Source of the DNA: an uncultured Candidatus Saccharimonadales bacterium | GTDB taxonomy: Bacteria; Patescibacteriota; Saccharimonadia; UBA4664 | DNA length: 64,000 nucleotides | NCBI GenBank assembly: GCA_964505035.1 | Contig: CAZDGK010000001.1 | Coordinates: 12,270 to 76,269 of the forward strand | Direction of reading: 5' to 3' | Shown: positions 1-64,000 of the stretch, one piece after another | How the letters are laid out: every line of letters begins with the position of its first letter | How positions within the stretch are numbered: position 1 is the stretch's first letter | Translations under genes and position numbers: made by a program | The notes under the pieces: model-generated | What the model was told of the DNA's origin: nothing | The model's database searches: none | What the model saw: only the letters and a program-made list of their open reading frames with translations

Positions 1-13
1 GGATGTAGACTTT

Positions 14-658
14 ATGGTTATAACCAGTCCGACCCACTGGATGGGCCACGAAGAACTTGGCCAACGTGCCGATGAAACTGGTCAAATCGTTTCGCAAACA
101 ATTTCTGAAGAACTTGCGGCACGCGGTGGAAACCCTACCCGCCTTATTAACACTAGCGACAACATTCACGGCGATCTTACCAGGCAGCATAGAGGCATTG
201 AAGAAGCCCGCCTATTCAATGATCGCCAATTTACGGCGTTCATGCGCGAGCGCTACGGTGGCCAAGGTCGCGAATTTTGGGATGCGGTTAATGCAGACAC
301 CCACCGTGAACTGCGCGAAAGCCTGGGAGCAGAAGGGCCAGAAGATGTTGCCGCTAGGGTCCAGAGAACAATCGACCTCATTGCGCGTTTTGGCGAATAC
401 TACGAGCATCGCAACCCTGGTCGCAGGCTAGCGACGTTTATTATTACTCACCAAGAAGATCTTGAACCTTACGCGCAGCGTCGGCTAGGTGTTGCACCTG
501 CCGATTTCCAGCCTGGTTACAACGACGGCCTAGAAATCGCCATAGGCGCCGATGGGACAGCGACTGCCACGGTAAATGGACGAGAGTATGAAGCACCGGT
601 AACAACCAATCGGCCCCTTCCAGAGCGACAGCCAGGCGAGGCCGAACCAGGTGAGTAA
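14..658 (+). CDS. Hypothetical protein, probably 5'-truncated by the window edge. It lies in the low-GC island and overlaps the start of the next gene.
   Basis: The reading frame is open back to nt 2. The stop overlaps the start of the 651..3125 ORF. Local GC is about 45-55%. No motif I recognise. Confidence 0.4.
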   Translation: MVITSPTHWMGHEELGQRADETGQIVSQTISEELAARGGNPTRLINTSDNIHGDLTRQHRGIEEARLFNDRQFTAFMRERYGGQGREFWDAVNADTHRELRESLGAEGPEDVAARVQRTIDLIARFGEYYEHRNPGRRLATFIITHQEDLEPYAQRRLGVAPADFQPGYNDGLEIAIGADGTATATVNGREYEAPVTTNRPLPERQPGEAEPGE

Positions 659-3125
659 AAAGCTGAATTTTATACCGATGTACGAGATCGGTATGATCTC
701 GCCGCTTTACCCATGTATCGAGAACGGAGCCACATTTACCGATTTAATGCCGAAACTCGGTTTTTATGGCGACAAACACTTTTTGCTGTATTCAAACTTC
801 AATCTGGCTACCGCATACTACGAAGCCGACGAAATGTTACTATCAGGCAGGTATACATTTAGGCACTTGTCGAAGCCAACGCAGTTCACCCATTTTGTAA
901 ACGGCGTACATGAATCTGTTGCTAGAATACGTCAGTTCCTAGATAGGCTCGATAAGTTGGATGTTTGGACTATGCCGCAGGCAGAGCTAATAGACTTGCT
1001 TATAGAAAACAGCGAGATCGAAGCTAACATCTTCGCCTACTATAACAACACCCAACCTCAGAATTTCGCCATATTTGAACAAAAAATTATGGCGGCTCTG
1101 CGCAAAAAAGGCTTAGCCGAAGACGAAGCAATAGCAGCCATGTCGACGCTAACAACGTCTGAAGTCCCCACCCGTCTTAGCGAAGACGAATCCGACTGGC
1201 TACGTTTGGTCTTGGCGGCCAAACAGCAGCTTCCTTCTGACTGGAAAGCAATACGGCTGGAAAAGACCCACCCTGGCATTTACTCAAAGCTGCAAAAGCA
1301 CTTTGACGTTTATAAAACCCTACTGCTCGGCGATGGAAACTGGCAGCCTGATGTCAGCCATTATGTAAGCCTTCTCCGCAATGACATTGTTCGCCCGGCT
1401 GTTGAGCTGAATGAACGCCTAAAAGAACTAACCCAGTTTGCGACCAAGACTAAAGTGGCTAAAGCCGCACTCATTAAGCGCCTGGCGCTAACTGACGACA
1501 TAGTATTTTATGCTCATGTTATTAGCGAAGTAGGACATGTAAGGCTAATGATGCGAATAGATGGATTTATGCCGCTCGCCTATGCCAACGACAAGCCAAT
1601 CGTCGAGGCCCTAGCCCGCACATACAAGCTAGGTTCCCCAGAATTCAGATACATCACCTATGATGAGCTACTTAGCCTGCGCTCAAAGAATCCGCAACTA
1701 AACGCAGCAGAACTGAAGCGCCGGTTCAAGGAAAAGCACTTCCTTCTGATAGTAAACAATGGCAAGTACGAAATGTTGTTTGGCAAAAGTGCAGATATGG
1801 CCTTCGCCAAACTTGTGCCAGAAGCAAATTACTATACCGTAGAAGAGTTGTCGGGTAGTACAGCAATGGGCGGTCGCGTCAAAGGTATGGCCGTTGTATT
1901 TAACTGGGGTGACAATCTGCAAGATGCGCTAGACAAACTGCCTAAAGATGCCATTTTGGTGGCCGGTCAGACTAGGCCGCAGCTAATGCCATTAATCCGC
2001 GCGAGTAAAGGAATTATTACCGACGAGGGTGGTGTTATGAGCCACGCTGCGATAGTTGCTCGCGAGTTAGAAATGCCATGCATCGTAGGAACAAAAGTAG
2101 CGACAAAAGTGCTAAGGACAGGCGACTTAATCGAGCTAGATGCTGACAACGGTGTAATTAAGGTTATAGAGCACACTAACAAGACCAAAGCCGCACTATC
2201 TTACAAACGTATGTCTGCAACACAAAAGACAAAGAAGCTTGCCGGTAAGCCGGCAAGCACAACGTTGGTCGTTCAGCCCATTCTGCAATTCGATGAAATT
2301 AAGCAAGGCGAAACGGGTCTGGTTGGCGGTAAGGGCGGATCACTAGCTGCACTTTCGCGGGCGGGGCTGCCAGTTCCACCAGGGTTTGTGGTTACTACAG
2401 AATGCTTTAGGGCGTTTTCGACAAGCAAGATACCCGGCGACGTTCAAAAGAAGATCCTCGCAGCCTTCGACAAACTAGGGATAGATTATGTTGCGGTTCG
2501 GTCTTCGGCGATTGCAGAAGATTCTAAAGACACGTCCTGGGCCGGCCAGTTCGATACCCTATTGAATGTTACTCGCGATGGTTTAATTGCAGCAATTCAG
2601 AGCTGCTGGTATTCTGCCGAATCTGACTTGGTGCAGGATTATGCCAAAGATAACAAAATCGGGCGCGAAGATTTGGCACTTGCAGTGGTGGTTCAGGCAA
2701 TGGTTTCTAGTGATGTGTCTGGCGTGGCGTTTACCCACAACCCAGTTACCGGCGCCGCAAACGAAATAATGATAGAGGCCTGCTTTGGACTTGGTGAGAT
2801 GTTAGTCCAGGGCATGGTGACGCCAGATAACTTCTTGGTTGATAAGCAAGATTTAAGCGTTATGTCGCACGCGGCCAATAAACAACAGGTCATGCTCAGT
2901 TATGTGAAGGGCCAAAACATTGAGCTGCCCGTGCCTAACCCTAAAGCCAGTAAGCTTACTAAAACCCAACTGTTGGTAGTCGCTGGCCTTGCAAAGCGCA
3001 TAGAAGACTTCTACGGCACACCTCAAGACATTGAATGGGCGATGTCTAAGGGCCGAGTATACATAGTCCAATCACGCCCCATCACAACGCTGAAATCTTC
3101 TCGTCGTAAGGCGTCAAAGACCTAG
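651..3125 (+). CDS. PEP-utilising-enzyme / rifampin-phosphotransferase-like protein with permuted domain order: an N-terminal domain of unknown function, then a swivel phosphohistidine domain, then a C-terminal PPDK_N-type ATP-grasp domain.
   Basis: Phosphohistidine domain motif: 'GIITDEGGVMSHAAIVARELEMPCIVG'. The C-terminal half carries 'GGKGGSLAAL...LPVPPGFVVT...VAVRSSAIAEDS....IVQSRPIT', typical of the PEP-synthase/PPDK N-terminal nucleotide-binding domain. 824 aa. GC about 45% versus about 63% elsewhere. Confidence 0.75.
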   Translation: MSKKLNFIPMYEIGMISPLYPCIENGATFTDLMPKLGFYGDKHFLLYSNFNLATAYYEADEMLLSGRYTFRHLSKPTQFTHFVNGVHESVARIRQFLDRLDKLDVWTMPQAELIDLLIENSEIEANIFAYYNNTQPQNFAIFEQKIMAALRKKGLAEDEAIAAMSTLTTSEVPTRLSEDESDWLRLVLAAKQQLPSDWKAIRLEKTHPGIYSKLQKHFDVYKTLLLGDGNWQPDVSHYVSLLRNDIVRPAVELNERLKELTQFATKTKVAKAALIKRLALTDDIVFYAHVISEVGHVRLMMRIDGFMPLAYANDKPIVEALARTYKLGSPEFRYITYDELLSLRSKNPQLNAAELKRRFKEKHFLLIVNNGKYEMLFGKSADMAFAKLVPEANYYTVEELSGSTAMGGRVKGMAVVFNWGDNLQDALDKLPKDAILVAGQTRPQLMPLIRASKGIITDEGGVMSHAAIVARELEMPCIVGTKVATKVLRTGDLIELDADNGVIKVIEHTNKTKAALSYKRMSATQKTKKLAGKPASTTLVVQPILQFDEIKQGETGLVGGKGGSLAALSRAGLPVPPGFVVTTECFRAFSTSKIPGDVQKKILAAFDKLGIDYVAVRSSAIAEDSKDTSWAGQFDTLLNVTRDGLIAAIQSCWYSAESDLVQDYAKDNKIGREDLALAVVVQAMVSSDVSGVAFTHNPVTGAANEIMIEACFGLGEMLVQGMVTPDNFLVDKQDLSVMSHAANKQQVMLSYVKGQNIELPVPNPKASKLTKTQLLVVAGLAKRIEDFYGTPQDIEWAMSKGRVYIVQSRPITTLKSSRRKASKT

Positions 3126-3534
3126 CAAATAACTTTGTGGCTTACTGCCGGCCGGCATTACAACGAGATTGCCTGCTCTACCCTCAAGGATGTAGTACAT
3201 GAAATCTGACTCATGTTCAACGAGTGTGGTTTCGTGTCCATTTTCCGCGTCGATCAGTACAAAACCGGCTTTGTCGCTTAGTTCCCGGCTGGGAAATATT
3301 TTGCCTTAATGCCGACTTTATCAAAAGAAATAGTCGAGGGTTCATGAATTACATACATGCTGAGTGTATAGCGAATCTATGTCATAGCTATGTGGACCTT
3401 GCAAAAGTTTGGACATCCTATCTCTCCTGCCAGTAATTATCTATTTATTGCCTCCACAAAGCCCTGGCTGGTATACTATGCCAGACCTCAATCAGTCTGT
3501 CCGGATTCGTCCGGCAGCTCAGAAGGGTGGCGAC

Positions 3535-4041
3535 ATGTCCGACATACAGCCAATAACGAGCGGACCATGGTATTACTGTGCCCTCGTGACCATCCTCGTT
3601 GGATGGCCCCTCACGCTCGACGCGCTTTTGCGCTGGCCCTCCAGCTATCGCAAAGCCGGCCTGCACAAGTGGAAGTGGGTCACAGCGGCCCTCCTCTCCA
3701 ATCTGCTGTTCTACCCGGGGCTCGTCTTCGCGATCGTCTATCTCTTCAGCGCACGCGCTAAAATCAGGGCGACCAAACCCCGCCCCATACGCGATGCGTT
3801 CCGGGAAGCGAGAGAAACCAGCAACTCCGGCGGCTCCGGCAGCACCAGCGGCTCCACCACTGGTAGCGGACGGGGATCGACCGGCAGCAAGCGGCAATCG
3901 TTTATGCCGGACCGGCCGGCACATGTGCCAACCAAGCGGACACCCGTGCCCTGCGGCGCATGCCGGGCGACCGGACGCAACCCAGACGGCACCGTCTGCA
4001 CCTCGTGCGGCGGAAGCCGCAATGTGATTGGCACCTTCTAA
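3535..4041 (+). CDS. Small membrane protein (2-3 TM helices) with a C-terminal double CxxCxGxG (DnaJ-type) zinc-finger motif.
   Basis: An AGAAGGG Shine-Dalgarno (SD) sequence precedes the ATG at 3535. Hydrophobic segments present. C-terminus reads 'CGACRATGRNPDGTVCTSCGGSR'. An upstream in-frame extension to 3409 is possible. Confidence 0.5.
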   Translation: MSDIQPITSGPWYYCALVTILVGWPLTLDALLRWPSSYRKAGLHKWKWVTAALLSNLLFYPGLVFAIVYLFSARAKIRATKPRPIRDAFREARETSNSGGSGSTSGSTTGSGRGSTGSKRQSFMPDRPAHVPTKRTPVPCGACRATGRNPDGTVCTSCGGSRNVIGTF

Positions 4042-4209
4042 CACTAGGCGCCACTTCAACAGTCCGGCCTCGTGCAGAGGCCGGACTGTTTCATTTCTTC
4101 CGCAAAGTCTCGGTTAACATCCTGCCACCCCTTCCATGAACTATAATTCTGCACAAGAAAGACCCGCCCAAGAGGCGGGCCTGTCTTGTCTAGGGTTTCG
4201 TGGCTGCTG

Positions 4210-4650
4210 TTAGAATATTTTGAAGGATGAGATTCTGTCGTTCAGCGCACTTCCTACCCAGGGCACGAAGCCACCTTGGGCGCTGGTTGTGATCCAGCCG
4301 GCACCGCCGCCGGTACAGTTGTTTGTGTCATAGAAGTACACAATGCTGCCATAGTTTAGGTTTGAAACCAGAGAGCTTGCCCGGTTGTCAAACGAGAAAG
4401 CGCCATTAACCATAGGGATGCAGGTATTGGCTGGCGGCACACTAAAACCTACCTGCGTGCCGCTATAGTTAATGTCTTGCCAGAAACAGATCGAATTCGA
4501 CCAACACGCGGCCTGGGCGGTTGCTGTCTGCACCATGGCTAGCGGCGAAACGAAAGCCAAGCTCATGCTGAGCAAGACCAGCGCATGGCGGGCAAGTTTA
4601 ATGTTACGGAGTCTTAGTGCGCCCGAGCGCACCGTCTGAAGAAACTTCAT
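4210..4650 (-). CDS. Secreted protein with a beta/gamma-crystallin (peptidase-inhibitor I36 / killer-toxin-like) fold.
   Basis: Signal peptide 'MKFLQTVRSGALRLRNIKLARHALVLLSMSLAFVSPLAMVQTATAQA'. A GGAGGG SD precedes the ATG at 4650. Paired Cys/Tyr/Trp motifs ('CWSNSICFWQDINYSG', 'FDNRASS', 'NDRISSFKI'). Confidence 0.5.
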   Translation of the reverse strand: MKFLQTVRSGALRLRNIKLARHALVLLSMSLAFVSPLAMVQTATAQAACWSNSICFWQDINYSGTQVGFSVPPANTCIPMVNGAFSFDNRASSLVSNLNYGSIVYFYDTNNCTGGGAGWITTSAQGGFVPWVGSALNDRISSFKIF

Positions 4651-4751
4651 ACGACCCTCCAGTGAATTTGTAAAATACACCCTAGTAATTTCATTATAAC
4701 GCTTATGTCTAGTCCGGTCGGTCAAGGGATTACTTCTGGTATACTCTGCTT

Positions 4752-5939
4752 ATGGTTAAGGCCGCTTCTACTCCCGCCACAGCCAGCGCAATCCAGCTCA
4801 GTGCCTGGGCAATAATTGTGCTTACGGTCATCGCCGGCGCTGCCACCCTGCTCATGCCGGCGCCGGCTGGCCAATCTGCCGGCACCTTCCACGGTGAGTT
4901 CGCCACCTCACTGATGGTCGTAGTACTCAATTTGGGCGCTGCCGCCTTATTCCTGGTCAGCCTGGGCGGCTTCAGCGCCAAGCTCAAATTAGCCTACGTA
5001 GCCATGTGTGCCGCCTTCGTGGCTCAGAGTATCGGCTTCGTCCAAATCCCGTTGCTCAGTATTGCAGGCGAGCTCGGTTCGGCTTGGGTCAAGCAAGGCT
5101 GGGTGGTGCTGCCGTTCCTGTCCAGCGCCCTACTGACCTATTTTGGCGTCCGCGGGTTTGCCCGGTTATTTGGGGTGCGCGGGTGGCTGACATCCATCAG
5201 CCTCACTCAAGCAATCGTGGTCGCGGTAGCGGTCCTGCTCACGTTTATGCCGCACGCACCCTGGCACGAGTCCGAATTTTCCTTCGATGCCACCATCGCG
5301 CTCGAAGTCATTTCAGGGCTGGAGTGCACCTTTGCCGCCATGCTGGCCTTTCAGGTCAGTCGCCAGTCTAGCCAGCTCTACAAGCTACCGATGCAGCTCC
5401 TTACTGCCGGGCTCATTAGCGAGATTGCTAGCGTCCTCATCCAGGTACCGGCAGCTTTCCTGCTCACCAACGGTCTCGACTTGACGGCCAATGGCACAGC
5501 CATCGCGCCCCAAGTTGTCGGTGGAGTTATCTTGGTCTGGGCGGCGGTAGCCTTCCATGGCGTGCCATCGCGAGAACAAGCCGCTCTGCCGAGCGCAGTC
5601 TCAGAAGCCGGCCGGACCGCCCTCGACGCCGTGATGAGCCTGGCCAGCCTTGTCTCCGCGCCCGCCGGTATCGAATCATCCAGTGAGACACTGCGAGTAA
5701 TTACCTCCAATCTCCAGCCCGGTCAGGCCATTTCGCCCGAGGACGAGGACCGTCTGGCGCAATGTTATCTCGCCATCGAGAGCTACCTGGACAAGCGCGA
5801 GTTGGTCAGGCCTCAGCCGGTCGCCGCCATGCGCAACCGCACCGAGCTGGTATATGGCGAGGCGCTCACCCAGTCTAAGTTTTGGCAGACCGTTCGCCAG
5901 ACTCCTCCAGGTGCCGGACCCGCCCTCTCCAGCGCGTAG
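4752..5939 (+). CDS. Polytopic integral membrane protein of unknown function.
   Basis: 395-aa ORF with at least 8 hydrophobic helices and GC3-biased codons. Confidence 0.6.
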   Translation: MVKAASTPATASAIQLSAWAIIVLTVIAGAATLLMPAPAGQSAGTFHGEFATSLMVVVLNLGAAALFLVSLGGFSAKLKLAYVAMCAAFVAQSIGFVQIPLLSIAGELGSAWVKQGWVVLPFLSSALLTYFGVRGFARLFGVRGWLTSISLTQAIVVAVAVLLTFMPHAPWHESEFSFDATIALEVISGLECTFAAMLAFQVSRQSSQLYKLPMQLLTAGLISEIASVLIQVPAAFLLTNGLDLTANGTAIAPQVVGGVILVWAAVAFHGVPSREQAALPSAVSEAGRTALDAVMSLASLVSAPAGIESSSETLRVITSNLQPGQAISPEDEDRLAQCYLAIESYLDKRELVRPQPVAAMRNRTELVYGEALTQSKFWQTVRQTPPGAGPALSSA

Positions 5940-6010
5940 TCGATTATTTACAAAGCCAGTAAAAAAGTTTAATATAGGCAAGTCCAGTCCCAACTCCATA
6001 GGAGTGGCCC

Positions 6011-6367
6011 ATGAATCTACACATGTTCAACACCGAGGACGGCTACGCGCTCTGGGGCGCGTTCCTGACCGGCACTCACAACGACGGCGATGGCGGCATT
6101 CACATCTACGAGTGGTGGTTCACCATCGCCCGCACCGAGGAAGAGGCCCGTAAGACCCTGGAGGGTCCGGCAGAGGCGCGCAAGGCGCGATTCAGCTGGC
6201 ACGCGCACGATCCCGGCACCATCGAGTACCGGACCATCGGCCCGTCAGAGCTGGTCGTCTGCTGGCGTCTCCCCGTCGGCGACCACTACCTCAAGCCGGT
6301 GAAGCTGACGCATCCCAGCGCCAGCGGTCTCAACGTGACGGCCGCGCTGATCGACATGCGCAGCTAG
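6011..6367 (+). CDS. Hypothetical cytoplasmic protein.
   Basis: GGAG sits 7 nt before the ATG. Strong GC3 codon bias. No recognisable motif. Confidence 0.5.
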   Translation: MNLHMFNTEDGYALWGAFLTGTHNDGDGGIHIYEWWFTIARTEEEARKTLEGPAEARKARFSWHAHDPGTIEYRTIGPSELVVCWRLPVGDHYLKPVKLTHPSASGLNVTAALIDMRS

Positions 6368-6434
6368 TCACCACAGTGGCGGTAGCTGAACATCTCAGCT
6401 GCCGCTATTTATTTTAGGTTTTAGTCAAACAAGG

Positions 6435-6462
6435 TTGACACACCCCAGCAGCTTGCTACACT
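6435..6462 (+). promoter_or_regulatory. Sigma70-like promoter: TTGACA, 16-nt spacer, TACACT.
   Basis: TTGACA at 6435-6440 and TACACT at 6457-6462, immediately before the GTG start at 6466. This would give a leaderless transcript. Confidence 0.4.
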
Positions 6463-6465
6463 GTC

Positions 6466-6918
6466 GTGGTGACAAAAATCACTGAGTTCTCGTTCGAGAT
6501 CCGTTACACCGGCAACCCTCAGATCGGCAGCGGCGTGTTCGCCACTCACTCCATCGAGGCGGGCGCCATCATCCCCGGCGGCATATTGCTGCCCAGGCGC
6601 TCAGACTGCCGCGTGCTCCACGAATCCGACTTCCCGTCGGGGCTCAAGCACTTCACCAAGTACTGCGTCGCCAAGGACGTCGACGAGTGGTACTGCCCAT
6701 GGGACTTTGCTCGCATGGAAAACGGCTGGCGACTCAACCACGCCGACGAGCATGCCCAGGATCCAGCCGCCCAGCCGAGCCTCCGAATTGGCCCAGACTG
6801 GGAGCTGGAAGTCGTGCGGTTCATCGCCGCCGACGACGAAGTGCGCTGCGACTACAACCAGTTCGGCGAACCAATCCGCCGGCGCAAGCCCTACTACTAC
6901 AAGGGCGTAGTAGACTAG
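6466..6918 (+). CDS. SET-domain protein, a putative protein-lysine methyltransferase.
   Basis: 'GSGVFATHSIEAGAII' matches the SET N-terminal GxG region. 'RLNHADEH' is NHxC-like. 'EVRCDYNQFG' is ELxFDY-like. 150 aa. Confidence 0.55.
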   Translation: MVTKITEFSFEIRYTGNPQIGSGVFATHSIEAGAIIPGGILLPRRSDCRVLHESDFPSGLKHFTKYCVAKDVDEWYCPWDFARMENGWRLNHADEHAQDPAAQPSLRIGPDWELEVVRFIAADDEVRCDYNQFGEPIRRRKPYYYKGVVD

Positions 6919-6937
6919 GCGCGCCGCCCCCAAACTT

Positions 6938-6976
6938 GCCCGTCCGGTATTCATCCGGGCGGGCCATTTCTTTTGC
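6938..6976 (+). terminator. Rho-independent terminator.
   Basis: GCCCGTCCGG-tattca-TCCGGGCGGGC stem, including one G.U pair, followed by CATTTCTTTTG. Confidence 0.5.
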
Positions 6977-6988
6977 TACAATACTCTT

Positions 6989-7822
6989 GTGCTTATTAAG
7001 CGATTATCAATCACCGCGCTCGCCTGCCTCGCATTCTTAGCTACCACTGGCTCCATCCAGGCCGCCACCAATGCCTTGGCTCAGATCTTTACCGCCAGCA
7101 GTGCTAAGGGCAAGATCGTAGCCGGTGCGCTTGTTAGCGCCCAGCCGGGTGCGTCTGGTAGTGTCGAGCTGGCCGATGCCGCCACCGCCGACCGGCTCGT
7201 AGGCATAGCAGCCCAGGATGCCGTACTGGTCATCACGGGCAACACCTCGGCCGCCTCAGCATCCGCCAGCCAAGTTCAGGTTGTCCTAAGCGGCTCGGCC
7301 AGCGTGCTCGTCAGCGACCTGAATGGCTCCATCAAAGCCGGCGACCGCATCACCGCCTCGCCAATCGCCGGCGTGGGCATGCGGGCAGGTGGCAGTAGCC
7401 AGATTGTCGGCATTGCCCAGACCGATCTCAAAACCGCCACCGCCGCTACCCGCAGCATCACCGATGTGCATGGCGCCAGCCACAGCGTGCACGTCGGCAA
7501 CGTCCAGCTGCAAGTCGGCATCGGCAGCTACCAGGCACCCGGCAGCAACTACCTGCCGCCAGCCCTGCAGAGCCTGGCAGACAGCATCGCCGGCCGGTCC
7601 GTCTCGCTAGCCCGCATTATCATCTGCAGCCTGCTGCTGCTAGTGGCGCTGGTTAGCGTAGGCGTCCTCATCTTCACCGCCACGCGCTTTGCCATGATCG
7701 CGCTAGGTCGCAACCCGCTGGCGGCTTCCGGCATCCGCAAGAGCCTCTACCAAGTCATCTTTGTATCGGTCGTCATCGTCGGTGGGGCCTTGCTCGCCAG
7801 CTACATTGTCCTGACGCTTTAG
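6989..7822 (+). CDS. Secreted or membrane-anchored Ala/Ser-rich protein with a signal peptide and C-terminal TM helices.
   Basis: Signal peptide 'MLIKRLSITALACLAFLATTGSIQAAT'. Two hydrophobic helices at the C-terminus. GTG start with TACAAT 7 nt upstream. Confidence 0.55.
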   Translation: MLIKRLSITALACLAFLATTGSIQAATNALAQIFTASSAKGKIVAGALVSAQPGASGSVELADAATADRLVGIAAQDAVLVITGNTSAASASASQVQVVLSGSASVLVSDLNGSIKAGDRITASPIAGVGMRAGGSSQIVGIAQTDLKTATAATRSITDVHGASHSVHVGNVQLQVGIGSYQAPGSNYLPPALQSLADSIAGRSVSLARIIICSLLLLVALVSVGVLIFTATRFAMIALGRNPLAASGIRKSLYQVIFVSVVIVGGALLASYIVLTL

Positions 7823-7903
7823 CAGTGCCCAAAGCGGTTGCCTCAGGCCACACCTTAAGGTTAAGCTTAAGAGGAAACGTGACGAGGAGTAGCCGCGCCA
7901 TCC

Positions 7904-9958
7904 ATGGCCAATGAACGCTTCATGGATATCACCCCGCCAACCAGCAGCCAGCCGCTGCCGGGCGCTCAGGTATTGCCCGACCAGCCACCCACCTGGCCAG
8001 GTCTCGCGACCGTCCCGACGCCGCCGCCGAGCTTGCCGCCCCGCCGAGGGCTGTCGCTCAAGACCATCGTGCTGATTGCCGGCGCGGTCGTGGTGGCTGG
8101 CGGCACCGTCGCCGCTATCCTGCTGCGCGCCAACCGGCCCACCTCCACACAGGCCGGCGACTTCAAGTCCGTCCAGCTGTCACTGGCCGATCTCGCCTCC
8201 AATCCCGGCGCGACCGGCCTGATTGGCGCTAGCCTGCAGGTCAATGGCCGGCTCAACCTGTCCGACTCAGTCGTCTTTAACCCCTCCACCCAGCCCACTT
8301 CTCCCGTCGCCGGTCAGCTCTACTACGACCAGACCGCCAACCAGCTGGCGTTTTACAATGGCCAGGGCTACCTCAACCTGGGCGCCACCACCAACAACAC
8401 CACCAACGTCACCAATGTGCTGACCGGCGGCGGCGCTGGCGTCAAACTGCAGGCTACCACCCCCGGCACGCCTCAAACCGGCCACCTGGCCATCACCGGC
8501 ACTGCCATCGTCGGCACGCTTAGCACCAATATCATCGACGGGGGAACCGCCAAGCCGCTCTTCCTGAACCCCGTCTCCGTCAGCACTGCGCCCACCCCCG
8601 CTGGCATCCCGGTGCACATCGGCCTGGATGTACCCGGCGCCACCACCGAGGCCAGCCCCGGTTGGCAAGACGGTATGAATGCCCAGAAAGTCACCATGGG
8701 CGCCGACGGCGGCAAACTCCAGTCCATGAGCGTTATGTACGTGGGCGGCGCGCCCACCGACCACGTCCAGTTTGCCGTCTACGATGACGACGGCGACGTC
8801 CCCAGCAAACCCGGCAGCCGCCTCGCCGCCAGCGCCATCGTTAGTCTGGTGCCCGACGGCTGGGCCACCGCCACACTGCCGTCCATCACCCTCAGCCCCA
8901 ACACCACCTACTGGCTAGCCGTCAACACCGACTCCACCACCGCCCGTCGCACCGTCAACGGCGGCGCCCAGAATTATTGCTACGTCTTCAAGCCCTTTGG
9001 CGCCATGCCCGACCCGTTTAGTGCACCTGGCTGCTTTGGCGGCGACCTGACCTACCCGCTCTACGCCACCTACACCACCCTCGGCGGCACAGCCGGCGCT
9101 ATCAACCAGGCCCAAATGACCCTCGACCCGGCCAGCGGCGTGCTTATCCGCAACCCCATCGACAACGACACCGCTTTCCAAATCCAGAACTCGCTCGGCT
9201 CCAGCACCATCTTTAACGTCGATGTCGCCAATGGCCGCGTCGCCATTGGCAAGCTCAATGCCAGCTACAAACTCGACATCTCCGGCGGCGATGCCAACCT
9301 ATCGCTCAGCCGCTCCCTGCGCTTTGGCGGCCAGCAAACCCTCACCGTCACCAATACCGGCATTACCGCCCTCACCAACCTCAGCGGGGGCGGCACCGTG
9401 CGCGTTCAGGGCGACAGCTTCTCCGTCCAGGACCGCAGCGCCACCCACGCCAACCTCACCATCAATAACCTGACCGGCGCCACCACCTTCTCCAACGTCA
9501 GTGATTCCACCGGCGCCTTCCAGGTTCAAAACGCCGGCAGCACCACCGTCTTTAACGTCGACACCACCAATGCCGTCGTCACGGTCACCACCCTCGTCAC
9601 CGGCAACATCACGGTAAACGGCCATCTCATCACCGGTGGCACAGCGCCCGGCATTGCCGCCGGCGCCGCCGCCTGCACCACCCCCACCGTCAGCCTCATC
9701 GGCACCGATACCGCCGGCAGCATCACCATCACCACCGGCACTGGTTGTGCGGCCAGTGGCACGCTAGCCACCATCACCTTTGCCGCCGCCTTTGGGGCTG
9801 CCCCGCACATCGTGACCACTCCCGGCAATGCTGCCGCCCTGGCTCTCGGCGCCTACATCGACAACGCTACCGTCTCGACCACCAGCTTCAAGATCGCCAC
9901 CGGGACCACGCCTTCCAGCACCACGAGTTACCAATGGAATTACCTCGTCGCCCAGTAA
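7904..9958 (+). CDS. Large surface protein with a Pro-rich N-terminus, a single TM anchor, a Thr/Asn-rich body and tail-fibre-like beta repeats. It is a paralogue of 28986..30635.
   Basis: TM helix 'LKTIVLIAGAVVVAGGTVAAILL'. Repeats 'AFQIQNSLGSSTIFNVDVANGRVAIG' and 'AFQVQNAGSTTVFNVDTTNAVVTV'. A domain 'TYWLAVNTDSTT' is shared with the 28986 protein. Confidence 0.6.
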   Translation: MANERFMDITPPTSSQPLPGAQVLPDQPPTWPGLATVPTPPPSLPPRRGLSLKTIVLIAGAVVVAGGTVAAILLRANRPTSTQAGDFKSVQLSLADLASNPGATGLIGASLQVNGRLNLSDSVVFNPSTQPTSPVAGQLYYDQTANQLAFYNGQGYLNLGATTNNTTNVTNVLTGGGAGVKLQATTPGTPQTGHLAITGTAIVGTLSTNIIDGGTAKPLFLNPVSVSTAPTPAGIPVHIGLDVPGATTEASPGWQDGMNAQKVTMGADGGKLQSMSVMYVGGAPTDHVQFAVYDDDGDVPSKPGSRLAASAIVSLVPDGWATATLPSITLSPNTTYWLAVNTDSTTARRTVNGGAQNYCYVFKPFGAMPDPFSAPGCFGGDLTYPLYATYTTLGGTAGAINQAQMTLDPASGVLIRNPIDNDTAFQIQNSLGSSTIFNVDVANGRVAIGKLNASYKLDISGGDANLSLSRSLRFGGQQTLTVTNTGITALTNLSGGGTVRVQGDSFSVQDRSATHANLTINNLTGATTFSNVSDSTGAFQVQNAGSTTVFNVDTTNAVVTVTTLVTGNITVNGHLITGGTAPGIAAGAAACTTPTVSLIGTDTAGSITITTGTGCAASGTLATITFAAAFGAAPHIVTTPGNAAALALGAYIDNATVSTTSFKIATGTTPSSTTSYQWNYLVAQ

Positions 9959-10018
9959 TCTGATACGATGGTCCAGACAATAATAATTGTCACAGCCTAG
10001 ACCGAAAGGCGTGTATCC

Positions 10019-10519
10019 GTGTTGCCAACATCAGAACCAACACTCGTATCTGTTGCCAGAATCCCTAATGTGGCAATTGTCACCAAGGATCTGCTAACAG
10101 CCCATCAGCGACTCATGGCCACTTACGACCCAAGCAACCCGCCCAAGGTAGTCAATCTAAGGCAGATGATCCGCGATCCCAACACTGTCATGTTGGTGGC
10201 TATCGCCGGACCACAACCCAAAGGACGAGCCGCCTGGGTTACCCTAAAAGGAGCCGACATTGTCGGCAGCCTGACGCTTATCATCAACCGGACGCTCACC
10301 CAAACCGTGGGCTTCATACCGCACGTAGTGGTCGATCCAGCTCGCCAAAACGAGGGGATTGGCACCATGCTGGTTCGGGAAGCCCTCAGGGAGAGCAGGG
10401 GACGCGGCGTCACCAGAGTTGAGCTAACCTCGGGCCGAGATAAGCCAGCCGCCAATCACGTCTACGCCAAACTGGGGTTTCAGTTGCACGAAACCAACAA
10501 CTGGCGCTACATCCTGTAG
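10019..10519 (+). CDS. GNAT-family N-acetyltransferase.
   Basis: 'VVVDPARQNEGIGTMLVREAL...AKLGF' matches the acetyl-CoA-binding motif A. Confidence 0.7.
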   Translation: MLPTSEPTLVSVARIPNVAIVTKDLLTAHQRLMATYDPSNPPKVVNLRQMIRDPNTVMLVAIAGPQPKGRAAWVTLKGADIVGSLTLIINRTLTQTVGFIPHVVVDPARQNEGIGTMLVREALRESRGRGVTRVELTSGRDKPAANHVYAKLGFQLHETNNWRYIL

Positions 10520-10589
10520 CCCATCAGCTCAACATTACCGGCCGGGCACCCTTGCGTGCTCGGCCGCTACCTTTAAGGCCTCAAGGCCG

Positions 10590-11126
10590 TCAGATCTCCA
10601 GCTCGGTGCAGCTACCAGGCTCCACCTCGAGCTTCCAAGTCTCCTCGTTGGACATCCCGCGCACCACAGCCAGTATCGAGTACACCACCCACTGCGATGT
10701 CACCACCAGCACAGCGTCATAGGACCGGGTACGCAATTCATCAATAAAACTACCCGCACGTACCTTGATGTCCTCAATCGACTCACCGCCGTTGAAGCGG
10801 GCCGTCCAGCGATTCGGCGCCGCCTCGAGCGCGTCCTTGAGCTCCTTGAATGGCCGGCCCTCAAACCCAGAGCGATGCTCATCCAGCCGCCGGTCAATCT
10901 CAATGGGCAGGTGATGAAACTGGTTAATAATCTCGGCCGTCTGCCGCGTTCGCTTCAGTTCTGACGCCATGATCCTGTCCAGCTGCACATCCTTTAGCCG
11001 CCTAGCCACAGCTTCAGCCTGCTCAATACCCACTGCCGTCAGGTGTACATCCACCGCCGGGTCGTAGTTGCATATATGCAGGTCGTTATAATTGGTGCGG
11101 CCGTGCCGGACCAGATAGAGTTTCAT
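10590..11126 (-). CDS. Histidine phosphatase (phosphoglycerate-mutase-like) family protein.
   Basis: 'MKLYLVRHGRTNYN' RHG motif. ATG at 11124-11126. Confidence 0.75.
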   Translation of the reverse strand: MKLYLVRHGRTNYNDLHICNYDPAVDVHLTAVGIEQAEAVARRLKDVQLDRIMASELKRTRQTAEIINQFHHLPIEIDRRLDEHRSGFEGRPFKELKDALEAAPNRWTARFNGGESIEDIKVRAGSFIDELRTRSYDAVLVVTSQWVVYSILAVVRGMSNEETWKLEVEPGSCTELEI

Positions 11127-11187
11127 AGCTTCATCATAGCGGCTCCCACTGCACAGCACCACCTAGGCAAACTGCTACAATAGCTCT

Positions 11188-11679
11188 ATGAGCAATTGGT
11201 ACCGTCCAACTACCGGCATCGACAAGCTGTTTGAAGGCGGCCTCATCATCAAAGGTTTCACTGGTCTGCTGGAGTTCTCCGCTGGCTTGGCGCTCGTGTT
11301 TGTGCGGCCCGACACCATTAGTCGGTTCGTCGCCACGCTCACTCAGCCCGAGCTAGCCGAGGACCCTCGCGATCGTCTCGTGCACTACCTCATGCAGTCG
11401 GTGCGCGAGCTAGGCGGCACCAGCCGGGCGTTTCTCATCGCCTACCTCTGGGTACATGCTGCCGTCAAGCTCATTGCCGTCATTGGCCTGCTCCGCAACC
11501 ACCTCTGGGCCTATCCGTTTTCGCTCATTACGCTCGGCCTGCTGATGCTCTACCAGGTCTATAGCATCATCTTCGTTAGCCCGTCCTTACTGATGATTGG
11601 CCTCACCTTGTTTGACGTCGTCGTGCTCTGGCTCATCTGGCATGAGTACGGCATTATGCGTCTCCGCCTCAAGCCATAA
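11188..11679 (+). CDS. Small integral membrane protein with four predicted TM helices.
   Basis: Hydrophobic profile. 163 aa. Confidence 0.5.
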   Translation: MSNWYRPTTGIDKLFEGGLIIKGFTGLLEFSAGLALVFVRPDTISRFVATLTQPELAEDPRDRLVHYLMQSVRELGGTSRAFLIAYLWVHAAVKLIAVIGLLRNHLWAYPFSLITLGLLMLYQVYSIIFVSPSLLMIGLTLFDVVVLWLIWHEYGIMRLRLKP

Positions 11680-11719
11680 CTCTTGTGCTTACACCAATCC
11701 GCCAGCTATCATTGAGCTA

Positions 11720-12484
11720 ATGCTCAAGACATTACTCCGCATCCGCATCAGCCTCATCAGCGCGCTGCTGCTCTGCCTGTTTGGCGCAGTCGTGCTCTTC
11801 TTGCCTCAGATGAAGCTCACCGCCGGCCAATTGGCCCTCTTCTCCGTCAACTCATTCCTCTTCGGCTACTATTTCGCACCACTCCTCTCGGCGCAGAAGT
11901 CACGAGTCGCCGCCCTCATTACCACCATCCGCCAGGAGCAAATGGTCATCCTCGACGTCCTCACCCAGTCACACTTGCTCAGTGATCGCATCCGCCATCA
12001 GCTCAAGATCCGGCTGCGCGTCTATCTCGAGAGCATTCTGGCCAACGACAAAGTCAGTGCCGACAACCGCTTCTACGACGAGCTGCTCTATTTCATCAAG
12101 CAGGTCAAGGGCGAGGACGCTGGGGTAGCAGGCACCATCTATGACCGCATCTGCAAAACCCAGGCCAACCGTGACGCCATGAACAACCTCTTCGCCGCCA
12201 AGGTTTACAGCCACGAATGGCTAGTCGCCACGGTACTATGGGGCATCACCTTATTTTTTGCCCTCCAGACCGATTATGGCCACAATCCGTTCTTCGGATT
12301 AATGCTTGTGATTCTCGCTACCGGCCTCACTCTGCTCATGGTAATCATGGTCAAGTTTGCCACGCTCACACACAAGGAGGCCAAGCGCATGTGGCAGCCA
12401 CTGCGTGACCTGCTCAAAAATCATTTCGAGGATGTCACAGCCGACGAAGTCCAGGCCATGCGTCATCGCATCAACCAAGCTTAG
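11720..12484 (+). CDS. Membrane protein of unknown function.
   Basis: Internal ATG at 11720, chosen to avoid overlap with the preceding gene. TM helices near the N-terminus and C-terminus. Confidence 0.5.
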   Translation: MLKTLLRIRISLISALLLCLFGAVVLFLPQMKLTAGQLALFSVNSFLFGYYFAPLLSAQKSRVAALITTIRQEQMVILDVLTQSHLLSDRIRHQLKIRLRVYLESILANDKVSADNRFYDELLYFIKQVKGEDAGVAGTIYDRICKTQANRDAMNNLFAAKVYSHEWLVATVLWGITLFFALQTDYGHNPFFGLMLVILATGLTLLMVIMVKFATLTHKEAKRMWQPLRDLLKNHFEDVTADEVQAMRHRINQA

Positions 12485-12534
12485 TTAGCCCACAACCGGC
12501 CAGCGCGGCGCTTTAAGTTGCTATAATAGCTGGT

Positions 12535-12660
12535 ATGAATGTTGTGCATAGCCTGCTTACGCTAATCGTCAGCTTTTTCGACACCCTCATTACCTTGCTC
12601 AAGGCTTTTCTGGATGCGCTACAGAGCTTGTTGCACGGCTTAGTCAACTTGGTGCCGTAG
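12535..12660 (+). CDS. Candidate 41-aa hydrophobic or amphipathic small protein (leaderless). It was not in the ORF track because of its size.
   Basis: Extended -10 TGCTATAAT at 12520-12528 and ATG at 12535. Peptide 'MNVVHSLLTLIVSFFDTLITLLKAFLDALQSLLHGLVNLVP'. GC is lower than surrounding genes. Confidence 0.25.
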   Translation: MNVVHSLLTLIVSFFDTLITLLKAFLDALQSLLHGLVNLVP

Positions 12661-12677
12661 CCAGGCAGGCGACAGAC

Positions 12678-14485
<1,808 letters not shown>

Positions 14486-15343
14486 CTAGGCTCCTGCTTG
14501 GTTAATGGCTTCCGCGCCGCCGGTAATCTCGGCCAGCGACTGCGTAATCGCGGCCTGTCGCGCATCGTTGAGCGTCAATGTCAGGTCAGCCACCAGCTCC
14601 TTGGCGTTGTCGGTCGCGCTCATCATCGCCAGCATGCGGGCCGCCTGCTCACTAGCCCGGGCGTCCAGCACAGACTGCAGCAGTAGCGCCTCGAGCATCC
14701 GCCGGGTCGCAAAGTCCACCAGACGCGTCGGCCCCGGCTCCATTGTCTGCTCGTAGGGAGCCGCCGGCGTCGGCACGACCGGCAGGAGCTGCTGCACTTG
14801 CACATCCTGCCGCACCGTGTTCACAAACTGTGTCGACACCAGCTGTACACTATCAGCCGAGCCGTTCAGAAACAATTCCACAGCCTCATTGAGGATCGGC
14901 TGAGCCAGACCCGTCACGGCATCATGACCATCGATGTCGTAGGCCGCTACCTCTTCCACATCAGTCAGCCGGGCCACATGCAGCGCCGCCCGCCGCCCCA
15001 CGCAAATAGCCGACGCCACTACGCGCATCCCGGCTAGCCGCTGCGACAGCGCCCGCAGCACTTTGCTGTTGTATGCTCCAGCCAGACCTCGGTCGCCCGA
15101 CACGACGATCATCAATGCCCGGCGCACTGGCCGCACCTGGTACAGCTTTTGCTCAGCTAGGCCGTCCGTGCTCTGGAGGCTACTGAGCAGGGCCTTCATG
15201 CCCGCCGTATAGTCCCGCGCGGTCACAGCCGCGGCTTGTGCCCGGCGCAGCTTACTGGCCGCCACCAGCTGCATGGCCTTCGTGATCTGCCGGGTGCTAT
15301 TGACCGACCGAATCCGGTGCTTGATGGCCTGAAGCGTCGCCAC
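14486..15343 (-). CDS. atpG: F1 ATP synthase gamma subunit.
   Basis: N-terminus 'MATLQAIKHRIRSVNSTRQITKAMQLVAASKLRRAQ' is typical of gamma. Confidence 0.85.
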   Translation of the reverse strand: MATLQAIKHRIRSVNSTRQITKAMQLVAASKLRRAQAAAVTARDYTAGMKALLSSLQSTDGLAEQKLYQVRPVRRALMIVVSGDRGLAGAYNSKVLRALSQRLAGMRVVASAICVGRRAALHVARLTDVEEVAAYDIDGHDAVTGLAQPILNEAVELFLNGSADSVQLVSTQFVNTVRQDVQVQQLLPVVPTPAAPYEQTMEPGPTRLVDFATRRMLEALLLQSVLDARASEQAARMLAMMSATDNAKELVADLTLTLNDARQAAITQSLAEITGGAEAINQAGA

Positions 15344-16884
15344 TACTGTGCCTCCTCCTCAGTAGCAAAAGTCTTGGCGATACCTTTGGCCGCCTCGACC
15401 ACCGCCTCAATCTGCTCAGGCGTCGCCTTAGTACCACTCTGCAGGCTCTCAACCAGCTTGGCATGATGCTTACGCACGGTAGCAATCAGCTCCTGCATAG
15501 CCGGTGCCACCTGCTCGTGGGGTAGATTATCAAACGTCCCGCCAGTAGCAGCCAGCAGCACAATGATCTGATCTACCGTCCCGACCGGCTCAAACTGCTT
15601 CTGCTTCAATACCTCGGTCAGTAGCCGGCCGCGCGTAATCCGAGCCTTTGTATCATCATCCAGGTCGCTGCCAAACTGGGCAAACGCCGCCAGTTCGCGA
15701 AATTGCGCCAAATCCAGCCGCAATGTCCCCGCCACCGCCTTGAGCGCCTTGCTCTGAGCCTCGCCGCCCACCCGGCTAACACTCGCACCCACCGAAATCG
15801 CCGGCCGGATGCCTTGGTGAAACAGATTTGACTCGAGGAAAATCTGGCCGTCCGTAATCGAGATGACGTTGGTCGGAATGTACGCGCTAATGTCCCCGGC
15901 TTGCGTCTCGATGATTGGCAGGGCAGTCAGCGAGCCGGCACCCAGCTCGTCGCTGAGCTTGGCCGATCGCTCCAGCAATCGCGAGTGGAGGTAGAACACA
16001 TCACCCGGGTAGGCCTCACGGCCCGGCGGCCGGCGCAGCAGCAATGACAGCTGACGGTAGGCCACCGCATGCTTACTCAGATCATCATACACAATCAACG
16101 CGTGCTGCTTGTTGTCCCGGAACCACTCGCCAATAGCCGTCCCAGCATACGGCGCCAGATAGAGTAGGGAAGCCGGATCAGCCGGGCTGGTCGCCACCAC
16201 AATCGTCTGGTCCATTACACCCTCAGCCTTCAGCCGGTCCACCAACGCTGCTACCTTGCTCAGTCTCTGTCCGACCGCTACGTAGATATTAATGACACCG
16301 GTCTTCTCGCGCAGCTGGTTGATCATGGTGTCCACGGCCAAGGCTGTCTTGCCCGTCTGCCGGTCGCCAATAATCAGCTCGCGCTGGCCACGGCCAATCG
16401 GCGTCAGGGCATCAACCGCCGTAATGCCCGTCGGCAACGGCTCGTGCACACTGCGGCGCTCAATCACACCAGGCGCCCGGCGCTCCATCGGACCAAACGC
16501 ACTGGTCTTGGCCGGCCCCAGACCATCCAGCGGCCGCCCCAATGGGTCTACCACCCGCCCCACTAGCTCCGGGCCCACCGGCACCTGCAGCGCCCGACCG
16601 GTGAGCTTCACTTGGTCGCCAGCCCGCACCTGGTCTTCGCCAGCGAGCAGCACCGCGCCAATCTCATCCTCGCCCAGATTCAGCACAAACGCCTGCACCA
16701 CACCACCGGCCGTCTGCAGCTCGACAATTTCGCCAAAGCCACAATTGGCCAGACCGTACACCCACGCCACGCCGTCCCCAATCCGGGTCACGACGCCCGT
16801 CTGCTCCAGACCCTCTGTCTGCCGCAGACCAGCAATGGCTTCCTGCAGCTCCTGCGTCAGTTCGTTCACGTTCAGATTAGCCAT
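15343..16884 (-). CDS. atpA: F1 ATP synthase alpha subunit.
   Basis: P-loop 'GDRQTGKT'. ATG at 16882-16884. The ORF track extends to 16935 from an upstream alternative start. Confidence 0.95.
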   Translation of the reverse strand: MANLNVNELTQELQEAIAGLRQTEGLEQTGVVTRIGDGVAWVYGLANCGFGEIVELQTAGGVVQAFVLNLGEDEIGAVLLAGEDQVRAGDQVKLTGRALQVPVGPELVGRVVDPLGRPLDGLGPAKTSAFGPMERRAPGVIERRSVHEPLPTGITAVDALTPIGRGQRELIIGDRQTGKTALAVDTMINQLREKTGVINIYVAVGQRLSKVAALVDRLKAEGVMDQTIVVATSPADPASLLYLAPYAGTAIGEWFRDNKQHALIVYDDLSKHAVAYRQLSLLLRRPPGREAYPGDVFYLHSRLLERSAKLSDELGAGSLTALPIIETQAGDISAYIPTNVISITDGQIFLESNLFHQGIRPAISVGASVSRVGGEAQSKALKAVAGTLRLDLAQFRELAAFAQFGSDLDDDTKARITRGRLLTEVLKQKQFEPVGTVDQIIVLLAATGGTFDNLPHEQVAPAMQELIATVRKHHAKLVESLQSGTKATPEQIEAVVEAAKGIAKTFATEEEAQ

Positions 16885-17269
16885 GCCGCACTCCTTCCAC
16901 CATCCGCGCCAAGCGGTGGCGCACCGTCGCGTCAAGCCCGGCCGTGGCCGTCTGGATGCTCACGCCGCCAATCACTTCCGGCGCCACTTGCTCGGCTAAT
17001 TCCAATTCGTTAGCACCCGTATCCCGCCGCAGCAGCACCTCAACCGCCTGGCGACCGGCAGCACTCAGCGGCTGTGCGCTCGTTACCCGAGCCGCCACAT
17101 AACCCCTCGCTGCCAGCTCGGCCGCCACATCCTGTGCCAGGTACACGGCCTGCCGGGCCCGCCGGCGCTCAGCCAGCCACCCGGCCGCCGCCTTTATCGC
17201 GGCATCGCGGTCTGGCGTGCCCAAACGATCAGCCAAAAACGTTGCCACGCGTGCCCGGGCCGACATCAC
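16877..17269 (-). CDS. atpH: ATP synthase delta (OSCP) subunit, unusually short at 130 aa.
   Basis: Position between atpF and atpA. C-terminal 'VIGGVSIQ' region is delta-like. 8-nt overlap with atpA. Confidence 0.55.
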   Translation of the reverse strand: MMSARARVATFLADRLGTPDRDAAIKAAAGWLAERRRARQAVYLAQDVAAELAARGYVAARVTSAQPLSAAGRQAVEVLLRRDTGANELELAEQVAPEVIGGVSIQTATAGLDATVRHRLARMVEGVRHG

Positions 17270-17760
17270 CGGCCCTCCAGGCTACGAATCAGCAGCGCCT
17301 CATCGTGCTGCTTGTCCAATTTCTCATCGAGCACCACCCCAGCCGCCTCAGCCACCAGCTGCGCAGTCTGGACCTTGAGAGCCTGCTGCGCATTAGCCAC
17401 GTCGCGGTCCAGCTGCTGCCGTGCGTCGCTAATAATGCGGTCGGCCCGGCTCGAGGCCTTGGCTTCCGCGTCCTTTACCAGCTTGGCCGCATCCGCCCGG
17501 GCCGCGTCGAGCAACTCACCAGCCGTGGCCCGCGCCTTCGTAATCGCCCCCGCCGCCGAAGCCTGGGCTTGGCGCATAGCCTTTTCGGCTTCGCGCTTGT
17601 ACCGCTCCGCCGCTTCCAGATCAGCCTGCTTGGTATCAAGCGCCCGCACCAGCGTCGGGTACACAAACCGCGCCATAATCCACACGATAGCCAAAAACGC
17701 CGCGGCGTTGACCGCCAAATTGCGCCAATCTAAACCTAGGGCTGTAAACAGCTGCTCCAA
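17266..17760 (-). CDS. atpF: ATP synthase F0 b subunit.
   Basis: N-terminal TM helix followed by a long charged, Ala-rich helix. Position in the operon. Confidence 0.7.
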   Translation of the reverse strand: MEQLFTALGLDWRNLAVNAAAFLAIVWIMARFVYPTLVRALDTKQADLEAAERYKREAEKAMRQAQASAAGAITKARATAGELLDAARADAAKLVKDAEAKASSRADRIISDARQQLDRDVANAQQALKVQTAQLVAEAAGVVLDEKLDKQHDEALLIRSLEGR

Positions 17761-17767
17761 GAACCCT

Positions 17768-17983
17768 CTACTTCAGGAACTTAATGATTAGTGCCACCAC
17801 CAAGCCAATAATGGCCAGGGCGTCCACAAACGACATGGCCAAAATCATCATCGTGCGGACCTTGCCAAGCGCGTCGGGGTTCCGCCCCACCGCACTCACC
17901 GCCGCCCCGCCGACGATACCCAAACCCACCGCCGCCAAACCGCCAGCGATCGAATACGTCAGACCAAATGCCAATGAATCCAT
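17768..17983 (-). CDS. atpE: ATP synthase F0 c subunit (71 aa).
   Basis: 'GLGIVGGAAVSAVGRNPDA...AMSFVDALAIIGLVVALII' forms the c-subunit hairpin. ATG at 17981-17983 is preceded by a GAGAGGAAAGGA ribosome-binding site (RBS). Confidence 0.85.
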   Translation of the reverse strand: MDSLAFGLTYSIAGGLAAVGLGIVGGAAVSAVGRNPDALGKVRTMMILAMSFVDALAIIGLVVALIIKFLK

Positions 17984-18018
17984 ACGGTTATTCCTTTCCT
18001 CTCTTAGAATACACAATT

Positions 18019-18822
18019 CTAAGCATTAGCGCTTCCTGCCATGACCTCACGCGCTGGCGCCGGCTTAGGCTCAGTCGCCTGATGCGCCGAGCCGAGCGCG
18101 ATGAACACCGTCGTGAGCATAAAGAATACGTAGGCTTGAATGGTGCCGACAAACAGCTCCAGAGCCATAAACGGCACCAGCGTCAGCGGCGCCGCCCAAG
18201 CCGAGATGAAACTCATCACTGCCAGCAGCACCTCGCCACCAAAGATGTTGCCAAACAGCCGCATCGCCAGCGCAATCAGTCGCGAAAACTCCGCCACGAT
18301 ATCCAGCAGACCCTCCATCGCCTTACCGGGGTCATGGAACGGATTGGCAAAGTACCGCCCCAGGTTGCCTCGGAAGCCCAGGCTCCGTATCGCCCAAATC
18401 TGCGCCGTCACCATCGTGATAATGGCTAGCGCAAGGGTAAAGTTAAGATCCGCCGCCAGCCCCCGAAACAACGGCAGCCCGTTCCAAGTCACCGGCCCCA
18501 CAAACGGCAGTAGCTCGATCCAGTTATTAATCAGAATAAAGAAAAACATCGTGATGGCCAGCGGCGCCACCCGCCGAGCCTCTTCCTGCGAGCCCATCGC
18601 CTCCTCCACCGTGCCGAGAAGCAGCTCGAACACCCACAGTACCGCTACCGAAAACCGGTTGTAGCGCTTGGCCGCCACACGCTTGACGGTGTAGGCAAAG
18701 ATGCCAAACACCAGCACAGTCCCTAGCGCCCCCAGCACCATCGAGTTGCGCACCGCCAGCGGCCCGAGGTGAAACACCGGCTCGGCCACCAGCGTGACAT
18801 GCGGCTCAGCCGCCAGCCACAT
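18019..18822 (-). CDS. atpB: ATP synthase F0 a subunit.
   Basis: 'LAMRLFGNIFGGEVLL' carries the conserved Arg. The start is uncertain; the ORF runs to 18903. Confidence 0.8.
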   Translation of the reverse strand: MWLAAEPHVTLVAEPVFHLGPLAVRNSMVLGALGTVLVFGIFAYTVKRVAAKRYNRFSVAVLWVFELLLGTVEEAMGSQEEARRVAPLAITMFFFILINNWIELLPFVGPVTWNGLPLFRGLAADLNFTLALAIITMVTAQIWAIRSLGFRGNLGRYFANPFHDPGKAMEGLLDIVAEFSRLIALAMRLFGNIFGGEVLLAVMSFISAWAAPLTLVPFMALELFVGTIQAYVFFMLTTVFIALGSAHQATEPKPAPAREVMAGSANA

Positions 18823-19073
18823 CACTGCACCCGCCTCAGCTGACGCCGCACCAGCCAAACCGACACGCCCAGTCCCAGCGGCACACTCAAGACCGTCAGC
18901 CACGGCTTCGTCTGCCAGTGCAGGTCAGCCCACAAACCACCCGCGGCTAGCAGAGCCGTCGGCAAAAGCATCCGCCAGCTGGTGTCGCCAAGCGTCCGCA
19001 GCAGCGTAAATACATTATCCAGATTGTCCACGGGGTCAACGCCGGGGCGGCTCGTCTCGGTTGGTTGGCTCAT
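18822..19073 (-). CDS. Small 2-TM protein at the AtpI/AtpZ position of the operon.
   Basis: 83 aa with two hydrophobic helices, directly upstream of atpB on the same strand. Confidence 0.4.
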   Translation of the reverse strand: MSQPTETSRPGVDPVDNLDNVFTLLRTLGDTSWRMLLPTALLAAGGLWADLHWQTKPWLTVLSVPLGLGVSVWLVRRQLRRVQ

Positions 19074-19121
19074 ACGCTCACAGTCTTTCTTACCTCAACC
19101 ATAACAGAAACTAGCCTAGGC

Positions 19122-19130
19122 TGGTATAGT
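19122..19130 (+). promoter_or_regulatory. Extended -10 box (TGGTATAGT) for a leaderless trxB transcript.
   Basis: TGGTATAGT ends 7 nt before the ATG at 19138. Confidence 0.4.
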
Positions 19131-19137
19131 TAATAGT

Positions 19138-20076
19138 ATGAAACAGCCGGACCAACCGCTTGATCTGGTGATTATTGGCGCGGGCCCAGCCGGTCTGGCC
19201 GCTGCTGTCTACGCCACTCGCGAGGGGCTTCGGGTGGCAGTACTCGAAAGAGCTGTCGTCGGCGGACTCGCCGCCATCACCGCCACCATCGACAACTATC
19301 CCGGCTTCGACCAAGGGGTCGGCGGCCTGGAGCTAGCCGATCACCTCGCTGCCCATGCCCACCGCTTCGGCGCCGATCTTCGCACCGGTATCGAGGTCAC
19401 CAAGCTCGAGGCCGGCGACGGGGGAGTGCAGCTCACCACCAACCAGGGGCCACTCCACACCCGCAGCGCACTGGTGGCCACCGGCTCGAGCTATCGCCGG
19501 CTCGATGTGCCCGGCGAAGACCGGCTAGTGGGCCGGGGTGTGCACTACTGCGCCACCTGCGATGGTCCGCTCTACCGCGGCAAGGAACTCGTAGTGGTAG
19601 GCGGCGGCAATTCTGCCATGCAGGAGGGGCTATTCCTGGCCCGGTTCGCCAGCCATCTCACTATCTTGGTACGTGGCCACTCACTTGGCGGCACTACCAT
19701 CCTGCGCAATCAGCTTGCCGCCCTGCCCAACGTCTCGGTCGTCTACGACACCCCAGTCACCAGCCTGTCCAAAACTGGCGGCCGGGTGCAGGTCAACCAC
19801 TTGGGCCCAGCGGGGAAGGCCGGCCACCTCACTACCGATGGCGTGTTCGTCTTTGTTGGCCAGCAGGCAAATACCAAAGCCTTCGCCAGCACCCTCAAGC
19901 TCGACCCCCAGGGCTACATCATCACGACACCCGACTTTCGCACCAACCTACCCGGGGTCTACGCCGCCGGTGATGTGCGCTCCGGCAGCACGTGGCAAAT
20001 CGCCAGCGCCGTGGGTGACGGCGTCACAGCCGCCCTGGCCATCCGGGCCGCGCTCTCTGGATCTAGCCGCTCCTAA
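19138..20076 (+). CDS. trxB: Thioredoxin-disulfide reductase.
   Basis: FAD motif 'IIGAGPAGLAAA', redox-active 'CATCDG' and NADPH motif 'VVGGGNSA'. Confidence 0.9.
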   Translation: MKQPDQPLDLVIIGAGPAGLAAAVYATREGLRVAVLERAVVGGLAAITATIDNYPGFDQGVGGLELADHLAAHAHRFGADLRTGIEVTKLEAGDGGVQLTTNQGPLHTRSALVATGSSYRRLDVPGEDRLVGRGVHYCATCDGPLYRGKELVVVGGGNSAMQEGLFLARFASHLTILVRGHSLGGTTILRNQLAALPNVSVVYDTPVTSLSKTGGRVQVNHLGPAGKAGHLTTDGVFVFVGQQANTKAFASTLKLDPQGYIITTPDFRTNLPGVYAAGDVRSGSTWQIASAVGDGVTAALAIRAALSGSSRS

Positions 20077-21392
20077 GGCGCTAGCCGCTTAGTGTCACGC
20101 GGGAATAGCGTGGCCTCCTTCACGTTGCCAAGTCCAATCAGCTCCTGCGTCACGCGCTCCAGCCCCATGCCAAACCCACCGTGCGGCGGCATACCATACT
20201 TGAAGGCCATCAGGAAGTTGCGGAAGCCCTCGCTGTCTGGGTCGCCCTTGGCCATTTTCTTTAGCTGAGCCACCAGCTTGTCGTAGTGGTGCTCACGCAT
20301 GCTAGTGGTCACCACCTCCACGCCCCGAAATAGCAAGTCAGCCCGCACTGCAATCTCTGGCCGCTCATCATCAATCTTGTGATAAAACTTCGCGTCCCGA
20401 GCCGGCCAGTCCGTCACAAACACCGCCTCGCTGCCCAGCTCTTTGGCGGCGTACTCGCAAACCCAGCGCTCTTCGGCTGGCAAAAGGTCCAGTTCGTCGC
20501 GAGTGTTCTCGCCGGTCGCCTTGGAATACAAGTCGTGGATCTCCGCCATCGTCAGTCGAGGCAGCTCCTCCTTGAGCTTTGGCTTAACCGCGCCCAGCAG
20601 TTCCAACTCGTCCTTGGCATGCTCCCAAGCATAGTCCACCATACAGCCGAGCAGCTCGCTGACCATCGTCAGCAGTTGGTCAAAGTCAATGAAACCGACC
20701 TCGGCATCGAGCGAAATATACTCGCTCATATGGCGCGTAGTCACACTGGGCTCAGCCCGGTACACCGGACCCATCTCATACACCCGCTCAAACACCCCCA
20801 CCATCATCTGCTTGTAGAATTGCGGTGATTGCGCCAGTGTGGCCACCTGGCCAAAGTAATCGGTCTTAAACACCTCGGCCCCGCCCTCCGTCGCACCAGG
20901 CAGCAGCTTGGGCGTGTGCACTTCGGTAAACCCACGCTCGTCAAAGTACTCCCGGAACGCCCGGCCCAGCGCTGCTTGTACACGAAAGATGGCCCGCTCG
21001 TTCAAGTTGCGCAAGCCGACTACGCGGTTGTCAAACAACGTGTCGAAGTTCTCGCTTTTGTGATCCAGCGGCTTGTCAATCTCGATCGGCATCACGTCGC
21101 TCACCGGGCTAATCACCGTCAGCTCCGGCTCATGCAGCTCCACGCCACCAGCTGCCCGCGGCTCATCGACCACCTTGCCTTTGATTCGTAGCACCGTGCC
21201 GGCATACAACCCCTCGAGCTTCGCCACCTGCTTTTCGTCCTTCACTACCGCCTGCACAATGCCACTACGGTCGCGCAACACCACAAAGCAGATACCGCCC
21301 AAGTCACGGCGCTTATGCAGCCAGCCACGTACCTCGACTACCTTGCCAATGTGTTTCTTCAATTCACCAATCACTAAATCGTGCATCATCAT
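20073..21392 (-). CDS. aspS: Aspartate--tRNA ligase, archaeal-type class IIb, probably non-discriminating.
   Basis: 439 aa. N-terminal OB fold. 'LAQSPQFYKQMM' is the AspRS QSPQ signature. Class-II motifs 2 and 3 are present. Confidence 0.8.
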   Translation of the reverse strand: MMMHDLVIGELKKHIGKVVEVRGWLHKRRDLGGICFVVLRDRSGIVQAVVKDEKQVAKLEGLYAGTVLRIKGKVVDEPRAAGGVELHEPELTVISPVSDVMPIEIDKPLDHKSENFDTLFDNRVVGLRNLNERAIFRVQAALGRAFREYFDERGFTEVHTPKLLPGATEGGAEVFKTDYFGQVATLAQSPQFYKQMMVGVFERVYEMGPVYRAEPSVTTRHMSEYISLDAEVGFIDFDQLLTMVSELLGCMVDYAWEHAKDELELLGAVKPKLKEELPRLTMAEIHDLYSKATGENTRDELDLLPAEERWVCEYAAKELGSEAVFVTDWPARDAKFYHKIDDERPEIAVRADLLFRGVEVVTTSMREHHYDKLVAQLKKMAKGDPDSEGFRNFLMAFKYGMPPHGGFGMGLERVTQELIGLGNVKEATLFPRDTKRLAP

Positions 21393-21646
21393 CTCCTAAT
21401 AAATACCAAAAACGCCCCGCAACTGCCGGCGATGTACCGGTCAAGCTGCAAGGACGAGTCGTGTCGTGGTGCCACCTTGCTTTACCGCCTATTTATAAGC
21501 GGTCTTATTTGCAGCTATGACGGGCATACCCGGGGAGTTCTAGTGATGGCGCCAAGGCGGCCACGTTCTTCTCCCAGCTCAGCGGTGTCAGCCGCGTCGT
21601 AGCTTGTGACCTCTTTGTAGCACAAACTGGTCACACCAGCAACTCC
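21393..21646 (-). promoter_or_regulatory. Candidate T-box-like leader of aspS.
   Basis: Minus strand reads ...GCAAGGTGGCACCACG.... This resembles the T-box AGGGUGGNACCGCG, with UGGC able to pair the tRNA's GCCA end. A downstream hairpin plus 'GCGUUUUUGG' follows, then an AGGAG RBS and the AUG. Leader is about 250 nt. Confidence 0.3.
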
Positions 21647-21691
21647 ATGCGTTACGTTGTCCTGACCCGCCCCATTCCGTACAATGCGATT

Positions 21692-22123
21692 ATGTTCAAA
21701 CGCCTCGCCGCCATTCTCGTCCTCACGTTGGCTCCGCTGACCGCCTCAGCCGATACCGCCAGTGAGCTCGGGCCCACCACGAGCGGAGGCACAGGTAGTC
21801 CGACCGGCGCCTCATCGTCTCTGCAGCCAGCCGGCACCTCACCAGTTCAGTCGAGCACAGGCGCCGGATCCCAGCTGTCTGCTCCCACCACCGGCGAGAC
21901 CCTGCAGGGACAGGACGCGTCACCGCAACTGCAACTCCTACTTCAGCAAGACGCCGACGGCACGCCGCAAAATGTCGCCGACCAGTCCGGCGGCGATCTG
22001 GTCTGGCTCGATGCCCTCGTTGCCTTTGTCACCCTGGCGGCCGTCTTTACCCTCCTAGCCACCGTCGTCCGCCGGCGCTTGGCCCGGCGCCTCACACCGC
22101 ATCAATCCCGCCCCAACCAGTAG
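21692..22123 (+). CDS. Secreted low-complexity (Ser/Thr/Gly/Gln-rich) protein with a C-terminal TM anchor.
   Basis: Signal peptide 'MFKRLAAILVLTLAPLTASA'. TACAAT 8 nt upstream of the ATG. The C-terminal hydrophobic helix is followed by RRRLARR. Confidence 0.45.
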   Translation: MFKRLAAILVLTLAPLTASADTASELGPTTSGGTGSPTGASSSLQPAGTSPVQSSTGAGSQLSAPTTGETLQGQDASPQLQLLLQQDADGTPQNVADQSGGDLVWLDALVAFVTLAAVFTLLATVVRRRLARRLTPHQSRPNQ

Positions 22124-22144
22124 CCGGCCGCATCAAAAACGGTT

Positions 22145-23806
22145 ATGCTGAGAGCCATGAAGGCCCGCTTAGCGCGACCCGTATTCGACCGGGACGAGCA
22201 CTATGAATCCGCCTCCCGGCAAATCCGGTGGGTCTGTTTTTCGCTCATTCTGATCACCTACCCAAGCAACCAACCCTTCAGCCTAGTCGTCCTCACCATC
22301 ATGATCGCGGTCGGCGTCTACAACCTCCTGCGCTATCACCCCAGCCTGATGGCCCGGCCGGCCTTTGCGTCACGCATCAATTCACTCACCGTCGACCACG
22401 TTTTTGTGCTGGCCATCGTCCTGCTATCGGGCGGTCTATCCAGCCCGTACTATCCGATGATTTTCCTGCTCATCATTGGCGTCATTGCCTCCTTTGGCGT
22501 GGCCGGATTCGCTCTGGCCCTCGCCGGCCAGCTCATCGTCACGCTCGTCATGCTGGCTTACCGCACCCCCACGCTGCCAGACTCGCCAGAGTTTGACTTC
22601 ATCATCCGGCTGGTACTGCTCGTCATCTTCAGCCTCGTCGCGGTCCAGTCGGTCCGCAGTCGCAACGAGGAGTACCTGCTCGAAACCCGTTTCAGCCACC
22701 GAGTCGAAAACGAGCGTCAGCGCCTGCTCAGCCTCATCAACTCGCTGTCCGACGCCGTCATCGCCATCGCGGCCGACGGCAAAGTCTACCTCTACAATGC
22801 TGCCGCGCTCGCCATCCTCAATACCAACCGCAACATCAATGGCTCACTCATCAGCGACCTCCTACCAATGCACGACTCCAAGTACGCCTCAGTCGACCTC
22901 ATGTCGCTCATCTCCAGCCTCACTCGCCAAACCAACCGCCAAGACCTCACCTACATCGCCAGCGACGGCTCCGAAATGGTACTCGACCTCACCATCTCAC
23001 CCGTCCACGTCATGGGCGGCAGCGGCCGCGGCGGCGGCTACATGCTAGTGTTTCGCGACATCACCAAGCAAAAATCGCTCGACGAAGAGCGCGACGAGTT
23101 TATCTCAGTCACTTCCCACGAGCTACGCACACCGCTGGCTATTGCCGAAGCCAATCTGTCCACCGCACTGCTGCCTGGATTCGCCAAAATTGACCCGAAA
23201 GCTCTCAATCTCCTCAACCAGGCTCATGACAATGTGGTATTCCTGAGCAAACTCATTCAGGATCTATCCACCCTGTCGCGAGCCGAGCGCGGCGACCTCA
23301 AGATCGAAAAAAGCGTGGTTGACCTCAAGGAGCTAGTCACCAACCTAGCCCGCGACTATCGCTCCCAGGCCGAGACCAAAGGCCTCAAGCTCGAGCTCGA
23401 GGTAGACGACGAGACGCGCAATGTCATCACCAGCGAGCCGGAGTTGCGCGAAATTCTCCAAAACTTCCTCACCAATGCCATCAAGTACACCACCAAAGGC
23501 TCGGTCACGCTCGCACTAACCCACCACCAGCACAGCGCCGACGTAACCGTTCATGACACCGGCATCGGCATCTCCGCCAGCGACAAGGCCAAGATATTCG
23601 CCAAATTCTATCGCTCCGAGGATTATCGCACCCGGGCCACCGGCGGCACCGGACTGGGGCTCTACATCACAAAAAAGCTAGCTGAGCGACTCGGTTTCGA
23701 GATCGAGTTCACCTCCAAGCTCAACCACGGCTCGACCTTCACTCTCCACTTGCCTTACCGTGTCAGCGACGAGCCGAAGCCTGCCACCCCCACACCTGTA
23801 CGGTAG
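22145..23806 (+). CDS. Sensor histidine kinase with an N-terminal multi-TM domain, PAS, HisKA and HATPase_c domains.
   Basis: H-box 'VTSHELRTPLAIAEAN'. G-boxes 'GGTGLGLYITKKLAERLGF'. Confidence 0.85.
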   Translation: MLRAMKARLARPVFDRDEHYESASRQIRWVCFSLILITYPSNQPFSLVVLTIMIAVGVYNLLRYHPSLMARPAFASRINSLTVDHVFVLAIVLLSGGLSSPYYPMIFLLIIGVIASFGVAGFALALAGQLIVTLVMLAYRTPTLPDSPEFDFIIRLVLLVIFSLVAVQSVRSRNEEYLLETRFSHRVENERQRLLSLINSLSDAVIAIAADGKVYLYNAAALAILNTNRNINGSLISDLLPMHDSKYASVDLMSLISSLTRQTNRQDLTYIASDGSEMVLDLTISPVHVMGGSGRGGGYMLVFRDITKQKSLDEERDEFISVTSHELRTPLAIAEANLSTALLPGFAKIDPKALNLLNQAHDNVVFLSKLIQDLSTLSRAERGDLKIEKSVVDLKELVTNLARDYRSQAETKGLKLELEVDDETRNVITSEPELREILQNFLTNAIKYTTKGSVTLALTHHQHSADVTVHDTGIGISASDKAKIFAKFYRSEDYRTRATGGTGLGLYITKKLAERLGFEIEFTSKLNHGSTFTLHLPYRVSDEPKPATPTPVR

Positions 23807-23914
23807 TCAGCGTTTTGTCAAAGTCACAGACAGGGCGCACACATTCCTGTAACCCTGCACAATAAAACTGGGGACGACCTCGGTATAACTCGTCCGCGCT
23901 CAGGCACAAGCACG

Positions 23915-25534
23915 TTGGAAAAAACCACCGGGAATGATTTAATAAAGCTAATGGTTTGTCCCAACTGTAAGTCGACCGACATCATTAGTGTGCAAGATGA
24001 GTTTTTCTGCATTGCCTGCGGTCAGACAGTGCCGAAGCCACCGGGCGCTAAAGCCGGTCCGGTAGCCGCCACCGTGACTCCAGACGATCTCAAGGCCGCT
24101 ATCGCCCGCGACCAACCACTGCCAGTCAAGTCTGATATGGCCGCCACTCCAGTTCCAACTCCAACTCCAGCTCCAGCACCGCCCACCCCGCCACCGCCGC
24201 CGGAAGCCGAGCCACCAAAACCTGAGCCTCCCACCGAGCTGGCCAAGTCCGAGCCGCCGCCTACCGTGCCCGCATCCGATCCCGAACCCGAGCCAGCACC
24301 AGCTGTCGCGGCAGGATCGCCTCTCATCATCAAGCGCCGCAAGCCCGGGCGCCCGAAGGCCGGCCGCTTGGATGTGCCGCTCGCCACTCCAGTAGCACCC
24401 GCACCCGTCGCCAGCGTCACGCCCGCCAAACCAGCCGCGCCAGCCATTCGCCCATCCAGCGTCCCGCGCCGCATCCTCACCGACATCGCCCCGCCAGTCC
24501 CGATCATCGGCAGTCCCGGGCAGCCTACTCCGGCCGCCGACCAGCCGCCAGTGCCCAGCCCCGTCAGGCCTGGCTCGTCACTTCACCTCACCCTGCTCGC
24601 CGGCGCCAGCCTGCACGAGCGGATCCGGCCGGCCGTTTTTGGCTGGTCGCTGCTGCCGGCCGCCTTTCTAGCCGTAATCATCAGCGCCGGCATCACCGTG
24701 CTGGTACGCGGCCACGTCAGCGACGTTTGGCAAGCCACTCAGCAAGCCGGCTGGGTGGTCTGGGGCGAACTCCTGCTCATCCTTGGACTCTACTATCTCA
24801 GCCACAGTCTAGTCAGCGCCGCCCTCACCTATGGCGCCGCTCGTCGTACCGACCACCGGCCAGTACCACCAGCCAGGCAATTCGCGGCTGCAGTCAATAG
24901 CTTTGGCCCCCGCCTCGGCCTGGACACCATCCTGACTATCACCCAGGCCGGGGTAATCGCCCTGGGCGCCCTCCTGCTGCTCAGTGGCCACCAAGCTTGG
25001 CCTCTCCCCGAGCTAGGACGCTATGCCGCGGTCTTCGTAGCCTTTGCCGCCCTCACCTACGTCATGGTCGGCCTCATTCTCATCCAGAATCTTGGCCGGG
25101 TTGGCCTCGGCCTAGCCGAGATCCGGGTCGTGCAGCAGCTAGCCATTAGCTGGCGGCTATTTCGCCGGCACTTTGAGCTAGTTGGCTTCCGGGCTCTTTG
25201 CCTCTTGCTCGAACTCATGCTGCTCGTGCCGTTCATAGCGGCCGCCGCCACCTTGCTGATTATGACGCCGCCCAGTCTCACCTGGGTCGTGGCCCTCGGC
25301 CTGATGGTCCTAGCCACCACCGCCGGCGCGTTGCTCGGCGGGGGGACTGCCGCCTGGTGGGAAACTGCTTACCGCCACCTCATTCAGTCAGACTATCCCA
25401 GCGACACCGGCAGCCTACTGTCCGGCCGCGCCGCCGGCAAACCGCAGCCGTTTGCCCTCGCCGTCACGGCTGGCCTCGCCGGTATGCTAATTGTGGCCGC
25501 CGTCGCCTGGCCCTGGCTGTCACTCTATATATAA
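23915..25534 (+). CDS. Membrane protein with an N-terminal zinc ribbon, a Pro-rich linker and a C-terminal polytopic domain.
   Basis: 'CPNCKS...CIACGQ'. PTPAPAPPTPPPPPEAEPPKPEPP linker. More than 6 TM helices at the C-terminus. Confidence 0.55.
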   Translation: MEKTTGNDLIKLMVCPNCKSTDIISVQDEFFCIACGQTVPKPPGAKAGPVAATVTPDDLKAAIARDQPLPVKSDMAATPVPTPTPAPAPPTPPPPPEAEPPKPEPPTELAKSEPPPTVPASDPEPEPAPAVAAGSPLIIKRRKPGRPKAGRLDVPLATPVAPAPVASVTPAKPAAPAIRPSSVPRRILTDIAPPVPIIGSPGQPTPAADQPPVPSPVRPGSSLHLTLLAGASLHERIRPAVFGWSLLPAAFLAVIISAGITVLVRGHVSDVWQATQQAGWVVWGELLLILGLYYLSHSLVSAALTYGAARRTDHRPVPPARQFAAAVNSFGPRLGLDTILTITQAGVIALGALLLLSGHQAWPLPELGRYAAVFVAFAALTYVMVGLILIQNLGRVGLGLAEIRVVQQLAISWRLFRRHFELVGFRALCLLLELMLLVPFIAAAATLLIMTPPSLTWVVALGLMVLATTAGALLGGGTAAWWETAYRHLIQSDYPSDTGSLLSGRAAGKPQPFALAVTAGLAGMLIVAAVAWPWLSLYI

Positions 25535-25541
25535 AGAAGAA

Positions 25542-25569
25542 GCCCCAGGCGCTGATACGCGCCCGGGGC
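25542..25569. terminator. GC-rich hairpin between convergent genes.
   Basis: GCCCCAGGCGC-tgatac-GCGCCCGGGGC, with one mismatch. Confidence 0.4.
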
Positions 25570-25577
25570 CCTGTGGC

Positions 25578-27173
25578 CTATCGCTTGATGGCCGGTCGGA
25601 TCTTATAGATCCGGATCGTTTCCTTGAAGCCGGTGAATTCGGCTACCACCGTACCGTACCCGAGCAGGCGAGTGAGCGCCTGACTAGTGGGTAGTTTCTC
25701 CGTGGTGGTTTCGTAGGTGATGATGAAATCGGGCCGGCCGGCTGCTTGCTCACACTCTTGTGCGTGTGTGATCTTGCAGTACGGCTGTCCGATCTGATTA
25801 CCGATAAATTCCTCGGTAATCACCTTGGCATCAGGCGGCGCGTTCTGCGCGTCTGCCATCCAGGCCAGTGTCTGCCCAACGGCGTTGTCCGGGTGGACCA
25901 CGATCCGTTCGGCGTATGACACCAACCCGCCGGCTATGACGAGCAGAGTTAGCGCCGTTACCATCACCTTTCTGAGCTTGCCCCAGGAGCGTTGCCGCAG
26001 CCACAGCTGCAGTTCCGCCGCCAGGTAGCAAGCCGCCGGCACGAGTATCAGTATCAGGTAATGCGGGAGCCACAAGTGCCCCAGCCCAAATACTGCGTAG
26101 CTCGCGAGAGCCCAGGCGAACAGCAGAGAGTTCGCGCGGCGTACCGGTTCGAAGCCTTCATTGCGCAGCGATCGCCACGCCAGAGGCACGTAACCAAACC
26201 ACGACTGCGGTTTACTGCTCAGGCGAACCGTGCGGACAGTTTCAATGAGAACCTGCCAACACCGCCAGAGCAGCAGCCCGCCCACCAGTGCCAGCAACCC
26301 TACCGATGCCAGGTAGATGCTGTACTGATGAACCAGCGGACCAACGGCACTCGAAGTGCCCTGAACCGCACCGCGCGACTTGACGATGCCAGTCGCGCGT
26401 AGCAATTGGTGGTAATTGTCAGATATGAACTGCTTGCCAGCCCACACCGACATGCCAAGTACGAACGCCACACCCATGGTCGCGGCGCCGGCCAGCACCG
26501 TCAGGAACTGACGGAGCCGGTAGCGCTCGAGCCACAGGTAGAGCAATCCGCCCAGCAGGAACGTCACCCCGACCAGCTTGTACACCGTGATGGCGCCAAG
26601 CACGAGCCCGGCTGCGTACAGCCGCGCCCAAGTCGGTCGTGTGCTGAGCCGCCAGAAGCCCCACAGAGCTATCAGCCCCAGTGGCACCTGGACGTTTTCT
26701 GCCCAGCCCACGCGGTTCGTAAATACCAACCAGCCGTCAAAGGCCACAAAAGCTGCTGCCAGCAAACCTGCCCCCTGTCCGACGAGTCGGCGCAGGAGCC
26801 AGGCGACCACGATGACCGTGGCCACGCCGGCGACAGCGCTCAGGAGGCGAGCCTGGGTCATCCCCGAGCCCACCAGCCTGAACCACCCCGCTTCCACCAG
26901 GAACAAAAATGGCGGGTGCGAAGTGTACGGTACAGCCTGGCCGATGTATTCGGCCTTGGCGCTCAGCTGGCCAGATGAGGCCAGCCGCGCCGCGATCGCC
27001 TCATACAGCGACTCGTCTACGTCGTAGCCGGGCCACGCATTTCGCCCGAACCGCAGAGCGGCTCCGGCAGCAGCGATCAGAACCACGGCCAGGCCGTACC
27101 AGTGGCGGAACAATGCGCCCCGCCACCTGTGCCTGTTGGGCACCAAGTTGGTCACCTGGCGTCCTCCCTCCAT
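25578..27173 (-). CDS. GT39 / PMT-ArnT-family (GT-C) membrane glycosyltransferase.
   Basis: 'YDVDESLYEAIAARL' DE motif in the first periplasmic loop. About 12 TM helices. The start is taken at M33 of the ORF; the ORF extends to 27269. Confidence 0.7.
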   Translation of the reverse strand: MEGGRQVTNLVPNRHRWRGALFRHWYGLAVVLIAAAGAALRFGRNAWPGYDVDESLYEAIAARLASSGQLSAKAEYIGQAVPYTSHPPFLFLVEAGWFRLVGSGMTQARLLSAVAGVATVIVVAWLLRRLVGQGAGLLAAAFVAFDGWLVFTNRVGWAENVQVPLGLIALWGFWRLSTRPTWARLYAAGLVLGAITVYKLVGVTFLLGGLLYLWLERYRLRQFLTVLAGAATMGVAFVLGMSVWAGKQFISDNYHQLLRATGIVKSRGAVQGTSSAVGPLVHQYSIYLASVGLLALVGGLLLWRCWQVLIETVRTVRLSSKPQSWFGYVPLAWRSLRNEGFEPVRRANSLLFAWALASYAVFGLGHLWLPHYLILILVPAACYLAAELQLWLRQRSWGKLRKVMVTALTLLVIAGGLVSYAERIVVHPDNAVGQTLAWMADAQNAPPDAKVITEEFIGNQIGQPYCKITHAQECEQAAGRPDFIITYETTTEKLPTSQALTRLLGYGTVVAEFTGFKETIRIYKIRPAIKR

Positions 27174-28837
27174 TCCGATGGACGGTTGTTGACGATCAGG
27201 CGCGACCGCACCCGACCGACCCGCGGCATCACTGGCGGCGCAAATCCGCGCCGGGTGAACCGCTGGCAATTACCGTACACGAATGTCGAGCTAAATACCG
27301 CACCGATGAACGGATACAAGACCCCTTCAACGTGCTGAGCCGACAAAACGTTGGTCAAAATGAGCGACAGCGTCGCCGCCGCCATCAAGTCCAACGCCAC
27401 TACGGGTTGATACATCACACCAAGCACAGCCGCCGCGACACCAATCGGTATCGCTATCAGCTGCGCCAGCCGGAAGACCGAGAACGGGGAATAGGGGTAG
27501 GCCACAATGAAGTCGCCGCACCCTCGCCCCGATCGCATGTACTCCCGGAGAAGCGCCCTAAACCCCTCCCGGTGCGATCGGCGAGCCGACAGCAGGGGAG
27601 TGGTGTAGATGGTGAATCCCGCCCGCAGAGCCCGCCACGCATACTCGTAGTCTTCGTACGAGTTCGTGAAATCGGGCCTGGGCTCGTGAATGGCATTCCA
27701 AACTTCGCGCCGTACTGCCAGATTGGCCGTCACCGGTGGTTTGAATTCACCGATGTTGTCCGCCGTGAGGCGGAACGGCCTAACTACACGAGGGGTCTTC
27801 GACCCACTGGTGGTCCGGTCAATAAACCGGCCCCAGAAGCTGTGCGCCACACCCGTCACCGGGCCGGCCACAAACTTCTCGCCGCCGGTCGTCAGCAGGT
27901 CCACAATATTGGCGAGCCAATATTTGCCTGGCATCAGATCGGCATCCGCATAGACAATGATCTCGCTGTCTTGGGAGACATAGAGCATGCCTTGCTGCCG
28001 CTTGGCGTTCGCATCCCGCCCTGGCGAAACGACCTTGACTTCGACGTTGTTGATCGCGGCGCCGGCCATAAATTGACCGATGCCGCTCCACGTCTGGTCG
28101 TAGGGGTCGCCTACCAGGACGAGCTGAACGTTGCGCGGATAGCTGCGAACGTAGGTCTGGCGGTTGAGAGCTCCCAGCAAGCGGCCAATTGAATCGCCGT
28201 TGTTCTTGCAGGGAACCACAATGCTTACCTTGGGATATCGGGTCACGATAGTGCCGTGGTCCGCTGGGTCCGGCTGTTCGCCTGGCGCGAACGTGTACGT
28301 GTCGTTGGCCGTGTAGTTAAACGCAGCTCCGACAATCGCACCCGCCACGTAGGCGAGCCAGGCCGGTAGTCCCAGCCCCGGGATTCCATACCCCGACACC
28401 CACAGACCATTTGTCTGCAGGTTGTACAGGATTTGGTTGAGCCCAAAGGTAAACAAACGGGCGTAGTGGAAGTACAGCCACGAGCGCCGGAACCCAACGG
28501 CCCGGCGGTCGCTCCACGTGATGTACCGGCTGCCGAGGAAGTTTAGTTCCACGGATACCGCACCTTCCAGAAGATAGCTCCAGAAGTTCGGCCAGCCCAG
28601 GACATTGCGCAGGAAGTACAGCAACCCGGCTCCGATTATGAAGACCGAGATGCCGACACCTGCGAACTTAACGACCCGTAGTGCGTAGCGCACGAGATAC
28701 ACGATCTCGCGCCACCGGAATACGTACAGAGTTCGCCTTAGCAGGTAGAAATAACCTACCAGCAGGGTCCACACCACCGAGAACGGTGGCGGAACCCGGG
28801 TGAACCTGTCTGGTACCCCCGCCCGATGAGTTCTCAA
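27152..28837 (-). CDS. GtrA-like membrane domain fused to a GT2 glycosyltransferase, a polyprenyl-phosphate sugar synthase type.
   Basis: GtrA motif 'VKFAGVGISVFIIGAGLLYFL...NFLGSRYITW'. GT2 'VSIVVPCKNNGDSIG' and a DxD-like 'YADAD'. Probable TTG start at 28837 after GAGAGGAG; the ORF runs to 28939. Confidence 0.7.
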   Translation of the reverse strand: MRTHRAGVPDRFTRVPPPFSVVWTLLVGYFYLLRRTLYVFRWREIVYLVRYALRVVKFAGVGISVFIIGAGLLYFLRNVLGWPNFWSYLLEGAVSVELNFLGSRYITWSDRRAVGFRRSWLYFHYARLFTFGLNQILYNLQTNGLWVSGYGIPGLGLPAWLAYVAGAIVGAAFNYTANDTYTFAPGEQPDPADHGTIVTRYPKVSIVVPCKNNGDSIGRLLGALNRQTYVRSYPRNVQLVLVGDPYDQTWSGIGQFMAGAAINNVEVKVVSPGRDANAKRQQGMLYVSQDSEIIVYADADLMPGKYWLANIVDLLTTGGEKFVAGPVTGVAHSFWGRFIDRTTSGSKTPRVVRPFRLTADNIGEFKPPVTANLAVRREVWNAIHEPRPDFTNSYEDYEYAWRALRAGFTIYTTPLLSARRSHREGFRALLREYMRSGRGCGDFIVAYPYSPFSVFRLAQLIAIPIGVAAAVLGVMYQPVVALDLMAAATLSLILTNVLSAQHVEGVLYPFIGAVFSSTFVYGNCQRFTRRGFAPPVMPRVGRVRSRLIVNNRPSEWREDAR

Positions 28838-28985
28838 CCCATCTCCTCTCTCTAGGCTTGTGAAAGGGCATGCCGGCCACGCGGTCGACACTGGCGGATA
28901 CAGCAGCAATCTGCCACAGTATGCAGACCACTTTAACACAAAATGGTCAATATGTGAAGCAGATTAGCTTGGCCAAGCGCCTAGC

Positions 28986-30635
28986 TTACGGCACCAGTTC
29001 GATCCATACTGTATTGCCAGTCGCGCTGCTGCCCAGGCCAGGCAAACTGCCGCCCGCGTAGGCCGTCGTTTTGGCCAGTACCGGTGAGAGCCCGGCTACG
29101 CCGCCAGCCAATGTAGCACCCTTCACCGACAACGTCGTGCCCGTCCAAGCAATCGCCAGATATAGCTGCTGACTGACTGAGGTGTTTATAGTGCTGTCGA
29201 GCGCCAGGTTGTCGTAGAGCGTGGAGGCCGTCGTCACCGTGGTATGAATATCCGCCGTCGATGCGAGCAGCACGTTACTCGAGTTATAGACACCCAACCG
29301 CACCTCGGTCAGTCCGGCCGGCGTCGTCGTCCCCGTGGCAAAGCGGATCTTCGTAAAGCTCGAGGCCACCTTGGCGTAGGCCAGGATGCCATACACCGTG
29401 CCGGTAGTCAGGTTGAGATTGCCCGAGGCGATCAGCCGGCTCATCGTCGACACATTGCTACTACGCCGCAGCTCAAACTCATCAAAGAAGTTATTGGCCG
29501 ATACCGATCCTGTCACATTCAGGTTGCCAGTCACGGTCACGTCACCAGTCCCGGCATTGACCACGAAACTGTCGGTATTAGTGCCGTCGCCCTTCAGGAT
29601 GCGGAATGTGCGCGTTTGGGTAGTGTTGGTGTTGCGAAAAATCCGGTAAGTCGCATTGTGGGCGTTGTCTTGCGTCAGCACATCATTGTCGATAATCGTG
29701 TGGCCATTCACATCCAGAGTCGGCGTTTGATTGCCCAACACGGTGCCCGCCGCCGTCTTAAACTGCAGCCGCCCTGCCATCGTGATGTTGCCAGTCTTGG
29801 CGTCCATAAATATCACCTGCGTGGCGGTGCCGTCGGCCGCATACAGTGCCCAGGTAGCCGTGCTCGTATTGGTGTCGCGGAATACCCGCACCGCCGCCCC
29901 CGTAGTATTGTCCAGACCCACCCCAATATCGAGCGTCGCCACACCGCCGGCGTCCACGTTGTAGGTCAGCTTGCCCACGGTGTAGTTAGTGCCGCTCGAT
30001 GTCCCAGCCGCCACCGAGCCACTGGTTGGGGTATTAAAGGTGATGCCAAACTGCGTGTTCGGACTATTGATGCCATTCTCGATATAGAGCATCGAGCACG
30101 AATAAAACGCCGCCTGCGTCTGATCAGCGTCACTCTTGAGCCTAAACCGGGTCACCAATACCGACGAGTTGGGCCCGGTAGGGTCGGCCGCCGTCTTGAC
30201 CTCCAAGCCGTGGTGACTCGAACCGCTCGGGATCAGGTCGTGCCAGCCCAGCCAGGCCTGTACCCGCCCGTTCACATCAATCCACACCGGACCGCCCCGG
30301 CTTAGCGTACCCTCGTCCTGGAACACGATGTTCTTCTGCACGAACCCACCCGGATCATTGACCGAGTTCATCACAATCTGCCCGGTCCGGGCCGCTTGTT
30401 CCGGAAATGCCAGATTACCACTAAACGTCTTCGTACCCGACGCCGTCTCGTTGCCCGACAGGTGCATCACAGTGCTATCGGTCGCCTTGGCCGCCAGGTC
30501 GCTCACAAGATTGGTGATTTGGGCTTGAGAAAGGCTTTTAATGGTGCCGTCCGCATTGTGCGTCACCATTAGGAAATCATTCAGAATATCGCCCCAGACG
30601 CCGTCATCGCCTCCGGGCTGTGGCAGCCGCGACAC
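28986..30635 (-). CDS. Large Thr/Asn-rich surface protein, a paralogue of 7904..9958. It has a conserved 'LPQPGGDDGVWGDILNDFL' N-terminus and tail-fibre-like repeats.
   Basis: Repeats 'VRVFRDTNTSTATWALYAADGTATQVIF' and 'YRIFRNTNTTQTRTFRILKGDGT'. C-terminal 'LYLAIAWTGTT' domain is shared with the 7904 protein. Confidence 0.6.
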   Translation of the reverse strand: MSRLPQPGGDDGVWGDILNDFLMVTHNADGTIKSLSQAQITNLVSDLAAKATDSTVMHLSGNETASGTKTFSGNLAFPEQAARTGQIVMNSVNDPGGFVQKNIVFQDEGTLSRGGPVWIDVNGRVQAWLGWHDLIPSGSSHHGLEVKTAADPTGPNSSVLVTRFRLKSDADQTQAAFYSCSMLYIENGINSPNTQFGITFNTPTSGSVAAGTSSGTNYTVGKLTYNVDAGGVATLDIGVGLDNTTGAAVRVFRDTNTSTATWALYAADGTATQVIFMDAKTGNITMAGRLQFKTAAGTVLGNQTPTLDVNGHTIIDNDVLTQDNAHNATYRIFRNTNTTQTRTFRILKGDGTNTDSFVVNAGTGDVTVTGNLNVTGSVSANNFFDEFELRRSSNVSTMSRLIASGNLNLTTGTVYGILAYAKVASSFTKIRFATGTTTPAGLTEVRLGVYNSSNVLLASTADIHTTVTTASTLYDNLALDSTINTSVSQQLYLAIAWTGTTLSVKGATLAGGVAGLSPVLAKTTAYAGGSLPGLGSSATGNTVWIELVP

Positions 30636-30793
30636 TAGACTATTTGCCCTCCTGACTCCAAACCAGTTATGCCTCTAGCCTAGCATTGATATCCGGTCAT
30701 CTCAAGCCTCGTCATCTTGCAAATCACCCAGTCGATGATATACTAGGCGCCATGCCCAACCCTGGGCACACCTTCGACCAGAAGGAGTAGGGG

Positions 30794-31408
30794 ATGACTC
30801 AATCCCGTACTGATCCACGCAAAGCGCGGCTCAAGAAGTACTTTGGCAACGCCGCCGGCATCCTCGTGCTACTGGTAACAGCTAGCATGGTCATCGGCCT
30901 CATCTGGCTGGTCGTCACCGGCGTCCAGCACGACAACCAGTTAGCCAACCAGGCCCGCGGCGACAGCCGTGCCTGCCACGAGGCCTTCTACCGGGAGCAC
31001 CATGTCGCCCTCACCCAGAGCGTCATGGTCGACTCGCTGGCTGACGGCCAAGGCGGCTGGCTCGATAATTACTTCAGCCCCGTGGTCGGCGACGTCGGCT
31101 TGGCGCCGTCCGAGCTCAAGGCCGGCCAGGCTACCGATGGTAAGGTGTTCGTAGAATCCGGCACACTCAACGCCACAGACTATGCACTGGACAACAACCA
31201 GCTGCGTCTGTTCATTGAGCGCCACGACGGCCAGCTCTCGGTCACGCTGCTGTGGGACGAGGGCGACCCGCTGGAGATCCCGCACACGCCACTCGAGAGC
31301 ATCCAAAGCCGCCTCGGTGACCCCACCGCGGCGGTAACGGTCAGGGCCGAGCAGGTCTCAGACAAGTGCTTCATTACGGCTGCCGAGAGGGGCGCCGTCA
31401 ACACCTAG
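30794..31408 (+). CDS. Membrane-anchored hypothetical protein with one TM helix and an extracytoplasmic domain.
   Basis: TM helix 'AAGILVLLVTASMVIGLIWLVVTGV'. GGAG lies immediately upstream of the ATG. Confidence 0.5.
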   Translation: MTQSRTDPRKARLKKYFGNAAGILVLLVTASMVIGLIWLVVTGVQHDNQLANQARGDSRACHEAFYREHHVALTQSVMVDSLADGQGGWLDNYFSPVVGDVGLAPSELKAGQATDGKVFVESGTLNATDYALDNNQLRLFIERHDGQLSVTLLWDEGDPLEIPHTPLESIQSRLGDPTAAVTVRAEQVSDKCFITAAERGAVNT

Positions 31409-31495
31409 ACGAACCCTCCGACCCCGCCACCGCGTATTAGCTGTGGCGGGATTTTTCGTGATATGATGCAGGCATAAGTGCTGTGAGGGATTATT

Positions 31496-31693
31496 ATGTT
31501 TGGCAAATTTGAAACGCTGCTGGTGGTGCTCGTCATCATCTTGATCCTGTTCGGTGCCAAGAAGCTCCCCGAGCTCAGCCGCGGCATCTCCGAGAGCGTC
31601 CGCGAAATCCGCAAGGGCTTCCGCGACGAGCCAACGGCCGACAAACCGGCCGCCGATGGCGACGCGGCCAAAGCCAAAGATTCGCAAAGCTAG
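31496..31693 (+). CDS. tatA: Twin-arginine translocase subunit TatA/E.
   Basis: 'LLVVLVIILILFGAKKLPELSRGI...RKGF' has the TM helix, hinge FG and amphipathic helix. Confidence 0.85.
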   Translation: MFGKFETLLVVLVIILILFGAKKLPELSRGISESVREIRKGFRDEPTADKPAADGDAAKAKDSQS

Positions 31694-31701
31694 GAACCAC
31701 C

Positions 31702-32547
31702 GTGGCTGCCCAGGTTGATGTTTCGGCCTCGTCACCGCAGATGCTCCCGGTCAGTCAGCATCTGCGCGAGCTCCGGCGGCGGCTCAGCTATCCGGCCGGC
31801 GTGGTGCTGCTGGGCGCAGGCCTCGCCTACATCTGGCGGCAACCGCTCATCGAGCTAATGCGCCGGCCGCTTGGCCAGCCGTTGTTTTATACCTCGCCCA
31901 CCGCCGGCTTCAATTTCGTCATGGAGCTCTGCCTGCTCGCCGGCTTTCTGCTGGCTCTGCCGGTGCTCTGCTACCAGCTGGTGCGTTTCATCGAGCCAGT
32001 GTTTACGCAGCGTCTACGTGGCCGCGATATCGTACGGCTCATCAGTACCTCATCTGTCCTCGTCCTAGCCGGTGTCGCCTTTGGCTACTATCTCAGCCTG
32101 CCAGCCGCCCTGCGCTTCTTCACGCTCGTCGGCAGCAACGACCTGCGGCCGCTCATCTCGGCCGATCAGTATCTGCGCTTCCTCCTCAGCCACCTCGCCA
32201 TCTTTGCTGCCGCCTTCCAGCTACCCCTGCTACTGCTCGTAATCAATCGCTTCACGCCCCTCGACCCGCGCCGCCTCGGCCGGGCCCGCCGCTACGTCAT
32301 CGTCGGTGCCTTCGCTCTGGCTCTCATCGTGCCCTGGGCGCCCGACCCTTTGAGCCAGCTCATCCTAGCCCTGCCGATCATCGCGCTCTACGAGCTGTCG
32401 ATACTGCTGGTGCGGCTATCCAACCGCCACCGCCTGACCGATCTGCCACCGCCACCAGTCATCCCGCGGCTCAAACCCGCCGTCCCCAAACCGCCACAAC
32501 CGCCGGCCAAACGCCGGACAGGTCCCGTCAACCTGCGCGACCGTTAG
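31702..32547 (+). CDS. tatC: Twin-arginine translocase subunit TatC.
   Basis: 'HLRELRRRL' N-terminus and six TM helices. Sits directly after tatA. Confidence 0.9.
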   Translation: MAAQVDVSASSPQMLPVSQHLRELRRRLSYPAGVVLLGAGLAYIWRQPLIELMRRPLGQPLFYTSPTAGFNFVMELCLLAGFLLALPVLCYQLVRFIEPVFTQRLRGRDIVRLISTSSVLVLAGVAFGYYLSLPAALRFFTLVGSNDLRPLISADQYLRFLLSHLAIFAAAFQLPLLLLVINRFTPLDPRRLGRARRYVIVGAFALALIVPWAPDPLSQLILALPIIALYELSILLVRLSNRHRLTDLPPPPVIPRLKPAVPKPPQPPAKRRTGPVNLRDR

Positions 32548-34439
32548 CTAATAGGGAAGGTCAGCGTTACCGTCGACCCCTGCCCAAGCTGCGAAGCAAT
32601 CGCAATCTCGCCGCCCACATAGTGCATAATCAGCCGGTCAATATAGAGGCTCAGCCCCGCCCCTTCGTGATTAAACGTCAACGCCCCTTCAGCCTTATAA
32701 AACGGCTGGAAAAGCTGTGATAGCTGGTCTGGCGCGATCCCTTTGCCATGGTCACGCACCGTGATGCTAGCCGGCTGTCGCAGATCGCCGGCATTAGCCG
32801 CAATTTCTACCCGGCTCGGTCCCGTGCTATACGCCACCGCGTTGTCGAGCACCGATGCCACCACCTGCGACACCCAGTCGGCGTGCCGGCAGCGCAAGCT
32901 CAGCTCCGGCGGACCATCCAGCGTCACATTGCGGGCATCCGCCGCCGGCTGCAAGGCAGCCTTGGCCGGCCCCACCAGCGCAGACACCGCCACCGTCTGC
33001 AGAGGCGCCTCACTCTGACCAGCCTGCAGCCGGCCAGCTACCTCACAGCACGCCACCAGCCGCCGGTAGCGGTCATAGCCGTCATGGATCGCTTTGCCAC
33101 CGGGTTGATCGGCCGCTAGGTGCGGCAGCAGCTTAGCCAAGCCCTCTAGGCTATGGCCCATCTGCACAGCCACTTCCGCAATCAACTCCGAGCGAGCCTT
33201 GTCGACCACCCGCTGGTGCTCCGTGACCTGCCCACGCATCTGCCGCTGCCACCCCCGCAAGCGCCGGCCTCGCAGCAGCACATACAGCCCCACGGCCAAA
33301 CCGGCCAGCACCGCCCACTGCACCAGCATGTTGACCGTGCCCACGTCCACCTGGCCGACTGCCATCACCAGGAAGTTAAATGACGACGTCGCCACCACCA
33401 GCAGTCCAATTGGCAACCAAAAGCCCCACTGGGTCCAGACTCGCGCCGGCGGCATGATGGCATCCGGTGGCGGCACCGCAGCCAGCAGCGGGCTGGCATC
33501 TAGTCGTTTGAGCAGGCCAGTCGCCGCCAGATTGACCGTCTCGACCGCCACCGCCAGTCGGCTAGTGGCATCAGGCGGCAGCTCCGGCTTAAACTTGAGG
33601 CTATCCACTCCTGCCTGCAGCAGCGTCAACGGCGTGCGCAAATAGTGCGATACCAGCTGCAGCAAGGTGGTTTTCTCGTCGGTAATCACCCGCTCATGCT
33701 CCAGCAACCGCTGTTGCTCCAGATTGCGTGCCGCCTCCTGCTGCGCCTGCCACACCAGCACCAGCAATATGCCACCCAGCAGCGCAAAAAGCAGATAGGG
33801 GAAGCCGCGCACTACTGGCAGCGGCACTTGGGCAATGATGCGCTGCAGCTGAGCCGCCACCGCTGGCGTCAGCAGCCCAAACAGCGTCCCGGCTGTCGCC
33901 GCGGCCGCCTGCACCGACACCGTAAAGTCAGTCGTAGTCACATCGGCGCCTTGCCGCACCAACACCCGCACGTGCTTACCTGGCCGCTGATCGGTCGGCC
34001 AGTCCCACCGGGCCGTGCCATCGGCATCAGGCTTCACTGAAGCCACCAATTGGCCGTCTATATAGAAGTCCACACTATCAAAGCTCTGTCCTTGGCCATT
34101 GAGCGGCGTGACGGTCACCACATAGTGCGGCCGCGGCAACACCTGCCCGTTATGCAGATTAATGGCGTACTGCAGGCCGCTCGGCGCCGTCACCACGGTC
34201 GACTCGACCGGCGTCGAAGTCGGCGACGTCGCGGGACTCACGCTCGGCGACACACACGCCGTATCGCAGCCATTGTATGGCCCGTCGCCATACGGCCCCA
34301 CACCATAGGCCGTCGCCGCAGCAACCACCGGGGCCAATAGCCACAGCAACCCCAGCCCCAAACCCACTGCCTGCCATACCCGCCTCACGTACCGACTCTC
34401 GCCCTGCTTATGCTTCTCATCATACCGCACCTTGTCCAA
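32544..34439 (-). CDS. Sensor histidine kinase with a large extracytoplasmic N-terminal domain.
   Basis: H-box 'LVSHYLRTPLTLL'. HATPase 'DHGKGIAPDQ...GAGLSLYI...GQGSTVTLTFP'. 4-nt overlap with tatC on the opposite strand. Confidence 0.8.
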   Translation of the reverse strand: MDKVRYDEKHKQGESRYVRRVWQAVGLGLGLLWLLAPVVAAATAYGVGPYGDGPYNGCDTACVSPSVSPATSPTSTPVESTVVTAPSGLQYAINLHNGQVLPRPHYVVTVTPLNGQGQSFDSVDFYIDGQLVASVKPDADGTARWDWPTDQRPGKHVRVLVRQGADVTTTDFTVSVQAAAATAGTLFGLLTPAVAAQLQRIIAQVPLPVVRGFPYLLFALLGGILLVLVWQAQQEAARNLEQQRLLEHERVITDEKTTLLQLVSHYLRTPLTLLQAGVDSLKFKPELPPDATSRLAVAVETVNLAATGLLKRLDASPLLAAVPPPDAIMPPARVWTQWGFWLPIGLLVVATSSFNFLVMAVGQVDVGTVNMLVQWAVLAGLAVGLYVLLRGRRLRGWQRQMRGQVTEHQRVVDKARSELIAEVAVQMGHSLEGLAKLLPHLAADQPGGKAIHDGYDRYRRLVACCEVAGRLQAGQSEAPLQTVAVSALVGPAKAALQPAADARNVTLDGPPELSLRCRHADWVSQVVASVLDNAVAYSTGPSRVEIAANAGDLRQPASITVRDHGKGIAPDQLSQLFQPFYKAEGALTFNHEGAGLSLYIDRLIMHYVGGEIAIASQLGQGSTVTLTFPIS

Positions 34440-34483
34440 ACATAACTGGTTTGATACACTGACCCCAACAGCCAGGAGTGGAT

Positions 34484-34681
34484 ATGGTCAAACAACGCGT
34501 CGAGCAAGTGCTCGCCCAAGAAGTCACCCGCCGCCAGTTCCTGGTACACGCCGGTCTAGCGCTCCTGGCCGTCGTGGGCCTACCGGCCCTGCTGCGCGCC
34601 CTGGAGGTCGGCGGGCGGCACCCTGATGGCGCCGGGGGATATGGCGGCTCATCCTATGGCGGCCAGGCCAACAAGCCATAA
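34484..34681 (+). CDS. Candidate small (65-aa) Tat-signal-peptide precursor with a Gly/Tyr-rich mature peptide of about 27 aa.
   Basis: AGGAG lies 5 nt before the ATG. 'TRRQFLVHAGLALLAVVGLPALLRA' has a twin-arginine motif, an h-region and an AxA-like cleavage site. Codons are GC3-biased. Confidence 0.35.
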   Translation: MVKQRVEQVLAQEVTRRQFLVHAGLALLAVVGLPALLRALEVGGRHPDGAGGYGGSSYGGQANKP

Positions 34682-34756
34682 TGGTTCTATTATTGACTTA
34701 CACCTGGTTTTCAGGCATATTATTGACAAAGCCGACGGCTTTTTAAATTTGTCGCT

Positions 34757-34945
34757 ATGAAACCACTCATCGAATACCTCACCGCCAGCCGGGCCGAGTT
34801 AGCCAAAGTAGCCTGGCCCAGCCGCCGCCAAACCGCCCGGCTAACGTTCCTCGTGATCGGGTTCTCGCTCGTATTCGCCGCCGCCCTCGGTTTACTCGAC
34901 TTCGCTTTCTCAGAGTTGCTCCGCCGCGTAATTATTAAGGGATAA
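34757..34945 (+). CDS. secE: Preprotein translocase SecE.
   Basis: 62 aa with a C-terminal TM helix. Directly upstream of nusG. Confidence 0.85.
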   Translation: MKPLIEYLTASRAELAKVAWPSRRQTARLTFLVIGFSLVFAAALGLLDFAFSELLRRVIIKG

Positions 34946-34947
34946 CT

Positions 34948-35490
34948 ATGTCCGAATCTGCCAAGACTAAGCACCACTGGTACGTCATTCACACCTACTC
35001 CGGCTACGAAGACCGCGTCGCCGAAAACCTGCGTCAGCGCATCGAGACCATGCACATGCAGGACAAAATCTTTGACGTCATCGTGCCCAAAGAAAACCAG
35101 ATCGAGATCAAAAACGGCCGCCGGCGCATCGTCGAGCGCCGCATCTTCCCCGGCTACGTCCTGGTGCAGATGGATGTTACCGAAGACTCTTGGTATGTCG
35201 TGCGTAACACTCCCAATGTCACCGGCTTCGTCGGATCCGGCACGACACCTACCGCCGTCAGCGAGGATGAGGTCCGCCACATCCAGAAGCGCATGGGCGT
35301 CGAAGAGCCCAAGTTTAAGATCGACTTTAGCGTTGGCGAAGCCGTCAACATCACCGACGGTCCCTTCAAGGGCTTCGACGGCATGGTCAATGAGATTGAC
35401 GAGAACAAGGGCAAGATCAAGGTCCTCGTCAACATGTTTGGCCGCGAAACGCCAGTCGAGCTCGACAGCCTCCAGGTCAAGAAGATCTAA
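34948..35490 (+). CDS. nusG: Transcription termination/antitermination factor NusG.
   Basis: 'HWYVIHTYSGYE' NGN domain and a C-terminal KOW domain. Confidence 0.95.
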   Translation: MSESAKTKHHWYVIHTYSGYEDRVAENLRQRIETMHMQDKIFDVIVPKENQIEIKNGRRRIVERRIFPGYVLVQMDVTEDSWYVVRNTPNVTGFVGSGTTPTAVSEDEVRHIQKRMGVEEPKFKIDFSVGEAVNITDGPFKGFDGMVNEIDENKGKIKVLVNMFGRETPVELDSLQVKKI

Positions 35491-35600
35491 CCGTTCCCGA
35501 TACTGGACTTCACAAACATCACCAAATCTGCTACTATACCGCAGATATTCGTTATAAGTGGGAGCCGCGAACCGGCGCTCGTACCACAAAGGAGTAACTC

Positions 35601-36032
35601 ATGGCAGTCGCCAAACCAGTCAAAGCCAACGTCAAATTCCGCCTCCAGGGCGGCAAAGCCACCCCGGCCCCGCCGGTCGGTTCGATTTTGGGCGCCCAGG
35701 GCGTCAACATGATGGACTTCGTCAACACCTTTAACGACCAAACCAAGGACCTGGGCGACCAGCTACTCAACGTCCGCGTGCGCATCTTTGAAGACCGCAC
35801 GTTCACCTTTACCTACACTGGCGAGACCATGGTCAGCCGCATTCGCAAGGCCTCGGGCCAAGACAAAGGCTCTGGCACTCCCAACAAGACCAAGGTCGGT
35901 AAGCTGACCAAGGCCCAGGTGCAAGAGCTAGCCGAAGCCAAAATGAAGGACATGAACGCTCACGAGCTCGCCGCCGCCATGAAGACCGTGGCCGGCACTG
36001 CCCGCTCCATGGGCATTGAGGTAGTTGATTAA
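35601..36032 (+). CDS. rplK: 50S ribosomal protein L11.
   Basis: 'KFRLQGGKATPAPPVG'. Confidence 0.95.
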   Translation: MAVAKPVKANVKFRLQGGKATPAPPVGSILGAQGVNMMDFVNTFNDQTKDLGDQLLNVRVRIFEDRTFTFTYTGETMVSRIRKASGQDKGSGTPNKTKVGKLTKAQVQELAEAKMKDMNAHELAAAMKTVAGTARSMGIEVVD

Positions 36033-36090
36033 CTAACCGTGGGAGGCTCTGCCCAAGCGCAAGCCGCACGCACCACAGGAGATTATTTAC

Positions 36091-37143
36091 ATGGCAACCA
36101 AGAAAAAAGTTGAAGACACCGTCGAAGAGGTCGTTGAAACCCCCGAAGCGACCGAAGCGGTAGAGGTTCTGGACACACCCGTCGAGCTCGTCACCGAAGC
36201 GCCGTCGGCCGACACGAGCAGCGACACCGGCGAGACTAGCGCAGACGAAACTGACGCAGACGAGACCGAAGAGGCCAAGATCGCCAAGGCCGGCAAGCGT
36301 AGCGCCAAGGCTGTCCGCGAGGCCGAAGCCGAAGAGGCCCGCCAGGAGGCCAAGGAGCACCGCGCCGAGACCGAGGCAGCCACCGACGCCGCCCCCAAAG
36401 CAGCCAAGCGCTCCACGCCCAACCCACTTCACCAGCACGGCAAGAAGTACCGCGAGGCCGCCAAGCTTGTCGACCGCACCAAGCAGTACGAGCTAGCCGA
36501 GGCCCTGGAACTTGCCCAGAAGACGAGCACCACCAAGTTTGACAGCTCCGTCGAGCTGCACATCAGCCTCGGTGTTGACCCTCGCCAAGCCGACCAAATG
36601 GTGCGCGCCAGCGTCGTGCTACCGCACGGTACCGGCCGCAGCCTGCGCGTCGCCGTCTTCGCCGATGGCAAGGCCGCCGATGACGCCAAGACCGCCGGCG
36701 CCGATATCGTGGGTACCGACAAACTGCTAGCCGACATCGAGGCCGGCAAGCTAGACTTTGACGTCCTGATCGCCACTCCCGACAAGATGGCCGGTCTCGG
36801 CAAAGTCGCCAAGGTTCTCGGTCCGCGCGGCCTCATGCCTAACCCCAAGTCCGGCACCGTCACCCCCGACGTCGCCAAGGCCGTCACCGAAACCAAGACC
36901 GGCAAGGTTGAGTTCCGTATCGACAAGCAAGCCATTGTGCACATCGCCGTCGGCAAAGTCAGCTTCAAGGCCGCCGATCTGCTCGACAATGCCACCACCC
37001 TCATCAAGGCCGTCCTAAAGGCCAAGCCGGCCGCTGCCAAGGGCACCTACGTGAAAACCATTGCCGTCACCACCTCCATGGGTCCCGGCATCAAAATCGA
37101 CGCTCCCACCACCACCAGCGCTCTGTCTACCAGCAAAAAGTAG
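36091..37143 (+). CDS. rplA: 50S ribosomal protein L1 with an acidic N-terminal extension of about 115 aa.
   Basis: The L1 core starts at '[21 protein letters not shown]'. A preceding Glu/Asp/Thr/Ala-rich segment is absent from typical 230-aa L1 proteins. Confidence 0.9.
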
Positions 37144-37187
37144 CCATTTAGCGCGCCATCTCATACAATCTGGGAAAGGGGAATGAG

Positions 37188-37787
37188 ATGGCAATTTCGA
37201 GTGGGATCTTTGGTGATGGCTCCAATTTTGAGCAACGCAACCTCGCCAACTATGAGGTCGTAGCCGAGAGCGTTCAGTTACTGAAGGCTCTCGGGCTCAA
37301 GATTGTCCTCACCGCCGGCTCGTTTGACCTCATTCACGAAGGCCACGCCCAGTATCTGGAGCGCGCCCGTCAGTTTGGCGACCTCCTCATCACTGGCGTC
37401 GACTCCGACGACAAGATCCGCCACCGCAAAGGCCCAGACCGGCCCATCGTGCCGCAGGCCGAGCGTTTGCGCATGTTGACGCATCTGCGCCACGTCGACT
37501 TAGTCGTGCTCAAGCCACTCGAGGCCGAGAAATGGGCGCTCATCAAAGCCGTCCGCCCCGACGTGCTAGTGGCCACCGAGGAGACCTACACCCAAGACCA
37601 GATCACCGAGCTCGAGCGGCTCTATTGTGGCCGCGTCGAAGTCCTTCCGCGCATGGCCACCACGACCACCTCGGCCAGGCTGCGCCTTCTCCAGCTCAAT
37701 CTCGCCGATCGCATGACCAGCCGCCTCGCCAATCAGCTGCCCGACATTGTCCGCCAAGTCATCCGCGACCAAATCGAAGGCCGCTAG
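37188..37787 (+). CDS. Cytidylyltransferase-like (HxGH) nucleotidyltransferase family protein.
   Basis: 'LTAGSFDLIHEGHAQYL' HxGH motif and 'ITGVDSDD'. Confidence 0.7.
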   Translation: MAISSGIFGDGSNFEQRNLANYEVVAESVQLLKALGLKIVLTAGSFDLIHEGHAQYLERARQFGDLLITGVDSDDKIRHRKGPDRPIVPQAERLRMLTHLRHVDLVVLKPLEAEKWALIKAVRPDVLVATEETYTQDQITELERLYCGRVEVLPRMATTTTSARLRLLQLNLADRMTSRLANQLPDIVRQVIRDQIEGR

Positions 37788-37790
37788 CCC

Positions 37791-38627
37791 ATGTCCAAGC
37801 AGCTGCTTGTCTACATTCCGGTTGTGCACGCCGGCTATATCACCCTGTTCGACCGCCACCTCGATGCCGACGAAGTATTATTAATTGGCCCTGACTTTAC
37901 TCGCGATTGGCCTATACTAGCCAAGGAAATTCGTGCCCTCGAGCCCAAACTTGCCCTCAGTAGTCTCCAGGCCATCTACCCGAGACTGCGGCTGCGCATC
38001 ATCGGACCGGCCGATCTGCCCAGTGCCGTCACCGCCACCACCCTGATCGCGCCAGCGGAGGACCTATTGCGGCATCTCATCAGTCATTATCACCTCGACC
38101 AGGGCCGGGATGTCCAATATGACCCAACCTTCCTACGCTGGGATCGCGACTCCAGCCGTGACGCACGTCCCGTCCAGCTCACCCCAGCCACGCCGCTGTC
38201 CGAACTCGACCAGTCCATGCTCGGTCTGGCCACGGATGCCGCGCGCCGCAGCTCCGACTGGTGGCGCCAAGTCGGCGCCGTCGCCGCCACGCCCACTGGC
38301 CCTCTCGTCGCCCACAATCACCACCTGCCCACGCCGTACGCACCCTACATCAGCGGCGATCCGCGCAACAACTTCCGCCGCGGCGAGTATCTGCAGCTAT
38401 CGACGGCCATTCATGCCGAGGCCGCCATCATCGCCCAGGCCGCCCGCCGGGGCATCAGCCTCCAGCGCACTACCATGTTCGTGACCACCTTTCCGTGCCC
38501 AGCGTGTGCCCGGCTCATCGCCGAGACCGGCATTGCCAAGCTGTATGTAGCCGACGCCTACAGCCTGCTCGACGGCGCCGATATCCTCGCCACCGCCGGT
38601 GTCGAAATCATTTGGGTCAAGACGTAG
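37791..38627 (+). CDS. Deoxycytidylate/cytidine deaminase-family protein with an extra N-terminal domain of about 140 aa.
   Basis: Zinc ligands 'HAEAAII' and 'PCPACARLI' at the C-terminus. Adjacent to thyA and folA. Confidence 0.75.
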   Translation: MSKQLLVYIPVVHAGYITLFDRHLDADEVLLIGPDFTRDWPILAKEIRALEPKLALSSLQAIYPRLRLRIIGPADLPSAVTATTLIAPAEDLLRHLISHYHLDQGRDVQYDPTFLRWDRDSSRDARPVQLTPATPLSELDQSMLGLATDAARRSSDWWRQVGAVAATPTGPLVAHNHHLPTPYAPYISGDPRNNFRRGEYLQLSTAIHAEAAIIAQAARRGISLQRTTMFVTTFPCPACARLIAETGIAKLYVADAYSLLDGADILATAGVEIIWVKT

Positions 38628-38669
38628 AAAGCCCCTTGTTCTCTGATCGCAAGAACAAGGGGCTTCGGC

Positions 38670-39125
38670 TCAAGCGGCCGGTCGCCCGGTTAGCTTGACC
38701 TTGATCGGCTCGTGAGCGGGATCATTGGTGTCGCCCACGACCACATGAGCGTGGACGTGGAAGATGGTGCCGGCAGTGTGGGCCGGGTGACCATTGCGAA
38801 CGAAGAAGCCGTAGTGCTCAAACTCAAATCTGAGCCTCAGCACCCTCAGCAGCCACCCCAGCTCCATCCAAGCCTCGGGGCTCAGATCGGCCACATCGGT
38901 GATGTGTTGCTTGGGTAGTAGCAAGAAGTGCAGTCTGGAGCCAGCATAAGGAAATTGGTTGAACGTCACCGCCCAATAATCCGCCTCCTCAATGATTGGC
39001 CCCTCCTGCTCGGCGGCGAGATGCTCCGGGCAAAACATGCAAATACCCGATTCCTCCAGCCGCACCATCTTGGCCCGCTGCTCGTCAGTGCGCGCATTGG
39101 GCAGATAGTAGAGTGGCCTATTCAT
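38670..39125 (-). CDS. HIT (histidine-triad) family hydrolase.
   Basis: 'HVHAHVV' HxHxHxx motif. The start is taken at the internal Met so as not to overlap folA. Confidence 0.8.
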   Translation of the reverse strand: MNRPLYYLPNARTDEQRAKMVRLEESGICMFCPEHLAAEQEGPIIEEADYWAVTFNQFPYAGSRLHFLLLPKQHITDVADLSPEAWMELGWLLRVLRLRFEFEHYGFFVRNGHPAHTAGTIFHVHAHVVVGDTNDPAHEPIKVKLTGRPAA

Positions 39126-39672
39126 CCTGCCACGTCCTCGCTCGGTACGACATTCGTTCCCAGTACCGAACTCCGGTCGGAAACTGGTCTCGCTCGTCGT
39201 ACTGCTTGCACGACTCGATGCGCACCAGCCGGAAGCTGCCAAGCCAATCGAGTGGCATAAACGCATCCGCGCCGGCCACCCTTGTCTCAACCACCGTCTG
39301 GTAGATCCGGTCTGTCCGGCCCAGACATTGGCTATAGACCGCCGCGCCGCCGATGACAAATACCTCGTCATCGCCGTTTTCCTGGGCCAGACACTCTGCC
39401 CGGTCCAGAGCCGCTCCAACACTCCCTGCCCACTCGACGCCCTCCAGGGGCGGCCGGTCGGGCTGATGTGTCGCCACCACGCAGGTGCGGCCAGGCAATG
39501 ATTTGCCCAACCGCGCCACGATCGAGGCGTGAGTCCGCGAGCCAACCACCAGCACGTGGCCGGTGGTCAGCTCGCGAAACCGCTTGAGGTCGCTGGGGAT
39601 GTGCCAGGGCAAATCATTGCCCCGGCCAATCGCTCCAGCGCGGTCCGTTGCTACCACCATCGAGATGGTCAT
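39118..39672 (-). CDS. folA: Dihydrofolate reductase.
   Basis: 'ISMVVATDRAGAIGRGNDLPWHIPSDLKRF'. 4-nt overlap with thyA. Confidence 0.85.
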   Translation of the reverse strand: MTISMVVATDRAGAIGRGNDLPWHIPSDLKRFRELTTGHVLVVGSRTHASIVARLGKSLPGRTCVVATHQPDRPPLEGVEWAGSVGAALDRAECLAQENGDDEVFVIGGAAVYSQCLGRTDRIYQTVVETRVAGADAFMPLDWLGSFRLVRIESCKQYDERDQFPTGVRYWERMSYRARTWQDE

Positions 39673-40562
39673 GGTAGCACCGGCATGCGCAGACCCGGAT
39701 GCGGGTCGTAGTCGAACAGCTCAAAGTGCTCGGCCCGGAAGTCATGGATGTCCGTGATCTTCTGGCCGGCCACCGTCAGAGCCACCGTCGGCAATCGCCG
39801 CGGCTCGCGATACAGCATGGTACGAACGTACTGCAGCTGGCCGGAGTAGATGTGTGCATCCGAGATGGTGTGATAGTACACGCCCGCCGGAATCCCGGTG
39901 AGCTGCTCCAGCATCAGCAGGAGCGCCGCGTACTGCACCATGTTGGACGGCACGCCGCCCGGCACATCGCCACTGCGCTGGAACATGTGCAAATGCAGCC
40001 GCCCGTTTAGGACGCGCACGTGCACCCAGCCGTGACAGGGCGCGATGGTGGTTTTGGGCGTCTTACCCTTGCCACGCACCTGGTACTGCGGGATCCACGG
40101 ACTCACGAAGTGCGTCCGGTCGTCCGGCAGCTCGCGGATCTGCTCCACCAGGTGCTGGTACTGGTCGAAGGGCGGACCCTCAGCAGTGGGAAAGTATCGA
40201 AACGCCCCACCGTAGAATCCAGGACCCATCGTGCCCGGCGGCAGGCCACGCTTGGCGGTCTTCTCGGGCGTCGCCCAAGGATCCCACCAGTCGCAGCCAA
40301 ATGCCTCCATCTCGTCCAGGCTAGTCGCGCCGTTGATAAACGCGCACAGTTCGCCGATTGGCTTACGCCAGAAGCCGTTGAGGCTCCGATCGGTGATCAT
40401 CGGGAAACCATTGGCCAGCTCGAACTTCATTACCTGCTGCATCAGCGTCAATGCCACTTCACCCTGACGGGTGGGCACCTCTTCGCCAGCGGTCACAATA
40501 TTGTGCAACAGCTGGCGGTATTGGCTGTCCGGCTCGCGCCTTTCGTATGCAAGGTACTTCAC
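39669..40562 (-). CDS. thyA: Thymidylate synthase (ThyA family) with a divergent N-terminal region.
   Basis: Catalytic 'APCHGW'. 'MFQRSGDVPGGVPSNMVQYAALLLMLEQLTGIPAGVYYHTISDAHIY'. Probable GTG start after AAAGGGGGG; the ORF runs to 40616. Confidence 0.75.
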   Translation of the reverse strand: MKYLAYERREPDSQYRQLLHNIVTAGEEVPTRQGEVALTLMQQVMKFELANGFPMITDRSLNGFWRKPIGELCAFINGATSLDEMEAFGCDWWDPWATPEKTAKRGLPPGTMGPGFYGGAFRYFPTAEGPPFDQYQHLVEQIRELPDDRTHFVSPWIPQYQVRGKGKTPKTTIAPCHGWVHVRVLNGRLHLHMFQRSGDVPGGVPSNMVQYAALLLMLEQLTGIPAGVYYHTISDAHIYSGQLQYVRTMLYREPRRLPTVALTVAGQKITDIHDFRAEHFELFDYDPHPGLRMPVLP

Positions 40563-40682
40563 TGGACCCCCCTTTCTATCGGTATAAGGGCCAGCCGCCA
40601 CACTGTACCATAGCACCCACAGATCTGCTATACTCCTTGGCAGTCTGCCGCAAGGGCAGCCAGTTCCTAGAAGGGAAGTCCC

Positions 40683-41105
40683 ATGACAAAGGGGCCAACG
40701 CCCCGGGCTGTTGGCGCGCTGGTCATAAGCCGCGATCTGATCCTGCTCATGCGGCGCGGCCGGGCCGTGCTCTGGTCCGCACCGTGCGGCGAGCTCTCCG
40801 GAGCAGACCAGGCTGCAGCTGCCACTGAATTGGCCAAGAAACAGGCCTATGCCATCGTGCAGCCGCAGCGGTTAGTCGGCATCACCACCGATTTTGGTGA
40901 CGTTCTCGGCCCAATCGCCTGGTGGAGCTGCACTCTGCTGCAGCCACTGCCGGGTAGCGATGATCCCAGCTATCAATTGCTGGGAGCCGACTACCGGCAC
41001 CTGGAGTGGGTCAAACTCCAGGACGTCAGCCACTACCCGCTAGTCCCGGCGTTGCACCAACTCTTCGCCGGGCACTACGCCAACCTGGAGCTGTTCTTCA
41101 GCTAG
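40683..41105 (+). CDS. Hypothetical protein, possibly a degenerate NUDIX fold.
   Basis: 'GALVISRDLILLMRRGRA' resembles a NUDIX N-terminal strand, but no canonical Nudix box is present. Confidence 0.35.
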   Translation: MTKGPTPRAVGALVISRDLILLMRRGRAVLWSAPCGELSGADQAAAATELAKKQAYAIVQPQRLVGITTDFGDVLGPIAWWSCTLLQPLPGSDDPSYQLLGADYRHLEWVKLQDVSHYPLVPALHQLFAGHYANLELFFS

Positions 41106-41162
41106 ACTAAGCCGGGGGGTCGCCACATTTGGCACCTCCGGCTTCTCCATATTCAGACTATA

Positions 41163-42419
41163 ATGACAATTATGAATCAACTTGTCCGCCTCACTCGCCA
41201 CGAAGCCGCTCGCCAACGAGACACCCTCAATCTCATCGCCTCCGAGAATTATCCCTCGCCAAGCACGCTGGCACTCCTTGGTAGTGTCTGGTCAAACAAA
41301 TACGCCGAGGGGCAGCCCGGCAAGCGCTATTATGCCGGCAATGTCTATGCCGACGAGCTGGAGAGTTTCGTCCAAGCCAAAGCCCTAGCCATCTTCGACT
41401 CCACCGGCGAGTATGGCGCAAATGTCCAGGTATTGTCCGGCTCGCCCGCCAATGCCACCGTATTCCTCGCTGCCCTCGCCGCCGGCGACACCGTCATGAG
41501 CCTCAATCTCGCCAATGGCGGCCACCTCAGCCACCTGCACGCCACCTCCAACTACCTCAAGTTCTTCCGGCTCATCAATTATGACGTCGTGGCCACCGCC
41601 CACGGCTACGAGATCGACCAGGCCGACTACCAAGCCAAATTGACCGAGCACCAGCCCAAGCTCGTCATCATCGGCTTCTCGGCCTACCCTCGCGCCTACC
41701 AGTTTGAGCCTCTCATCAAGCTTGCCCACCGGCATGGCGCGCTGGTGCTGGCCGATATCGCTCACATTGCCGGCCTAGTGGCCGCTGGTCTGCACGACAG
41801 CCCATTCAAACCGGGCGCAGCCGGCGCCGATTACGTTTCCATGACCACCCACAAAACCCTACGGGGGCCCCGCGGCGCCCTACTCTTTGCCAAGCACCAG
41901 CACCTCGCCGAACTCAACCGCACCGTCTTCCCGGGCACCTCGGGCGGTCCGCACCTGCACCAAATCGCCGCCACCGGCCAGGCCTTGCTCGAGGTGCTCG
42001 GCGAGGACCAATACCCCGACCGCCGGCCGTTCCCAGAGTATGCCAAGGCCATTATCAGCACCTGCCGCGCCCTTGAAGCCGGGCTAAACGATGGGGGACT
42101 CGCCGCCATTTCGCCCACCCAGACCCACCTCACTCTCACCCAGCTCCCACCCGAGCTCGATAGTCTCGACGTCCAGCGGCGCCTCGAGTCGCTCGGCCTC
42201 ATCCTCAATCGCAATCTCATTCCCTTTGACGCCAAGACCGCCTGGCGCCCCAGTGGTTTGCGCCTCGGCACCGCCGCGCTGGCCAGCCGTGGCCTCACAC
42301 CAGAGTCAGCCCGCACTCTAGGCCAGCTCATTGCCGATATCGTCCTGCGCCGCCTACCGGACGCAGCGGCTCAGCGGCGCGTCAAAGACCTGGTCGCCCA
42401 GCTCGCCTGGTGGTATTAA
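41163..42419 (+). CDS. glyA: Serine hydroxymethyltransferase.
   Basis: 'LIASENYPSP...' and the PLP-lysine region 'TTHKTLRGPRG'. Confidence 0.95.
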   Translation: MTIMNQLVRLTRHEAARQRDTLNLIASENYPSPSTLALLGSVWSNKYAEGQPGKRYYAGNVYADELESFVQAKALAIFDSTGEYGANVQVLSGSPANATVFLAALAAGDTVMSLNLANGGHLSHLHATSNYLKFFRLINYDVVATAHGYEIDQADYQAKLTEHQPKLVIIGFSAYPRAYQFEPLIKLAHRHGALVLADIAHIAGLVAAGLHDSPFKPGAAGADYVSMTTHKTLRGPRGALLFAKHQHLAELNRTVFPGTSGGPHLHQIAATGQALLEVLGEDQYPDRRPFPEYAKAIISTCRALEAGLNDGGLAAISPTQTHLTLTQLPPELDSLDVQRRLESLGLILNRNLIPFDAKTAWRPSGLRLGTAALASRGLTPESARTLGQLIADIVLRRLPDAAAQRRVKDLVAQLAWWY

Positions 42420-42472
42420 CTTTAAAACCGGCTGCCGAGTAATCCTCGGGCAGCCGGTCAGTGGGGTAGCGT

Positions 42473-43681
42473 TCATATGCTAACCCGCAGCCTGACAGGA
42501 GCATTTACCACTTCCGCGTATAGTTCCGTCATAGCTTCTGCCGTGTGGTTCCAGCCGTAGCGGGCATGCACCCGCCGCGCCGCCGCCTTGCCGTACTTGC
42601 GACGCAGCGCCGCATCACCAAGCAGCTCGCTGATAGCGCTAGTCAGCCCAGCGCGATCGCCCGGCATAACCTGCCGGCCGGTACTGCCATCTACCACACT
42701 GTCAATCAGACCTCCCACAGCATAGGTTACCACCGGCACACCACAGGCCATCGCCTCTAGCGGCGTCAAGCCAAACGGTTCATACCAGGGTGTGCACGTC
42801 ACGAGGTCGGCCGAGCGGTACCAGCTCGCCATCTCCGATGCCGGAACCGCACCCACCAACTGCACCTGATCGGTCACACCGAGCGCGTCAGCCAGCTGGT
42901 ACAGTCGCCTAAACTCCGGGTCACGATCAGCCCCATGTTCGGGCCCGCCCACCACCACCAGCTCGACGCCGGGCAGGTTAGGCAGGATCCGAATCACCTC
43001 CTCGAACCCCTTGCGCGGAACGGGTCGGCCAACTGCCAGTAGCCGGGGCCCGGTCTTATTGACCGTCGGCCCGCGCGGCTGAAACTGGTTCAGATCAATG
43101 CCGGAAGGAATGAGCCGGATTTGGGTAGCGGGGACGCCAAGAGCCATTAGTTCGGCCACCTCATCGCTACATTGAGCCACGACTCGCTGCACCACCAGGG
43201 CCAGCTGCCGTTCAATCGACATCCGCCCCGCCGGACTAGTATCGTCCTGGCGCTGGAAACGTCGCTTGACGTTGCCGTGAGCATGATAGGTCAGCACAAC
43301 CGGAATCTGCCGCGGCATCGCCCCCCGCAACGCCGCGATTCCGCTCATCCAGAAGTGGGCATGAACCACATCCGGCCGCCTCTTCGACTCCGCAAACCGA
43401 CTGCTCAGCCAGCTGCCAAATGGCACCATATAGGGCATGAGCTCGTCCTTGGGCACGCCTTCGGGAGGACCCACGGGCACATGCACCACCTCATACCCCC
43501 CTGGAGCGCTGATGCGCCCGGCCCTGACCATGCTGTCGCGCCGGGTGTAGACCGTCACTTCGTGACCCACCGCCACCAGCGCCGCAGCCAGACCGGCCAC
43601 GTGTCGATTTTGCCCACCGGCGTCAATTCCGCTAATCGTTGCCAGCGGGCTGGCATGCTCTGACACAAGTGCAATCCTCAT
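42473..43681 (-). CDS. GT4 glycosyltransferase (MshA/BshA-like retaining family).
   Basis: 'MRIALVSEHASPLA...GGQNRHV' N-terminus and a C-terminal EX7E-type region. ATG at 43679-43681. Confidence 0.8.
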   Translation of the reverse strand: MRIALVSEHASPLATISGIDAGGQNRHVAGLAAALVAVGHEVTVYTRRDSMVRAGRISAPGGYEVVHVPVGPPEGVPKDELMPYMVPFGSWLSSRFAESKRRPDVVHAHFWMSGIAALRGAMPRQIPVVLTYHAHGNVKRRFQRQDDTSPAGRMSIERQLALVVQRVVAQCSDEVAELMALGVPATQIRLIPSGIDLNQFQPRGPTVNKTGPRLLAVGRPVPRKGFEEVIRILPNLPGVELVVVGGPEHGADRDPEFRRLYQLADALGVTDQVQLVGAVPASEMASWYRSADLVTCTPWYEPFGLTPLEAMACGVPVVTYAVGGLIDSVVDGSTGRQVMPGDRAGLTSAISELLGDAALRRKYGKAAARRVHARYGWNHTAEAMTELYAEVVNAPVRLRVSI

Positions 43682-43819
43682 GCCGCACCCCCCGTTGGGT
43701 TGCAACATCGGGGATCAAGGTACTTCACCGGACACTCCCTTCTATTTGTGAGAATTAGCGCCAGCCGGGGCACTCTACCACAACCTTTGCCAACACGCAC
43801 CGTTAGTACTTACAAAAGC

Positions 43820-43848
43820 TTGACGCTCACGCTCAAATCCGCTAATAT
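43820..43848 (+). promoter_or_regulatory. Sigma70-type promoter (TTGACG, 17-nt spacer, TAATAT) for rplJL.
   Basis: TTGACG at 43820-43825 and TAATAT at 43843-43848. Confidence 0.45.
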
Positions 43849-43854
43849 TACTCT

Positions 43855-43997
43855 CGTTCACCGTAGACAGTGGCCGTGCTGGTAACCACCAGTGCTTAAT
43901 CCGCCACCGAGGTAATCCACAACCGGATAACTTCAAACTGTCTCTTTGGTGTTCGCCCAAGAGATTTTTTAAATGCTTAAAGCAAAAGGGAAGTGAC
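43855..43997 (+). promoter_or_regulatory. Probable rplJ (L10) autoregulatory leader.
   Basis: A structured 5'-UTR of about 140 nt sits between the promoter and the rplJ AUG, in the position of the conserved L10 leader. Confidence 0.3.
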
Positions 43998-44528
43998 ATG
44001 GCCATTTCTCGTGAGGCCAAGGAGTCGGCGGTAGCTCAGCTAACGCAGGACCTCAGCCACATCAAATTGGCCGTCATGACCGACTACCGCGGTCTCACCG
44101 TCGGTGAAGTAGAGGAGTTGCGCAATCTGCTCCGTGCTCAGGGTATGACCTACCGGGTCACCAAGAACACGCTGCTGCGCATCGCCACCAAAGCCAATGC
44201 GGCCCTGGCCGACATTGACCCACAGAGCTTCACCGGCCCCATGGCCCTGGCGATGGGCTTTGATGATGAAGTGGCTCCGGCCCGCGTCATCTTCCAGTAC
44301 GCCAAGGCGCATGACGCGCTTGAGGTGGTAGGCGCCATCACCGGCGACGGACAGCTATTATCTGCCGCCGACGTGAAGGCCCTGGCCACGCTACCCACTC
44401 GCGAGCAACTCATTGCTCAGGTGGTCGGCACCATCGCGGCACCCCTCACCGGGTTTGTCGGTGTCATGGCGGGCAACGTCCGCTCCATCATTAATGTTCT
44501 AAACGCTCTGAGCGAAGCTCGGGCCTAA
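43998..44528 (+). CDS. rplJ: 50S ribosomal protein L10.
   Basis: Size, conserved N-terminal region and position next to rplL. Confidence 0.9.
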   Translation: MAISREAKESAVAQLTQDLSHIKLAVMTDYRGLTVGEVEELRNLLRAQGMTYRVTKNTLLRIATKANAALADIDPQSFTGPMALAMGFDDEVAPARVIFQYAKAHDALEVVGAITGDGQLLSAADVKALATLPTREQLIAQVVGTIAAPLTGFVGVMAGNVRSIINVLNALSEARA

Positions 44529-44550
44529 GCAATAGCAAAGGAACCTATCA

Positions 44551-44994
44551 ATGGCAGAAGACAAGGTCGAAACGACCGAAACCACCGAGACCGAAACGGT
44601 TGAGATCCCCAAGAAGTTTAAGGAGCTAGTCGAGGCTATCGACAAGCTCAGCGTGCTGGAGCTCAGCGAGCTCGTCAAGGTGCTCGAGAAGCACTACGGC
44701 GTGTCCGCTGCCGCCCCCATGGCTGTAGCCGCTGCTCCGGCCGCTGCTGGTGACGGCGAAGGTGCCGCTGCCGCCGAGGAGAAGACCACCTTCACCGTGG
44801 TACTAGCCGACGCTGGTGCCAACAAGATCAATGTCATCAAGGCCGTTCGTGAGATCACCGGCCTGGGCCTGGCCGAGTCCAAGGCTCTGGTCGACGGCGC
44901 CCCCAAGCCGGTCAAGGAAAATGTCTCCAAGACCGACGCCGAAGACGCCAAGGCCAAGCTGACCGAGGCCGGCGCCACCGTCGAGCTCCAGTAA
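44551..44994 (+). CDS. rplL: 50S ribosomal protein L7/L12.
   Basis: Ala-rich hinge and '[24 protein letters not shown]'. Confidence 0.95.
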
Positions 44995-45018
44995 GCCAGT
45001 CCTGTCCATACCAAAAAT

Positions 45019-45040
45019 GAGCCCACCCGGGCTCTTTTTT
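45019..45040 (+). terminator. Rho-independent terminator after rplL.
   Basis: GAGCCC-accc-GGGCTC followed by TTTTTT. Confidence 0.6.
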
Positions 45041-45054
45041 GATATGATCGGCGT

Positions 45055-45834
45055 ATGACACCCGAGAATGGACCCAACCAAGCCCACGAGTTTACCGCCA
45101 AGGACCAAGCCGAGCTGCTATCCCTGCTCGGCCACCACGATGCCGAATCGAGCACCGAAGGCGTCGAGCACCTCGAGCCAGCCACCGGCAGCGACATGTT
45201 CCGCGACTTCCAAGCCACCTTCATGCTCGGCAATGGCGGCGCCACTGGCCAAGAGGCCGCCATGCGGCTGATGGCCGGCGCCTACCGTCGCAACACTACC
45301 GGACCAGAGCTCCAAGCCGCCACCGCCGAAGCCAACCAGCGTATCGCCGACCTACGCATACCCAATAAGCACGCGCCCATACCGGTTGCCCAGTACGGCG
45401 CTTATGCCATCAACTCAGCCGACAATCTTCTCAAGGGCAGCTCCTTTGTCGATCGCTGGGCCGTTTTTCAGGGCCTCATTCTTGGTCAGCTGACACCACC
45501 CAGAGCGGCCACCCAGCAACAGCTCAGACAAGACATCATTACCAGCGCACTCCAAATGGATGTCCGCTACATTACTGAAGGCCGGAAAGGACGCGAGAAG
45601 AGTGGCGACCCTCACGAGAGCATCTATCGCGAATATATCCTCGGCGACAGTCTGCGTGGCAGTGATTACGTCATCGCACTCCGGGATGCTCTGCGCGAAA
45701 CCGCCCTCGAAATGGTCCAGTCCGGCCACATGCCGCCCCAGCTAGCCGAAGTTGTGCAGCTATGGGAGGCCCATCATCCCGGCCAGCGTTTCTTTGATCT
45801 GCCCGCTCCGCGCCAGCGCCCTAAATCAAATTGA
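45055..45834 (+). CDS. Hypothetical protein, occupying the position where rpoB normally follows rplL.
   Basis: TATGAT lies 7 nt upstream of the ATG. 259 aa. No motif I recognise. Confidence 0.5.
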   Translation: MTPENGPNQAHEFTAKDQAELLSLLGHHDAESSTEGVEHLEPATGSDMFRDFQATFMLGNGGATGQEAAMRLMAGAYRRNTTGPELQAATAEANQRIADLRIPNKHAPIPVAQYGAYAINSADNLLKGSSFVDRWAVFQGLILGQLTPPRAATQQQLRQDIITSALQMDVRYITEGRKGREKSGDPHESIYREYILGDSLRGSDYVIALRDALRETALEMVQSGHMPPQLAEVVQLWEAHHPGQRFFDLPAPRQRPKSN

Positions 45835-45872
45835 AGCCCCCCGACCATGCGTCAGGGGGCAAAAGGGCAGGC

Positions 45873-46181
45873 TCATTCCGCCAGCAGGATCCGCACTGAC
45901 GGACAATCCGCCAGGCTGCTCAGCAGCACGTCGACACCCAGTCGCTCGTCTTCGATCCGGGCCTGTCCCAAGTCCATATGACTGGGCAAATCCTTGATCT
46001 TGTCCGTGCACCTAGGGTCGATAACCAAATGTGGCTCCACCTGAAATGACAGAATTGCCGGCCCGAGCACCAGCCATTTAGCTGGCTGCAGGTCGCCAAT
46101 GTCAACCAGGCAGTCGATCACACTGAGTTCGCCGGGGTTGAGCGGGTGGCTGTCTGCGTCGATCGCAAACCGGACCCACAT
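45873..46181 (-). CDS. Hypothetical small protein, possibly a degenerate ferredoxin-like fold.
   Basis: 'IDAD...' N-terminus and 'CPSVRILLAE' C-terminus recall single-cluster ferredoxins, but only 3 Cys are present. GC3-biased. Confidence 0.3.
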   Translation of the reverse strand: MWVRFAIDADSHPLNPGELSVIDCLVDIGDLQPAKWLVLGPAILSFQVEPHLVIDPRCTDKIKDLPSHMDLGQARIEDERLGVDVLLSSLADCPSVRILLAE

Positions 46182-46256
46182 ATACTCAAGACCTCCTCGG
46201 GTCTAAGACGCGCCTCAGGTTTGTTATATACTAAGTCTGACATTGGAGGCAATATT

Positions 46257-46667
46257 ATGGACCACACCACGTTAAACCCGTACCTCAACTTTGGTGGCAA
46301 CGCCCGCGAAGCCATGGAATTCTACCACGGCATCTTTGGTGGCAAGCTCGACATCCAGACCTTTGGCCAGACCCCCGGCATGGACGTGCCAGCCGGCTAC
46401 GAGGACAAGGTGCTGCATGCCCATCTGAAATTTGGCCAGGTCATCATCATGGCCTCCGAAACCCAGCCCGGCACCCAGCCCGTAGTTGGCAACAACGTCC
46501 ACCTCAGTCTCAACGGCCAGGACAAAGAGGTAATCACCCAGTGGTTCAATGCCCTAGCCGAGGGCGGCAAAGTCGACATGCCTCTAGCCGAGCAATTCTG
46601 GGGCGACACATTTGGTATGCTCACGGACAAGTTTGGTATCCATTGGATGGCCAATATCGAAAAGTAG
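46257..46667 (+). CDS. VOC-family / PhnB-like (glyoxalase-fold) protein.
   Basis: 'YLNFGGNAREAMEFYHGIFGG'. GGAGG lies 9 nt upstream of the ATG. Confidence 0.7.
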   Translation: MDHTTLNPYLNFGGNAREAMEFYHGIFGGKLDIQTFGQTPGMDVPAGYEDKVLHAHLKFGQVIIMASETQPGTQPVVGNNVHLSLNGQDKEVITQWFNALAEGGKVDMPLAEQFWGDTFGMLTDKFGIHWMANIEK

Positions 46668-46707
46668 TTTTGACTTTGTTCGTGGGCTGTAGTATTAATA
46701 AGGCCAG

Positions 46708-47271
46708 TTGGAGTTATACCTAAAACAAAGGGATGGTGGAGTGGCCGAATTTACCGACAAGCAGTTAAAGACTCTCAAAAAATTAATCGAAACCGCCGAG
46801 ACCAATCTGGCGGGGGCCAAGGAATTATTAACGAGTCTAGTCGGCTCAGACGATACTGTCGCGCCGGCCTCTGCCGTGAACGCCGCCAAAGCCGGCGATA
46901 TGAGCAGTGGCAAAGTCATCGAGGGTGCCTTCGACGGCCAACACATGATCGGCCCCGACGGCAAGAATTATCCTGTGCCCGCCAACTACGCATCCAAGAG
47001 CAAGCTGGTCCAGGGCGACCTGCTCAAGCTAATCATTGGCGATGACGGTAGTTTCATCTACAAGCAAATCGGCCCAGTCGAGCGCAAAAAGCTCATCGGC
47101 ACGCTCAACCTCAAGGACGGTGCCTACTTCGTGGAGGCCCGCGGCAAGGAATATCACGTTCTATTCGCCAGCGTCACCTATTTCAAGGCTCAGCCAGGCG
47201 ACCAAGTCACCATGGTGATCCCCGACGAGGGCGACGCCGACTGGGCAGCCATTGAAGCCGTCATCGGCTAA
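46708..47271 (+). CDS. Hypothetical protein.
   Basis: 187-aa ORF. The start is uncertain: TTG at 46708, or GTG at 46741 after AAGGGA. Confidence 0.45.
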   Translation: MELYLKQRDGGVAEFTDKQLKTLKKLIETAETNLAGAKELLTSLVGSDDTVAPASAVNAAKAGDMSSGKVIEGAFDGQHMIGPDGKNYPVPANYASKSKLVQGDLLKLIIGDDGSFIYKQIGPVERKKLIGTLNLKDGAYFVEARGKEYHVLFASVTYFKAQPGDQVTMVIPDEGDADWAAIEAVIG

Positions 47272-47326
47272 TGTTATAACACGTAGACACCAGCCAGCTC
47301 TTTGACCGCACGAATCGAGGTGAGCT

Positions 47327-47668
47327 ATGACTGGCACCGCCGAGCAGACATTGCTCGTCACGGACGGCCCCAAGCAAGGCGCCCTGCTGCGGCTAGGCCT
47401 GTTCTGGATCGTCTCCAGTTCTGGGCCTCCCCGCGCTCTGCTGCTGCGGGCGTGGCTGGATGGGCGCAATACCCACCAGCTCTTCACGCTCATGGCAGAG
47501 CATTGGCAGGAAAATACACCCGGACAATGGGTACTGCACGGCCAGGTGTTCGACACCCTGCCCGGAGGAGATCCCAGCGAGTCGCTGGGCCTCTACGTAG
47601 TGCGCTACAACGCCTGGTCGGGCCAAGGCTTCGGCCGTCCAACCTCACCGGCGCCCCATCTCGTGTGA
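47327..47668 (+). CDS. Hypothetical protein.
   Basis: GAGGTGAG lies 5 nt upstream of the ATG. 113 aa. Confidence 0.5.
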   Translation: MTGTAEQTLLVTDGPKQGALLRLGLFWIVSSSGPPRALLLRAWLDGRNTHQLFTLMAEHWQENTPGQWVLHGQVFDTLPGGDPSESLGLYVVRYNAWSGQGFGRPTSPAPHLV

Positions 47669-47686
47669 TGGGGCGCCGCCCCTTTT
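47650..47686 (+). terminator. Rho-independent terminator overlapping the stop codon.
   Basis: GGCGCCCCATC-tcgtgt-GATGGGGCGCC (11-bp stem), followed by a T-rich run (CCTTTTC). Confidence 0.55.
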
Positions 47687-47796
47687 CGGCGCTAGCCGAT
47701 AACCTCATGATATACACAGCTCAGTCTACCAATATTGGGATATACTAGAACCAGATGCGATTTCGTATTTAAGCAAATTCGCAAAAGAAGTGGAGA

Positions 47797-49299
47797 GTGG
47801 AAGGGGTGGCTGATCTGGCACTGTACCGGAAGTACCGGAGTGCGCACTTTGACGACGTCATTGGACAAGACCACGTCGTTAAAACCATCACAACTGCCAT
47901 CAAAAATGGCCGGTTGTCTCATGCGTACCTGTTTACCGGCCCAAGAGGGGTGGGGAAGACGAGTGTCGCTAGGCTATTAGCCCGCGCTCTCAACTGCACG
48001 GATCAGCAGTCTAGACCATGCAATGAGTGTGCCAATTGCAAGGCCAGCCTAAACGCCTCTCTCGACATCATTGAAATCGACGCCGCCAGCAACCGGTCGA
48101 TTGACTCAGTGCGAGAGCTTCGCGACAAGATCAATCTGGCGCCGGCCATCGGCAGCTACAAAGTCTACATCATCGACGAGGTCCATATGCTAACCAGTGA
48201 GGCTTTTAATGCGCTGCTGAAAACGCTTGAGGAGCCACCCGCCCATGCTGTATTCATCCTGGCGACTACCGAAGCCCACAAGGTGCCCGAAACGATCATC
48301 TCCAGAACCCAGAGATTCAACTTTAAGCCCATCACCCCGGCCGACATCATCAAACACCTAGAAATGATCGCCAAGAGCGAAAAAATCGCCATCGAGCCCG
48401 CCGGCCTCGAAGTCATCGCTGGCGTAGCGCGCGGCAGCTTCCGTGATGCCATCAGCATTCTCGACCAAATGAGCTCCAGTGGCGAGCAGCCCATTACCGC
48501 CAGCGGCGTGCGGCTGCTCCTAGGACTTAGCGATAGCGAAGCCGTCGCCACCGTCAGCCGCGCCATGGCAGCCGGCGACGCCAAGGCCGCTGTCGAAGCG
48601 CTCACCACCGTGCTAGCAGGCGGCGCGCAGCCCGGCCAGATCGCCGCTCAGCTGGCCAGCCAATGGCGCGAAGCGCTGCTGGTCACCGTCGGCGCCGCCA
48701 CGGCCACCGACGACACGACCCGCGACCTTGCCGCCCAGCTCTCACCCTCAGCCATCGGCACCATCATCGAGGAATTGCTGGCTGTCACTCGGTCACACTG
48801 GCCACGCGAGAGCCTTGAAGTAGCCGTGATTCGCCTGGCCGCGCCAGCCGCCGAGCCACCGCGCCCGGCCGCCCCGGCGCGCGCTCAGGCCACCACCGCC
48901 GCGGGCGCCACCACTGCTCCTGCAGCCACCGCGCCCACTCCAGCCGCTCCGACTAGTGAGCCGTCAGCCGACGTCGAGCTCTGGCCCAAGGTCCTCGTCA
49001 TGCTCAAGACCAAGAATAACTCGCTCTGCGCTCTGCTCCAGATGTACCCTGTCGAGTTCAAAGACGGCAAAATCGTCATCAAGTCCCGCTTCAATTTCCA
49101 CCGGGACCTGTTCCTGAAGGTCCAAAACCGCTCCGTCATTGAGGATGCCGTCCAGAAGGTCTACGGCCGCCCCATCCCAGTCACCGCCATCACCGACGAG
49201 GCCGCCGCTGGCCGCCCCGCCAAAAAACTCGCCGACCCCAGTGCCGAGCTCATTTCCTCGGCCCTGGAGATCCTGGGTGGGGAAGTAGTGGAGGAATAG
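47797..49299 (+). CDS. dnaX: DNA polymerase III gamma/tau subunit.
   Basis: 'LYRKYRSAHFDDVIGQDHV...LFTGPRGVGKTS' Walker A. 'IDEVHML'. Ala/Pro-rich linker. Confidence 0.9.
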   Translation: MEGVADLALYRKYRSAHFDDVIGQDHVVKTITTAIKNGRLSHAYLFTGPRGVGKTSVARLLARALNCTDQQSRPCNECANCKASLNASLDIIEIDAASNRSIDSVRELRDKINLAPAIGSYKVYIIDEVHMLTSEAFNALLKTLEEPPAHAVFILATTEAHKVPETIISRTQRFNFKPITPADIIKHLEMIAKSEKIAIEPAGLEVIAGVARGSFRDAISILDQMSSSGEQPITASGVRLLLGLSDSEAVATVSRAMAAGDAKAAVEALTTVLAGGAQPGQIAAQLASQWREALLVTVGAATATDDTTRDLAAQLSPSAIGTIIEELLAVTRSHWPRESLEVAVIRLAAPAAEPPRPAAPARAQATTAAGATTAPAATAPTPAAPTSEPSADVELWPKVLVMLKTKNNSLCALLQMYPVEFKDGKIVIKSRFNFHRDLFLKVQNRSVIEDAVQKVYGRPIPVTAITDEAAAGRPAKKLADPSAELISSALEILGGEVVEE

Positions 49300-49300
49300 T

Positions 49301-50710
49301 ATGGCAGACCGTCGCGACCAGAGCCGCCAAAGTCAGTTTGAACGCCTCGGCCAAGGCCTCGAGGTGGAGCTGGCGGCCGGCGTGGCCGGCAAGGTCCCGC
49401 CCCAAAACACCGAGGCCGAGACAAGCCTGCTCGGCAGCCTGCTTATCGACAAGGACGCCATCATCAAGATTGCCGACATTGTCACCCCAGAGGACTTCTA
49501 CGACAACCGCCACGCCATCATCTTCAGCGCGATGCTCGACCTCTACGAAAAGCGCCAACCCATCGACCTACTCACCCTCGCCAACAAGCTCCGCGAAGCC
49601 GGTGAGCTCGACCGCGTCGGCGGCTCCGCCCAGCTAGCCGAGCTCACGTCCATGGTGCCCACTGCCGCTCACGTCGCCGAGTACGCCAGCATCGTGGCCC
49701 ACAAGGCCACCCTCCGCCGCCTCATCTCGGCCGCCGGTCATATCACCAATCTGGGCTACGACGAAAACACCGCCCTCGACCAGCTCCTCGACAAGGCCGA
49801 GCAAACCATCTTCGAAGTCAGTCAGAAAAACCTCAAACAAAACTTCATCCCCGTCCGCACCGTCCTCGACGAGTCGTTTGAGCGCCTCAACGAGCTCCAC
49901 TCCAACGCCGGCAAGCTCCGGGGTATCCCCACCGGTTTCCGCGACCTCGATTCCACTCTAGCTGGCCTCCAGAACTCCGATCTGCTCATCCTGGCCGCGC
50001 GTCCGTCCATGGGCAAGACCACCTTCGTCATGAACCTGGCCCATCACGTGGCCGCCAAAGAAGGCATCCCCGTCGGCTTCTTCAGCCTGGAGGTGTCCAA
50101 GGAGCAACTCATCGACCAGCTGCTAGCCATCGAGTCCGGCGTCGACTCCTGGAAGCTGCGCACCGGCGCCCTCGACGACGACGATTTCCCGCGCATCGCC
50201 GACGCCATGGCCCAGCTCTCGGAAGCCCCGCTCTACATCGACGACTCCGCCACCACCAACGTCATGGAAATGCGCACCAAAGCCCGCCGTCTGCAAGCCG
50301 AGCACGGGCTGGGCCTAGTTATCGTCGACTATCTGCAGCTTATCTCCGGCGGCGCTCGCAGCCAGGAAGGCCGCACCCAGGAAGTGAGCGAAATCTCCCG
50401 CCAGCTCAAGGGTCTAGCTCGTGAGCTCGGAGTGCCAGTGGTTGCCCTGTCGCAGCTGTCCCGCGCGGTCGAGTCGCGCAACCCACCCATTCCACAGCTG
50501 TCCGACCTGCGCGACTCCGGCTCCATCGAGCAAGATGCCGACGTCGTGATGTTCCTCTACCGTCCGTGGTACTACGACAAGGAGGCCGACGAAAACCTCA
50601 CCGAAGTCCTTGTCCGCAAGCACCGCAACGGCCCCATTCGCGACATCGAGCTGGAGTTCCACCCCGAGCAGCGCAGCTTCCTCGACCGCGCCGAGCGCTT
50701 CCACGGCTAG
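49301..50710 (+). CDS. dnaB: Replicative DNA helicase DnaB.
   Basis: 'ARPSMGKTTF' Walker A. 'IVDYLQLI'. Confidence 0.95.
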   Translation: MADRRDQSRQSQFERLGQGLEVELAAGVAGKVPPQNTEAETSLLGSLLIDKDAIIKIADIVTPEDFYDNRHAIIFSAMLDLYEKRQPIDLLTLANKLREAGELDRVGGSAQLAELTSMVPTAAHVAEYASIVAHKATLRRLISAAGHITNLGYDENTALDQLLDKAEQTIFEVSQKNLKQNFIPVRTVLDESFERLNELHSNAGKLRGIPTGFRDLDSTLAGLQNSDLLILAARPSMGKTTFVMNLAHHVAAKEGIPVGFFSLEVSKEQLIDQLLAIESGVDSWKLRTGALDDDDFPRIADAMAQLSEAPLYIDDSATTNVMEMRTKARRLQAEHGLGLVIVDYLQLISGGARSQEGRTQEVSEISRQLKGLARELGVPVVALSQLSRAVESRNPPIPQLSDLRDSGSIEQDADVVMFLYRPWYYDKEADENLTEVLVRKHRNGPIRDIELEFHPEQRSFLDRAERFHG

Positions 50711-50754
50711 CGGCATTGCCCCCGTCCGAGCTATCACCTATACTCAAGACAGTT

Positions 50755-51255
50755 ATGCTTACTCAAGACATCGAGGCGGTTATACCCCGGCACCGGCGCC
50801 TGACCAAAGCCAACTTTAAACAGGCCGGTAAGTTTGGGTTGGTCGGCATCATCAATACCGCCGTTGATTTCCTCATCTACAACCTGCTCCATTTCGGCGC
50901 CGGGCTGGCCCTCGTACCGGCCAACGTCGTCTCCACGACCATCGCCATGACCTTTAGCTTTATCGCCAATAAGCGTCTGGTCTTCCGCCACGAATCGGCC
51001 ACCCAGGCTCGCCACATCGCGCTGTTCCTGCTGGTCACGGCGTTCGGACTCTATGTCCTTCAAAATGGTGCTATCGTATTGCTGACCGAAATCTGGACGC
51101 AGCCCCTGCACCTCCTCATCCAGGCCTGTCATACCGCCGGCCTCAACCGCTTCATGACTGATACCTTTATCTTTAATAACGGCGCCAAGGCCGCCGCTAC
51201 CGCTGTCAGCTTGACATGGAACTATATTCTTTATAGAAAGGTAGTATTTAGGTAA
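50755..51255 (+). CDS. GtrA-family membrane protein of a polysaccharide-glycosylation system.
   Basis: 'GKFGLVGIINTAVDFLIYNLL' and 'FIANKRLVFR'. TATACT lies 10 nt upstream of the ATG. The ORF track's upstream extension overlaps dnaB and was rejected. Confidence 0.75.
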   Translation: MLTQDIEAVIPRHRRLTKANFKQAGKFGLVGIINTAVDFLIYNLLHFGAGLALVPANVVSTTIAMTFSFIANKRLVFRHESATQARHIALFLLVTAFGLYVLQNGAIVLLTEIWTQPLHLLIQACHTAGLNRFMTDTFIFNNGAKAAATAVSLTWNYILYRKVVFR

Positions 51256-52787
51256 TGAAGCAATCAACCCCACCTTTTGCCTGGCTCGGCCGCTACTTTG
51301 AATGGGTAGTGCTGGCGGGTTTGCTCGGCCTGGCCGCCTTCTTCCGCTTCATCGACCTAACCAGCCTGCCACCCGGCCTCTACACTGGTGAGGCCCGCAT
51401 CGGCCTCCAGGCCCTCGATCTGCTACACCACGGCACACTTCCCGGACTCGATTCCTACAATCAATACGCCCCCCTCTGGGTCTGGTTGCAGGCGCTGGCC
51501 GTGGCCGTGTTTGGGCACAATGACTGGAGCCTCCGCGTCTGGCCGGCCGTCCTCGGCGTGCTAGCCACTGGCGCCACCTGGCTCTGGGCCAAGCAGTGGT
51601 TTACCGGCCGCATCGCCTGGATAGCCGCGCTCCTCGTAGCTGTCACACCGTGGTCGGTCACGCTCAGCCGCAGCGCCATGCCCACCGAGCTCATCATCCT
51701 GCTCGTGCCGCTAACGCTCTGGACGGTCACCGAAATCTACCGCCGCGGCACGCTCGGCCTCTGGCTAGCCGGCGCCGGCCTCCTCACTCTCAGCCTGCTC
51801 TCTGGGCCGCTCGGTTGGCTGCTGGTCGCCAGCGTCACCGTCCTGGGCGTCTTCCAACTAGTCCGCCGCCACGAGCTGCTACGGGGAGGCAAAGCCCGCT
51901 GGGCCGGCCTGGTGGCCGCTGCCCTAGGTTTCGGACTGTTTGGCTACTTGGCGGGCACCTCGGCCGCCAGCCTGTCCGCGCTACCAGTCGCCCTGGGCCT
52001 GACCGCTCCGCCGGCCATCATTCTCGAAAATATCGCCCGCACCCTGTTGATGTTTAACCTCCGCGGCGACGAAAACTTCCGCCACAACTTCGCCGCCGAA
52101 CCCATGCTCAATGCGTTCGTCGGGCTGATGTTCATCTTTGGCATCCTGGTCTCGATCTCCCGCCTGCACCTACGCCGCTACCGCATCCTGCTCCTGCTGT
52201 TCGTCATCCTGCTCGCCCCAGCTGCTCTCAGCAATACCGGCGTGCCCAATGCCGCTCACGCCGCTGCCGCCCTGCCCATTGTCGCCGTCTTGGCCGCCGT
52301 TGGTATCAGCTATATGCTCGAGCTCTGGTACTCCACCTTCCCAATCAATTCGGCCGCCCGTAGCGTCGGCCAGTCCGTCATTGTCCTGCTTCTGGCCCTC
52401 ACCATCTTCCAGGGCTACACCCAATACTTCCGCGCCTGGGCTGCGTCCGGCGAAACCTACAGCACCGCCAATGAAGCCGCCACCAACGCCGCCCGGTTCC
52501 TCAAGACCACCAGTTTCAGCGGCACGCGGCTAGTTGTTGCCACACCCGACGAGCTCGCCACCGTCCACTTCCTGGCCTACAACCAGCCAGCTCACCAAGA
52601 GCTCGACCCAGCCGGTCTGGTGGGTCTGCCCGTCACCCCCGGCGCCCGGCAGTTCATCATCACCGCCGCCGCCCGCGATGCCGCCGCCAAGAACCTGGCT
52701 CTCAAGTTCCCCGGCAGCAAACTACGTGCTCATCTGTCACCCTTTAGCTACAATGAGATCTATTACGTCTATGAGGTAACCCAATGA
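51255..52787 (+). CDS. GT39 / ArnT-PMT-family (GT-C) membrane glycosyltransferase.
   Basis: About 12 TM helices. 'YTGEARIGLQALDLLHHG' in periplasmic loop 1. Lies between GtrA and the GT2. Confidence 0.8.
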   Translation: MKQSTPPFAWLGRYFEWVVLAGLLGLAAFFRFIDLTSLPPGLYTGEARIGLQALDLLHHGTLPGLDSYNQYAPLWVWLQALAVAVFGHNDWSLRVWPAVLGVLATGATWLWAKQWFTGRIAWIAALLVAVTPWSVTLSRSAMPTELIILLVPLTLWTVTEIYRRGTLGLWLAGAGLLTLSLLSGPLGWLLVASVTVLGVFQLVRRHELLRGGKARWAGLVAAALGFGLFGYLAGTSAASLSALPVALGLTAPPAIILENIARTLLMFNLRGDENFRHNFAAEPMLNAFVGLMFIFGILVSISRLHLRRYRILLLLFVILLAPAALSNTGVPNAAHAAAALPIVAVLAAVGISYMLELWYSTFPINSAARSVGQSVIVLLLALTIFQGYTQYFRAWAASGETYSTANEAATNAARFLKTTSFSGTRLVVATPDELATVHFLAYNQPAHQELDPAGLVGLPVTPGARQFIITAAARDAAAKNLALKFPGSKLRAHLSPFSYNEIYYVYEVTQ

Positions 52788-53557
52788 ACCAAATCGACCT
52801 CAGCATCATCCTGCCCTCATACATGGAAGCCAAGAATATTGGCTCGTCCCTGGACCAGCTCTCAGAGTGGCTAAGGACTCATGACTACGGCCATGTTGAA
52901 GTAATTGTGGTAGTCGCCGACAGCCCAGACGGCACAGCGGCCATCGCCGAGAGCAAGGCCGGACAGTTTGACAGCCTCATCGTCACCCATGCCGGCCCCC
53001 GGGCAGGGAAGGGCCGCGACGTCCGGCTGGGTATGTTCGAGGCCACCGGCCGCTACCGTATGTTCATGGACGCCGACCTAGCCACACCGCTCTCGCACCT
53101 CGACGACGTGAAAGCCCTGATGGACCACGGCGGCAAAGTCGGCATCGCCGTGCGTGACCTCGTCAAAATCCACAAAGGCCTCATCCGCAAAACCATCACC
53201 GGCTTCGGCAACTTACTGGCCCAGATTATCCTGCTACCCGGGCTCAAGGACACTCAGTGTGGCTTCAAAGTCTTCGAGGCTGAAGCCGCCGAAGCCGTCT
53301 TCAGCCGCCTGACCATCCTGGGCTGGGGCTTCGACCTCGAGATCCTGGCCGTCGCCCGCAAGCTCGGCTACCACATCGAGACCTTCGAGGCTCCCGACTG
53401 GAAAGACCCCAAGGCCGAGGGCGCCGGACTAGTAGGGGATTCGCCGCTCAAAGCCTCCATCCAGGTTTTCCGCGACCTGCTAACCGTCCGCTGGAACCTC
53501 ATCCGCGGCCTCTACCGCCAGCCCAGCTACCACCACACTCCCGGCGCCATCGACTAG
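52784..53557 (+). CDS. GT2 polyprenyl-phosphate glycosyltransferase (DPM1 / ArnC / GtrB-like).
   Basis: 'LSIILPSYMEAKNI' and 'MFMDADL' DxD motif. Confidence 0.85.
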   Translation: MNQIDLSIILPSYMEAKNIGSSLDQLSEWLRTHDYGHVEVIVVVADSPDGTAAIAESKAGQFDSLIVTHAGPRAGKGRDVRLGMFEATGRYRMFMDADLATPLSHLDDVKALMDHGGKVGIAVRDLVKIHKGLIRKTITGFGNLLAQIILLPGLKDTQCGFKVFEAEAAEAVFSRLTILGWGFDLEILAVARKLGYHIETFEAPDWKDPKAEGAGLVGDSPLKASIQVFRDLLTVRWNLIRGLYRQPSYHHTPGAID

Positions 53558-53566
53558 CATCGCAGC

Positions 53567-53971
53567 ATGAATAGGCTCCTCATCATCGTTGGCAGTCAGT
53601 CCGACATCCCACTGCTCAAAGACCTCGAGCAGCAGCTGACCAAGGCCAAGATCACCTACGATATCGAAATTGCCTCCTGTCACCGCGACCTCGACACGCT
53701 CTACCAACTGCTCACCACCATCAAGGACGGCCGCTACCGGGCCGTAGTTGCGGTAGCCAATGCCGTCTCCAACATGCCGGCCATCGTGGCCAGCTATCTC
53801 AAAGATACCGCCACAGTGGTAGTCGGCGTCGGCCTCAGCGACAAGGGCATGAATGGCATCGACTCGCTTCTAGCCATCAATACCATCCCCAAGGGCGTGC
53901 CCCTTGTCACCACCGGGCTCGGCGCCACCGGCCTGCACAACGCCGGCCTGTTCGTCGCTAAGCTGTTCTAG
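53567..53971 (+). CDS. PurE-like (AIR carboxylase / N5-CAIR mutase fold) protein with substituted active-site loops.
   Basis: 'LIIVGSQSD', 'IASCHRD' (compare SAHRTP) and 'GIDSLLAINTIPKGVPLVT'. The 70s loop 'AGGAAHLPG' is replaced by 'ANAVSNMPA'. Confidence 0.65.
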   Translation: MNRLLIIVGSQSDIPLLKDLEQQLTKAKITYDIEIASCHRDLDTLYQLLTTIKDGRYRAVVAVANAVSNMPAIVASYLKDTATVVVGVGLSDKGMNGIDSLLAINTIPKGVPLVTTGLGATGLHNAGLFVAKLF

Positions 53972-55830
53972 TACAGCTTGTACAGGTAGATAGAGTAGCC
54001 AATCTTAGCCACCGGCTGCATTGCCCGCAGGTAGCGGTAGCCCGGCAAGCCGTCGCGGTTGGAATAGTAGCGGTCATTCTCCAGGAATGTCTCCGACACC
54101 GCTATATACTGACCCGTGTACGGCCCATACTCACTATGCCAATCCTCATAGACCGCCGCACTGCAGTCATATCCCCCAGCCGTCGCCACTAGCCGGCCCT
54201 GCTTGTCGTATTGGCGCTTGCAGAAGTAATATTTGGGATCACCGCCGCCAAAGTAGTCTAGTGCCAAATGATCAATCTCCGGGTGCTCCGCCAGATAGGT
54301 CTTTAGCCGCTTCAGGTCCTGTCCCCAGTCCACGCTCGAGTCGCTAAAGTACTCGCCAGAATACGCCGCCCCGCCAATCAGTTCATTAAAGTACGCCGTA
54401 AACGCCGGGTACACCAGCACCGTGCTTGCTGTGTACCAGCCAAGCAGCAATGTCAGCAGCACAGCCGAGTGCGTCTGCCAGGGCGTCTTGGCCATCCGCC
54501 GGGCAATTTGCACCACTCCAATCGCCACCAGCACAAAGATCGGCACATAGATCGGCAAAATGTGCCGGATACCGAGATTGAGATTACCGGCCACCGAAAT
54601 ACCAAAGTAAAACACCGCGAACCCACCAAGCACCCACTCAGTAGTATGCTTGCGCGTCGACTCAAGCACCGGCTTCAGTAGCCGGAATGGCCGGCGACTC
54701 AGATACACCGCCAAGCCCGCACCCACCACCAATATCAGCAAAATCAGCAGCGCCACTTGCGTCTTCACCAGGAATAATTCCGGGAAATAGCCATGGAAGC
54801 TTTGATTGGTGACTTGGCCATTAAAGTACGTCGTGTTGCCGCCGCTCACCCGGCCAAACACCATCGTCAGACCCAGCAGATATTGCGCCAGCGACTTCAT
54901 CAGCGGCAGGCCGTTAATCGCGGTCAGGATATGCGCCATAGTCTGGCCCACCGAGCTGCCCATGAGCGAAGTGTTGATGAGCTTGTCCTGCACGCTTTCT
55001 GGCATATTCCAGGTGTGCGGGATGTAAAACAACCAAATCCAACCCAGACTAGCAACACTGGCCGCAATAAAGCCACCCACCCAATGCTTAAGCCTCGTCA
55101 CCCAGCTAGCTGGATCGCGCCACAGCACCACCATGCCAATCGTTAGCACACCTAGGAACGGGTAGAGCAGGAAGCCGCTAAACTTAGCCAGGTTGGCTCC
55201 GGCTAGCGCCAGCGATAGCCACAACACATTGCGGCCCGTCGGGCGCTTCACAAACTTCGCAAACGTCACGAGCGCCACAAAGGCGAATACACTCTCACCC
55301 AGGTCGGTCGTCACATAATGCGCGTGGGCAATGATATTGGGGCTCATCGTGTAAAACAGCAGCGTCAGCAGCGCCACTCCCAGGCCCCACTCCTTGCGCA
55401 CATACCAGAACAACCACGCACCAAACCCGATCGCCAGCAGCAGGATCGGCAGTCTGGCCCAGAACAAGATGGCGTCAGCGTTGTTGCCGATGTGATAAAT
55501 AAAGTTCCACCCCGACTCCCATTGGCCATTGGCATCTGTCGTCCAGGCCGGCTCATAGTCAGGGAACCTCAGGTGCATAAACTGCAATGGTAGCCCGGCC
55601 AGATCCTTGATCAGCGGCGGGTGCTCAGGGTTGAGCCGGTAGTCGCCGTAGTGCAGATACGAATAGCCAGCCGGAATATGGGCAATCTCATCCACGATCG
55701 CCGAATCACCCATCATCGCGCCCAGACCCAGGCCAAACATCGCGGCTAGCATCGCCGCCGCTAGCCACCACGCCCACCGGCGGCTCCACTCAGAAACGGG
55801 CGTTATGATACGATGGTACAAAGACTTCAC
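53968..55830 (-). CDS. GT39 / PMT-family (GT-C) membrane glycosyltransferase with a C-terminal extracytoplasmic domain.
   Basis: 'DEIAHIPAGYSYL' DE motif. Many TM helices. 620 aa. Confidence 0.75.
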   Translation of the reverse strand: MKSLYHRIITPVSEWSRRWAWWLAAAMLAAMFGLGLGAMMGDSAIVDEIAHIPAGYSYLHYGDYRLNPEHPPLIKDLAGLPLQFMHLRFPDYEPAWTTDANGQWESGWNFIYHIGNNADAILFWARLPILLLAIGFGAWLFWYVRKEWGLGVALLTLLFYTMSPNIIAHAHYVTTDLGESVFAFVALVTFAKFVKRPTGRNVLWLSLALAGANLAKFSGFLLYPFLGVLTIGMVVLWRDPASWVTRLKHWVGGFIAASVASLGWIWLFYIPHTWNMPESVQDKLINTSLMGSSVGQTMAHILTAINGLPLMKSLAQYLLGLTMVFGRVSGGNTTYFNGQVTNQSFHGYFPELFLVKTQVALLILLILVVGAGLAVYLSRRPFRLLKPVLESTRKHTTEWVLGGFAVFYFGISVAGNLNLGIRHILPIYVPIFVLVAIGVVQIARRMAKTPWQTHSAVLLTLLLGWYTASTVLVYPAFTAYFNELIGGAAYSGEYFSDSSVDWGQDLKRLKTYLAEHPEIDHLALDYFGGGDPKYYFCKRQYDKQGRLVATAGGYDCSAAVYEDWHSEYGPYTGQYIAVSETFLENDRYYSNRDGLPGYRYLRAMQPVAKIGYSIYLYKLY

Positions 55831-55881
55831 GCTAAGAGATTCCCTTTGAAGTTGCCCCTATTTTAGCATAAGGAGAATGAC

Positions 55882-56169
55882 ATGTTTGAGAAAGCCAAAA
55901 TGATGATGGAACTCAAGAAGATCCAGAGCGCTCTGGCCAAGGAGATTGTCGAGACCGAAGCCGGCAACGGCGCCGTCAAGGTGCGGATCAATGGCGAGCA
56001 AAAGATTCAGAAAATCACCCTCGATCCCGATCTCGTCGCCGACGCCGACCTGCCCAAGCTCGAGAAGTGGATCGAGTCGGCTGTAACCCAGGCCATCACC
56101 CGCAGCCAGCAAGCCGCCGCCGAGAAGATGAAGAGTGTTGCTGGCGGACTGGGTTTGCCCGGGCTGTAA
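55882..56169 (+). CDS. ybaB: Nucleoid-associated protein YbaB/EbfC.
   Basis: AAGGAGA RBS. 'MMMELKKIQSAL...AGNGAVKV'. Confidence 0.85.
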   Translation: MFEKAKMMMELKKIQSALAKEIVETEAGNGAVKVRINGEQKIQKITLDPDLVADADLPKLEKWIESAVTQAITRSQQAAAEKMKSVAGGLGLPGL

Positions 56170-56181
56170 CTCACAACCCCT

Positions 56182-56781
56182 ATGCGCATCGTCCCCACGG
56201 CCGTCGAACGGCTCATCGAAGAATTGGGCAAGCTGCCCGGTGTCGGCCCTCGCACCGCCGAACGCCTAGCCTTTCATTTGCTCAAAGCCGACGCCCACAA
56301 GGCCCAGAGTCTCGGCCTGGCGCTCGATAGCCTGCATGCTGCCGTCCGCTCCTGCCGCGTCTGCCACAACTTCGCTGAGGCCGATATCTGCGCCGTCTGC
56401 GACGACAGCGGCCGCGACCGCCGCACCATCGCGGTCGTGGAGGAGCCCTTCGACGTGGTCGCGATCGAGAAAACCGGCCTCTACCAAGGCCTCTACCACG
56501 TGCTCGGCGGCGTCATCTCACCCATGGACGGCGTCAGCCCAGCCGCCCTCGAGATTGCCAGCCTTATCCACCGGATCGAAAACGGCGAGATCGACGAAGT
56601 CATCCTGGCCACCAATCCATCCCTCGAGGGCGAGTCCACCGCCATGTACATCCGGGCCCAGCTCGAGCCACACGGCACCAAGCTCACCCGGCTGGCCCGC
56701 GGCCTACCGGTCGGTGGCGACCTCGAATACGCCGACCAAGTCACGCTTGGCCGCGCCCTCCAAGGTAGACAAGCCTTCTAA
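56182..56781 (+). CDS. recR: Recombination protein RecR.
   Basis: 'LPGVGPRTAERLAF' helix-hairpin-helix, 'CRVCHNF...CAVC' zinc finger and a Toprim domain. Confidence 0.95.
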   Translation: MRIVPTAVERLIEELGKLPGVGPRTAERLAFHLLKADAHKAQSLGLALDSLHAAVRSCRVCHNFAEADICAVCDDSGRDRRTIAVVEEPFDVVAIEKTGLYQGLYHVLGGVISPMDGVSPAALEIASLIHRIENGEIDEVILATNPSLEGESTAMYIRAQLEPHGTKLTRLARGLPVGGDLEYADQVTLGRALQGRQAF

Positions 56782-56836
56782 ACCGCTGATATTATAGGGC
56801 CTCATCCCATTCCTGCAAGCAAAGGATGAGCACCAA

Positions 56837-57331
56837 ATGTCAGACACCACCCGCACTGTTGTCCGCCAGAGTCAGGGCACAGTGTATCAGGAGATCCAAG
56901 ACGCCCTGGACGCCGTCTATCAAATGCGCACCCGGATTGACCTGCAAGGTCTCCACAGCACACTTGAGCAAACCGGCCGCCCCATCGAACAACTACTCGG
57001 TACCCATCCCTACAACATCGGTTCCGAGTACCGCCGGCGGCGCAACCGGCTGGCGAACTTGCTAGCCCAGCGCATGGCCCAGGGCTACATCGGCATCGCC
57101 AGCGAAGCCAACGGCGGCGCCTACAGCTACTTCAACCGCGGCCCCGCCCAAGAGCCCCGGCACCTCCTGGTGTACTTCAATCCCATCAGCGACGTCGCCT
57201 TCTGGCACCTGGGCGGACTCCTGCCCCAGCGGCCCCGGCTCAGCCCCGGCAATATCGGCCGCTTCGCCGAGGAACGGGATTGGGAGCGGTTGTTTCGGCA
57301 GCTGCCCAACATCCGCTTCCTGCCTCACTAG
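56837..57331 (+). CDS. Hypothetical protein.
   Basis: 164-aa ORF followed by a strong terminator. Confidence 0.5.
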   Translation: MSDTTRTVVRQSQGTVYQEIQDALDAVYQMRTRIDLQGLHSTLEQTGRPIEQLLGTHPYNIGSEYRRRRNRLANLLAQRMAQGYIGIASEANGGAYSYFNRGPAQEPRHLLVYFNPISDVAFWHLGGLLPQRPRLSPGNIGRFAEERDWERLFRQLPNIRFLPH

Positions 57332-57338
57332 CCGCCGC

Positions 57339-57380
57339 AGACCCACATTGGCCCATCGCCAATGTGGGTCTCTTTCGTTC
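57339..57380 (+). terminator. Rho-independent terminator.
   Basis: Perfect 13-bp inverted repeat AGACCCACATTGG-cccatcg-CCAATGTGGGTCT, followed by a T-rich run (CTTTCGTTC). Confidence 0.6.
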
Positions 57381-57407
57381 GCCGTCCAAAGCCGCTATCA
57401 TACCGGC

Positions 57408-58415
57408 ATGACCAACTCCGATACCAAAGCCATCGATCAACTCGGCAAACTCCTAGCCGATGCCAAAACCGTCCTTATTCTCCAGCCCGAGAAACCAGAC
57501 ACCGACTCACTCTGCAGTGCCCTGGCCCTCGAGCATCTCCTCGGTGACCTGGGCAAAACCGTGCACATGTACTGCCAGGACGAGATGCCACCGTACATCA
57601 ACTACTTCGAGGGCATCGATCGTATCACTGACGAGCTACCCAAGCAGTTTGACCTGACCATCCTGGTCGACACCGGCGGCGTTCAGCAGATCCAGCGCAC
57701 CCTCGAAAAGCACCAGGGCCGCCTAGCCTCCAAGCCGTTTGTGATCATCGACCACCACGCCGAGCGCACACCACTACCCTTTGCCACAGTCGACGTTATT
57801 GATTCCAAGGCAGCTGCCACCGGCGAGCTGCTCGTCAAACTAGCCAAGCAGCTAGGCTGGTCCATCAACGCCGAAGCCGCTGGCCTGATCGTCGCCGCTA
57901 TCATGTCCGACACGCTTGGTCTCACCACTCCCAGCACCCAAGCCGCCACCGTCCACACGGTCGCCGACATGGTTGATGCCGGCGCCAATCTCTATGCCAT
58001 CAACACCGCCCGCCTCGAAGCCGGAGCGCTCGAGCAAGACGTCTTCGCGCTCAAAGGCCGCCTACTCCAGCAAGTTGAGTTCCTGCTCGACGGCCGGCTG
58101 GCCCTGCTCACGGTCGACCCCGCCACGCTCAAAGAGTTTGCCAAGCGCTATGATCCATCAGCCCTCGTCGTCTACGACATGCAGCATGTGCGCGGTGTTG
58201 AGCTAGCCGTCGTCATCCGCGACTACCACCCCAAGATCAAGCTGTCATTGCGCGCCAATTCGCCGATCGCCGCCCCCGTCGCCGCCATCTTCGGCGGTGG
58301 TGGCCACCCCCAGGCCTCGGGCGCCACCATCGAGTCTGGTGACGCCGCCGACGTCCGCGCCAAGCTCATCGAAGCTACCAAAGCCCAGCTTGACGCCAAG
58401 GCCGCCGGTCAATAA
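57408..58415 (+). CDS. DHH-family phosphoesterase (NrnA-like nanoRNase / pAp phosphatase).
   Basis: 'TVLILQPEKPDTDSLCSALAL', 'ILVDTGG' and 'IIDHHAE'. Confidence 0.8.
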   Translation: MTNSDTKAIDQLGKLLADAKTVLILQPEKPDTDSLCSALALEHLLGDLGKTVHMYCQDEMPPYINYFEGIDRITDELPKQFDLTILVDTGGVQQIQRTLEKHQGRLASKPFVIIDHHAERTPLPFATVDVIDSKAAATGELLVKLAKQLGWSINAEAAGLIVAAIMSDTLGLTTPSTQAATVHTVADMVDAGANLYAINTARLEAGALEQDVFALKGRLLQQVEFLLDGRLALLTVDPATLKEFAKRYDPSALVVYDMQHVRGVELAVVIRDYHPKIKLSLRANSPIAAPVAAIFGGGGHPQASGATIESGDAADVRAKLIEATKAQLDAKAAGQ

Positions 58416-58488
58416 ACTCGTAGCCATGACCACTCGCACTCCCCACACCCTCTGCTGCCGCACCTGTACCTAGGTGAGGCTGGTTTTT

Positions 58489-58511
58489 GCATTCCAAATC
58501 TGGCCTCACCG
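58489..58511 (+). terminator. Rho-independent terminator, part of an overlapping two-hairpin arrangement.
   Basis: CTGGCC-tcac-CGGCCAG followed by TTTTTTG. An alternative upstream hairpin, GGTGAGGC...GCCTCACC, overlaps its 5' arm. Confidence 0.5.
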
Positions 58512-58555
58512 GCCAGTTTTTTGTTTGCACCAACCAACCCACAAGGACCCTCACC

Positions 58556-59149
58556 ATGAACATCGCTTTCTTCACCGCCCATCCCGACGACCACGAGATG
58601 ATGCTGGCCTACCAAACCCTGGAGCTCCAGTCCCGGCCCGACACCACCCTCTACGCCTACATCGCGACCAATGGCGAAGCCAGCACCCTAGGCCACCCCG
58701 CCTTCGTGCGTTCCGGCCAGCGCCGCCACGAATCAGCCGCCGGCCTAGCTGCCCTTGGCATTAGATCAGGCCACATCCACCACGCCGGCCTGCCAGACGG
58801 TCGTTTGACCGACGAAGCCACCTTTACCCAGCTCGGCGGCAGCATCAGGCATTTCATCGAACACCACCAAATCACTCAGGCCGTCACACTCGGAGCCAAT
58901 GGGGGAGATTACCACCCAGACCATATCGCGGTCCACCAAGCCGTCGCCGGCCAAAAGCTCCCCATTCTGGCCCTCAACGCCGCTCATACTGGCCAGCTTG
59001 CGATTACCCCGACTATCAGCCAGCGCCTAGCCAAGCTCACCGCCCTGTCGCATCACCGCAGCCAATTCCCCGAGCCGTCTCGCATTGGCCCGCCGTGGGA
59101 ACGCTTTTTAGCTGCCGAAACCTACGACCATATTCTAAATGCGCTATAG
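58556..59149 (+). CDS. LmbE / PIG-L family N-acetylglucosaminyl deacetylase.
   Basis: 'IAFFTAHPDDHEMM' is an AHPDDE-type zinc-binding motif. Confidence 0.8.
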   Translation: MNIAFFTAHPDDHEMMLAYQTLELQSRPDTTLYAYIATNGEASTLGHPAFVRSGQRRHESAAGLAALGIRSGHIHHAGLPDGRLTDEATFTQLGGSIRHFIEHHQITQAVTLGANGGDYHPDHIAVHQAVAGQKLPILALNAAHTGQLAITPTISQRLAKLTALSHHRSQFPEPSRIGPPWERFLAAETYDHILNAL

Positions 59150-59157
59150 TTAGTCAC

Positions 59158-59529
59158 ATGAAGCCGTCGCGCCGCCAGATTGTGATAGCCATTTGCGCTT
59201 CTCTAGTATTGCTAGTGTGCGGGTCGGTGGCCGCTTGGTACTGGCACGAGCAAAGCCTCGGCCCCGACACCTCCTTTTCTGGCCAAGGCTGCCAGTCCAA
59301 GCTCGTGCCCAGCGTCATTGTCGTCACCTACAAACCAGGCACCAGCGCCGCCCAGATAGAACCCATCCTCAAATCCGTCGGTACCATTACCGACAACCTG
59401 TCCGACATCCACACCTACGTCATCAAAGTCAAAACCGGCCAGGAAGACACCGCCATCGCCACGCTCAAGACCCATCCCGAAATTTCCACCGCTACTCGTG
59501 ACCAAACCGCCTGCCCTTTAAGCAAATAA
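59158..59529 (+). CDS. Small membrane-anchored or secreted protein with a peptidase-inhibitor-I9 (subtilisin-propeptide)-like domain.
   Basis: N-terminal hydrophobic anchor. 'VIVVTYKPGTSAAQIEPILKSVG...IHTYVIKV' resembles the I9 alpha/beta fold. Confidence 0.35.
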   Translation: MKPSRRQIVIAICASLVLLVCGSVAAWYWHEQSLGPDTSFSGQGCQSKLVPSVIVVTYKPGTSAAQIEPILKSVGTITDNLSDIHTYVIKVKTGQEDTAIATLKTHPEISTATRDQTACPLSK

Positions 59530-59547
59530 CCCGGATATACCTGCACC

Positions 59548-60948
59548 ATGCGTCTCCATAACACCCTCACCCGTCAAACCGAAGAGCTCAAACCCATTAA
59601 ACCAGGAGAGGTTAGCCTCTACACCTGTGGCTTTACCGTCTACGACTATGCCCATATTGGCAATGCCTTTGCCTATCTAGCCTGGGACAACTTGCGCCGT
59701 GCGCTGGAGCTAAGTGGCTACAAGGTTCGCCATGTCATGAACATTACCGACGTCGGCCACCTGGTATCTGATGCCGACGAGGGCGAGGACAAACTCGAAA
59801 AAGGCGCCAAGCGGGCCGGCAAAACCGTTTGGGACATCGCCGAGCATTACACCGAAGCCTTCAAACAAGACATGCTGGCACTCAACATCTTGCCGCCCAA
59901 CGCCTACACCGACCCCAAACGCCACGATCACTACGCCCGTGCCACCGACTTCATCCCCCAGCAAATCGAGCTCGTCCAGCGCCTATTTGACCATGGCTTT
60001 GTCTACCAAACTGAGCAAGCCATCTACTTTGACGTCACCAAGCTGCCCAGTTACGGCGAGCTGAGTGGCCAAAAATTGACCGACAAAGAAGTGGCGGTCC
60101 GCGACGAAGTAGTGTCCGACCCCAGCAAGCACCACCCGTACGACTTTGCCGTCTGGTTCTTCACCGTTGGCCACTACGCCGACCACACCATGCACTGGCC
60201 GTCGCCTTGGGGCGAAGGCTTCCCAGGCTGGCATCTGGAGTGCTCAGCCATTATCCATGCCACTCTAAACGACCCCATCGACATCCACACCGGCGGCATT
60301 GACCATATTGGCACCCACCACACCAATGAAATGGCCCAAACCGAAGCCGCTTTTGGCCACCGGCTGGCCAATAACTGGCTGCACAACAACTTCATGCTAG
60401 TCGACGGCGGCAAAATGAGTAAATCCAAGCAAAACTTTTACACGCTACGAGACCTCACCGACAAGGGCTTCAGCCCCTTGGCTTACCGGTTGCTACTCCT
60501 GCAATCGCACTACCGCACACCGCTCAACTTTACCTGGGAATCGCTCGAAGCCGCGCAAAACACCCTGCTCAATCTGCATGCCTGGGCCGACCAAACTCAC
60601 CAAGGCGAGTCCGGCGGCCTCCCGGCCGGATGGGACCAGCCAGTCATTACCGCCCTGGCCAACGATCTTGACACCGCCACCGGACTAGCCCATGTGTTCG
60701 AGCTAAGTAGCCAGCACACGCCTACCCAAGCCGACCTCAAGCAGCTCGATAATATCTTTGGTCTCAGCCTAGCCAACCGGTCCGATATCACCGCCGCCCA
60801 AAAGCGGCTGATCGCCGACCGTGAGGCCGCCCGGGTCGCCAAAGATTGGGCCAAATCCGACGCCCTCCGTGACACCCTCCGCCAGGAGCATCAGCTCGAC
60901 ATCGACGACACCCCGGCCGGCCCGCGCTGGCGCCGCACCGCCATCTAG
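59548..60948 (+). CDS. cysS: Cysteine--tRNA ligase.
   Basis: 'HIGN' and 'KMSKS' motifs. The C-terminal helical domain 'REAARVAKDWAKSDALRDTLRQEHQLDIDDTPAGPRWRR' is typical of CysRS and absent from MshC. Confidence 0.95.
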   Translation: MRLHNTLTRQTEELKPIKPGEVSLYTCGFTVYDYAHIGNAFAYLAWDNLRRALELSGYKVRHVMNITDVGHLVSDADEGEDKLEKGAKRAGKTVWDIAEHYTEAFKQDMLALNILPPNAYTDPKRHDHYARATDFIPQQIELVQRLFDHGFVYQTEQAIYFDVTKLPSYGELSGQKLTDKEVAVRDEVVSDPSKHHPYDFAVWFFTVGHYADHTMHWPSPWGEGFPGWHLECSAIIHATLNDPIDIHTGGIDHIGTHHTNEMAQTEAAFGHRLANNWLHNNFMLVDGGKMSKSKQNFYTLRDLTDKGFSPLAYRLLLLQSHYRTPLNFTWESLEAAQNTLLNLHAWADQTHQGESGGLPAGWDQPVITALANDLDTATGLAHVFELSSQHTPTQADLKQLDNIFGLSLANRSDITAAQKRLIADREAARVAKDWAKSDALRDTLRQEHQLDIDDTPAGPRWRRTAI

Positions 60949-60960
60949 CCGGACAGAAAG

Positions 60961-61003
60961 AGCCCTCAGCGCGACCATCACATGGTCACACTGAGGGCTT
61001 TTG
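60961..61003. terminator. Nested, bidirectional intrinsic terminator between convergent genes.
   Basis: AGCCCTCAG-cgc-GACCAT-cac-ATGGTC-aca-CTGAGGGCT followed by TTTTG. It overlaps the 3' end of the minus-strand gene. Confidence 0.6.
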
Positions 61004-61291
61004 CATCAACGGCTCGAGGAGCCGCTTCAGGTCGCGGACAGTCCGCAGCGGCCGATGACGGTACCAGGTAGACAACCACTGCACATAGTCCACGATGTCG
61101 CCAGTGGCGCCGCAGCCTAGGCACAGGTAGCGCCCGTCCGGCCACAGCCGGCACGACGGCGTTAGCTCATCGTGGACGGGGCACATGACGTACTTGCCAT
61201 GCCGGGATTGCACGCCCAGCGCCGCCAGCACATCCGCCCAAGCCACCGTCTGGCGAACTCGCGCGCAATATCGCTTGTTAACCTTTAGCAC
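60986..61291 (-). CDS. Stand-alone primase-type CHC2 zinc-finger protein (101 aa).
   Basis: 'CPVHDELTPSCRLWPDGRYLCLGCGATGDIVDYV' is a CxH...CxxC DnaG-type zinc finger, with no downstream primase domains. Confidence 0.6.
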   Translation of the reverse strand: MLKVNKRYCARVRQTVAWADVLAALGVQSRHGKYVMCPVHDELTPSCRLWPDGRYLCLGCGATGDIVDYVQWLSTWYRHRPLRTVRDLKRLLEPLMQKPSV

Positions 61292-61518
61292 GTTTCACCT
61301 CGCTTTGGTGAATCGTTGGCTGGTCCCGGTGCGGTCTTGCTGCCCGCGCCCGCACCGGATCGACTCAAGGCCTGCCTCGCGGATCGGTATTGACCTCGGT
61401 CCCACTGCAAGGCTCCAGTCACCGCCGTAGCGGCTCAGCGTCGCCTTGCCGAGCATTATGGCACACATTCAGATACAAATTCACCCCCGGACGCGAATAC
61501 GCATCCGGGGGCAGGGAA

Positions 61519-62715
61519 TTAGCCGACCAGCAACTGGTCCCACCGCAGGTATTCACCCGGCGGGATCGAAGCCTGCAGCAGCTCCGGGTTCAGCTCCATC
61601 AGCTGGTGCAAGAACTCCGTCGCCACCGCGGTGCTCAGGTCTTGGCCCGGACACCGCCGGCTGCCACGACCAAACGTGAACCACGGCTTGCCGGGCAATG
61701 GCCGGCGGCCGGGCCGGAACACGTCGGGGTCCTGGCCGATCCAGAGCGGATCGCGATTGGCACTGGTCCAGCAGGCGTACACGAACATGTACGGCAGCAG
61801 GGGCCGGCCGGCTAGCCACATCGGCCAGCGCACCCGGTGCGGTCTGCCCAGGCCCGATCCGTAGAACCGGCCGGACTCAGAGTAGATCGCAAAGCCCTCA
61901 CGAAACCAGTTGGGGCCCAGCAGTTTGACACGCCAGGCGTCGTACTCAGCCGGATCCAAATGGGTCCGCATCAGCGCATACGCCATCGCAATAGCAAACG
62001 ACGATGTCTGCGTACCGGACAGGAACAGGAAGAACAACATTCCGAGCTTCTGGATATCCACCAGACGCTCCGACCGCAGCAAGCGGTCGACCGGCATGTC
62101 CAGTGCCACACTCAACCGAGTCTCGATGTAGTCCCAGAAGAACTGGTTCATGTCGAACTGCGGCTTGAGCAGGAGCGGCGGAGTCAGACTAAATTCGTCC
62201 AGCCACCGGAAGAACATGCGCATGTGCTCATCGCTCAGGAGGTATGGATCCTCAATGCCAAGCAACGTGCACATCACGAGGTATGTCACCTTGTCGGTTA
62301 CCCGCGCCAGGTTGAACACACCTGATTGCTCAGCCAAGCACTGCCGCACAATGTCGGCGATCTTTGGCTTGAGCCCCGTCGTGTTGATGGCCTCCGGAGA
62401 GACCATCTCGACCGCCAGGCCGCGCAGGAGATCCAGCTCCTCGCCCGGCCCCTTGGCCGACGGTCCGCGCATTACCAGGTGATCCTTGTCGATATTCGGC
62501 TTCTTGAAGCCGGGGATCGCCTCGCGCGTGACAGGCCGCAGCACTCGGTGCTCCGACCAGTCCATTACCCAGGCCACCTTCTTGGCGCTGTAGACGCACT
62601 CCATGGCCGTGGGACCCATCTTGACGTAATGTGACTTACGTCTCGGATCGAGCTTGCCTTCGTACGGCGCTGCCAGCGCCGCCCGCAGCTCATCCAGTGA
62701 TGCAGCTTGGATCAT
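61519..62715 (-). CDS. Cytochrome P450.
   Basis: Heme-binding loop 'FGRGSRRCPGQDL'. ATG at 62715 preceded by an AAGGGA RBS. The ORF's GTG start at 62787 lies inside the promoter -10 box. Confidence 0.85.
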   Translation of the reverse strand: MIQAASLDELRAALAAPYEGKLDPRRKSHYVKMGPTAMECVYSAKKVAWVMDWSEHRVLRPVTREAIPGFKKPNIDKDHLVMRGPSAKGPGEELDLLRGLAVEMVSPEAINTTGLKPKIADIVRQCLAEQSGVFNLARVTDKVTYLVMCTLLGIEDPYLLSDEHMRMFFRWLDEFSLTPPLLLKPQFDMNQFFWDYIETRLSVALDMPVDRLLRSERLVDIQKLGMLFFLFLSGTQTSSFAIAMAYALMRTHLDPAEYDAWRVKLLGPNWFREGFAIYSESGRFYGSGLGRPHRVRWPMWLAGRPLLPYMFVYACWTSANRDPLWIGQDPDVFRPGRRPLPGKPWFTFGRGSRRCPGQDLSTAVATEFLHQLMELNPELLQASIPPGEYLRWDQLLVG

Positions 62716-62785
62716 TACCGATCCCTTCAGCGGTTCGATGGGGTATTGCTTCCTACCGCACCAGATGGTGCCGCAAGACGCCTGC

Positions 62786-62814
62786 ACTATACCAGACGTC
62801 TTAGTAATTAGCTA
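62786..62814 (-). promoter_or_regulatory. Extended -10 promoter (TGGTATAGT) with a weak -35 (TAGCTA) for the P450 gene.
   Basis: Minus strand TAGCTA, 17-nt spacer, TATAGT with TGG upstream. It lies inside the 3' end of the PRTase-like gene. Confidence 0.4.
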
Positions 62815-63374
62815 GCGCACACTGGGCACTGGCTCGGCGCATACGACAACATCGGCTCCTCCACCAAAAAATGTGGCGTCACCCCGGAGGCATACTCGGG
62901 CCGTAGCTCACCCCGCCGCCAAATCGCCAGGGCGTGGATGTCCTGCCGCTCCGGCTCAAGCAATCGCACCACCCCGGCTACCGAGCTCAGAGTAGTCACA
63001 ATGTCTTCATAAATCCGCGGGCTCTTGGCGTCCAGCGCCAGCTCGCGGTCGGCCTCGCTCGCAAACCGGAAATCTTGCTTCGCCCCGCCCGGCACCCGCT
63101 CCAGTTGCACCACCGGCAGTCCCAGCCATTCCGGGCCGCCCAGCCGGTCGGCCAGATATTGGCCGCCGCGGGGCACTCCCAGTAGCACATCAGCCGGCGG
63201 CAAACCGTCCGCCCGGGCCAACCCCGCCAACACTACCGCCAATGGCTCCGGATGCTCCCATAGGTAGTCGGCGTCAAGCTTGCGCACCGCATGGTCGCCA
63301 GCCGCAAACACAAAGTGCCCCTCCCGCAGCATCCCGCTCGCCAATACCGCCTGTCGTATTGCTTGGCTCATCAC
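62808..63374 (-). CDS. Phosphoribosyltransferase (OPRTase-like, type I PRT fold) protein with a C-terminal CPVC motif.
   Basis: 'GHFVFAAGDHAVRKLD' and a degenerate PRPP-binding 'RIYEDIVTTLSSV'. Confidence 0.55.
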   Translation of the reverse strand: MMSQAIRQAVLASGMLREGHFVFAAGDHAVRKLDADYLWEHPEPLAVVLAGLARADGLPPADVLLGVPRGGQYLADRLGGPEWLGLPVVQLERVPGGAKQDFRFASEADRELALDAKSPRIYEDIVTTLSSVAGVVRLLEPERQDIHALAIWRRGELRPEYASGVTPHFLVEEPMLSYAPSQCPVCAS

Positions 63375-63398
63375 AGCCTATGCTACACTAGTCTGCGT

Positions 63399-64000
63399 AT
63401 GAATGACATTCTCAAGATTATTCGCTACTCCTGGAGCCTCAAGCGCTACTACATCATCACGATCATCTTCGTGGTGGTCGTCTCGCTGCTCAACCAAGCC
63501 ACGCCCTTCTTCCTGAAGTTCATCGTGGACGCGCTGGTGCGGCTAAGCCACGGCCAGTCGGTTGCCATGAGCTATATCTGGTGGCTACTCATTGGCATTC
63601 TGCTCGTCAATGTCGCCCTGACCATCATTTCCAATATCCAAGGCTTCTACGGCGATATCCTCGGCGCCAAGCTCAACACCCTGCTCAGTCAGCGCTACTA
63701 CAATCACATCCTGCGCCTGCCCCTCGAGTACTACGACAATCAAGTCGCCGGCCGCATCAGCAGCCGCCTCGAGCGCAGCATCGTCACCATTAGCCAGCTC
63801 ATGAACAACTTCGCCAACAACTTCGTAGGCTTCTTCCTCACGAGCGCGGTCACACTCGTGATCCTAGCGTTTTATGCCTGGCCAGTCGCCCTACTGCTCG
63901 GCTTCCTCTTCCCGTTCTATATCTGGCTCACCACACTCTCCAGTGCCTCGTGGCAGAAGCGCCAGCAGCCCATCAATCAGGATACCGACGTCAACCAAGG
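63399..64000 (+). CDS. ABC exporter (MsbA-like, fused TMD-NBD). Only the N-terminal transmembrane domain is in the window; the 3' end is truncated by the window edge.
   Basis: TACACT lies 9 nt upstream of the ATG at 63399. 'LKRYYIITIIFVVVVSLLNQATPFFLKFIVD' is the typical ABC_membrane TM1. The frame is open to the end of the window. Confidence 0.75.
   Translation, partial: MNDILKIIRYSWSLKRYYIITIIFVVVVSLLNQATPFFLKFIVDALVRLSHGQSVAMSYIWWLLIGILLVNVALTIISNIQGFYGDILGAKLNTLLSQRYYNHILRLPLEYYDNQVAGRISSRLERSIVTISQLMNNFANNFVGFFLTSAVTLVILAFYAWPVALLLGFLFPFYIWLTTLSSASWQKRQQPINQDTDVNQ

Follow-up and report, generated by a model that had tools for sequence, protein, structure and literature searches.

Inherited separation of rplKA from rplJL in Saccharimonadia by a DNA-precursor gene island, part of it probably of actinomycete origin

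In the DNA of an uncultured Candidatus Saccharimonadales bacterium, the ribosomal protein genes rplKA and rplJL lie well apart and rpoB does not follow rplL, which raises the question of whether this layout is a recent rearrangement, an artefact or the ordinary gene order of the lineage. From the window, the whole stretch of 64,000 nucleotides that we analysed, and from homologous loci, we consider it very probable that Saccharimonadia (CPR/Patescibacteria), a group of tiny soil bacteria, normally have and inherit this gene order, and that in this genome a cassette next to rplA and a GT4 glycosyltransferase gene derive from an actinomycete-type donor. What the genes are, how they are arranged in relatives, the homology of the leader and the sequence affinities behind this reading are established.

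On the forward strand, secE (34757-34945; Pfam SecE, 58 bits), nusG (34948-35490; Pfam NusG, 107 bits; 93-97% protein identity among close relatives), rplK (L11; 35601-36032; Pfam Ribosomal_L11_N/L11) and rplA (L1; 36091-37143; Pfam Ribosomal_L1) precede the break, and rplJ (L10; 43998-44528; Pfam Ribosomal_L10) and rplL (L7/L12; 44551-44994; Pfam Ribosomal_L12_N and Ribosomal_L12) follow it, also on the forward strand. The 350-residue L1 has an N-terminal extension of roughly 120 residues, its Pfam domain being restricted to residues 143-332, and this extension is kept in homologues of 320-370 residues; rplA homologues at 62-80% identity belong to Patescibacteria/Saccharibacteria. The split is real, with 6,854 bp between the end of rplA (37143) and the start of rplJ (43998), and it holds eight genes, not the nine given in a preliminary description that itself listed just eight. 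Pfam and NCBIfam identify a cytidylyltransferase-like nucleotidyltransferase (NT; 37188-37787, +), a 278-residue dCMP-deaminase domain protein (37791-38627, +), HIT (38670-39125, -), folA (DHFR; 39118-39672, -) and thyA (39669-40562, -), the last two overlapping by 4 bp. These are followed by an open reading frame (ORF) of 140 residues (40683-41105, +), glyA (SHMT; 41163-42419, +; NCBIfam NF000586, 370.6 bits against a cut-off of 335) and GT4 (42473-43708, -; Pfam Glycos_transf_1 and Glyco_transf_4). The 140-residue ORF had been labelled NUDIX-like, a label we drop: NUDIX_4 scores just 13.4 bits (E = 0.066; cut-off 35), and searches of Pfam, NCBIfam, PHROG and PADLOC gave nothing significant. 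It has a GC3 of 0.77, is also called as a gene in a second assembly, and shows no similarity to a 137-residue ORF at the same position in the relative L082.

Comparison with relatives shows how widely the split is shared. Among close relatives, L082, L084, L085/L100, L095 and L104 have 5.9-9.0 kb between rplA and rplJ, in every case with thyA, folA and glyA in the interval, and L090 and L092 carry the same island up to their contig ends. Five distant relatives (L002, L003, L008, L017 and L073) have a gap of 5.3-9.7 kb with thyA, folA, dcd, tmk or NT. An island of thymidylate and folate genes (thyA, folA and glyA, with or without dcd, tmk and dCMP deaminase) occupies this place in all close and several distant relatives. 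Short gaps occur in four Saccharimonadia loci (306 bp in L006; 0.8-2.2 kb in L023, L078 and L010), and the split may be ancestral to the class, or may be an early gain in one large subclade, lost or never gained elsewhere. Within the island, glyA is the stable, vertically inherited anchor: it sits directly upstream of rplJ, at a distance of 0.36-1.6 kb, in all eight close metagenomic relatives having upstream sequence, and its identity among close relatives (69-74%) is similar to that of rplA.

The other side of the locus is shared too. A predicted intrinsic terminator (45019-45040, +; hairpin GAGCCCACCCGGGCTC, then TTTTTT), not rpoB, follows rplL and is succeeded by a 259-residue ORF (45055-45834, +) without a Pfam, NCBIfam, PHROG or PADLOC match and without a counterpart found in the relatives' loci; this slot is variable, and even L100 and L104, which are nearly identical strains, differ in its content. 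Beyond it lie a glyoxalase-family gene (46146-46667, +; Pfam), the gene of a conserved Saccharibacterial protein of 187 residues (46708-47271, +), dnaX (47797-49299, +; Pfam) and dnaB (49301-50710, +; Pfam). The order rplL, a protein of 176-187 residues, dnaX and dnaB, never rpoB, recurs in every Saccharimonadia locus that reaches far enough. The 187-residue protein follows rplL in 13 of 13 close relatives with enough sequence (with dnaX-dnaB where the contig reaches) and in L002, L006, L008, L010, L017, L023 and L078. The longest ORF in the 64-kb window has no more than 824 residues, so that neither rpoB nor rpoC can be among its genes, and no rpoB-sized ORF lies near rplKA or rplJL in any Saccharimonadia locus examined; rpoBC would be located elsewhere in the genomes of this lineage. 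The only two long ORFs in these loci encode a lectin and an ABC transporter. With both the split and the missing rpoB found lineage-wide, the rearrangement is not the novelty it had been taken for; the preliminary description had itself named such sharing by related lineages as evidence to the contrary. Of its view of the locus as an insertion, the part that stands concerns the five genes from NT to thyA and GT4, which look like actinomycete acquisitions, whereas the island position and the split are inherited.

These five genes (37188-40562, mixed strands) recur in the same relative order on the high-GC contigs L088 and L089, which we call actinomycete from their GC content, gene content and named database matches. 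Identity to these contigs is 76-77% for ThyA, 60% for NT, 51-53% for the deaminase, 47% for HIT and 42-44% for FolA, against 29-37% between the cassette proteins and those of the Saccharibacterial relative L085. ThyA scores 159.5 bits against TIGR03284, above the cut-off of 108.35, and its alignment with thymidylate synthases of solved structure is full-length. Apart from a self-match named Candidatus Saccharimonas sp., its named matches at 74-78% identity are all Actinomycetes, with which it also groups in a neighbour-joining (NJ) tree. GT4, which is divergent from rplJ, is MshA-like (best NCBIfam match, 211 bits, under the cut-off of 462.5); its best database matches have 55-62% identity, every named one coming from Micromonosporaceae or Nocardia, and it is absent from the position beside rplJ in L082, L084 and L085. 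The rplA-proximal genes differ even between strains with about 98% identical flanks, and this half of the island behaves, on sequence comparison, as a swappable cassette. From sequence similarity and one simple NJ tree we infer, direction and number of transfers included, that the five-gene block was captured from an actinomycete-type donor and that GT4 has a similar origin; this uptake of part of the DNA-precursor island from actinomycetes appears to be what sets the genome apart.

An opposite account, in which Actinomycetes received an old gene type from Saccharibacteria, or vertically inherited genes varied extremely in rate, with no host-to-epibiont transfer, is unlikely. It can point to a second Saccharibacterial strain, L104, with the same ThyA type, and to the lack of any compositional sign of recent import: the actinomycete-like genes have a GC3 of 0.70-0.80, the same as their neighbours, and the transfer was therefore not very recent. 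Against it, more than 100 clusters at 73-78% identity belong to this ThyA type, the named ones from several actinomycete families, and among sampled Saccharimonadia the type is confined to the window organism and L104; the window ThyA is nearer to Actinomycetes than to L104 (66%); L088 and L089 have all five genes in order; and the window ThyA is only 27-40% identical to that of most relatives, among which the flanking rplA and glyA are 70-82% identical.

Two kinds of repeat lie in and beside these genes. A repeat search found an inverted repeat, its two 14-bp arms matching perfectly around a 9-nt loop (38629-38665), between the convergent deaminase and HIT genes, which from its position only is probably a bidirectional terminator. 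It also found a 30-nt direct repeat, 26 of 30 positions identical, whose reverse-strand copies cover the Shine-Dalgarno (SD) sequence, GTG start and first four codons of thyA (40550-40579, -) and the stretch just upstream of GT4 (43716-43745, -). At the second copy the similarity reaches about 65 nt, with a TGGTAnAGT box.

As to function, the genes between the rplKA and rplJL units form a long-standing island for the thymidylate cycle and pyrimidine deoxynucleotides. ThyA yields dTMP and dihydrofolate, tetrahydrofolate is restored by FolA and given a new one-carbon unit by GlyA, and dUMP comes from dCMP deaminase or dcd. The roles of NT, HIT and the long deaminase, here or in actinomycetes, are putative family labels. 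We regard it as very unlikely that the insert is instead mobile DNA, or an island of anti-phage defence with, for example, a nucleotide-depleting deaminase and a 'conflict-system' GT4, that landed here by chance. Pfam GT4-conflict does match GT4 at 60 bits, models of anti-phage dCTP deaminases match the deaminase locally, parts of the cluster in L082 have IS1595 transposases beside them, and near-identical strains swap the cassette. However, the window region has no integrase, transposase, tRNA or island-type terminal repeat; the defence matches span a zinc-binding motif of about 55 residues in a 630-position model (64 bits; cut-off 400); GT4 has no PADLOC match; and the genes form a coherent housekeeping pathway in which ThyA, DHFR and SHMT pass their family thresholds, with thyA, folA and glyA here being the only copies seen at the conserved locus.

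Upstream of rplJ, the reported promoter TTGACG-17-TAATAT is present (43820-43848, +; consensus scan and direct reading of the sequence) as a predicted sigma-70-like promoter of rplJL, its -35 motif GCTTGACGC being kept in L084 and L085. It is followed by an L10 leader of family RF00557 (43843-43980, +), with an L10(L12)n-binding kink-turn helix and then a terminator-like stem and T-run. At 42.5 bits (E = 4e-4) it falls 1.5 bits short of the Rfam gathering score of 44, because its apical hairpin is longer than the model's (18 nt against 9). Homologous leaders upstream of rplJ in six relatives score above the threshold (47.8-61.5 bits), including that of L006, where rplA and rplJ are just 306 bp apart, and three of eight pairs in the conserved helix have changed in a compensatory manner. 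The L10(L12)4 leader is spread widely over phyla (PMC3616713), and the window copy is of this ancestral, widely distributed type; contrary to what had been proposed, rplJL did not acquire its promoter and leader.

It is thus highly improbable that a recent, genome-specific 7-kb insertion split rplKAJL-rpoBC, with rpoBC moved and rplJL then gaining promoter and leader. In its favour, other phyla commonly have nusG-rplKAJL-rpoBC as one contiguous run; of 64 informative non-Saccharibacterial loci, 41 have less than 1 kb between rplA and rplJ, an rpoB-sized ORF follows rplL in 27 of 38, many further contigs show the same, and the five-gene block and GT4 are new to this genome. Yet the split and the lost rplL-rpoB link are common to every close and many distant relatives, and leader and -35 box are kept across the lineage, the leader occurring in other phyla too (PMC3616713). 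Nor are the relatives mis-binned copies of the same organism, since their proteins are 70-82% identical and their island contents differ.

The inherited layout was also upheld against mis-assembly, which had been named beforehand as an alternative. In GCA_035479255.1, two contigs match window positions 37886-42245 at 99.77% and 42992-47510 at 100%, reproducing three of four internal junctions (99.8-100%; the rplA/NT junction at 37143-37188 lies outside their cover), so mis-assembly is very unlikely, and GC and GC3 are uniform over the split region. A chimera of actinomycete DNA misjoined into a Saccharibacterial contig at 37.1-44.0 kb is barely conceivable: ThyA and GT4 have their best matches in Actinomycetes and both groups occur in soil metagenomes, but identity to Actinomycetes (42-78%) is far from 100%, GC3 is no different from that of neighbouring genes, regional GC (59-64%) differs from the 67-68% of L088 and L089, native glyA is interleaved with actinomycete-like genes, the second assembly has deaminase-HIT-folA-thyA-ORF140-glyA and GT4-rplJ-rplL-ORF259, and homologous islands occupy the same place in relatives.

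Compared with the canonical secE-nusG-rplKAJL-rpoBC cluster of E. coli, Vibrio and many phyla, the window has the same secE to rplL genes, with the pairs secE-nusG, rplK-rplA and rplJ-rplL intact and rplJ with its own (here predicted) promoter and leader; it differs in the 6.85 kb and eight unrelated genes between rplA and rplJ, and in that rplL leads to a terminator, not to an attenuator and rpoB, with rpoBC outside the window. Model bacteria have one promoter at rplK and another at rplJ, and transcription chiefly starts at these two (PMC12993453); the break therefore falls at a natural operon boundary, and nothing regulatory had to be invented. We infer that secE-nusG-rplKA and rplJL are separate transcription units, rplJL being self-contained with a predicted conserved sigma-70-type promoter, ancestral L10 leader and own terminator. 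Like characterised RF00557 leaders (PMC3616713), that of the window lies directly 5' of rplJ and has a kink-turn helix with compensatory changes and a terminator stem with a U-run, and differs in its score just below the gathering threshold and in that binding and regulation are here predicted. By analogy, L10(L12)n would bind it and, given the terminator hairpin at the end of the leader, would switch expression off by attenuation.

The cassette shares with the actinomycete module its five genes, relative order, orientation and thyA-folA overlap, at 42-78% protein identity, whereas the L088 and L089 copies have ordinary metabolic genes around them instead of ribosomal operons. Breaks of the cluster are also seen elsewhere. 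Sampled loci of Mycobacterium, Collinsella, Micromonospora and Pseudonocardiaceae have gaps of 2 kb to more than 10 kb after rplA, and rpoB does not follow rplL in 11 of 38 non-Saccharibacterial loci; in M. tuberculosis, presumably, about nine genes separate rplKA from rplJL. Bradyrhizobium diazoefficiens and Actinomyces israelii have genes between rplKA and rplJL (PMC12993453), at the same operon boundary as the window, and Lactobacillaceae have nrdHEF inserted after rplL (PMC8046335), likewise genes of dNTP synthesis. These lineage-specific breaks resemble the window in the insertion of metabolic genes, and the window differs from them in its phylum, CPR, in an insert that encodes the thymidylate cycle, and in both junctions being broken throughout the lineage.

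The part of the window that carries the split opens with a canonical cluster on the plus strand (34757-37143), in which secE (34757-34945) and nusG (34948-35490) lie directly 5' of rplK (35601-36032), and rplK adjoins rplA (36091-37143), with gaps of 2, 110 and 58 bp. Canonically rplJ follows less than 1 kb after rplA, whereas here 6,854 bp with eight genes lie between the two. As located by six-frame open reading frames (ORFs) and family searches, these genes are a cytidylyltransferase-like gene (NT, 37188-37787, plus) and a 278-aa dCMP-deaminase-like gene (37791-38627, plus), HIT (38670-39125), folA (39118-39672) and thyA (39669-40562), all three on the minus strand, a 140-aa ORF found by the six-frame search (40683-41105, plus), glyA (41163-42419, plus) and a GT4 glycosyltransferase (42473-43708, minus), after which come rplJ (43998-44528) and rplL (44551-44994), both plus. 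The split between rplA and rplJ is therefore real and the gene list of the preliminary description largely stands, except that it counted nine genes and called the 140-aa ORF NUDIX-like, an identity for which family searches gave no significant support; this ORF also shows no similarity to the one at the same position in L082, a close relative with an 829-kb contig.

The observation that rplL is followed by a terminator and a hypothetical gene rather than by rpoB is likewise borne out in the window, where a clean hairpin with a T-run (predicted terminator, 45019-45040) precedes a 259-aa ORF without relatives, a glyoxalase-family gene, a 187-aa conserved protein, dnaX and dnaB. Neither rpoB nor rpoC comes after rplL. 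As the longest ORF in the entire window has 824 aa, and the other large ones encode ATP synthase subunits, tRNA synthetases, kinases, glycosyltransferases, TatC and similar proteins, rpoB and rpoC do not lie within roughly 34 kb upstream or 19 kb downstream.

Homologues of the 350-aa L1 protein number in the hundreds at 62-80% identity; they are all 320-370 aa long, and one is named Patescibacteria. The titles of related genome loci read Candidatus Saccharibacteria or Saccharimonadales, and the ThyA self-match is Candidatus Saccharimonas sp. On these grounds we assign the window to Saccharimonadia (CPR/Patescibacteria), of which its organism is a relatively GC-rich (about 60%) soil member. Two features of this DNA deserve separate mention. 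The rplA N-terminus (36091-36450) encodes an extension of roughly 120 residues outside the Pfam L1 domain (residues 143-332), first acidic and then Lys/Ala/Glu-rich, whose invariant residues are kept across the 320-370-aa homologues of the clade. Positions 1-4000 of the window are a compositional outlier (48-55% GC), with a PPDK-like gene (651-3125) at a GC3 of 0.51 compared to 0.70-0.84 in all other genes checked, and may be foreign DNA.

Most of what the island encodes converges on one pathway. ThyA scores 159.5 bits on TIGR03284 (cut-off 108.35) and, aligned to solved thymidylate synthases, keeps the APCH, QRSxDV, PxN and DxHIY motifs; FolA reaches 126 bits on DHFR_1 and GlyA 370.6 bits on the SHMT model NF000586 (cut-off 335). 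By these family assignments, the three enzymes together make up the thymidylate cycle, and the genes found at the locus in relatives (dCMP deaminase or dcd, tmk, tdk, dut and MazG) follow the same pyrimidine-deoxynucleotide theme. We considered whether ThyA might be a hydroxymethylase paralogue for base modification and rejected this, as the protein retains both the Asn that specifies dUMP and the catalytic Cys. The 4-bp overlap of thyA and folA also fits a true thymidylate synthase, because only its reaction consumes the reducing power of tetrahydrofolate.

By spacing and orientation, the island probably comprises four transcription units in the window. NT and the deaminase gene would form the first, possibly by read-through from rplA, as the 45-bp spacer between rplA and NT yielded no terminator; a weak promoter-like site lies at 37141-37169. 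The second would be thyA-folA-HIT on the minus strand, ending at a perfect 14-bp inverted repeat common to the convergent deaminase gene, the third the 140-aa ORF with glyA, and the fourth GT4, on the minus strand and divergent from rplJ. A 30-nt direct repeat, 26/30 identical, occurs at the 5' ends of thyA (40550-40579) and GT4 (43716-43745), and the similarity extends over roughly 65 nt, including TGGTAnAGT boxes. Its thyA copy comprises the SD, the GTG start and the first four codons, and in its GT4 copy these codons recur, but out of frame with that gene; the copies bracket ORF140-glyA-GT4, not the probably imported five-gene block, and represent a duplicated promoter/leader or else the scar of a rearrangement.

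The five genes from NT to thyA (37188-40562) have a different affinity from their surroundings. Between the window and its close relatives, defined as independent long contigs whose L1 is 70-82% identical to that of the window, GlyA identity is 69-74%; the corresponding values are 27-40% for ThyA (66% to the close relative L104, which has the same ThyA type), 28-48% for FolA, 32-44% for NT and about 36% for the dCMP-deaminase-like protein. Window ThyA matches over 100 database clusters at 73-78% identity, and the named ones (74-78%) are, save the self-match, all from Actinomycetes: Plantactinospora, Actinokineospora, Rugosimonospora, Streptacidiphilus, Catellatospora, Planosporangium, Mycobacteriales and Micromonosporaceae. 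The two best of its unnamed matches lie on contigs of 67-68% GC, L088 and L089, amid genes for acyl-CoA dehydrogenase, citrate synthase and flavohaemoglobin, and these contigs hold the whole five-gene arrangement, with thyA-folA-HIT convergent with the deaminase gene and NT. Their identities to the window are 76-77% for ThyA, 42-44% for FolA, 47% for HIT, 51-53% for the deaminase and 60% for NT, and all five genes of the window are closer to these contigs than to L085, a Saccharimonadia relative of the same architecture. In a neighbour-joining tree of 20 ThyA sequences, the window protein groups with Actinomycetes, L104 is the next branch and the remaining Saccharibacterial ThyAs fall into at least four lineages, deep and separate. 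GT4 finds its best matches (55-62%) in Micromonosporaceae and Nocardia, and relatives hold other genes in its slot.

Together, these affinities and the shared gene order make it likely that the five-gene cassette and GT4 are of actinomycete origin, and may point to a Micromonosporaceae-like donor. The block shows no compositional anomaly, with a GC3 of 0.70-0.80 compared to 0.70-0.84 in flanking genes, and this lack of a compositional trace suggests that the transfer was not very recent. The competing explanations, transfer in the reverse direction or an accelerated rate of evolution, are unlikely in view of the distribution of this ThyA type and of the higher similarity of the window copy to Actinomycetes than to L104. 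Whether the donor was also the host is a more speculative matter. Cultured Saccharibacteria have hosts restricted to Actinobacteria (PMC11659515), and one study saw few signs of transfer in the host-epibiont pairs that it profiled (PMC8406219); we regard a donor that was itself the host as possible but doubtful. Were it so, the locus would carry an inherent record of which hosts uncultured soil epibionts have, and would hint at unusual selection on their dTMP supply; the cassette offers a testable handle on host identity. Actinomycete origin of the cassette would add concrete evidence of gene flow from Actinomycetes to soil Saccharibacteria. As a separate observation, NT is HldE domain II-like and is paired with a 270-280-aa dCMP-deaminase-domain protein (37188-38627 in the window, L088:8119-9584, L089:9814-11336), whose N-terminal region of roughly 135 aa is without assigned function; the pair adjoins thyA-folA-HIT in both actinomycete-type contigs and in some Saccharimonadia.

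How readily the slot changes its content can be seen in two close relatives, L100 and L104, whose flanks are 97.9-98.7% identical but which carry unrelated cassettes, swapped from roughly 230 bp after rplA to the start of glyA. The exchanged segment measures 4.4 kb in one (L100:2797-7189) and 2.8 kb in the other (L104:4364-7188); one cassette reads AT4-NT-dCMPd-HIT-folA-thyA, the other dcd-tmk-folA-thyA. The two loci differ also right after rplL (L104:11149-11803), in the slot of the window's 259-aa orphan ORF. ThyA at this locus comes in at least five types that diverge deeply. We read the island as old and its rplA-proximal half as a replaceable cassette, and we put forward, as a tentative generalization, that the interval after rplA in Saccharimonadia could be a hot spot of strain-level replacement in which thymidylate cassettes are swapped, some of them from Actinomycetes. 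On this view an essential module for dTMP synthesis, at a fixed place between two ribosomal operons, turns over like a cassette, in this genome with genes of probable actinomycete origin. The one result that merits follow-up is the thymidylate cassette of actinomycete type in a slot that varies between strains.

That the insertion is instead a mobile or defence island is not supported: the window is free of tRNA genes, none of the eight genes encodes a transposase or integrase, terminal repeats typical of islands are absent, and searches with PADLOC and PHROGs give only generic nucleotide-metabolism or motif-level matches. An assembly chimera, the source of error that the preliminary description had named as able to undo the split, is very unlikely. 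Two contigs of a second assembly (GCA_035479255.1) overlap the region: DATIIW010000190.1, with the dCMP-deaminase-like gene, HIT, folA, thyA, the 140-aa ORF and glyA, matches positions 37886-42245 at 99.77% (10 mismatches), and DATIIW010000179.1, with GT4, rplJ, rplL, the 259-aa ORF and the next genes, matches 42992-47510 at 100%. GC (0.59-0.64) and GC3 (0.70-0.84) are flat over all junctions, and at the rplA/NT junction, the only one outside the second-assembly confirmation, relatives carry homologous genes.

The split was initially presented as a novel rearrangement, but a rearrangement specific to this genome is contradicted by the same split in related lineages, the very finding that the preliminary description had named as one that would refute it. 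All close relatives have the split, with rplA-to-rplJ distances of 5.9-9.0 kb. From rplA to rplJ, L082 encodes dcd, folA, thyA, dCMP deaminase, tmk, an ORF, glyA, IS1595, DAHP synthase and an ORF; L084 (527 kb) has ORFs, tdk, dcd, tmk, thyA, folA, glyA, mazG and ORFs; L085 and L100 (435 and 506 kb) share aminotransferase, NT, dCMP deaminase, HIT, folA, thyA, glyA and three ORFs; L095 (525 kb) has dcd, tmk, thyA, folA and glyA; and L104 has dcd, tmk, folA, thyA, glyA and three ORFs. Two further contigs (L090 and L092) show the same island up to their ends, and in short metagenomic contigs of close relatives with upstream sequence glyA lies 0.36-1.6 kb 5' of rplJ (8/8). More distant Saccharimonadia (L1 identity 55-60%; L002, L003, L008, L017 and L073) likewise carry thyA, folA, dcd, tmk or NT between rplA and rplJ, with gaps of 5.3-9.7 kb. 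Short gaps occur in four Saccharimonadia, at 306 bp in L006 and 0.8-2.2 kb in the animal-associated genomes L023, L078 and L010.

Beyond this gap, no Saccharimonadia locus examined has an rpoB-sized ORF within 10 kb of rplKA or rplJL; two large ORFs near rplA that we considered as rpoB proved to be a ricin-lectin surface protein (1,232 aa, L010) and an ABC/FtsX transporter (1,058 aa, L023). The nusG/rplK junction is broken in several relatives by inserts of 2-3 kb (L082:7763-9567, which includes an IS1595 transposase, L092:6829-9564, L008 and L017), and nusG and/or rplK are inverted relative to rplA in the animal-associated L023 and L078, so that the whole supercluster appears eroded in Saccharimonadia. 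On the far side, the 187-aa protein lies 3' of rplL in every long-enough Saccharimonadia locus (13/13 close relatives and seven further loci), followed by dnaX-dnaB wherever the contig extends that far. This protein (46708-47271 in the window; 176-187 aa and 55-87% identity across Saccharimonadia, always between rplL and dnaX-dnaB) has no match in Pfam, NCBIfam, PHROG or PADLOC, and is a clade-specific protein in a housekeeping neighbourhood. Separately, four metagenome contigs of roughly 60% GC (L115 and L117-L119, rplJ 42-43% identical) carry rplJ-rplL without rplA within 10 kb upstream and without an rpoB-sized ORF directly 3', and represent another lineage with rplJL standing alone.

The promoter and leader of rplJL, first described as acquired, are instead conserved in relatives. 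Behind the predicted promoter (TTGACG-17-TAATAT, 43820-43848), an L10 leader (RF00557) at 43843-43980, 18 nt 5' of the rplJ ATG, scores 42.5 bits (E=4e-4) against an Rfam gathering score of 44; orthologous leaders in six relatives score 47.8-61.5 bits, and in L006 the leader fills the 306-bp rplA-rplJ spacer. The leader alignment has an invariant core, AGACAGU(G/A)GC...CUUAAU..GC(C/U)ACCGAGG, compensatory changes at 3/8 predicted pairs of the L10-binding helix, and a conserved terminator stem and T-run, which in the window read GTCTCTTTGG..CCAAGAGA followed by TTTTTT. The -35 box GCTTGACGC is conserved in close relatives. The L10(L12)4-binding leader is one of three r-protein leaders widespread across phyla, and its Rfam model includes a terminator (PMC3616713); binding of L10-L12 would be expected to favour termination at the leader hairpin and so provide feedback control. 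Separate promoters serve rplK and rplJ in model bacteria (PMC12993453), which, together with the conserved leader, suggests that rplJL is an old and autonomous unit and that the island sits at a natural operon boundary.

A search of genome contigs with an rplA alignment gave at least 80 loci, mostly from other phyla (controls) and 10 from Saccharibacteria. Among the matches listed, 64 non-Saccharibacterial loci are informative: rplJ starts within 1 kb of rplA in 41 and 1-3 kb after it in 10; in 13, including Collinsella and Mycobacterium, it is not found within at least 9 kb. An rpoB-sized ORF follows rplL in 27/38 non-Saccharibacterial loci, again among the matches listed, and many high-GC metagenome contigs keep the full nusG-rplKAJL-rpoBC order. 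The canonical order is thus common but far from universal, and CPR gene order should not be read through an E. coli template. A literature search found no published description of the arrangement in Saccharibacteria or Saccharimonadia. Genes part rplKA from rplJL also in Bradyrhizobium diazoefficiens and Actinomyces israelii (PMC12993453), and with the same boundary already known to break in several lineages, the operon split itself carries little weight: it is a trait of the clade and adds a further case to a recognized type of break in rplKAJL-rpoBC. The wider cluster ‘can be altered’, as in Lactobacillaceae, where nrdHEF is inserted 3' of rplL (PMC8046335); that insertion brings genes for dNTP synthesis, and the island in the window has a pyrimidine-deoxynucleotide theme.

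Follow-up and report, generated by a model that had tools for sequence, protein, structure and literature searches.

Gene content and arrangement of the locus

The window, by which we mean the whole analyzed stretch of 64,000 nucleotides on a metagenome-assembled Saccharibacteria contig, carries a thymidylate gene island that sits between rplKA and rplJL (Table 1). Six of the seven genes named in an initial annotation were confirmed in place by significant matches in Pfam and NCBIfam searches, and the co-localized dTMP gene cluster stands to that extent. The seventh, supposed to be NUDIX-like, had to be given up as such and is here called the orphan ORF. It had no match in Pfam, NCBIfam, PHROG or PADLOC, it contains no recognizable NUDIX box, and among solved structures its top match to MutT had an E-value of 0.25. 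When 1.84 billion representative proteins were searched exhaustively with HMMER, only two marginal relatives came up, while its GC3 of 0.77 is typical of local coding sequence. Two assemblies list it as a hypothetical protein.

Table 1. Features of the thymidylate island and its flanks (positions in the window)
Feature	Position	Strand	Basis or remark
rplA, ribosomal protein L1 with acidic N-terminal extension	36091..37143	+	native left island flank
NT, HxGH nucleotidyltransferase, first cassette gene	37188..37787	+	PF01467
Deaminase N-terminal domain, cytidylyltransferase-like (HIGH) fold	37791..38174	+	motif PVxHxG[H/Y]
dCMP-deaminase domain, zinc-dependent, HAE and PCxxC	38175..38627	+	PF00383
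Hairpin between convergent deaminase and HIT genes	38629..38665	.	fold energy, inverted repeat
HIT-family nucleotide hydrolase or transferase	38670..39128	-	PF01230
folA (DHFR), Actinomycetota-type	39118..39672	-	PF00186
thyA, 297 aa, cassette-specific clade	39669..40562	-	PF00303, TIGR03284
Divergent intergenic region, thyA versus orphan ORF and glyA	40563..40682	.	120-bp gap, presumed promoter region
Orphan ORF, 140 aa, outside conserved cassette	40683..41105	+	no family match
glyA (SHMT), native, outside transferred cassette	41163..42419	+	PF00464, NF000586
GT4 glycosyltransferase, MshA-like best match	42473..43708	-	PF00534, PF13439
rplJ (L10), native right island flank	43998..44528	+	identity to L092 rplJ

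The genes are tightly packed. The nucleotidyltransferase (NT) gene lies, as had been noted, directly beside the deaminase gene, from which it is separated by 3 nt. On the opposite strand, the thyA stop and the folA start overlap (ATGA), and the HIT start codon lies within the final 11 nt of folA, which bears out the proposed translational coupling of these two genes. At the junction of the convergent deaminase and HIT genes a near-perfect inverted repeat is seen, and the 57-nt stretch 38622-38678 folds with -25.3 kcal/mol (z -3.84 versus shuffles), probably as a bidirectional terminator. In the presumed promoter region upstream of thyA, a scan found no consensus sigma-70 site.

DHFR matches PF00186 with 126 bits, and SHMT matches PF00464 with 331 bits and NF000586 with 370.6, over the cut-off. 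The GT4 gene scores 211 bits against TIGR03449 (cut-off 462) and is, as far as shown, a neighbor outside the pathway; native Saccharibacteria islands also hold a GT4 gene, which is merely 25-40% identical. The rplJ gene is annotated as 50S ribosomal protein L10 of Candidatus Saccharimonas sp.

A genuine, if divergent, thymidylate synthase

An ORF extent of 39669-40616 (minus strand) was considered for thyA and rejected, since the start is most likely the GTG at 40562, in agreement with the deposited protein P0145 and all homologues. The resulting protein matches PF00303 with 208 bits and passes the thymidylate-synthase equivalog TIGR03284 with 159.5 (cut-off 108.35), and its best solved-structure matches are all ThyA. 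It keeps R21, E58, W80, Y94, R126, C146, H147, R166, S167, D169, N177, H207 and Y209. The N-terminal stretch 'TRQGEVALTLMQQVMKFEL', described earlier as non-canonical, is indeed present. The clade to which the protein belongs is further marked by I79W, F176S/A, R127T and a C-terminal Pro, where positions 79 and 176 contact folate in E. coli ThyA, and by a 7-residue insert ahead of the catalytic Cys.

It had been suggested that this protein could belong to the dUMP/dCMP hydroxymethylase branch of the family. If it were a hydroxymethylase or a dCMP methylase, the cassette would make a modified pyrimidine nucleotide, and the two insertions of the protein and its identity of only about 35% to E. 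coli ThyA could be read in this way. The same holds for one metagenomic cassette relative, whose neighbors are another ThyA-like gene with a fused pterin-binding domain, a HAD phosphatase and an HD nucleotidase. However, Asn177 and all methyl-transfer residues are retained, and in the phylogeny that had been proposed as a check the protein groups with canonical ThyA and apart from SPO1 gp29 (19% identity) and T4 gp42 (18%). Moreover, thyA is coupled to the gene of DHFR, which only a DHF-producing enzyme needs and which is also found in 63 of 81 related loci. We therefore consider a hydroxymethylase extremely improbable and take the protein, to judge from its sequence, to be a true though divergent thymidylate synthase. 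Of the specialized or salvage-coupled pyrimidine module that had been envisaged, this leaves a dedicated, co-transcribed set predicted to lead from dCMP via dUMP to dTMP with its folate cycle (DHFR, SHMT), without the hydroxymethylase branch.

The nucleotidyltransferase, the two-domain deaminase and the HIT protein

NT is a CTP_transf_like protein (PF01467, E 8e-20) whose HxGH motif ('IHEGH') is intact. Its best solved relatives are human ethanolamine-phosphate cytidylyltransferase (ECT, 8e-21) and HldC (7e-18), and it reaches 110 bits against TIGR02199, under the NCBIfam cut-off. 'IHEGH' and 'RMATTTTS' line up with the HxGH and RTEGISTT of TagD. By sequence, NT thus resembles RfaE domain II, HldC and ECT.

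The deaminase has 278 residues, and its dCMP_cyt_deam_1 match (PF00383, E 8e-13) is confined to residues 139-254. Within this domain, the HAE and PCxxC motifs (H208, A209, E210, C236, C239) are invariant among 40 homologues, a conserved insert precedes HAE, and the solved relatives are the dCMP deaminases of S-TIM5 and T4 (about 7e-11). A Saccharibacteria family of "long deaminases" is homologous to the window protein, insert included (hhalign 98.4%). The extra N-terminal domain of about 140 residues that had been pointed out is real: some 130-140 residues that have no Pfam match precede the deaminase domain. They have a cytidylyltransferase-like (HxGH) fold in which H-x-G-H/Y is kept. In the window protein the fourth position is Tyr, so that this domain may only bind a nucleotide and not catalyze.

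The HIT protein (PF01230, E 3.5e-8) has the His triad HVHAHVV, and its solved relatives are of the Hint type. Fusions connect these proteins: P0019, P0049, P0091 and P0109 join NT to the deaminase, and HIT-deaminase and HIT-NUDIX fusions exist as well, the former in Saccharibacteria.

A conserved five-gene cassette of the Actinomycetota type

NT, deaminase, HIT, DHFR and ThyA form one conserved five-gene cassette, in which NT is followed by the two-domain deaminase and HIT, DHFR and ThyA lie on the opposite strand. A survey of 185,579 species genomes (one genome per species) yielded 252 matching stretches; the gene order is constant across these, with NT and deaminase sometimes fused, and nearly all belong to Actinomycetota. 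Among the best 80 of the 252 matches, 79 are titled Actinomycetota or actinomycete and one Pseudomonadales, and outside this genome the cassette type is thus almost exclusively found in that phylum. In 81 fetched loci, the deaminase was present 81 times, NT 80, HIT 79, ThyA 79 and DHFR 63 times. This co-localization is far beyond chance, as the core was seen again in 79 of the 81 loci. No other conserved genes surround the cassette in these loci: the orphan ORF occurs in none of them, and SHMT was matched in three, at about 30% identity. The earlier proposal that NT and HIT are accessory parts of the module is upheld by their presence with deaminase and ThyA in 79-80 of the 81 loci and by the occasional deaminase fusions. 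They are conserved helpers that have no established part in thymidylate synthesis, and a literature search found no paper on their association with thymidylate genes.

One could suppose that the cassette serves Actinomycetota as an accessory set for resistance or back-up, with a second ThyA and DHFR on which natural antifolates or nucleoside analogues do not act, and that Saccharimonas merely acquired it. The distribution is patchy and the surroundings are variable, the ThyA clade carries the substitutions and the C-terminal Pro listed above, and in NCBIfam DHFR is matched best by Dfr families of trimethoprim resistance, in every case far under the cut-off. Nevertheless, there is no producer gene cluster in the vicinity, resistance would leave NT, HIT and deaminase unexplained, and the window cassette occupies the native dTMP gene site, which suggests a housekeeping role there. 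We consider this explanation quite unlikely.

Replacement in place at the rplA-rplJ site

Close Saccharibacteria relatives (NusG 93% identical) hold other dTMP modules between rplA and rplJ, which are either Dcd/Dut-based or consist of a native APH-NT-HIT-deaminase operon. Compared with the relative L092, the flanks of the window are well conserved (nusG 93%, rplJ 81%, rplA 75%, rplL 73%, rplK 68%; rplA 73-75% when L099 is included), as is SHMT (67%, and 73% in L099, where it has the same position), whereas DHFR and ThyA are only 34% and 29% identical; L092 Dcd and Tmk have no match within the 64-kb window. Flanks and SHMT at 65-93% next to ThyA and DHFR at 29-34% argue that a foreign-type cassette has taken over the very site of the native thyA, folA and dUMP-supply genes and replaced them, and that glyA and the neighboring ribosomal genes are, on the same comparison, native. 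The replacement at this site and the Actinomycetota-type core were absent from the initial annotation.

It is very unlikely that the island is instead an ordinary, vertically inherited housekeeping operon of dCMP deaminase, thyA, folA and glyA, with NT, HIT and the orphan ORF as unrelated neighbors. All four core enzymes do belong to standard families, and relatives do keep their dTMP genes at the same site, but this view conflicts with the identities just given, with the 67-81% identity of ThyA to Actinomycetota copies, and with the constant company and occasional fusion of NT and HIT with deaminase and ThyA in another phylum.

The identity to Actinomycetota copies is 67-81% for ThyA, 55-68% for NT and 38-55% for DHFR, and none of their deaminases is closer than 56%. 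The closest deaminase homologue lies on a contig of 74.5% GC, and no closer Saccharibacteria homologue was among the matches listed from a collection of 5.8 billion proteins. Such high protein identity in a metagenome-assembled contig could in principle reflect an assembly chimera, in which an Actinomycetota fragment was joined into a Saccharibacteria contig. The cassette, however, has a GC content of 62% and a GC3 of 0.73-0.80 and so matches the native genes on its flanks, while the Actinomycetota loci have 68-75% GC. In addition, the nearest Actinomycetota copies are only 81% (ThyA) and 56% (deaminase) identical, native glyA lies between cassette and rplJ, and the same proteins are present in a second assembly, so that the chance of a chimera is next to negligible.

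In neighbor-joining trees from alignments anchored to the query and rooted with native Saccharibacteria ThyAs, all 100 bootstraps nested the window ThyA within the clade of Actinomycetota copies. In the NT tree, which had these outgroups too, the window copy was sister to all those of Actinomycetota (96 of 100), and in a concatenated tree the window has the longest branch. The transfer probably went from Actinomycetota, the phylum to which known hosts of Saccharibacteria belong, to this Saccharimonas lineage. Since many Saccharibacteria also have a native set of NT, HIT, deaminase, DHFR and ThyA genes, it is possible that the Actinomycetota-type cassette arose in that group.

Proposed pathway and the role of NT and HIT

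The predicted core chemistry is ordinary: the deaminase would convert dCMP to dUMP, ThyA would form dTMP and DHF from dUMP and CH2-THF, DHFR would reduce DHF to THF, and SHMT would recharge THF. NT, the degenerate second copy of it that is fused to the deaminase, and HIT may constitute a front end that handles nucleotides and is bound to the latter enzyme, the deaminase. Most likely, NT would first move the (d)CMP group from (d)CTP onto a hypothetical phosphorylated acceptor, from which HIT would then release the monophosphate. The net result would be a conversion of a dCTP-level nucleotide to dCMP and on to dUMP, in place of the Dcd/Dut branch that sister genomes have at the same locus. A single pyrophosphatase would be a simpler solution. 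Among nine islands, scored from the sequence visible around each rather than from whole genomes, three with Dcd have neither NT nor HIT, and six with NT, HIT and deaminase have no Dcd. The native operon runs APH, NT, HIT and long deaminase beside ThyA, DHFR and SHMT in all five contexts examined. Actinomycetota carriers normally also have Dcd and Dut, and substitution for these can thus not be the role of the cassette there.

Alternatively, NT and the N-terminal domain could be regulatory, binding dCTP, CTP or dTTP to switch the deaminase and replacing the classical allosteric site, while HIT would serve general house-cleaning. It is true that dCTP and dTTP control classical dCMP deaminases, the N-terminal domain has its Tyr at the fourth HxGH position and no Pfam match, and ECT, both halves of which were matched by NT, is a known tandem of an active and a degenerate cytidylyltransferase. 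The free-standing NT, however, retains HxGH and a TTTS-type second motif. Further, HIT is more constant than DHFR (79 versus 63 of 81 loci) and in Saccharibacteria occurs as a fusion with the deaminase, which argues for a pathway step, and the APH-family kinase directly upstream of NT in the native operon suggests an activation sequence of kinase and then nucleotidyltransferase. A purely regulatory role is therefore unlikely. We think that the locus is best explained, with a probability of roughly 0.7, as a foreign-type cassette that replaced native genes in place, with ordinary core chemistry and a nucleotide-handling front end of NT and HIT. The thymine-making enzymes of this tiny parasitic bacterium would then be ordinary, and its five-gene cassette of a borrowed type.

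Comparison with known systems

Phage T4 encodes a set of cd (dCMP deaminase), td (ThyA), frd (DHFR) and the dCTPase gp56, and both sets follow the same logic, in that cytosine deoxynucleotides are turned into dTMP by a set that brings its own DHFR; the deaminases of T4 and cyanophage S-TIM5 are, moreover, the best solved relatives of the window enzyme. For NT and HIT we infer a T4-like step in which dCTP yields the dCMP that the deaminase uses, but it would be carried out by an HxGH nucleotidyltransferase with HIT and not by a dUTPase- or MazG-type pyrophosphatase, and the cassette contains no hydroxymethylase. No phage link was found: the best phage ThyA is 37% identical, and a search of 2.9 million viral contigs gave a single match.

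The anti-phage AvcD-type dCTP deaminases are matched locally in the deaminase core (NF041025 64 bits, PADLOC dCTPase 68 bits), but these matches span about 60 residues around the zinc site and score far under the cut-off of 400. The N-terminal domain of AvcD-type enzymes is P-loop kinase-like, whereas that of the window protein has a cytidylyltransferase fold, and its partners ThyA and DHFR would make dTMP rather than deplete dCTP. From the ECT tandem and the TagD/HldC-type HxGH nucleotidyltransferases the architecture in the window differs in that its second domain is fused to a dCMP deaminase, a combination for which a literature search found no paper, and is not recognized by Pfam.

The Dcd/Dut route of dCTP deaminase and dUTPase, encoded in sister Saccharibacteria at the same position downstream of rplA, beside ThyA or ThyX and Tmk, serves the same purpose of dUMP supply. 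It has no homology to the cassette, however, and deamination in the window is predicted at the monophosphate level.

The bacterial thyA-folA operon with its ThyA/DHFR/SHMT cycle has the same three enzymes and the same chemistry, and the translational coupling of thyA and folA in the window is as in many bacteria. In contrast to such operons, the window ThyA falls into a separate tight clade (about 35% identical to E. coli ThyA, 67-81% within the clade) with its own substitutions, 7-residue insert and C-terminal Pro, and the cassette adds HIT, NT and the two-domain deaminase.

Gene content and layout of the thymidylate island

Flanked by secE-nusG-rplK-rplA on one side and by rplJ-rplL on the other, the window carries a compact thymidylate island, the genes of which were called from the ORF listing and from Pfam and NCBIfam profile searches. 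Six of the seven genes that the initial annotation had named are found by both approaches, namely those for a HxGH nucleotidyltransferase (NT), a deaminase, a HIT protein, DHFR (folA), ThyA and SHMT (glyA). The NT and deaminase genes are separated by 3 nt and converge, with a strong hairpin in between, on an opposite-strand series in which the stop codon of thyA and the start codon of folA share bases (ATGA) and the last 11 nt of folA contain the HIT start. The thyA start is probably the GTG at 40562, which gives a protein of 297 aa and matches the deposited protein as well as all homologues. SHMT is recognized with 331 bits by PF00464 and with 370.6 bits by NF000586 (cut-off 335), and HIT, of the Hint branch, with 34.4 bits by PF01230 (cut-off 21.5), its triad HVHAHVV aligning with that of solved HIT proteins. 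The core chemistry established by homology would run from dCMP to dUMP by the deaminase and from dUMP and CH2-THF to dTMP and DHF by ThyA, and DHFR and SHMT would return DHF to THF and THF to CH2-THF.

Features of the thymidylate island, its surroundings and selected relatives. Positions refer to the window unless a locus is named; L087, L092, L095 and L099 are native islands of Saccharibacteria relatives. Window proteins were searched against 81 fetched loci.
Feature	Position	Strand	Basis or observation	Loci matched (of 81)	Identity to L092 (%)
Window 5' region	1-4000		GC 0.49-0.52 vs about 0.60 for the rest of the window
PPDK_N/PEP-utilizer protein	651-3125		GC3 0.51 vs 0.70-0.84 in other genes measured
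secE					66
nusG					93
rplK					68
rplA					75
rplA, 5' part	36091-36435		L1 with acidic, low-complexity N-terminal extension, ~110 residues
NT	37188-37787	+	profile match	80
Deaminase, 278 aa	37791-38627	+	dCMP-deaminase match confined to residues 139-254	81
Hairpin	38629-38665		-25.3 kcal/mol, z -3.84
HIT	38670-39128	-	profile match	79
DHFR	39118-39672	-	profile match	63	34
ThyA	39669-40616	-	profile match	79	29
Orphan ORF	40683-41105		two marginal relatives	0
SHMT	41163-42419	+	profile match	3	67
GT4 glycosyltransferase	42473-43708		beside glyA	2
rplJ					81
rplL					73
ORF, 259 aa	45055-45834		directly after rplL; no Pfam match
L087, Hint-type HIT gene	10604-11059		between nusG and rplK
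L092, small conserved ORF, 139 aa	10341-10760		directly upstream of glyA
L099, small conserved ORF, 167 aa	11191-11694		directly upstream of glyA
L095, YafQ/ParE-type toxin gene and small partner ORF	7502-8058		between HIT-deaminase gene and thyA

The seventh gene, the orphan ORF between thyA and glyA, had been described as NUDIX-like, and this identity finds no support. No family in Pfam, NCBIfam, PADLOC or PHROGs matches it, the search against solved structures reached MutT only at E 0.25, the NUDIX box GX5EX7REUXEEXGU is not visible in its sequence, and a comparison with the genuine NUDIX domain of L087 brought out no similarity. An exhaustive HMMER search of 1.84 billion representative proteins returned just the two marginal relatives. 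Two native islands contain small conserved ORFs directly upstream of glyA, neither of them with a significant Pfam match. As tblastn found no match of these to the window, the orphan ORF at the equivalent position included, homology with them was likewise rejected.

ThyA is a thymidylate synthase rather than a hydroxymethylase

It had been considered initially that the ThyA homologue might belong to the dUMP/dCMP hydroxymethylase branch of the family, and a phylogeny had been proposed as a check. ThyA scores 208 bits with PF00303 (cut-off 24.3) and passes the equivalog TIGR03284 with 159.5 bits (cut-off 108.35), and its best 60 solved matches, at E 7e-48 and weaker, are all ThyA or a viral ThyA homologue. 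It was aligned with ThyA of E. coli, M. tuberculosis and human, T4-like td, phi3T ThyP3, T4 gp42 and SPO1 gp29. The E. coli reference agrees with the solved-match alignment, and the gp42 sequence matches GenBank M37159 at 100%. The window protein keeps R21, E58, W80, Y94, R126, C146, H147, Q165, R166, S167, D169, N177, H207 and Y209, and of these Cys146 (in the PCH motif), E58, H147, Y94, D169, H207 and Y209 are also present in the five Actinomycetota cassette ThyAs that were tabulated. Four arginines, R21, R166, R126' and R127', clamp the dUMP phosphate in ThyA; R21, R126 and R166 are retained here together with S167, and R127 is replaced by Thr throughout the cassette clade. Further departures are I79W, F176S, an insert of 7 residues ahead of the catalytic Cys and a Pro at the C-terminal end.

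Asn177 of ThyA selects uracil over cytosine. This position is Asn in the window and in all cassette ThyAs and Asp in T4 gp42. The window protein is 35% identical to E. coli ThyA, 19% to gp29 and 18% to gp42, and a neighbour-joining tree places its clade as sister to canonical ThyA, with both hydroxymethylases outside. The retained residues, the identities, the tree and the coupled DHFR, along with the equivalog score, rule out the hydroxymethylase or modified-base reading as far as sequence can.

A nucleotidyltransferase and a deaminase with a predicted cytidylyltransferase-like domain

NT matches PF01467 with 71.8 bits (cut-off 21), and its motifs IHEGH and RMATTTTS align with the HxGH motif and the RTxGISTT-type second motif of TagD. 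In the NCBIfam search it stayed under the cut-off of every specific equivalog (RfaE domain II, TagD, CoaD). The deaminase reaches 48.6 bits with PF00383 (cut-off 25), and its zinc-site residues H208, A209, E210, C236 and C239 are invariant. Its solved relatives are dCMP deaminases, and from these nearest relatives together with the linkage to ThyA we infer dCMP as the substrate.

The extra N-terminal domain noted initially on this enzyme is real, as it lies outside the deaminase match; residues 1-128 are modelled with confidence (pLDDT 88.6, pTM 0.81). The domain search suggested for it found no recognition by Pfam, and from the structure model the domain is predicted to be a degenerate copy of the cytidylyltransferase-like fold. 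PVxHxG[H/Y], K45, R48 and FLRWDR are invariant in it among 40 homologues. By this reading the locus would encode the fold twice, once as the free-standing NT, in which both catalytic motifs are intact, and once as the degenerate domain fused to the deaminase. The pair resembles the tandem architecture of ECT, both halves of which matched NT. In four homologous proteins of about 480 aa (P0019, P0049, P0091, P0109), NT, the NT-like domain and the deaminase are joined in one chain. A domain of this deaminase family that Pfam currently misses may now be described as cytidylyltransferase-like.

The anti-phage dCTP deaminases (NF041025/AvcD) were considered and rejected. This profile gives 64 bits against a cut-off of 400 and covers residues 193-258 only; moreover, enzymes of the AvcD type have an N-terminal kinase-like domain, whereas the N-terminus of the window deaminase is modelled as a cytidylyltransferase fold. 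A known anti-phage system was rejected as well, since PADLOC gave no more than a local match for the deaminase and a weak one for HIT.

The five-gene cassette is conserved in Actinomycetota

Roughly 2,000 homologues of the deaminase were found at about 50% identity, and the named ones are from Actinomycetota. Plantactinospora siamensis shows the exact arrangement of the window, with NT and deaminase followed on the opposite strand by HIT, DHFR and ThyA. A scan with one genome per species yielded 252 matching stretches; among the best 80 of these, the titles give Actinomycetota or actinomycete taxa for 79 (Streptomyces, Micromonosporaceae, Streptosporangiaceae, Trebonia, Pseudonocardia and others) and Pseudomonadales for one. 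Identities of cassette loci to the window are 67-81% for ThyA, 53-68% for NT, 46-54% for the deaminase, 35-53% for HIT and 38-55% for DHFR. A comparison of the reference ORFs of five loci with all loci revealed no sixth conserved cassette gene, except for the synteny within a Trebonia-like lineage. A phage origin was rejected, since the best phage ThyA is 37% identical, PHROGs gave generic family matches only and IMG/VR a single hit.

In that Trebonia-like Actinomycetota variant (L004, L008, L009, L012, L017, L019, L024, L029, L034 and L078), ThyA precedes NT and the deaminase on their own strand, DHFR gives no match, HIT is displaced by 0.5-3 kb in some loci, and about 7 kb of additional downstream synteny is shared. 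The copy binned as Pseudomonadales (L065) lies on a contig of 47.8% GC, with identities of 53% for NT, 46% for the deaminase, 35% for HIT and 40% for a partial ThyA match within which the contig ends; it could stem from a further transfer out of Actinomycetota or from a binning error. The metagenome contig of P0109 (JGI 3300041965) encodes the fused NT-deaminase, HIT and ThyA beside another ThyA-like protein, which is joined to a pterin-binding DUF4346 domain, as well as a HAD phosphatase, a YfbR-like HD 5'-nucleotidase, a ParB-CE protein and an MFS transporter. Such a locus might serve nucleotide modification or salvage in a more elaborate form.

Native islands of Saccharibacteria and replacement in place

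For comparison, islands were taken from genomes whose NusG falls into the 90%-identity cluster of the window NusG. One relative carries Dcd, Tmk, Dut, ThyA, DHFR and SHMT after rplA, and another carries Dcd, Tmk and ThyX. In L092, one strand encodes Dcd-Dut, DHFR and ThyA, while a plain dCMP deaminase, Tmk, a small ORF and SHMT lie on the opposite one and rplJ comes next. L087 combines NT with a HIT-NUDIX fusion, a long deaminase and a ThyA of the canonical kind. The long deaminase is a Saccharibacteria-wide family with 607 matches, some of them fused to HIT (P0330, P0334, P0361). In all five contexts examined its operon consists of an APH-family kinase, NT, HIT and the deaminase, and in four it lies directly downstream of rplK-rplA; ThyA and GT4 are found beside it in five, DHFR in three, Tmk or DNMK in three and SHMT in one. 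The deaminase domains of the cassette type and the long type are homologous, the pre-HAE insert included (hhalign 98.4%), and no homology was detected between their N-terminal domains (hhalign probability 0.2%). The locus shows the interval between rplKA and rplJL to be a swap-site for dTTP-supply modules in Saccharibacteria. L087 possesses a separate Hint-type HIT gene in addition to its downstream HIT-NUDIX fusion. The toxin gene in the Saccharimonadales island L095 is consistent with the site being an insertion hotspot.

Identities to L092 divide the island of the window in two, the flanking genes and SHMT being far closer than ThyA and DHFR (see table). The same holds for L099, with 73% for SHMT, 75% for rplK and 73% for rplA against 38% for NT, 28% for ThyA and 28% for DHFR. 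In this comparison with L092 and L099, APH, Dcd and Tmk had no match in the 64-kb window. This contrast indicates that glyA and the flanks are native and that NT, deaminase, HIT, DHFR and ThyA are of the Actinomycetota type. The cassette genes have a GC3 of 0.73-0.80, equal to that of native genes, and a GC of 62% compared with 68-75% in Actinomycetota loci, which argues against a chimera and for a long residence in the genome.

On the direction of transfer the gene trees disagree. Rooted with native Saccharibacteria, the ThyA tree places the window inside the Actinomycetota clade (100/100 bootstraps), and the NT tree places it as sister to all Actinomycetota (96/100 bootstraps). In the concatenated tree, midpoint rooting shows only that the window is the longest branch. 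Rooting was therefore rejected as a means of fixing the direction, as the midpoint reflects this long branch and the outgroup answers conflict. Among the matches listed from 5.8 billion proteins, no further Saccharibacteria copy of the cassette type was found, and the closest deaminase homologue listed lies on a contig of 74.5% GC. We favour a transfer from Actinomycetota to Saccharimonas only slightly over the reverse, as Saccharibacteria also possess this set of genes natively.

Some other features of the window deserve mention. GT4 scores best with the Actinomycetota mycothiol enzyme MshA (TIGR03449, 211 bits, under cut-off) and is only 25-40% identical to GT4 of native Saccharibacteria islands, and it may be a second foreign replacement. 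The low-GC region at the start of the window may be a recent foreign insert. A long L1 (331-366 aa) is also encoded in L087, L092, L099 and two Dcd-bearing relatives, and its N-terminal extension does not align between L092 and the window.

A possible further route to dUMP

Thymidylate synthesis is among the best-mapped pathways in biology, and to our knowledge neither HxGH nucleotidyltransferases nor HIT proteins have an assigned role in it. Gene order and gene fusion lock both to dCMP deaminase and ThyA in two phyla, which suggests that a step or control point in the supply of dUMP has gone unrecognised. We infer that NT and HIT are parts of this supply, as NT-deaminase, HIT-deaminase and HIT-NUDIX fusions occur in different lineages, HIT is missing from fewer cassettes than DHFR, a kinase precedes NT in the native operons, and NT/HIT/deaminase and Dcd are mutually exclusive at the level of the island (six islands versus three). 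NDP-X compounds are classically made in this order, first by a kinase and then by a nucleotidyltransferase. NT might take (d)CMP from (d)CTP and attach it to a phospho-acceptor, from which HIT (or NUDIX) might free the monophosphate for deamination. The net conversion, from dCTP by way of dCMP to dUMP, would then need neither Dcd nor Dut; we put this loading and release forward as a tentative proposal, with low confidence. The main rival explanation is that the two cytidylyltransferase-like domains are purely regulatory.

A more far-reaching possibility is that NT, HIT and the insert-bearing dCMP deaminase form a previously undescribed dUMP route, in which the cytidylyl group of (d)CTP would be bound as NDP-X to a phosphorylated acceptor and released or deaminated there, and which would be shared and exchanged between an episymbiont phylum and Actinomycetota. 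We give it a probability of about one in four. In the native Saccharibacteria version the APH-family kinase, and sometimes a NUDIX domain, would also take part. Actinomycetota is the phylum of the known Saccharibacteria hosts, and the cassette type seen here in one Saccharibacteria lineage is otherwise almost confined to it. The island is thus a concrete example of how genes of an essential pathway are exchanged between an episymbiont and the group that probably hosts it.

A full-text literature search turned up neither a link of NT or HIT to dCMP deaminase and ThyA nor any account of this island in Saccharibacteria. The specialised module proposed at the outset is upheld as such, in a form different from the one then envisaged. 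The pathway is real and for the most part ordinary; its packaging is conserved and unusual. Compared with known systems, the proposed route would be an alternative to the Dcd/Dut and the plain dCMP-deaminase routes. All of the enzymes are of known kinds; what is new is the locked NT-HIT-deaminase-ThyA association, the cytidylyltransferase-like domain predicted for the deaminase, and a swap between phyla at one fixed site in the ribosomal operon.

Follow-up and report, generated by a model that had tools for sequence, protein, structure and literature searches.

A class-wide GtrA, GT2 and GT-C gene cluster between dnaX-dnaB and ybaB-recR in Saccharimonadia as a probable multi-component glycosylation system

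The cluster of glycosylation-related genes that lies between dnaX-dnaB and ybaB-recR in the window (the whole 64,000-nucleotide stretch of Saccharimonadales DNA analysed here) is a core, vertically inherited arrangement found in that position throughout the Saccharimonadia. We consider it probable, at roughly three chances in four, that this cluster represents, in its Saccharimonadia form, a three-component transmembrane glycosylation system of the Gtr type, and homology supports the role in envelope glycosylation that an earlier, sequence-only reading of this DNA had proposed. All of the open reading frames claimed by that reading were found at their coordinates, and their identities were confirmed at the fold or family level using Pfam, NCBIfam, and Foldseek searches with AF2 models. 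The features of the region are as follows.

47797..49299, plus strand: dnaX, DNA polymerase III gamma/tau (NCBIfam NF004046, 445 bits); upstream flank, syntenic across the Saccharimonadia loci
49301..50710, plus strand: dnaB replicative helicase (TIGR00665, 554 bits); 3' of dnaX in all Saccharimonadia loci
50716..50744, plus strand: promoter-like site TTGCCC-17-TATACT (9/12 consensus positions; unproven)
50755..51255, plus strand: GtrA-family small membrane protein, 166 aa (PF04138)
51255..52787, plus strand: 510-aa GT-C(A)-fold glycosyltransferase homolog (Pfam PMT_2, AF2 model)
52784..53557, plus strand: 257-aa soluble GT2 (GT-A fold), a DPM1/DPMS/GtrB-type candidate (PF00535)
53567..53971, plus strand: 134-aa divergent PurE-fold protein (AIRC); lineage-specific cargo
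53968..55830, minus strand: 620-aa GT-C(A)-fold glycosyltransferase (orthologs, AF2 model)
55882..56169, plus strand: ybaB/ebfC (PF02575, E 8e-20); downstream flank conserved by synteny
56182..56781, plus strand: recR (TIGR00615, 246 bits); downstream flank conserved by synteny

The dnaX and dnaB genes are spaced by 1 nt, the GtrA and 510-aa GT-C genes have 1 nt in common (TAATG, with the TAA stop over the next ATG), and the 510-aa GT-C and GT2 genes have 4 nt in common (ATGA). The tight coupling claimed for the plus-strand genes is supported, although the PurE-like gene follows GT2 after a 9-nt gap and does not overlap it. The PurE-like and 620-aa genes are convergent and their ends overlap by 4 nt, in agreement with the description of the two as abutting. 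A leaderless promoter had also been assigned to GtrA; the single promoter-like match ends 10 nt 5' of the GtrA ATG, and it is unproven because 5 sites of such quality occur in the region versus 2.7 +/- 1.6 in shuffles.

The genes had been regarded as a module inserted into the usual order dnaX-ybaB-recR. That order is indeed seen outside the Patescibacteria (in Chloroflexota and other loci), where dnaX adjoins ybaB-recR. Among the recovered Saccharimonadia loci whose flanks were long enough (L001-L017, L022, L084, and L085; RecR identity down to 54%), however, the order dnaX-dnaB-GtrA-GT-C-GT2-(second GT-C)-ybaB-recR was found in every one, about 17 in number. A gene order shared by relatives is what the earlier reading had itself named as evidence against its view, and the arrangement is ancient and class-wide and not an insertion. 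In a more distant Patescibacteria contig (L094), the GT-C that GtrA and GT2 flank downstream of dnaB is itself of the 620-type. The cultured relative Southlakia epibionticum has a reduced form, dnaX-dnaB-GT39(SEML1_0400)-ybaB-recR, GT39 being the annotated name of a gene that may be of either GT-C type. That a recent, horizontally acquired glycosylation island split dnaX-ybaB-recR, with the PurE-like gene as a working member, is exceedingly improbable: it would fit the outgroup order and the gathering of lineage-specific genes at the GT2/GT-C junction, but the order is kept in the Saccharimonadia loci and in S. epibionticum, GC3 is uniform over the region (0.70-0.84) and so gives no compositional sign of recent acquisition, and there was no sign of an integrase, a tRNA, or repeats, a scan for RNA genes being empty. 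Recent insertion of the core module itself is ruled out by the synteny data.

The PurE-like gene, which had been counted as a module member, is absent from all of the relatives' loci, and its homologs sit in five unrelated genomic contexts, which places it outside the module. Its product matches AIRC (E 7.7e-25) and scores 80.7 against TIGR01162, whose cut-off is 149.6. Like class I PurE (N5-CAIR mutase), which has the same fold, it keeps a GSxSD P-loop and, in the 40s loop, the catalytic His-Arg. In contrast to class I PurE, its 70s loop reads NAVSNMPA and not GGAAHLPG, the C-terminal roughly 30 residues (the C-terminal helix) are missing, the NCBIfam purE cut-off is not reached, and the gene has no pur neighbours and differs in location between relatives. 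We take the gene to be cargo with no relation to the module, which arrived at the convergent junction of GT2 and GT-C in the window's lineage.

The GtrA protein matches PF04138 (GtrA/DPMS_TM) at 73.6 bits versus a cut-off of 26.1 (E 1.9e-20), and its start is backed by alignments from residue 1 in three other loci (L001, L003, and L013). The GT2 protein matches PF00535 (E 9e-18), carries a DAD motif (D96-A97-D98), and contains two stretches, FMDADLATP and DTQCGFK, that are invariant in 14 orthologs; no hydrophobic or transmembrane segment was found in it. It is thus soluble, lacking the C-terminal TM helices of GtrB and CsbB, and in this it resembles GacI, which requires a separate membrane partner. 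When compared with the group of the Pyrococcus furiosus Dol-P-Man synthase, human DPM1/DPM3, and mycobacterial Ppm1, the closest solved relative of the GT2 catalytic domain is the P. furiosus enzyme (5mlz, E 1.1e-7), and since the DPMS transmembrane domain and GtrA form one Pfam family (named "GtrA/DPMS transmembrane domain"), GtrA and GT2 together resemble a split DPMS. Nevertheless, the GT2 similarity to this group is just E 1e-7, GtrA has no detectable sequence match among PDB chains, and every NCBIfam match of GT2 falls far below its cut-off. We annotate GT2 as a candidate polyprenyl-phosphate glycosyltransferase, and we propose that GtrA is a membrane anchor for it and/or a polyprenyl-P-sugar flippase. 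A separate module in the window bears on this pairing.

27152..28939, minus strand: GtrA-GT2 fusion (PF04138 at residues 91-217; Glyco_tranf_2_3 and PF00535 at 236-527)
25578..27269, minus strand: third PMT_2 GT-C (PMT_2 E 3.2e-14; likely start M33, near 27173)

The fusion supports the GtrA-GT2 partnership, and the third GT-C is encoded immediately downstream of it. The count of three GT-C proteins in the window was correct, and BLASTP found no pairwise similarity among the three, so they are not recent duplicates. Their density had been called unusual; in S. epibionticum, however, the annotation table of the genome has at least 4 entries for GT-C-like proteins, so several per genome look normal for the group.

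Similar to the Gtr-type systems (GtrA-GtrB-GtrC of Shigella and Salmonella phages, and CsbB-GtcA-YfhO and GtlA-GtcA-GtlB of Firmicutes; PMC8035078), the cluster brings together genes for a GT2 of GT-A fold, a small membrane protein of the GtrA family, and a transferase of GT-C fold, has an acidic motif in the first outer loop of a GT-C (here the 620-aa protein), and combines a conserved synthase/flippase pair with a variable GT-C, as gtrAB is combined with gtr(type). Systems of GT-A, GtrA, and GT-C proteins include a variant with a cytoplasmic GT-A and a small membrane partner (PMC8035078). The cluster differs from them in its order, GtrA-GT-C-GT2, in the presence of two GT-Cs at each locus, of which one has a degenerate catalytic dyad, and in its standing as a chromosomal core cluster that is found class-wide, in between genes of replication and recombination; unlike the phage systems, it is neither phage-borne nor strain-variable as a whole. 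Going by what is known of these families for the enzymatic steps, lipid carrier, sugar, and acceptor alike, the soluble GT2 would load polyprenyl phosphate, on the cytoplasmic side, with a hexose taken from a nucleotide sugar, the 4-TM GtrA would tether GT2 to the membrane and/or flip the polyprenyl-P-sugar outward, and on the outer side the GT-C enzymes would use this lipid-linked sugar to glycosylate acceptors of the envelope, whether proteins or glycopolymers of the wall or membrane. No nucleotide-sugar synthesis gene was found within the window.

The 620-aa protein is proposed as the clearest transferase, with a canonical Asp-Glu. Its D47-E48 is invariant in 37 orthologs and lies right after TM1 at the start of helix 46-61, the first juxtamembrane helix in the AF2 model (pLDDT 88, GT-C fold). 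Homologs number at least 1890, the Saccharimonadia ones being named GT39 or ArnT-like. The top Foldseek match is Pmt4 (9i5k, 6.5e-7), with ArnT, Pmt1-Pmt2, STT3, and DPY19 also retrieved; both the 620-aa and 510-aa models match GT-C(A) enzymes only (PMT, ArnT, STT3/PglB/AglB, ALG9/12, and DPY19). Like the GT39 PMTs (fungal Pmt1/2/4 and actinobacterial Pmt), the 620-aa protein combines a DE dyad with an HPPL motif (NPEHPPL) after it. Unlike them, it has a conserved C-terminal extracytoplasmic domain of its own (roughly 135 aa, two invariant Cys), and its PMT_2 score of 20.7 bits is under the 26.1 cut-off, which its orthologs do reach; the PF02366 model matches just some of the orthologs. Pfam found PMT_4TMC or MIR domains in neither GT-C, and the GT39 label given to both was too specific. 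The slot that this gene occupies varies between lineages, holding a 620-type or an alternative GT-C, and is thus a swappable cassette. In one locus (L002), two GH130 beta-mannoside phosphorylases lie in the slot.

The 510-aa protein, whose gene stands between those of GtrA and GT2 with translational coupling, would be a second, ArnT/STT3-like GT-C whose catalysis is uncertain. It matches Pfam PMT_2 (E 2e-12), and its AF2 model (pLDDT 90) retrieved ArnT first (5f15, E 1.5e-10) and then STT3/AglB/PglB; profile searches against the PDB gave AglB (3.6e-5) and ArnT (1.1e-3). By both measures it is nearer to ArnT (GT83) and STT3/AglB/PglB (GT66) than to PMT, and it shares their GT-C(A) architecture with a C-terminal soluble domain. 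In contrast, identity to these proteins is about 13-14%, neither ArnT Asp55 nor Lys85 has a conserved counterpart (G45-E46, and YAPL against ArnT 89 onward in the Lys85 region), and no WWD motif was noted. Saccharibacteria are regarded as lacking lipid A, so the ArnT substrate would be absent.

For every GT-C(A) enzyme, PMC12041299 describes an Asp at the tip of JM helix 1 as essential, and since the 510-aa protein lacks it (the first-loop dyad is the degenerate G45-E46), its transferase role is not secure. This Asp is present (HPDEA) in 8/8 loci with an alternative second GT-C and replaced (by G, A, L, or N) in 7/8 loci with a 620-type, the window included, although phylogeny was considered in this correlation by a rough NJ tree alone. 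No acidic residue is found at either canonical position in 67/102 homologs, or anywhere in the 4-residue stretch in 20/102, while GDxNxxHN (271-278) is kept in 110/117 and FPINSAAR (within TFPINSAAR, 361-369) in 112/117. The fold matches also include the GPI-transamidase subunit PIGU. PIGU is a non-catalytic GT-C-like protein. It is conceivable, if quite unlikely, that in 620-type lineages the 510-aa protein is no longer a transferase and acts in the GtrA/GT2 synthase-flippase step as an accessory or as a scaffold that binds the lipid-sugar, or else as a partner of the 620-aa protein. Against this, Glu46, which the window and most 620-state loci keep, could serve as base, many homologs have the DE displaced by two residues (DETS, DEAS), the invariant D272 might stand in, and strong conservation with translational coupling is expected of an enzyme.

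As to the acceptor, protein O-mannosylation of the actinobacterial Ppm1/Pmt (GT39) type, with GT2 as the source of polyprenyl-P-mannose and the GT-Cs as the enzymes that attach the mannose to proteins secreted or exposed at the surface (pilins or adhesins, for instance), appears rather unlikely. The Pmt4 and Pmt1-Pmt2 fold matches, the PMT-like dyad, the Dol-P-Man synthase match of GT2, the GH130 genes in the slot, the GT39 naming by database annotators, and pilin O-glycosylation in TM7x (itself a prediction) would favour it, but the PMT domains are missing, TM-scores of the 620-aa protein to PMT are modest (0.49/0.60, at 13-21% identity) and ArnT and STT3 score alike, the 510-aa protein is nearer to ArnT/AglB, and GT2 is too distant for its sugar specificity to be read. 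Decoration of a wall or membrane glycopolymer (teichoic-acid-like, lipoglycan, or secondary cell-wall polysaccharide) is a tentative possibility, in which surface chemistry would differ between strains according to the second GT-C that each carries. Although a polymer of this kind has yet to be described in Saccharibacteria, the scanned ORFs of the window gave no match to teichoic-acid synthesis families, and fold matches do not tell acceptor types apart, the ArnT-like and STT3-like matches would suit non-protein or mixed acceptors, and the swapping of the slot among lineages mirrors the logic of O-antigen serotype conversion, gtrAB with a variable gtrC. The architecture of GT-A, GtrA, and GT-C also matches the Firmicutes systems (PMC8035078).

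For the Gtr-type reading that we prefer, the cultured relative indicates what the core family may mean to the organism. By Tn-seq, SEML1_0400, which belongs to the core family, scores GD/ES/ES, that is, a growth defect and then essentiality at two later passages (PMC10633639 Tables S1/S2); this essentiality could partly stem from polar effects on ybaB. Elsewhere in the S. epibionticum genome, a GT2-GtrA-GT4 cluster is likewise GD/ES by Tn-seq (PMC10633639 Tables S1/S2).

The genes lying between dnaX-dnaB and ybaB-recR in the window, and the other genes that bear on them, are as follows, the open reading frames and family assignments bearing out the gene list of an earlier sequence-only reading.

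Genes of the cluster, of the second glycosylation module and of their surroundings (window positions)
47797-49299, dnaX
49301-50710, dnaB
50755-51255, GtrA (PF04138, 73.6 bits against a cut-off of 26.1, residues 26-165)
51255-52787, 510-aa PMT_2 protein
52784-53557, 257-aa GT2
53567-53971, plus strand, 134-aa AIRC/PurE-fold protein
53968-55830, minus strand, 620-aa protein
55882-56169, ybaB
56182-56781, recR
56837-57331, plus strand, 164-aa protein (hyp164), no family match
58487-59149, plus strand, 220-aa PIG-L/LmbE-type de-N-acetylase (PF02585, E 7.5e-15)
25578-27269, minus strand, third PMT_2 protein, second module
27152-28939, minus strand, GtrA-GT2 fusion, second module
28986-30635, minus strand, 549-aa ORF immediately upstream of the fusion
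42473-43708, minus strand, GT4-family glycosyltransferase (PF00534/PF13439), near thyA/glyA

The GtrA gene overlaps the 510-aa gene by 1 nt (TAATG), which in turn overlaps the GT2 gene by 4 nt (ATGA); a 9-nt gap separates the GT2 and PurE-like genes, and the convergent PurE-like and 620-aa genes overlap by 4 nt. What had been proposed as a leaderless promoter for GtrA comes down to one 9/12 consensus match, no more than shuffles predict. Elsewhere in the window, the GT4 gene raises the glycosyltransferase load, and the 549-aa ORF, which may encode a surface or adhesin protein tied to the second glycosylation module, retrieved only a weak match below the cut-off to BppL_N (phage baseplate N-terminal, 23.8 bits). 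The GC content of the window is about 60%. Leading strands usually carry an excess of G; here the skew is the opposite, being negative nearly throughout the plus strand (a cumulative -8.8 across 64 kb, locally as low as -0.26) even though most genes, dnaX, dnaB and recR among them, lie on that strand. Codon bias or a C-rich coding-strand bias could account for this.

Retrieval by RecR identified Candidatus Saccharimonadia (TM7) MAGs as the closest relatives, and the window proteins were compared by tblastn to 80 recR-centred loci (designated L plus a number). Every Saccharimonadia locus with enough flank has the order hyp187-dnaX-dnaB-GtrA-GT-C-GT2-[slot]-ybaB-recR-(DHH)-cysS, where the slot is the variable place between GT2 and ybaB (L001-L004, L006-L009, L011-L013, L015-L017 and L022, with RecR identity falling from 79% to 54%). 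The same order was found in L084 and L085, two loci reached through distant homologs of the 510-aa protein, which also share the upstream thyA-glyA-rplJ-rplL context of the window. In all Saccharimonadia loci GtrA lies one gene upstream of GT2, with only the 510-aa GT-C between them, and in the Chloroflexota and other outgroup phyla of the locus comparison dnaX lies about 1 kb upstream of ybaB-recR. In this class, the separation of dnaX from ybaB-recR is ancient. The sequence-only reading had described the module as inserted and had itself named a gene order common to all relatives as what would speak against this; since that order is what we found, the description has to be given up, and the seeming insertion is ordinary conserved synteny for the class. 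A genomic island or recent insertion is likewise ruled out by the presence of the core module in all Saccharimonadia loci examined, together with a GC3 that is uniform over the region. With mobility genes as the island criterion, an RNA search returned no tRNA or other RNA match.

Two labels among the relatives are at odds with their content: a Saccharimonadia-like recR/cysS contig (L005) is labelled "Candidatus Nanoarchaeia archaeon", and two orthologs 59-61% identical to the 620-aa protein (P0100 and P0102) are labelled "Pseudonocardiaceae bacterium". Mis-binning of epibiont contigs, into host MAGs or others, is the probable cause.

By tblastn against the relatives' loci, the only lineage-specific genes are those for the PurE-like protein, hyp164 and the PIG-L protein. 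The latter two break the otherwise conserved recR-DHH-cysS run in the window, and neither retrieved a tblastn match in any relative's locus. The PurE-like gene had been counted as a member of the module; its genomic context rules this out, as no counterpart was found in the relatives' loci and its homologs occur in unrelated contexts, and the gene is cargo. Those homologs make up a small family of proteins, each about 135 aa long (20 matches; P0002-P0020; loci L081-L083 and L086), orphan, divergent and scattered over Saccharibacteria-like contigs, where they adjoin bPH_2/PlsY, heliorhodopsin/SMC, TrkA/rpsI, an MFS/hydrolase group or a sigma-factor gene; the window protein has a match at 100% identity in NCBI, labelled "Candidatus Saccharimonas sp." On one Saccharibacteria-like contig (L082, 1539-2715) a heliorhodopsin gene (PF18761) lies just upstream of the PurE-like homolog and overlaps it. 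The family has kept a GSxSD P-loop as well as the His-Arg pair of SCHR (His39-Arg40 in the window protein). In contrast to class I PurE, whose 70s loop reads GGAAHLPG, the family has NxVSNMP (NAVSNMPA in the window protein), and the protein lacks the C-terminal helix, ending at about residue 133 of a 160-170 aa PurE alignment. Its score against the purE equivalog model TIGR01162 is 80.7, with a cut-off of 149.6, so that it departs from class I PurE (N5-CAIR mutase) in score, 70s loop and C-terminal helix alike. Saccharibacteria are regarded as lacking de novo purine synthesis. Other cargo was seen in relatives: the convergent junction of L001 holds three additional ORFs of 192, 315 and 139 aa, the second of which encodes a NUDIX domain, and L002 (2588-6421) has two tandem genes for GH130 proteins (beta-1,4-mannooligosaccharide phosphorylase) of about 636 aa between GT2 and the 620-aa GT-C.

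The slot between GT2 and ybaB takes three states. A GT-C of the 620-aa type on the minus strand is present in the window, L001-L004, L012, L015 and L022; an alternative plus-strand GT-C of 488-545 aa, mostly about 495 aa, is present in L006-L009, L013, L016, L017, L084 and L085; and the slot of L011 holds no GT-C. The one alternative protein scanned against Pfam, that of L006, matched PMT_2 (E 1e-18) and carries SSIWHDEG...DVHPPLYY. In a neighbor-joining tree built on dnaX, dnaB and recR, L015 and L022 (620-aa type) cluster with L016 and L017 (alternative type) at 100% bootstrap, and L011 and L012 cluster with L008 (alternative type) at 80%. Because these groupings mix slot states, the content of the slot has changed at least twice, and the second GT-C is a swappable cassette. 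A metagenome scan with the GT2 alignment, aimed at a larger sample for correlating the catalytic dyad of the 510-aa protein (see below) with slot state, retrieved mostly distant GT2s at 32-40% identity in other contexts. The one informative contig, L094 (3592-6744; low-GC and from more distant Patescibacteria), has the order dnaX-dnaB-GtrA-[620-type GT-C, plus strand]-GT2, with the GT-C motif VDEIAH...NPEHPPL. This order ties the 620-aa type directly to the GtrA/GT2 pair and shows that the central GT-C of the module is of a different subfamily in another lineage.

What the conserved genes encode is best read, at a probability of roughly three in four, as a three-component transmembrane glycosylation system of the Gtr type, in the sense of PMC8035078. 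The GT2 protein matched PF00535 (E 9e-18), and its best PDB match is the dolichol-phosphate mannose synthase of P. furiosus (5mlz, E 1.1e-7). The motifs FMDADLATP, which includes DAD, and DTQCGFK are invariant among 14 orthologs, and by homology the protein would be a polyprenyl-phosphate sugar synthase (DxD; DPM1/GtrB/CsbB-like). We looked for a hydrophobic segment in the GT2 and found none; a small membrane protein of the GtrA family (3-4 TM) is encoded with it. A search of GtrA against PDB sequences gave no meaningful match, so its equation with the transmembrane domain of DPMS draws on the Pfam definition of PF04138 ("GtrA/DPMS transmembrane domain") and on the GtrA-GT2 fusion in the same genome. 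Given that naming and that fusion, GtrA and GT2 together look like a split DPMS-type polyprenyl-phosphate sugar synthase. We infer all enzymatic steps from homology: the GT2 would produce a polyprenyl-P-sugar, GtrA would serve as the GT2 anchor and/or as the lipid-sugar flippase, and the GT-C enzymes would glycosylate extracytoplasmic acceptors. Envelope glycosylation, the general function originally suggested, stands by homology, with protein O-glycosylation and glycopolymer decoration as possible alternative roles. The DPMS best match and the GH130 cargo in one relative are weak hints of mannose as the sugar; a search of the window for nucleotide-sugar synthesis genes, as a clue to the sugar, found none.

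The three GT-C proteins of the window have no similarity to one another detectable by BLASTP. Searches against PDB sequences returned no match for the 620-aa protein (single-sequence and profile) and only weak ones for the family profile of the 510-aa protein (AglB 3.6e-5, ArnT 1.1e-3), so the proteins were classified from AF2 models with Foldseek. The PMT_2 family (PF13231) reaches 48 bits with the 510-aa protein, but with the 620-aa protein it stays below the cut-off at 20.7 bits; PF02366, PMT_4TMC and MIR were sought in both through Pfam and did not match, although some orthologs carry a precomputed PF02366 match. Of the earlier assignment to GT39, the GT-C fold and PMT_2 family are supported, but GT39 itself is not established.

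The 620-aa protein has at least 1890 homologs, most of them about 620 aa long and, in Saccharimonadia, bearing the label GT39 or ArnT-like. Its model (pLDDT 88, pTM 0.90) matches only GT-C(A) enzymes, first C. thermophilum Pmt4 (E 6.5e-7) and then ArnT, Pmt1-Pmt2, STT3, DPY19 and ALG12, and by fold ranking it is about equally near PMT4 and ArnT. The Asp-Glu dyad of GT39 loop 1 is present as D47-E48, invariant in 37 orthologs, with NPEHPPL after it; SDSSVDWGQDL, DYFGGG and two invariant Cys mark the C-terminal domain. The model points to a GT-C fold, and the first-loop acidic motif is conserved.

The model of the 510-aa protein (pLDDT 90) likewise has the GT-C fold, but here the first-loop acidic motif is not conserved. 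Its best fold match is ArnT (E 1.5e-10), followed by STT3/AglB/PglB and ALG9/12 with the PMTs lower, and it is nearer to ArnT/AglB by fold and profile ranking. According to a recent structural paper (PMC12041299), the tip of juxtamembrane helix 1 bears an Asp that is essential for catalysis in all GT-C(A) enzymes. The corresponding site of the 510-aa family lies within LPPGLxxDEA, a motif placed where helix 44-59 begins, right after TM1, and the window protein reads G45-E46. Where ArnT (GT83) has its catalytic Asp the window protein has Gly45, and in the region of ArnT Lys85 (the undecaprenyl-phosphate-binding Lys/Arg) it has YAPLW (71-75), aligned to ArnT residues 89 onward; the ArnT combination of catalytic Asp and lipid-binding Lys/Arg was not found. 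The dyad was mapped using family members with LPPGLHPDEA at the same alignment position and the ArnT profile alignment. An hhalign alignment of the 510-aa and 620-aa families (80% probability) has its N-terminal register off by one motif, LPPGL falling on HPPL, and was left out of the mapping.

Each of the 8 loci whose second GT-C is of the alternative type reads HPDEA. In the loci with the 620-aa type the dyad reads GE (window and L001), GD (L002), AS (L003), AE (L004), LE (L012), NE (L015) and DE (L022). Among 102 database homologs with the motif, the canonical positions hold DE in 6, xE in 26 and xD in 3; the other 67 have no acidic residue at either position, many with DE shifted by two residues, and 20 of the 102 have none in the 4-residue stretch. 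Elsewhere in the family, GDxNxxHN is kept in 110/117 and FPINSAAR in 112/117. The 510-aa protein is clearly under selection, although the canonical Asp is not what selection maintains; E46 or D272 may stand in for it. That it is a non-catalytic or mechanistically altered GT-C is a minority hypothesis, which we think unlikely. Similarly doubtful, taken as a whole, is the fuller proposal that beside an invariant GtrA/GT-C/GT2 core and a swappable second GT-C (620-aa on the minus strand, about 495 aa on the plus strand, or absent), the 510-aa GT-C accompanying the 620-aa type has repeatedly lost its Asp, kept its other motifs and become a non-catalytic or mechanistically novel lipid-sugar partner in a glycosylation pathway possibly essential to Saccharibacteria.

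For Southlakia epibionticum, an oral species in culture, Wang et al. 2023 (PMC10633639, Table S1) list the order dnaX (SEML1_0402)-dnaB (0401)-"glycosyltransferase family 39" (0400, 486 aa)-ybaB (0399)-recR (0398). In the Tn-seq data of that work SEML1_0400, assigned to a core family, is scored GD/ES/ES, its insertions falling from 55 in input DNA to 4, 1 and 1; polarity on ybaB possibly bears on this essentiality call. A GT2-GtrA-GT4 cluster (SEML1_0898-0900) is likewise scored GD/ES, its GT4 adjoining the GT2-GtrA pair (compare the GT4 at 42473-43708 in the window). The glycosylation machinery of Saccharibacteria has been called unexplored (bioRxiv 10.1101/2024.11.25.624915). Systems of this type are familiar, and public records already give these genes generic annotations; in the literature on Saccharibacteria and Patescibacteria glycosylation we found no account of this cluster.

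Saccharibacteria are obligate epibionts, and their surface mediates host recognition. The cluster is class-wide and a GT-C gene at the same spot is called essential in the single species covered by Tn-seq, which makes the cluster a concrete candidate, open to experiment, for the route by which the epibiont makes its surface glycans. Two variant features are of note. One is the degenerate catalytic dyad: repeated loss of the "universal" GT-C catalytic Asp offers a natural experiment on GT-C mechanism. The other is the swappable second GT-C, from which surface chemistry particular to a lineage could arise, and through that host range or evasion of phages or of immunity.
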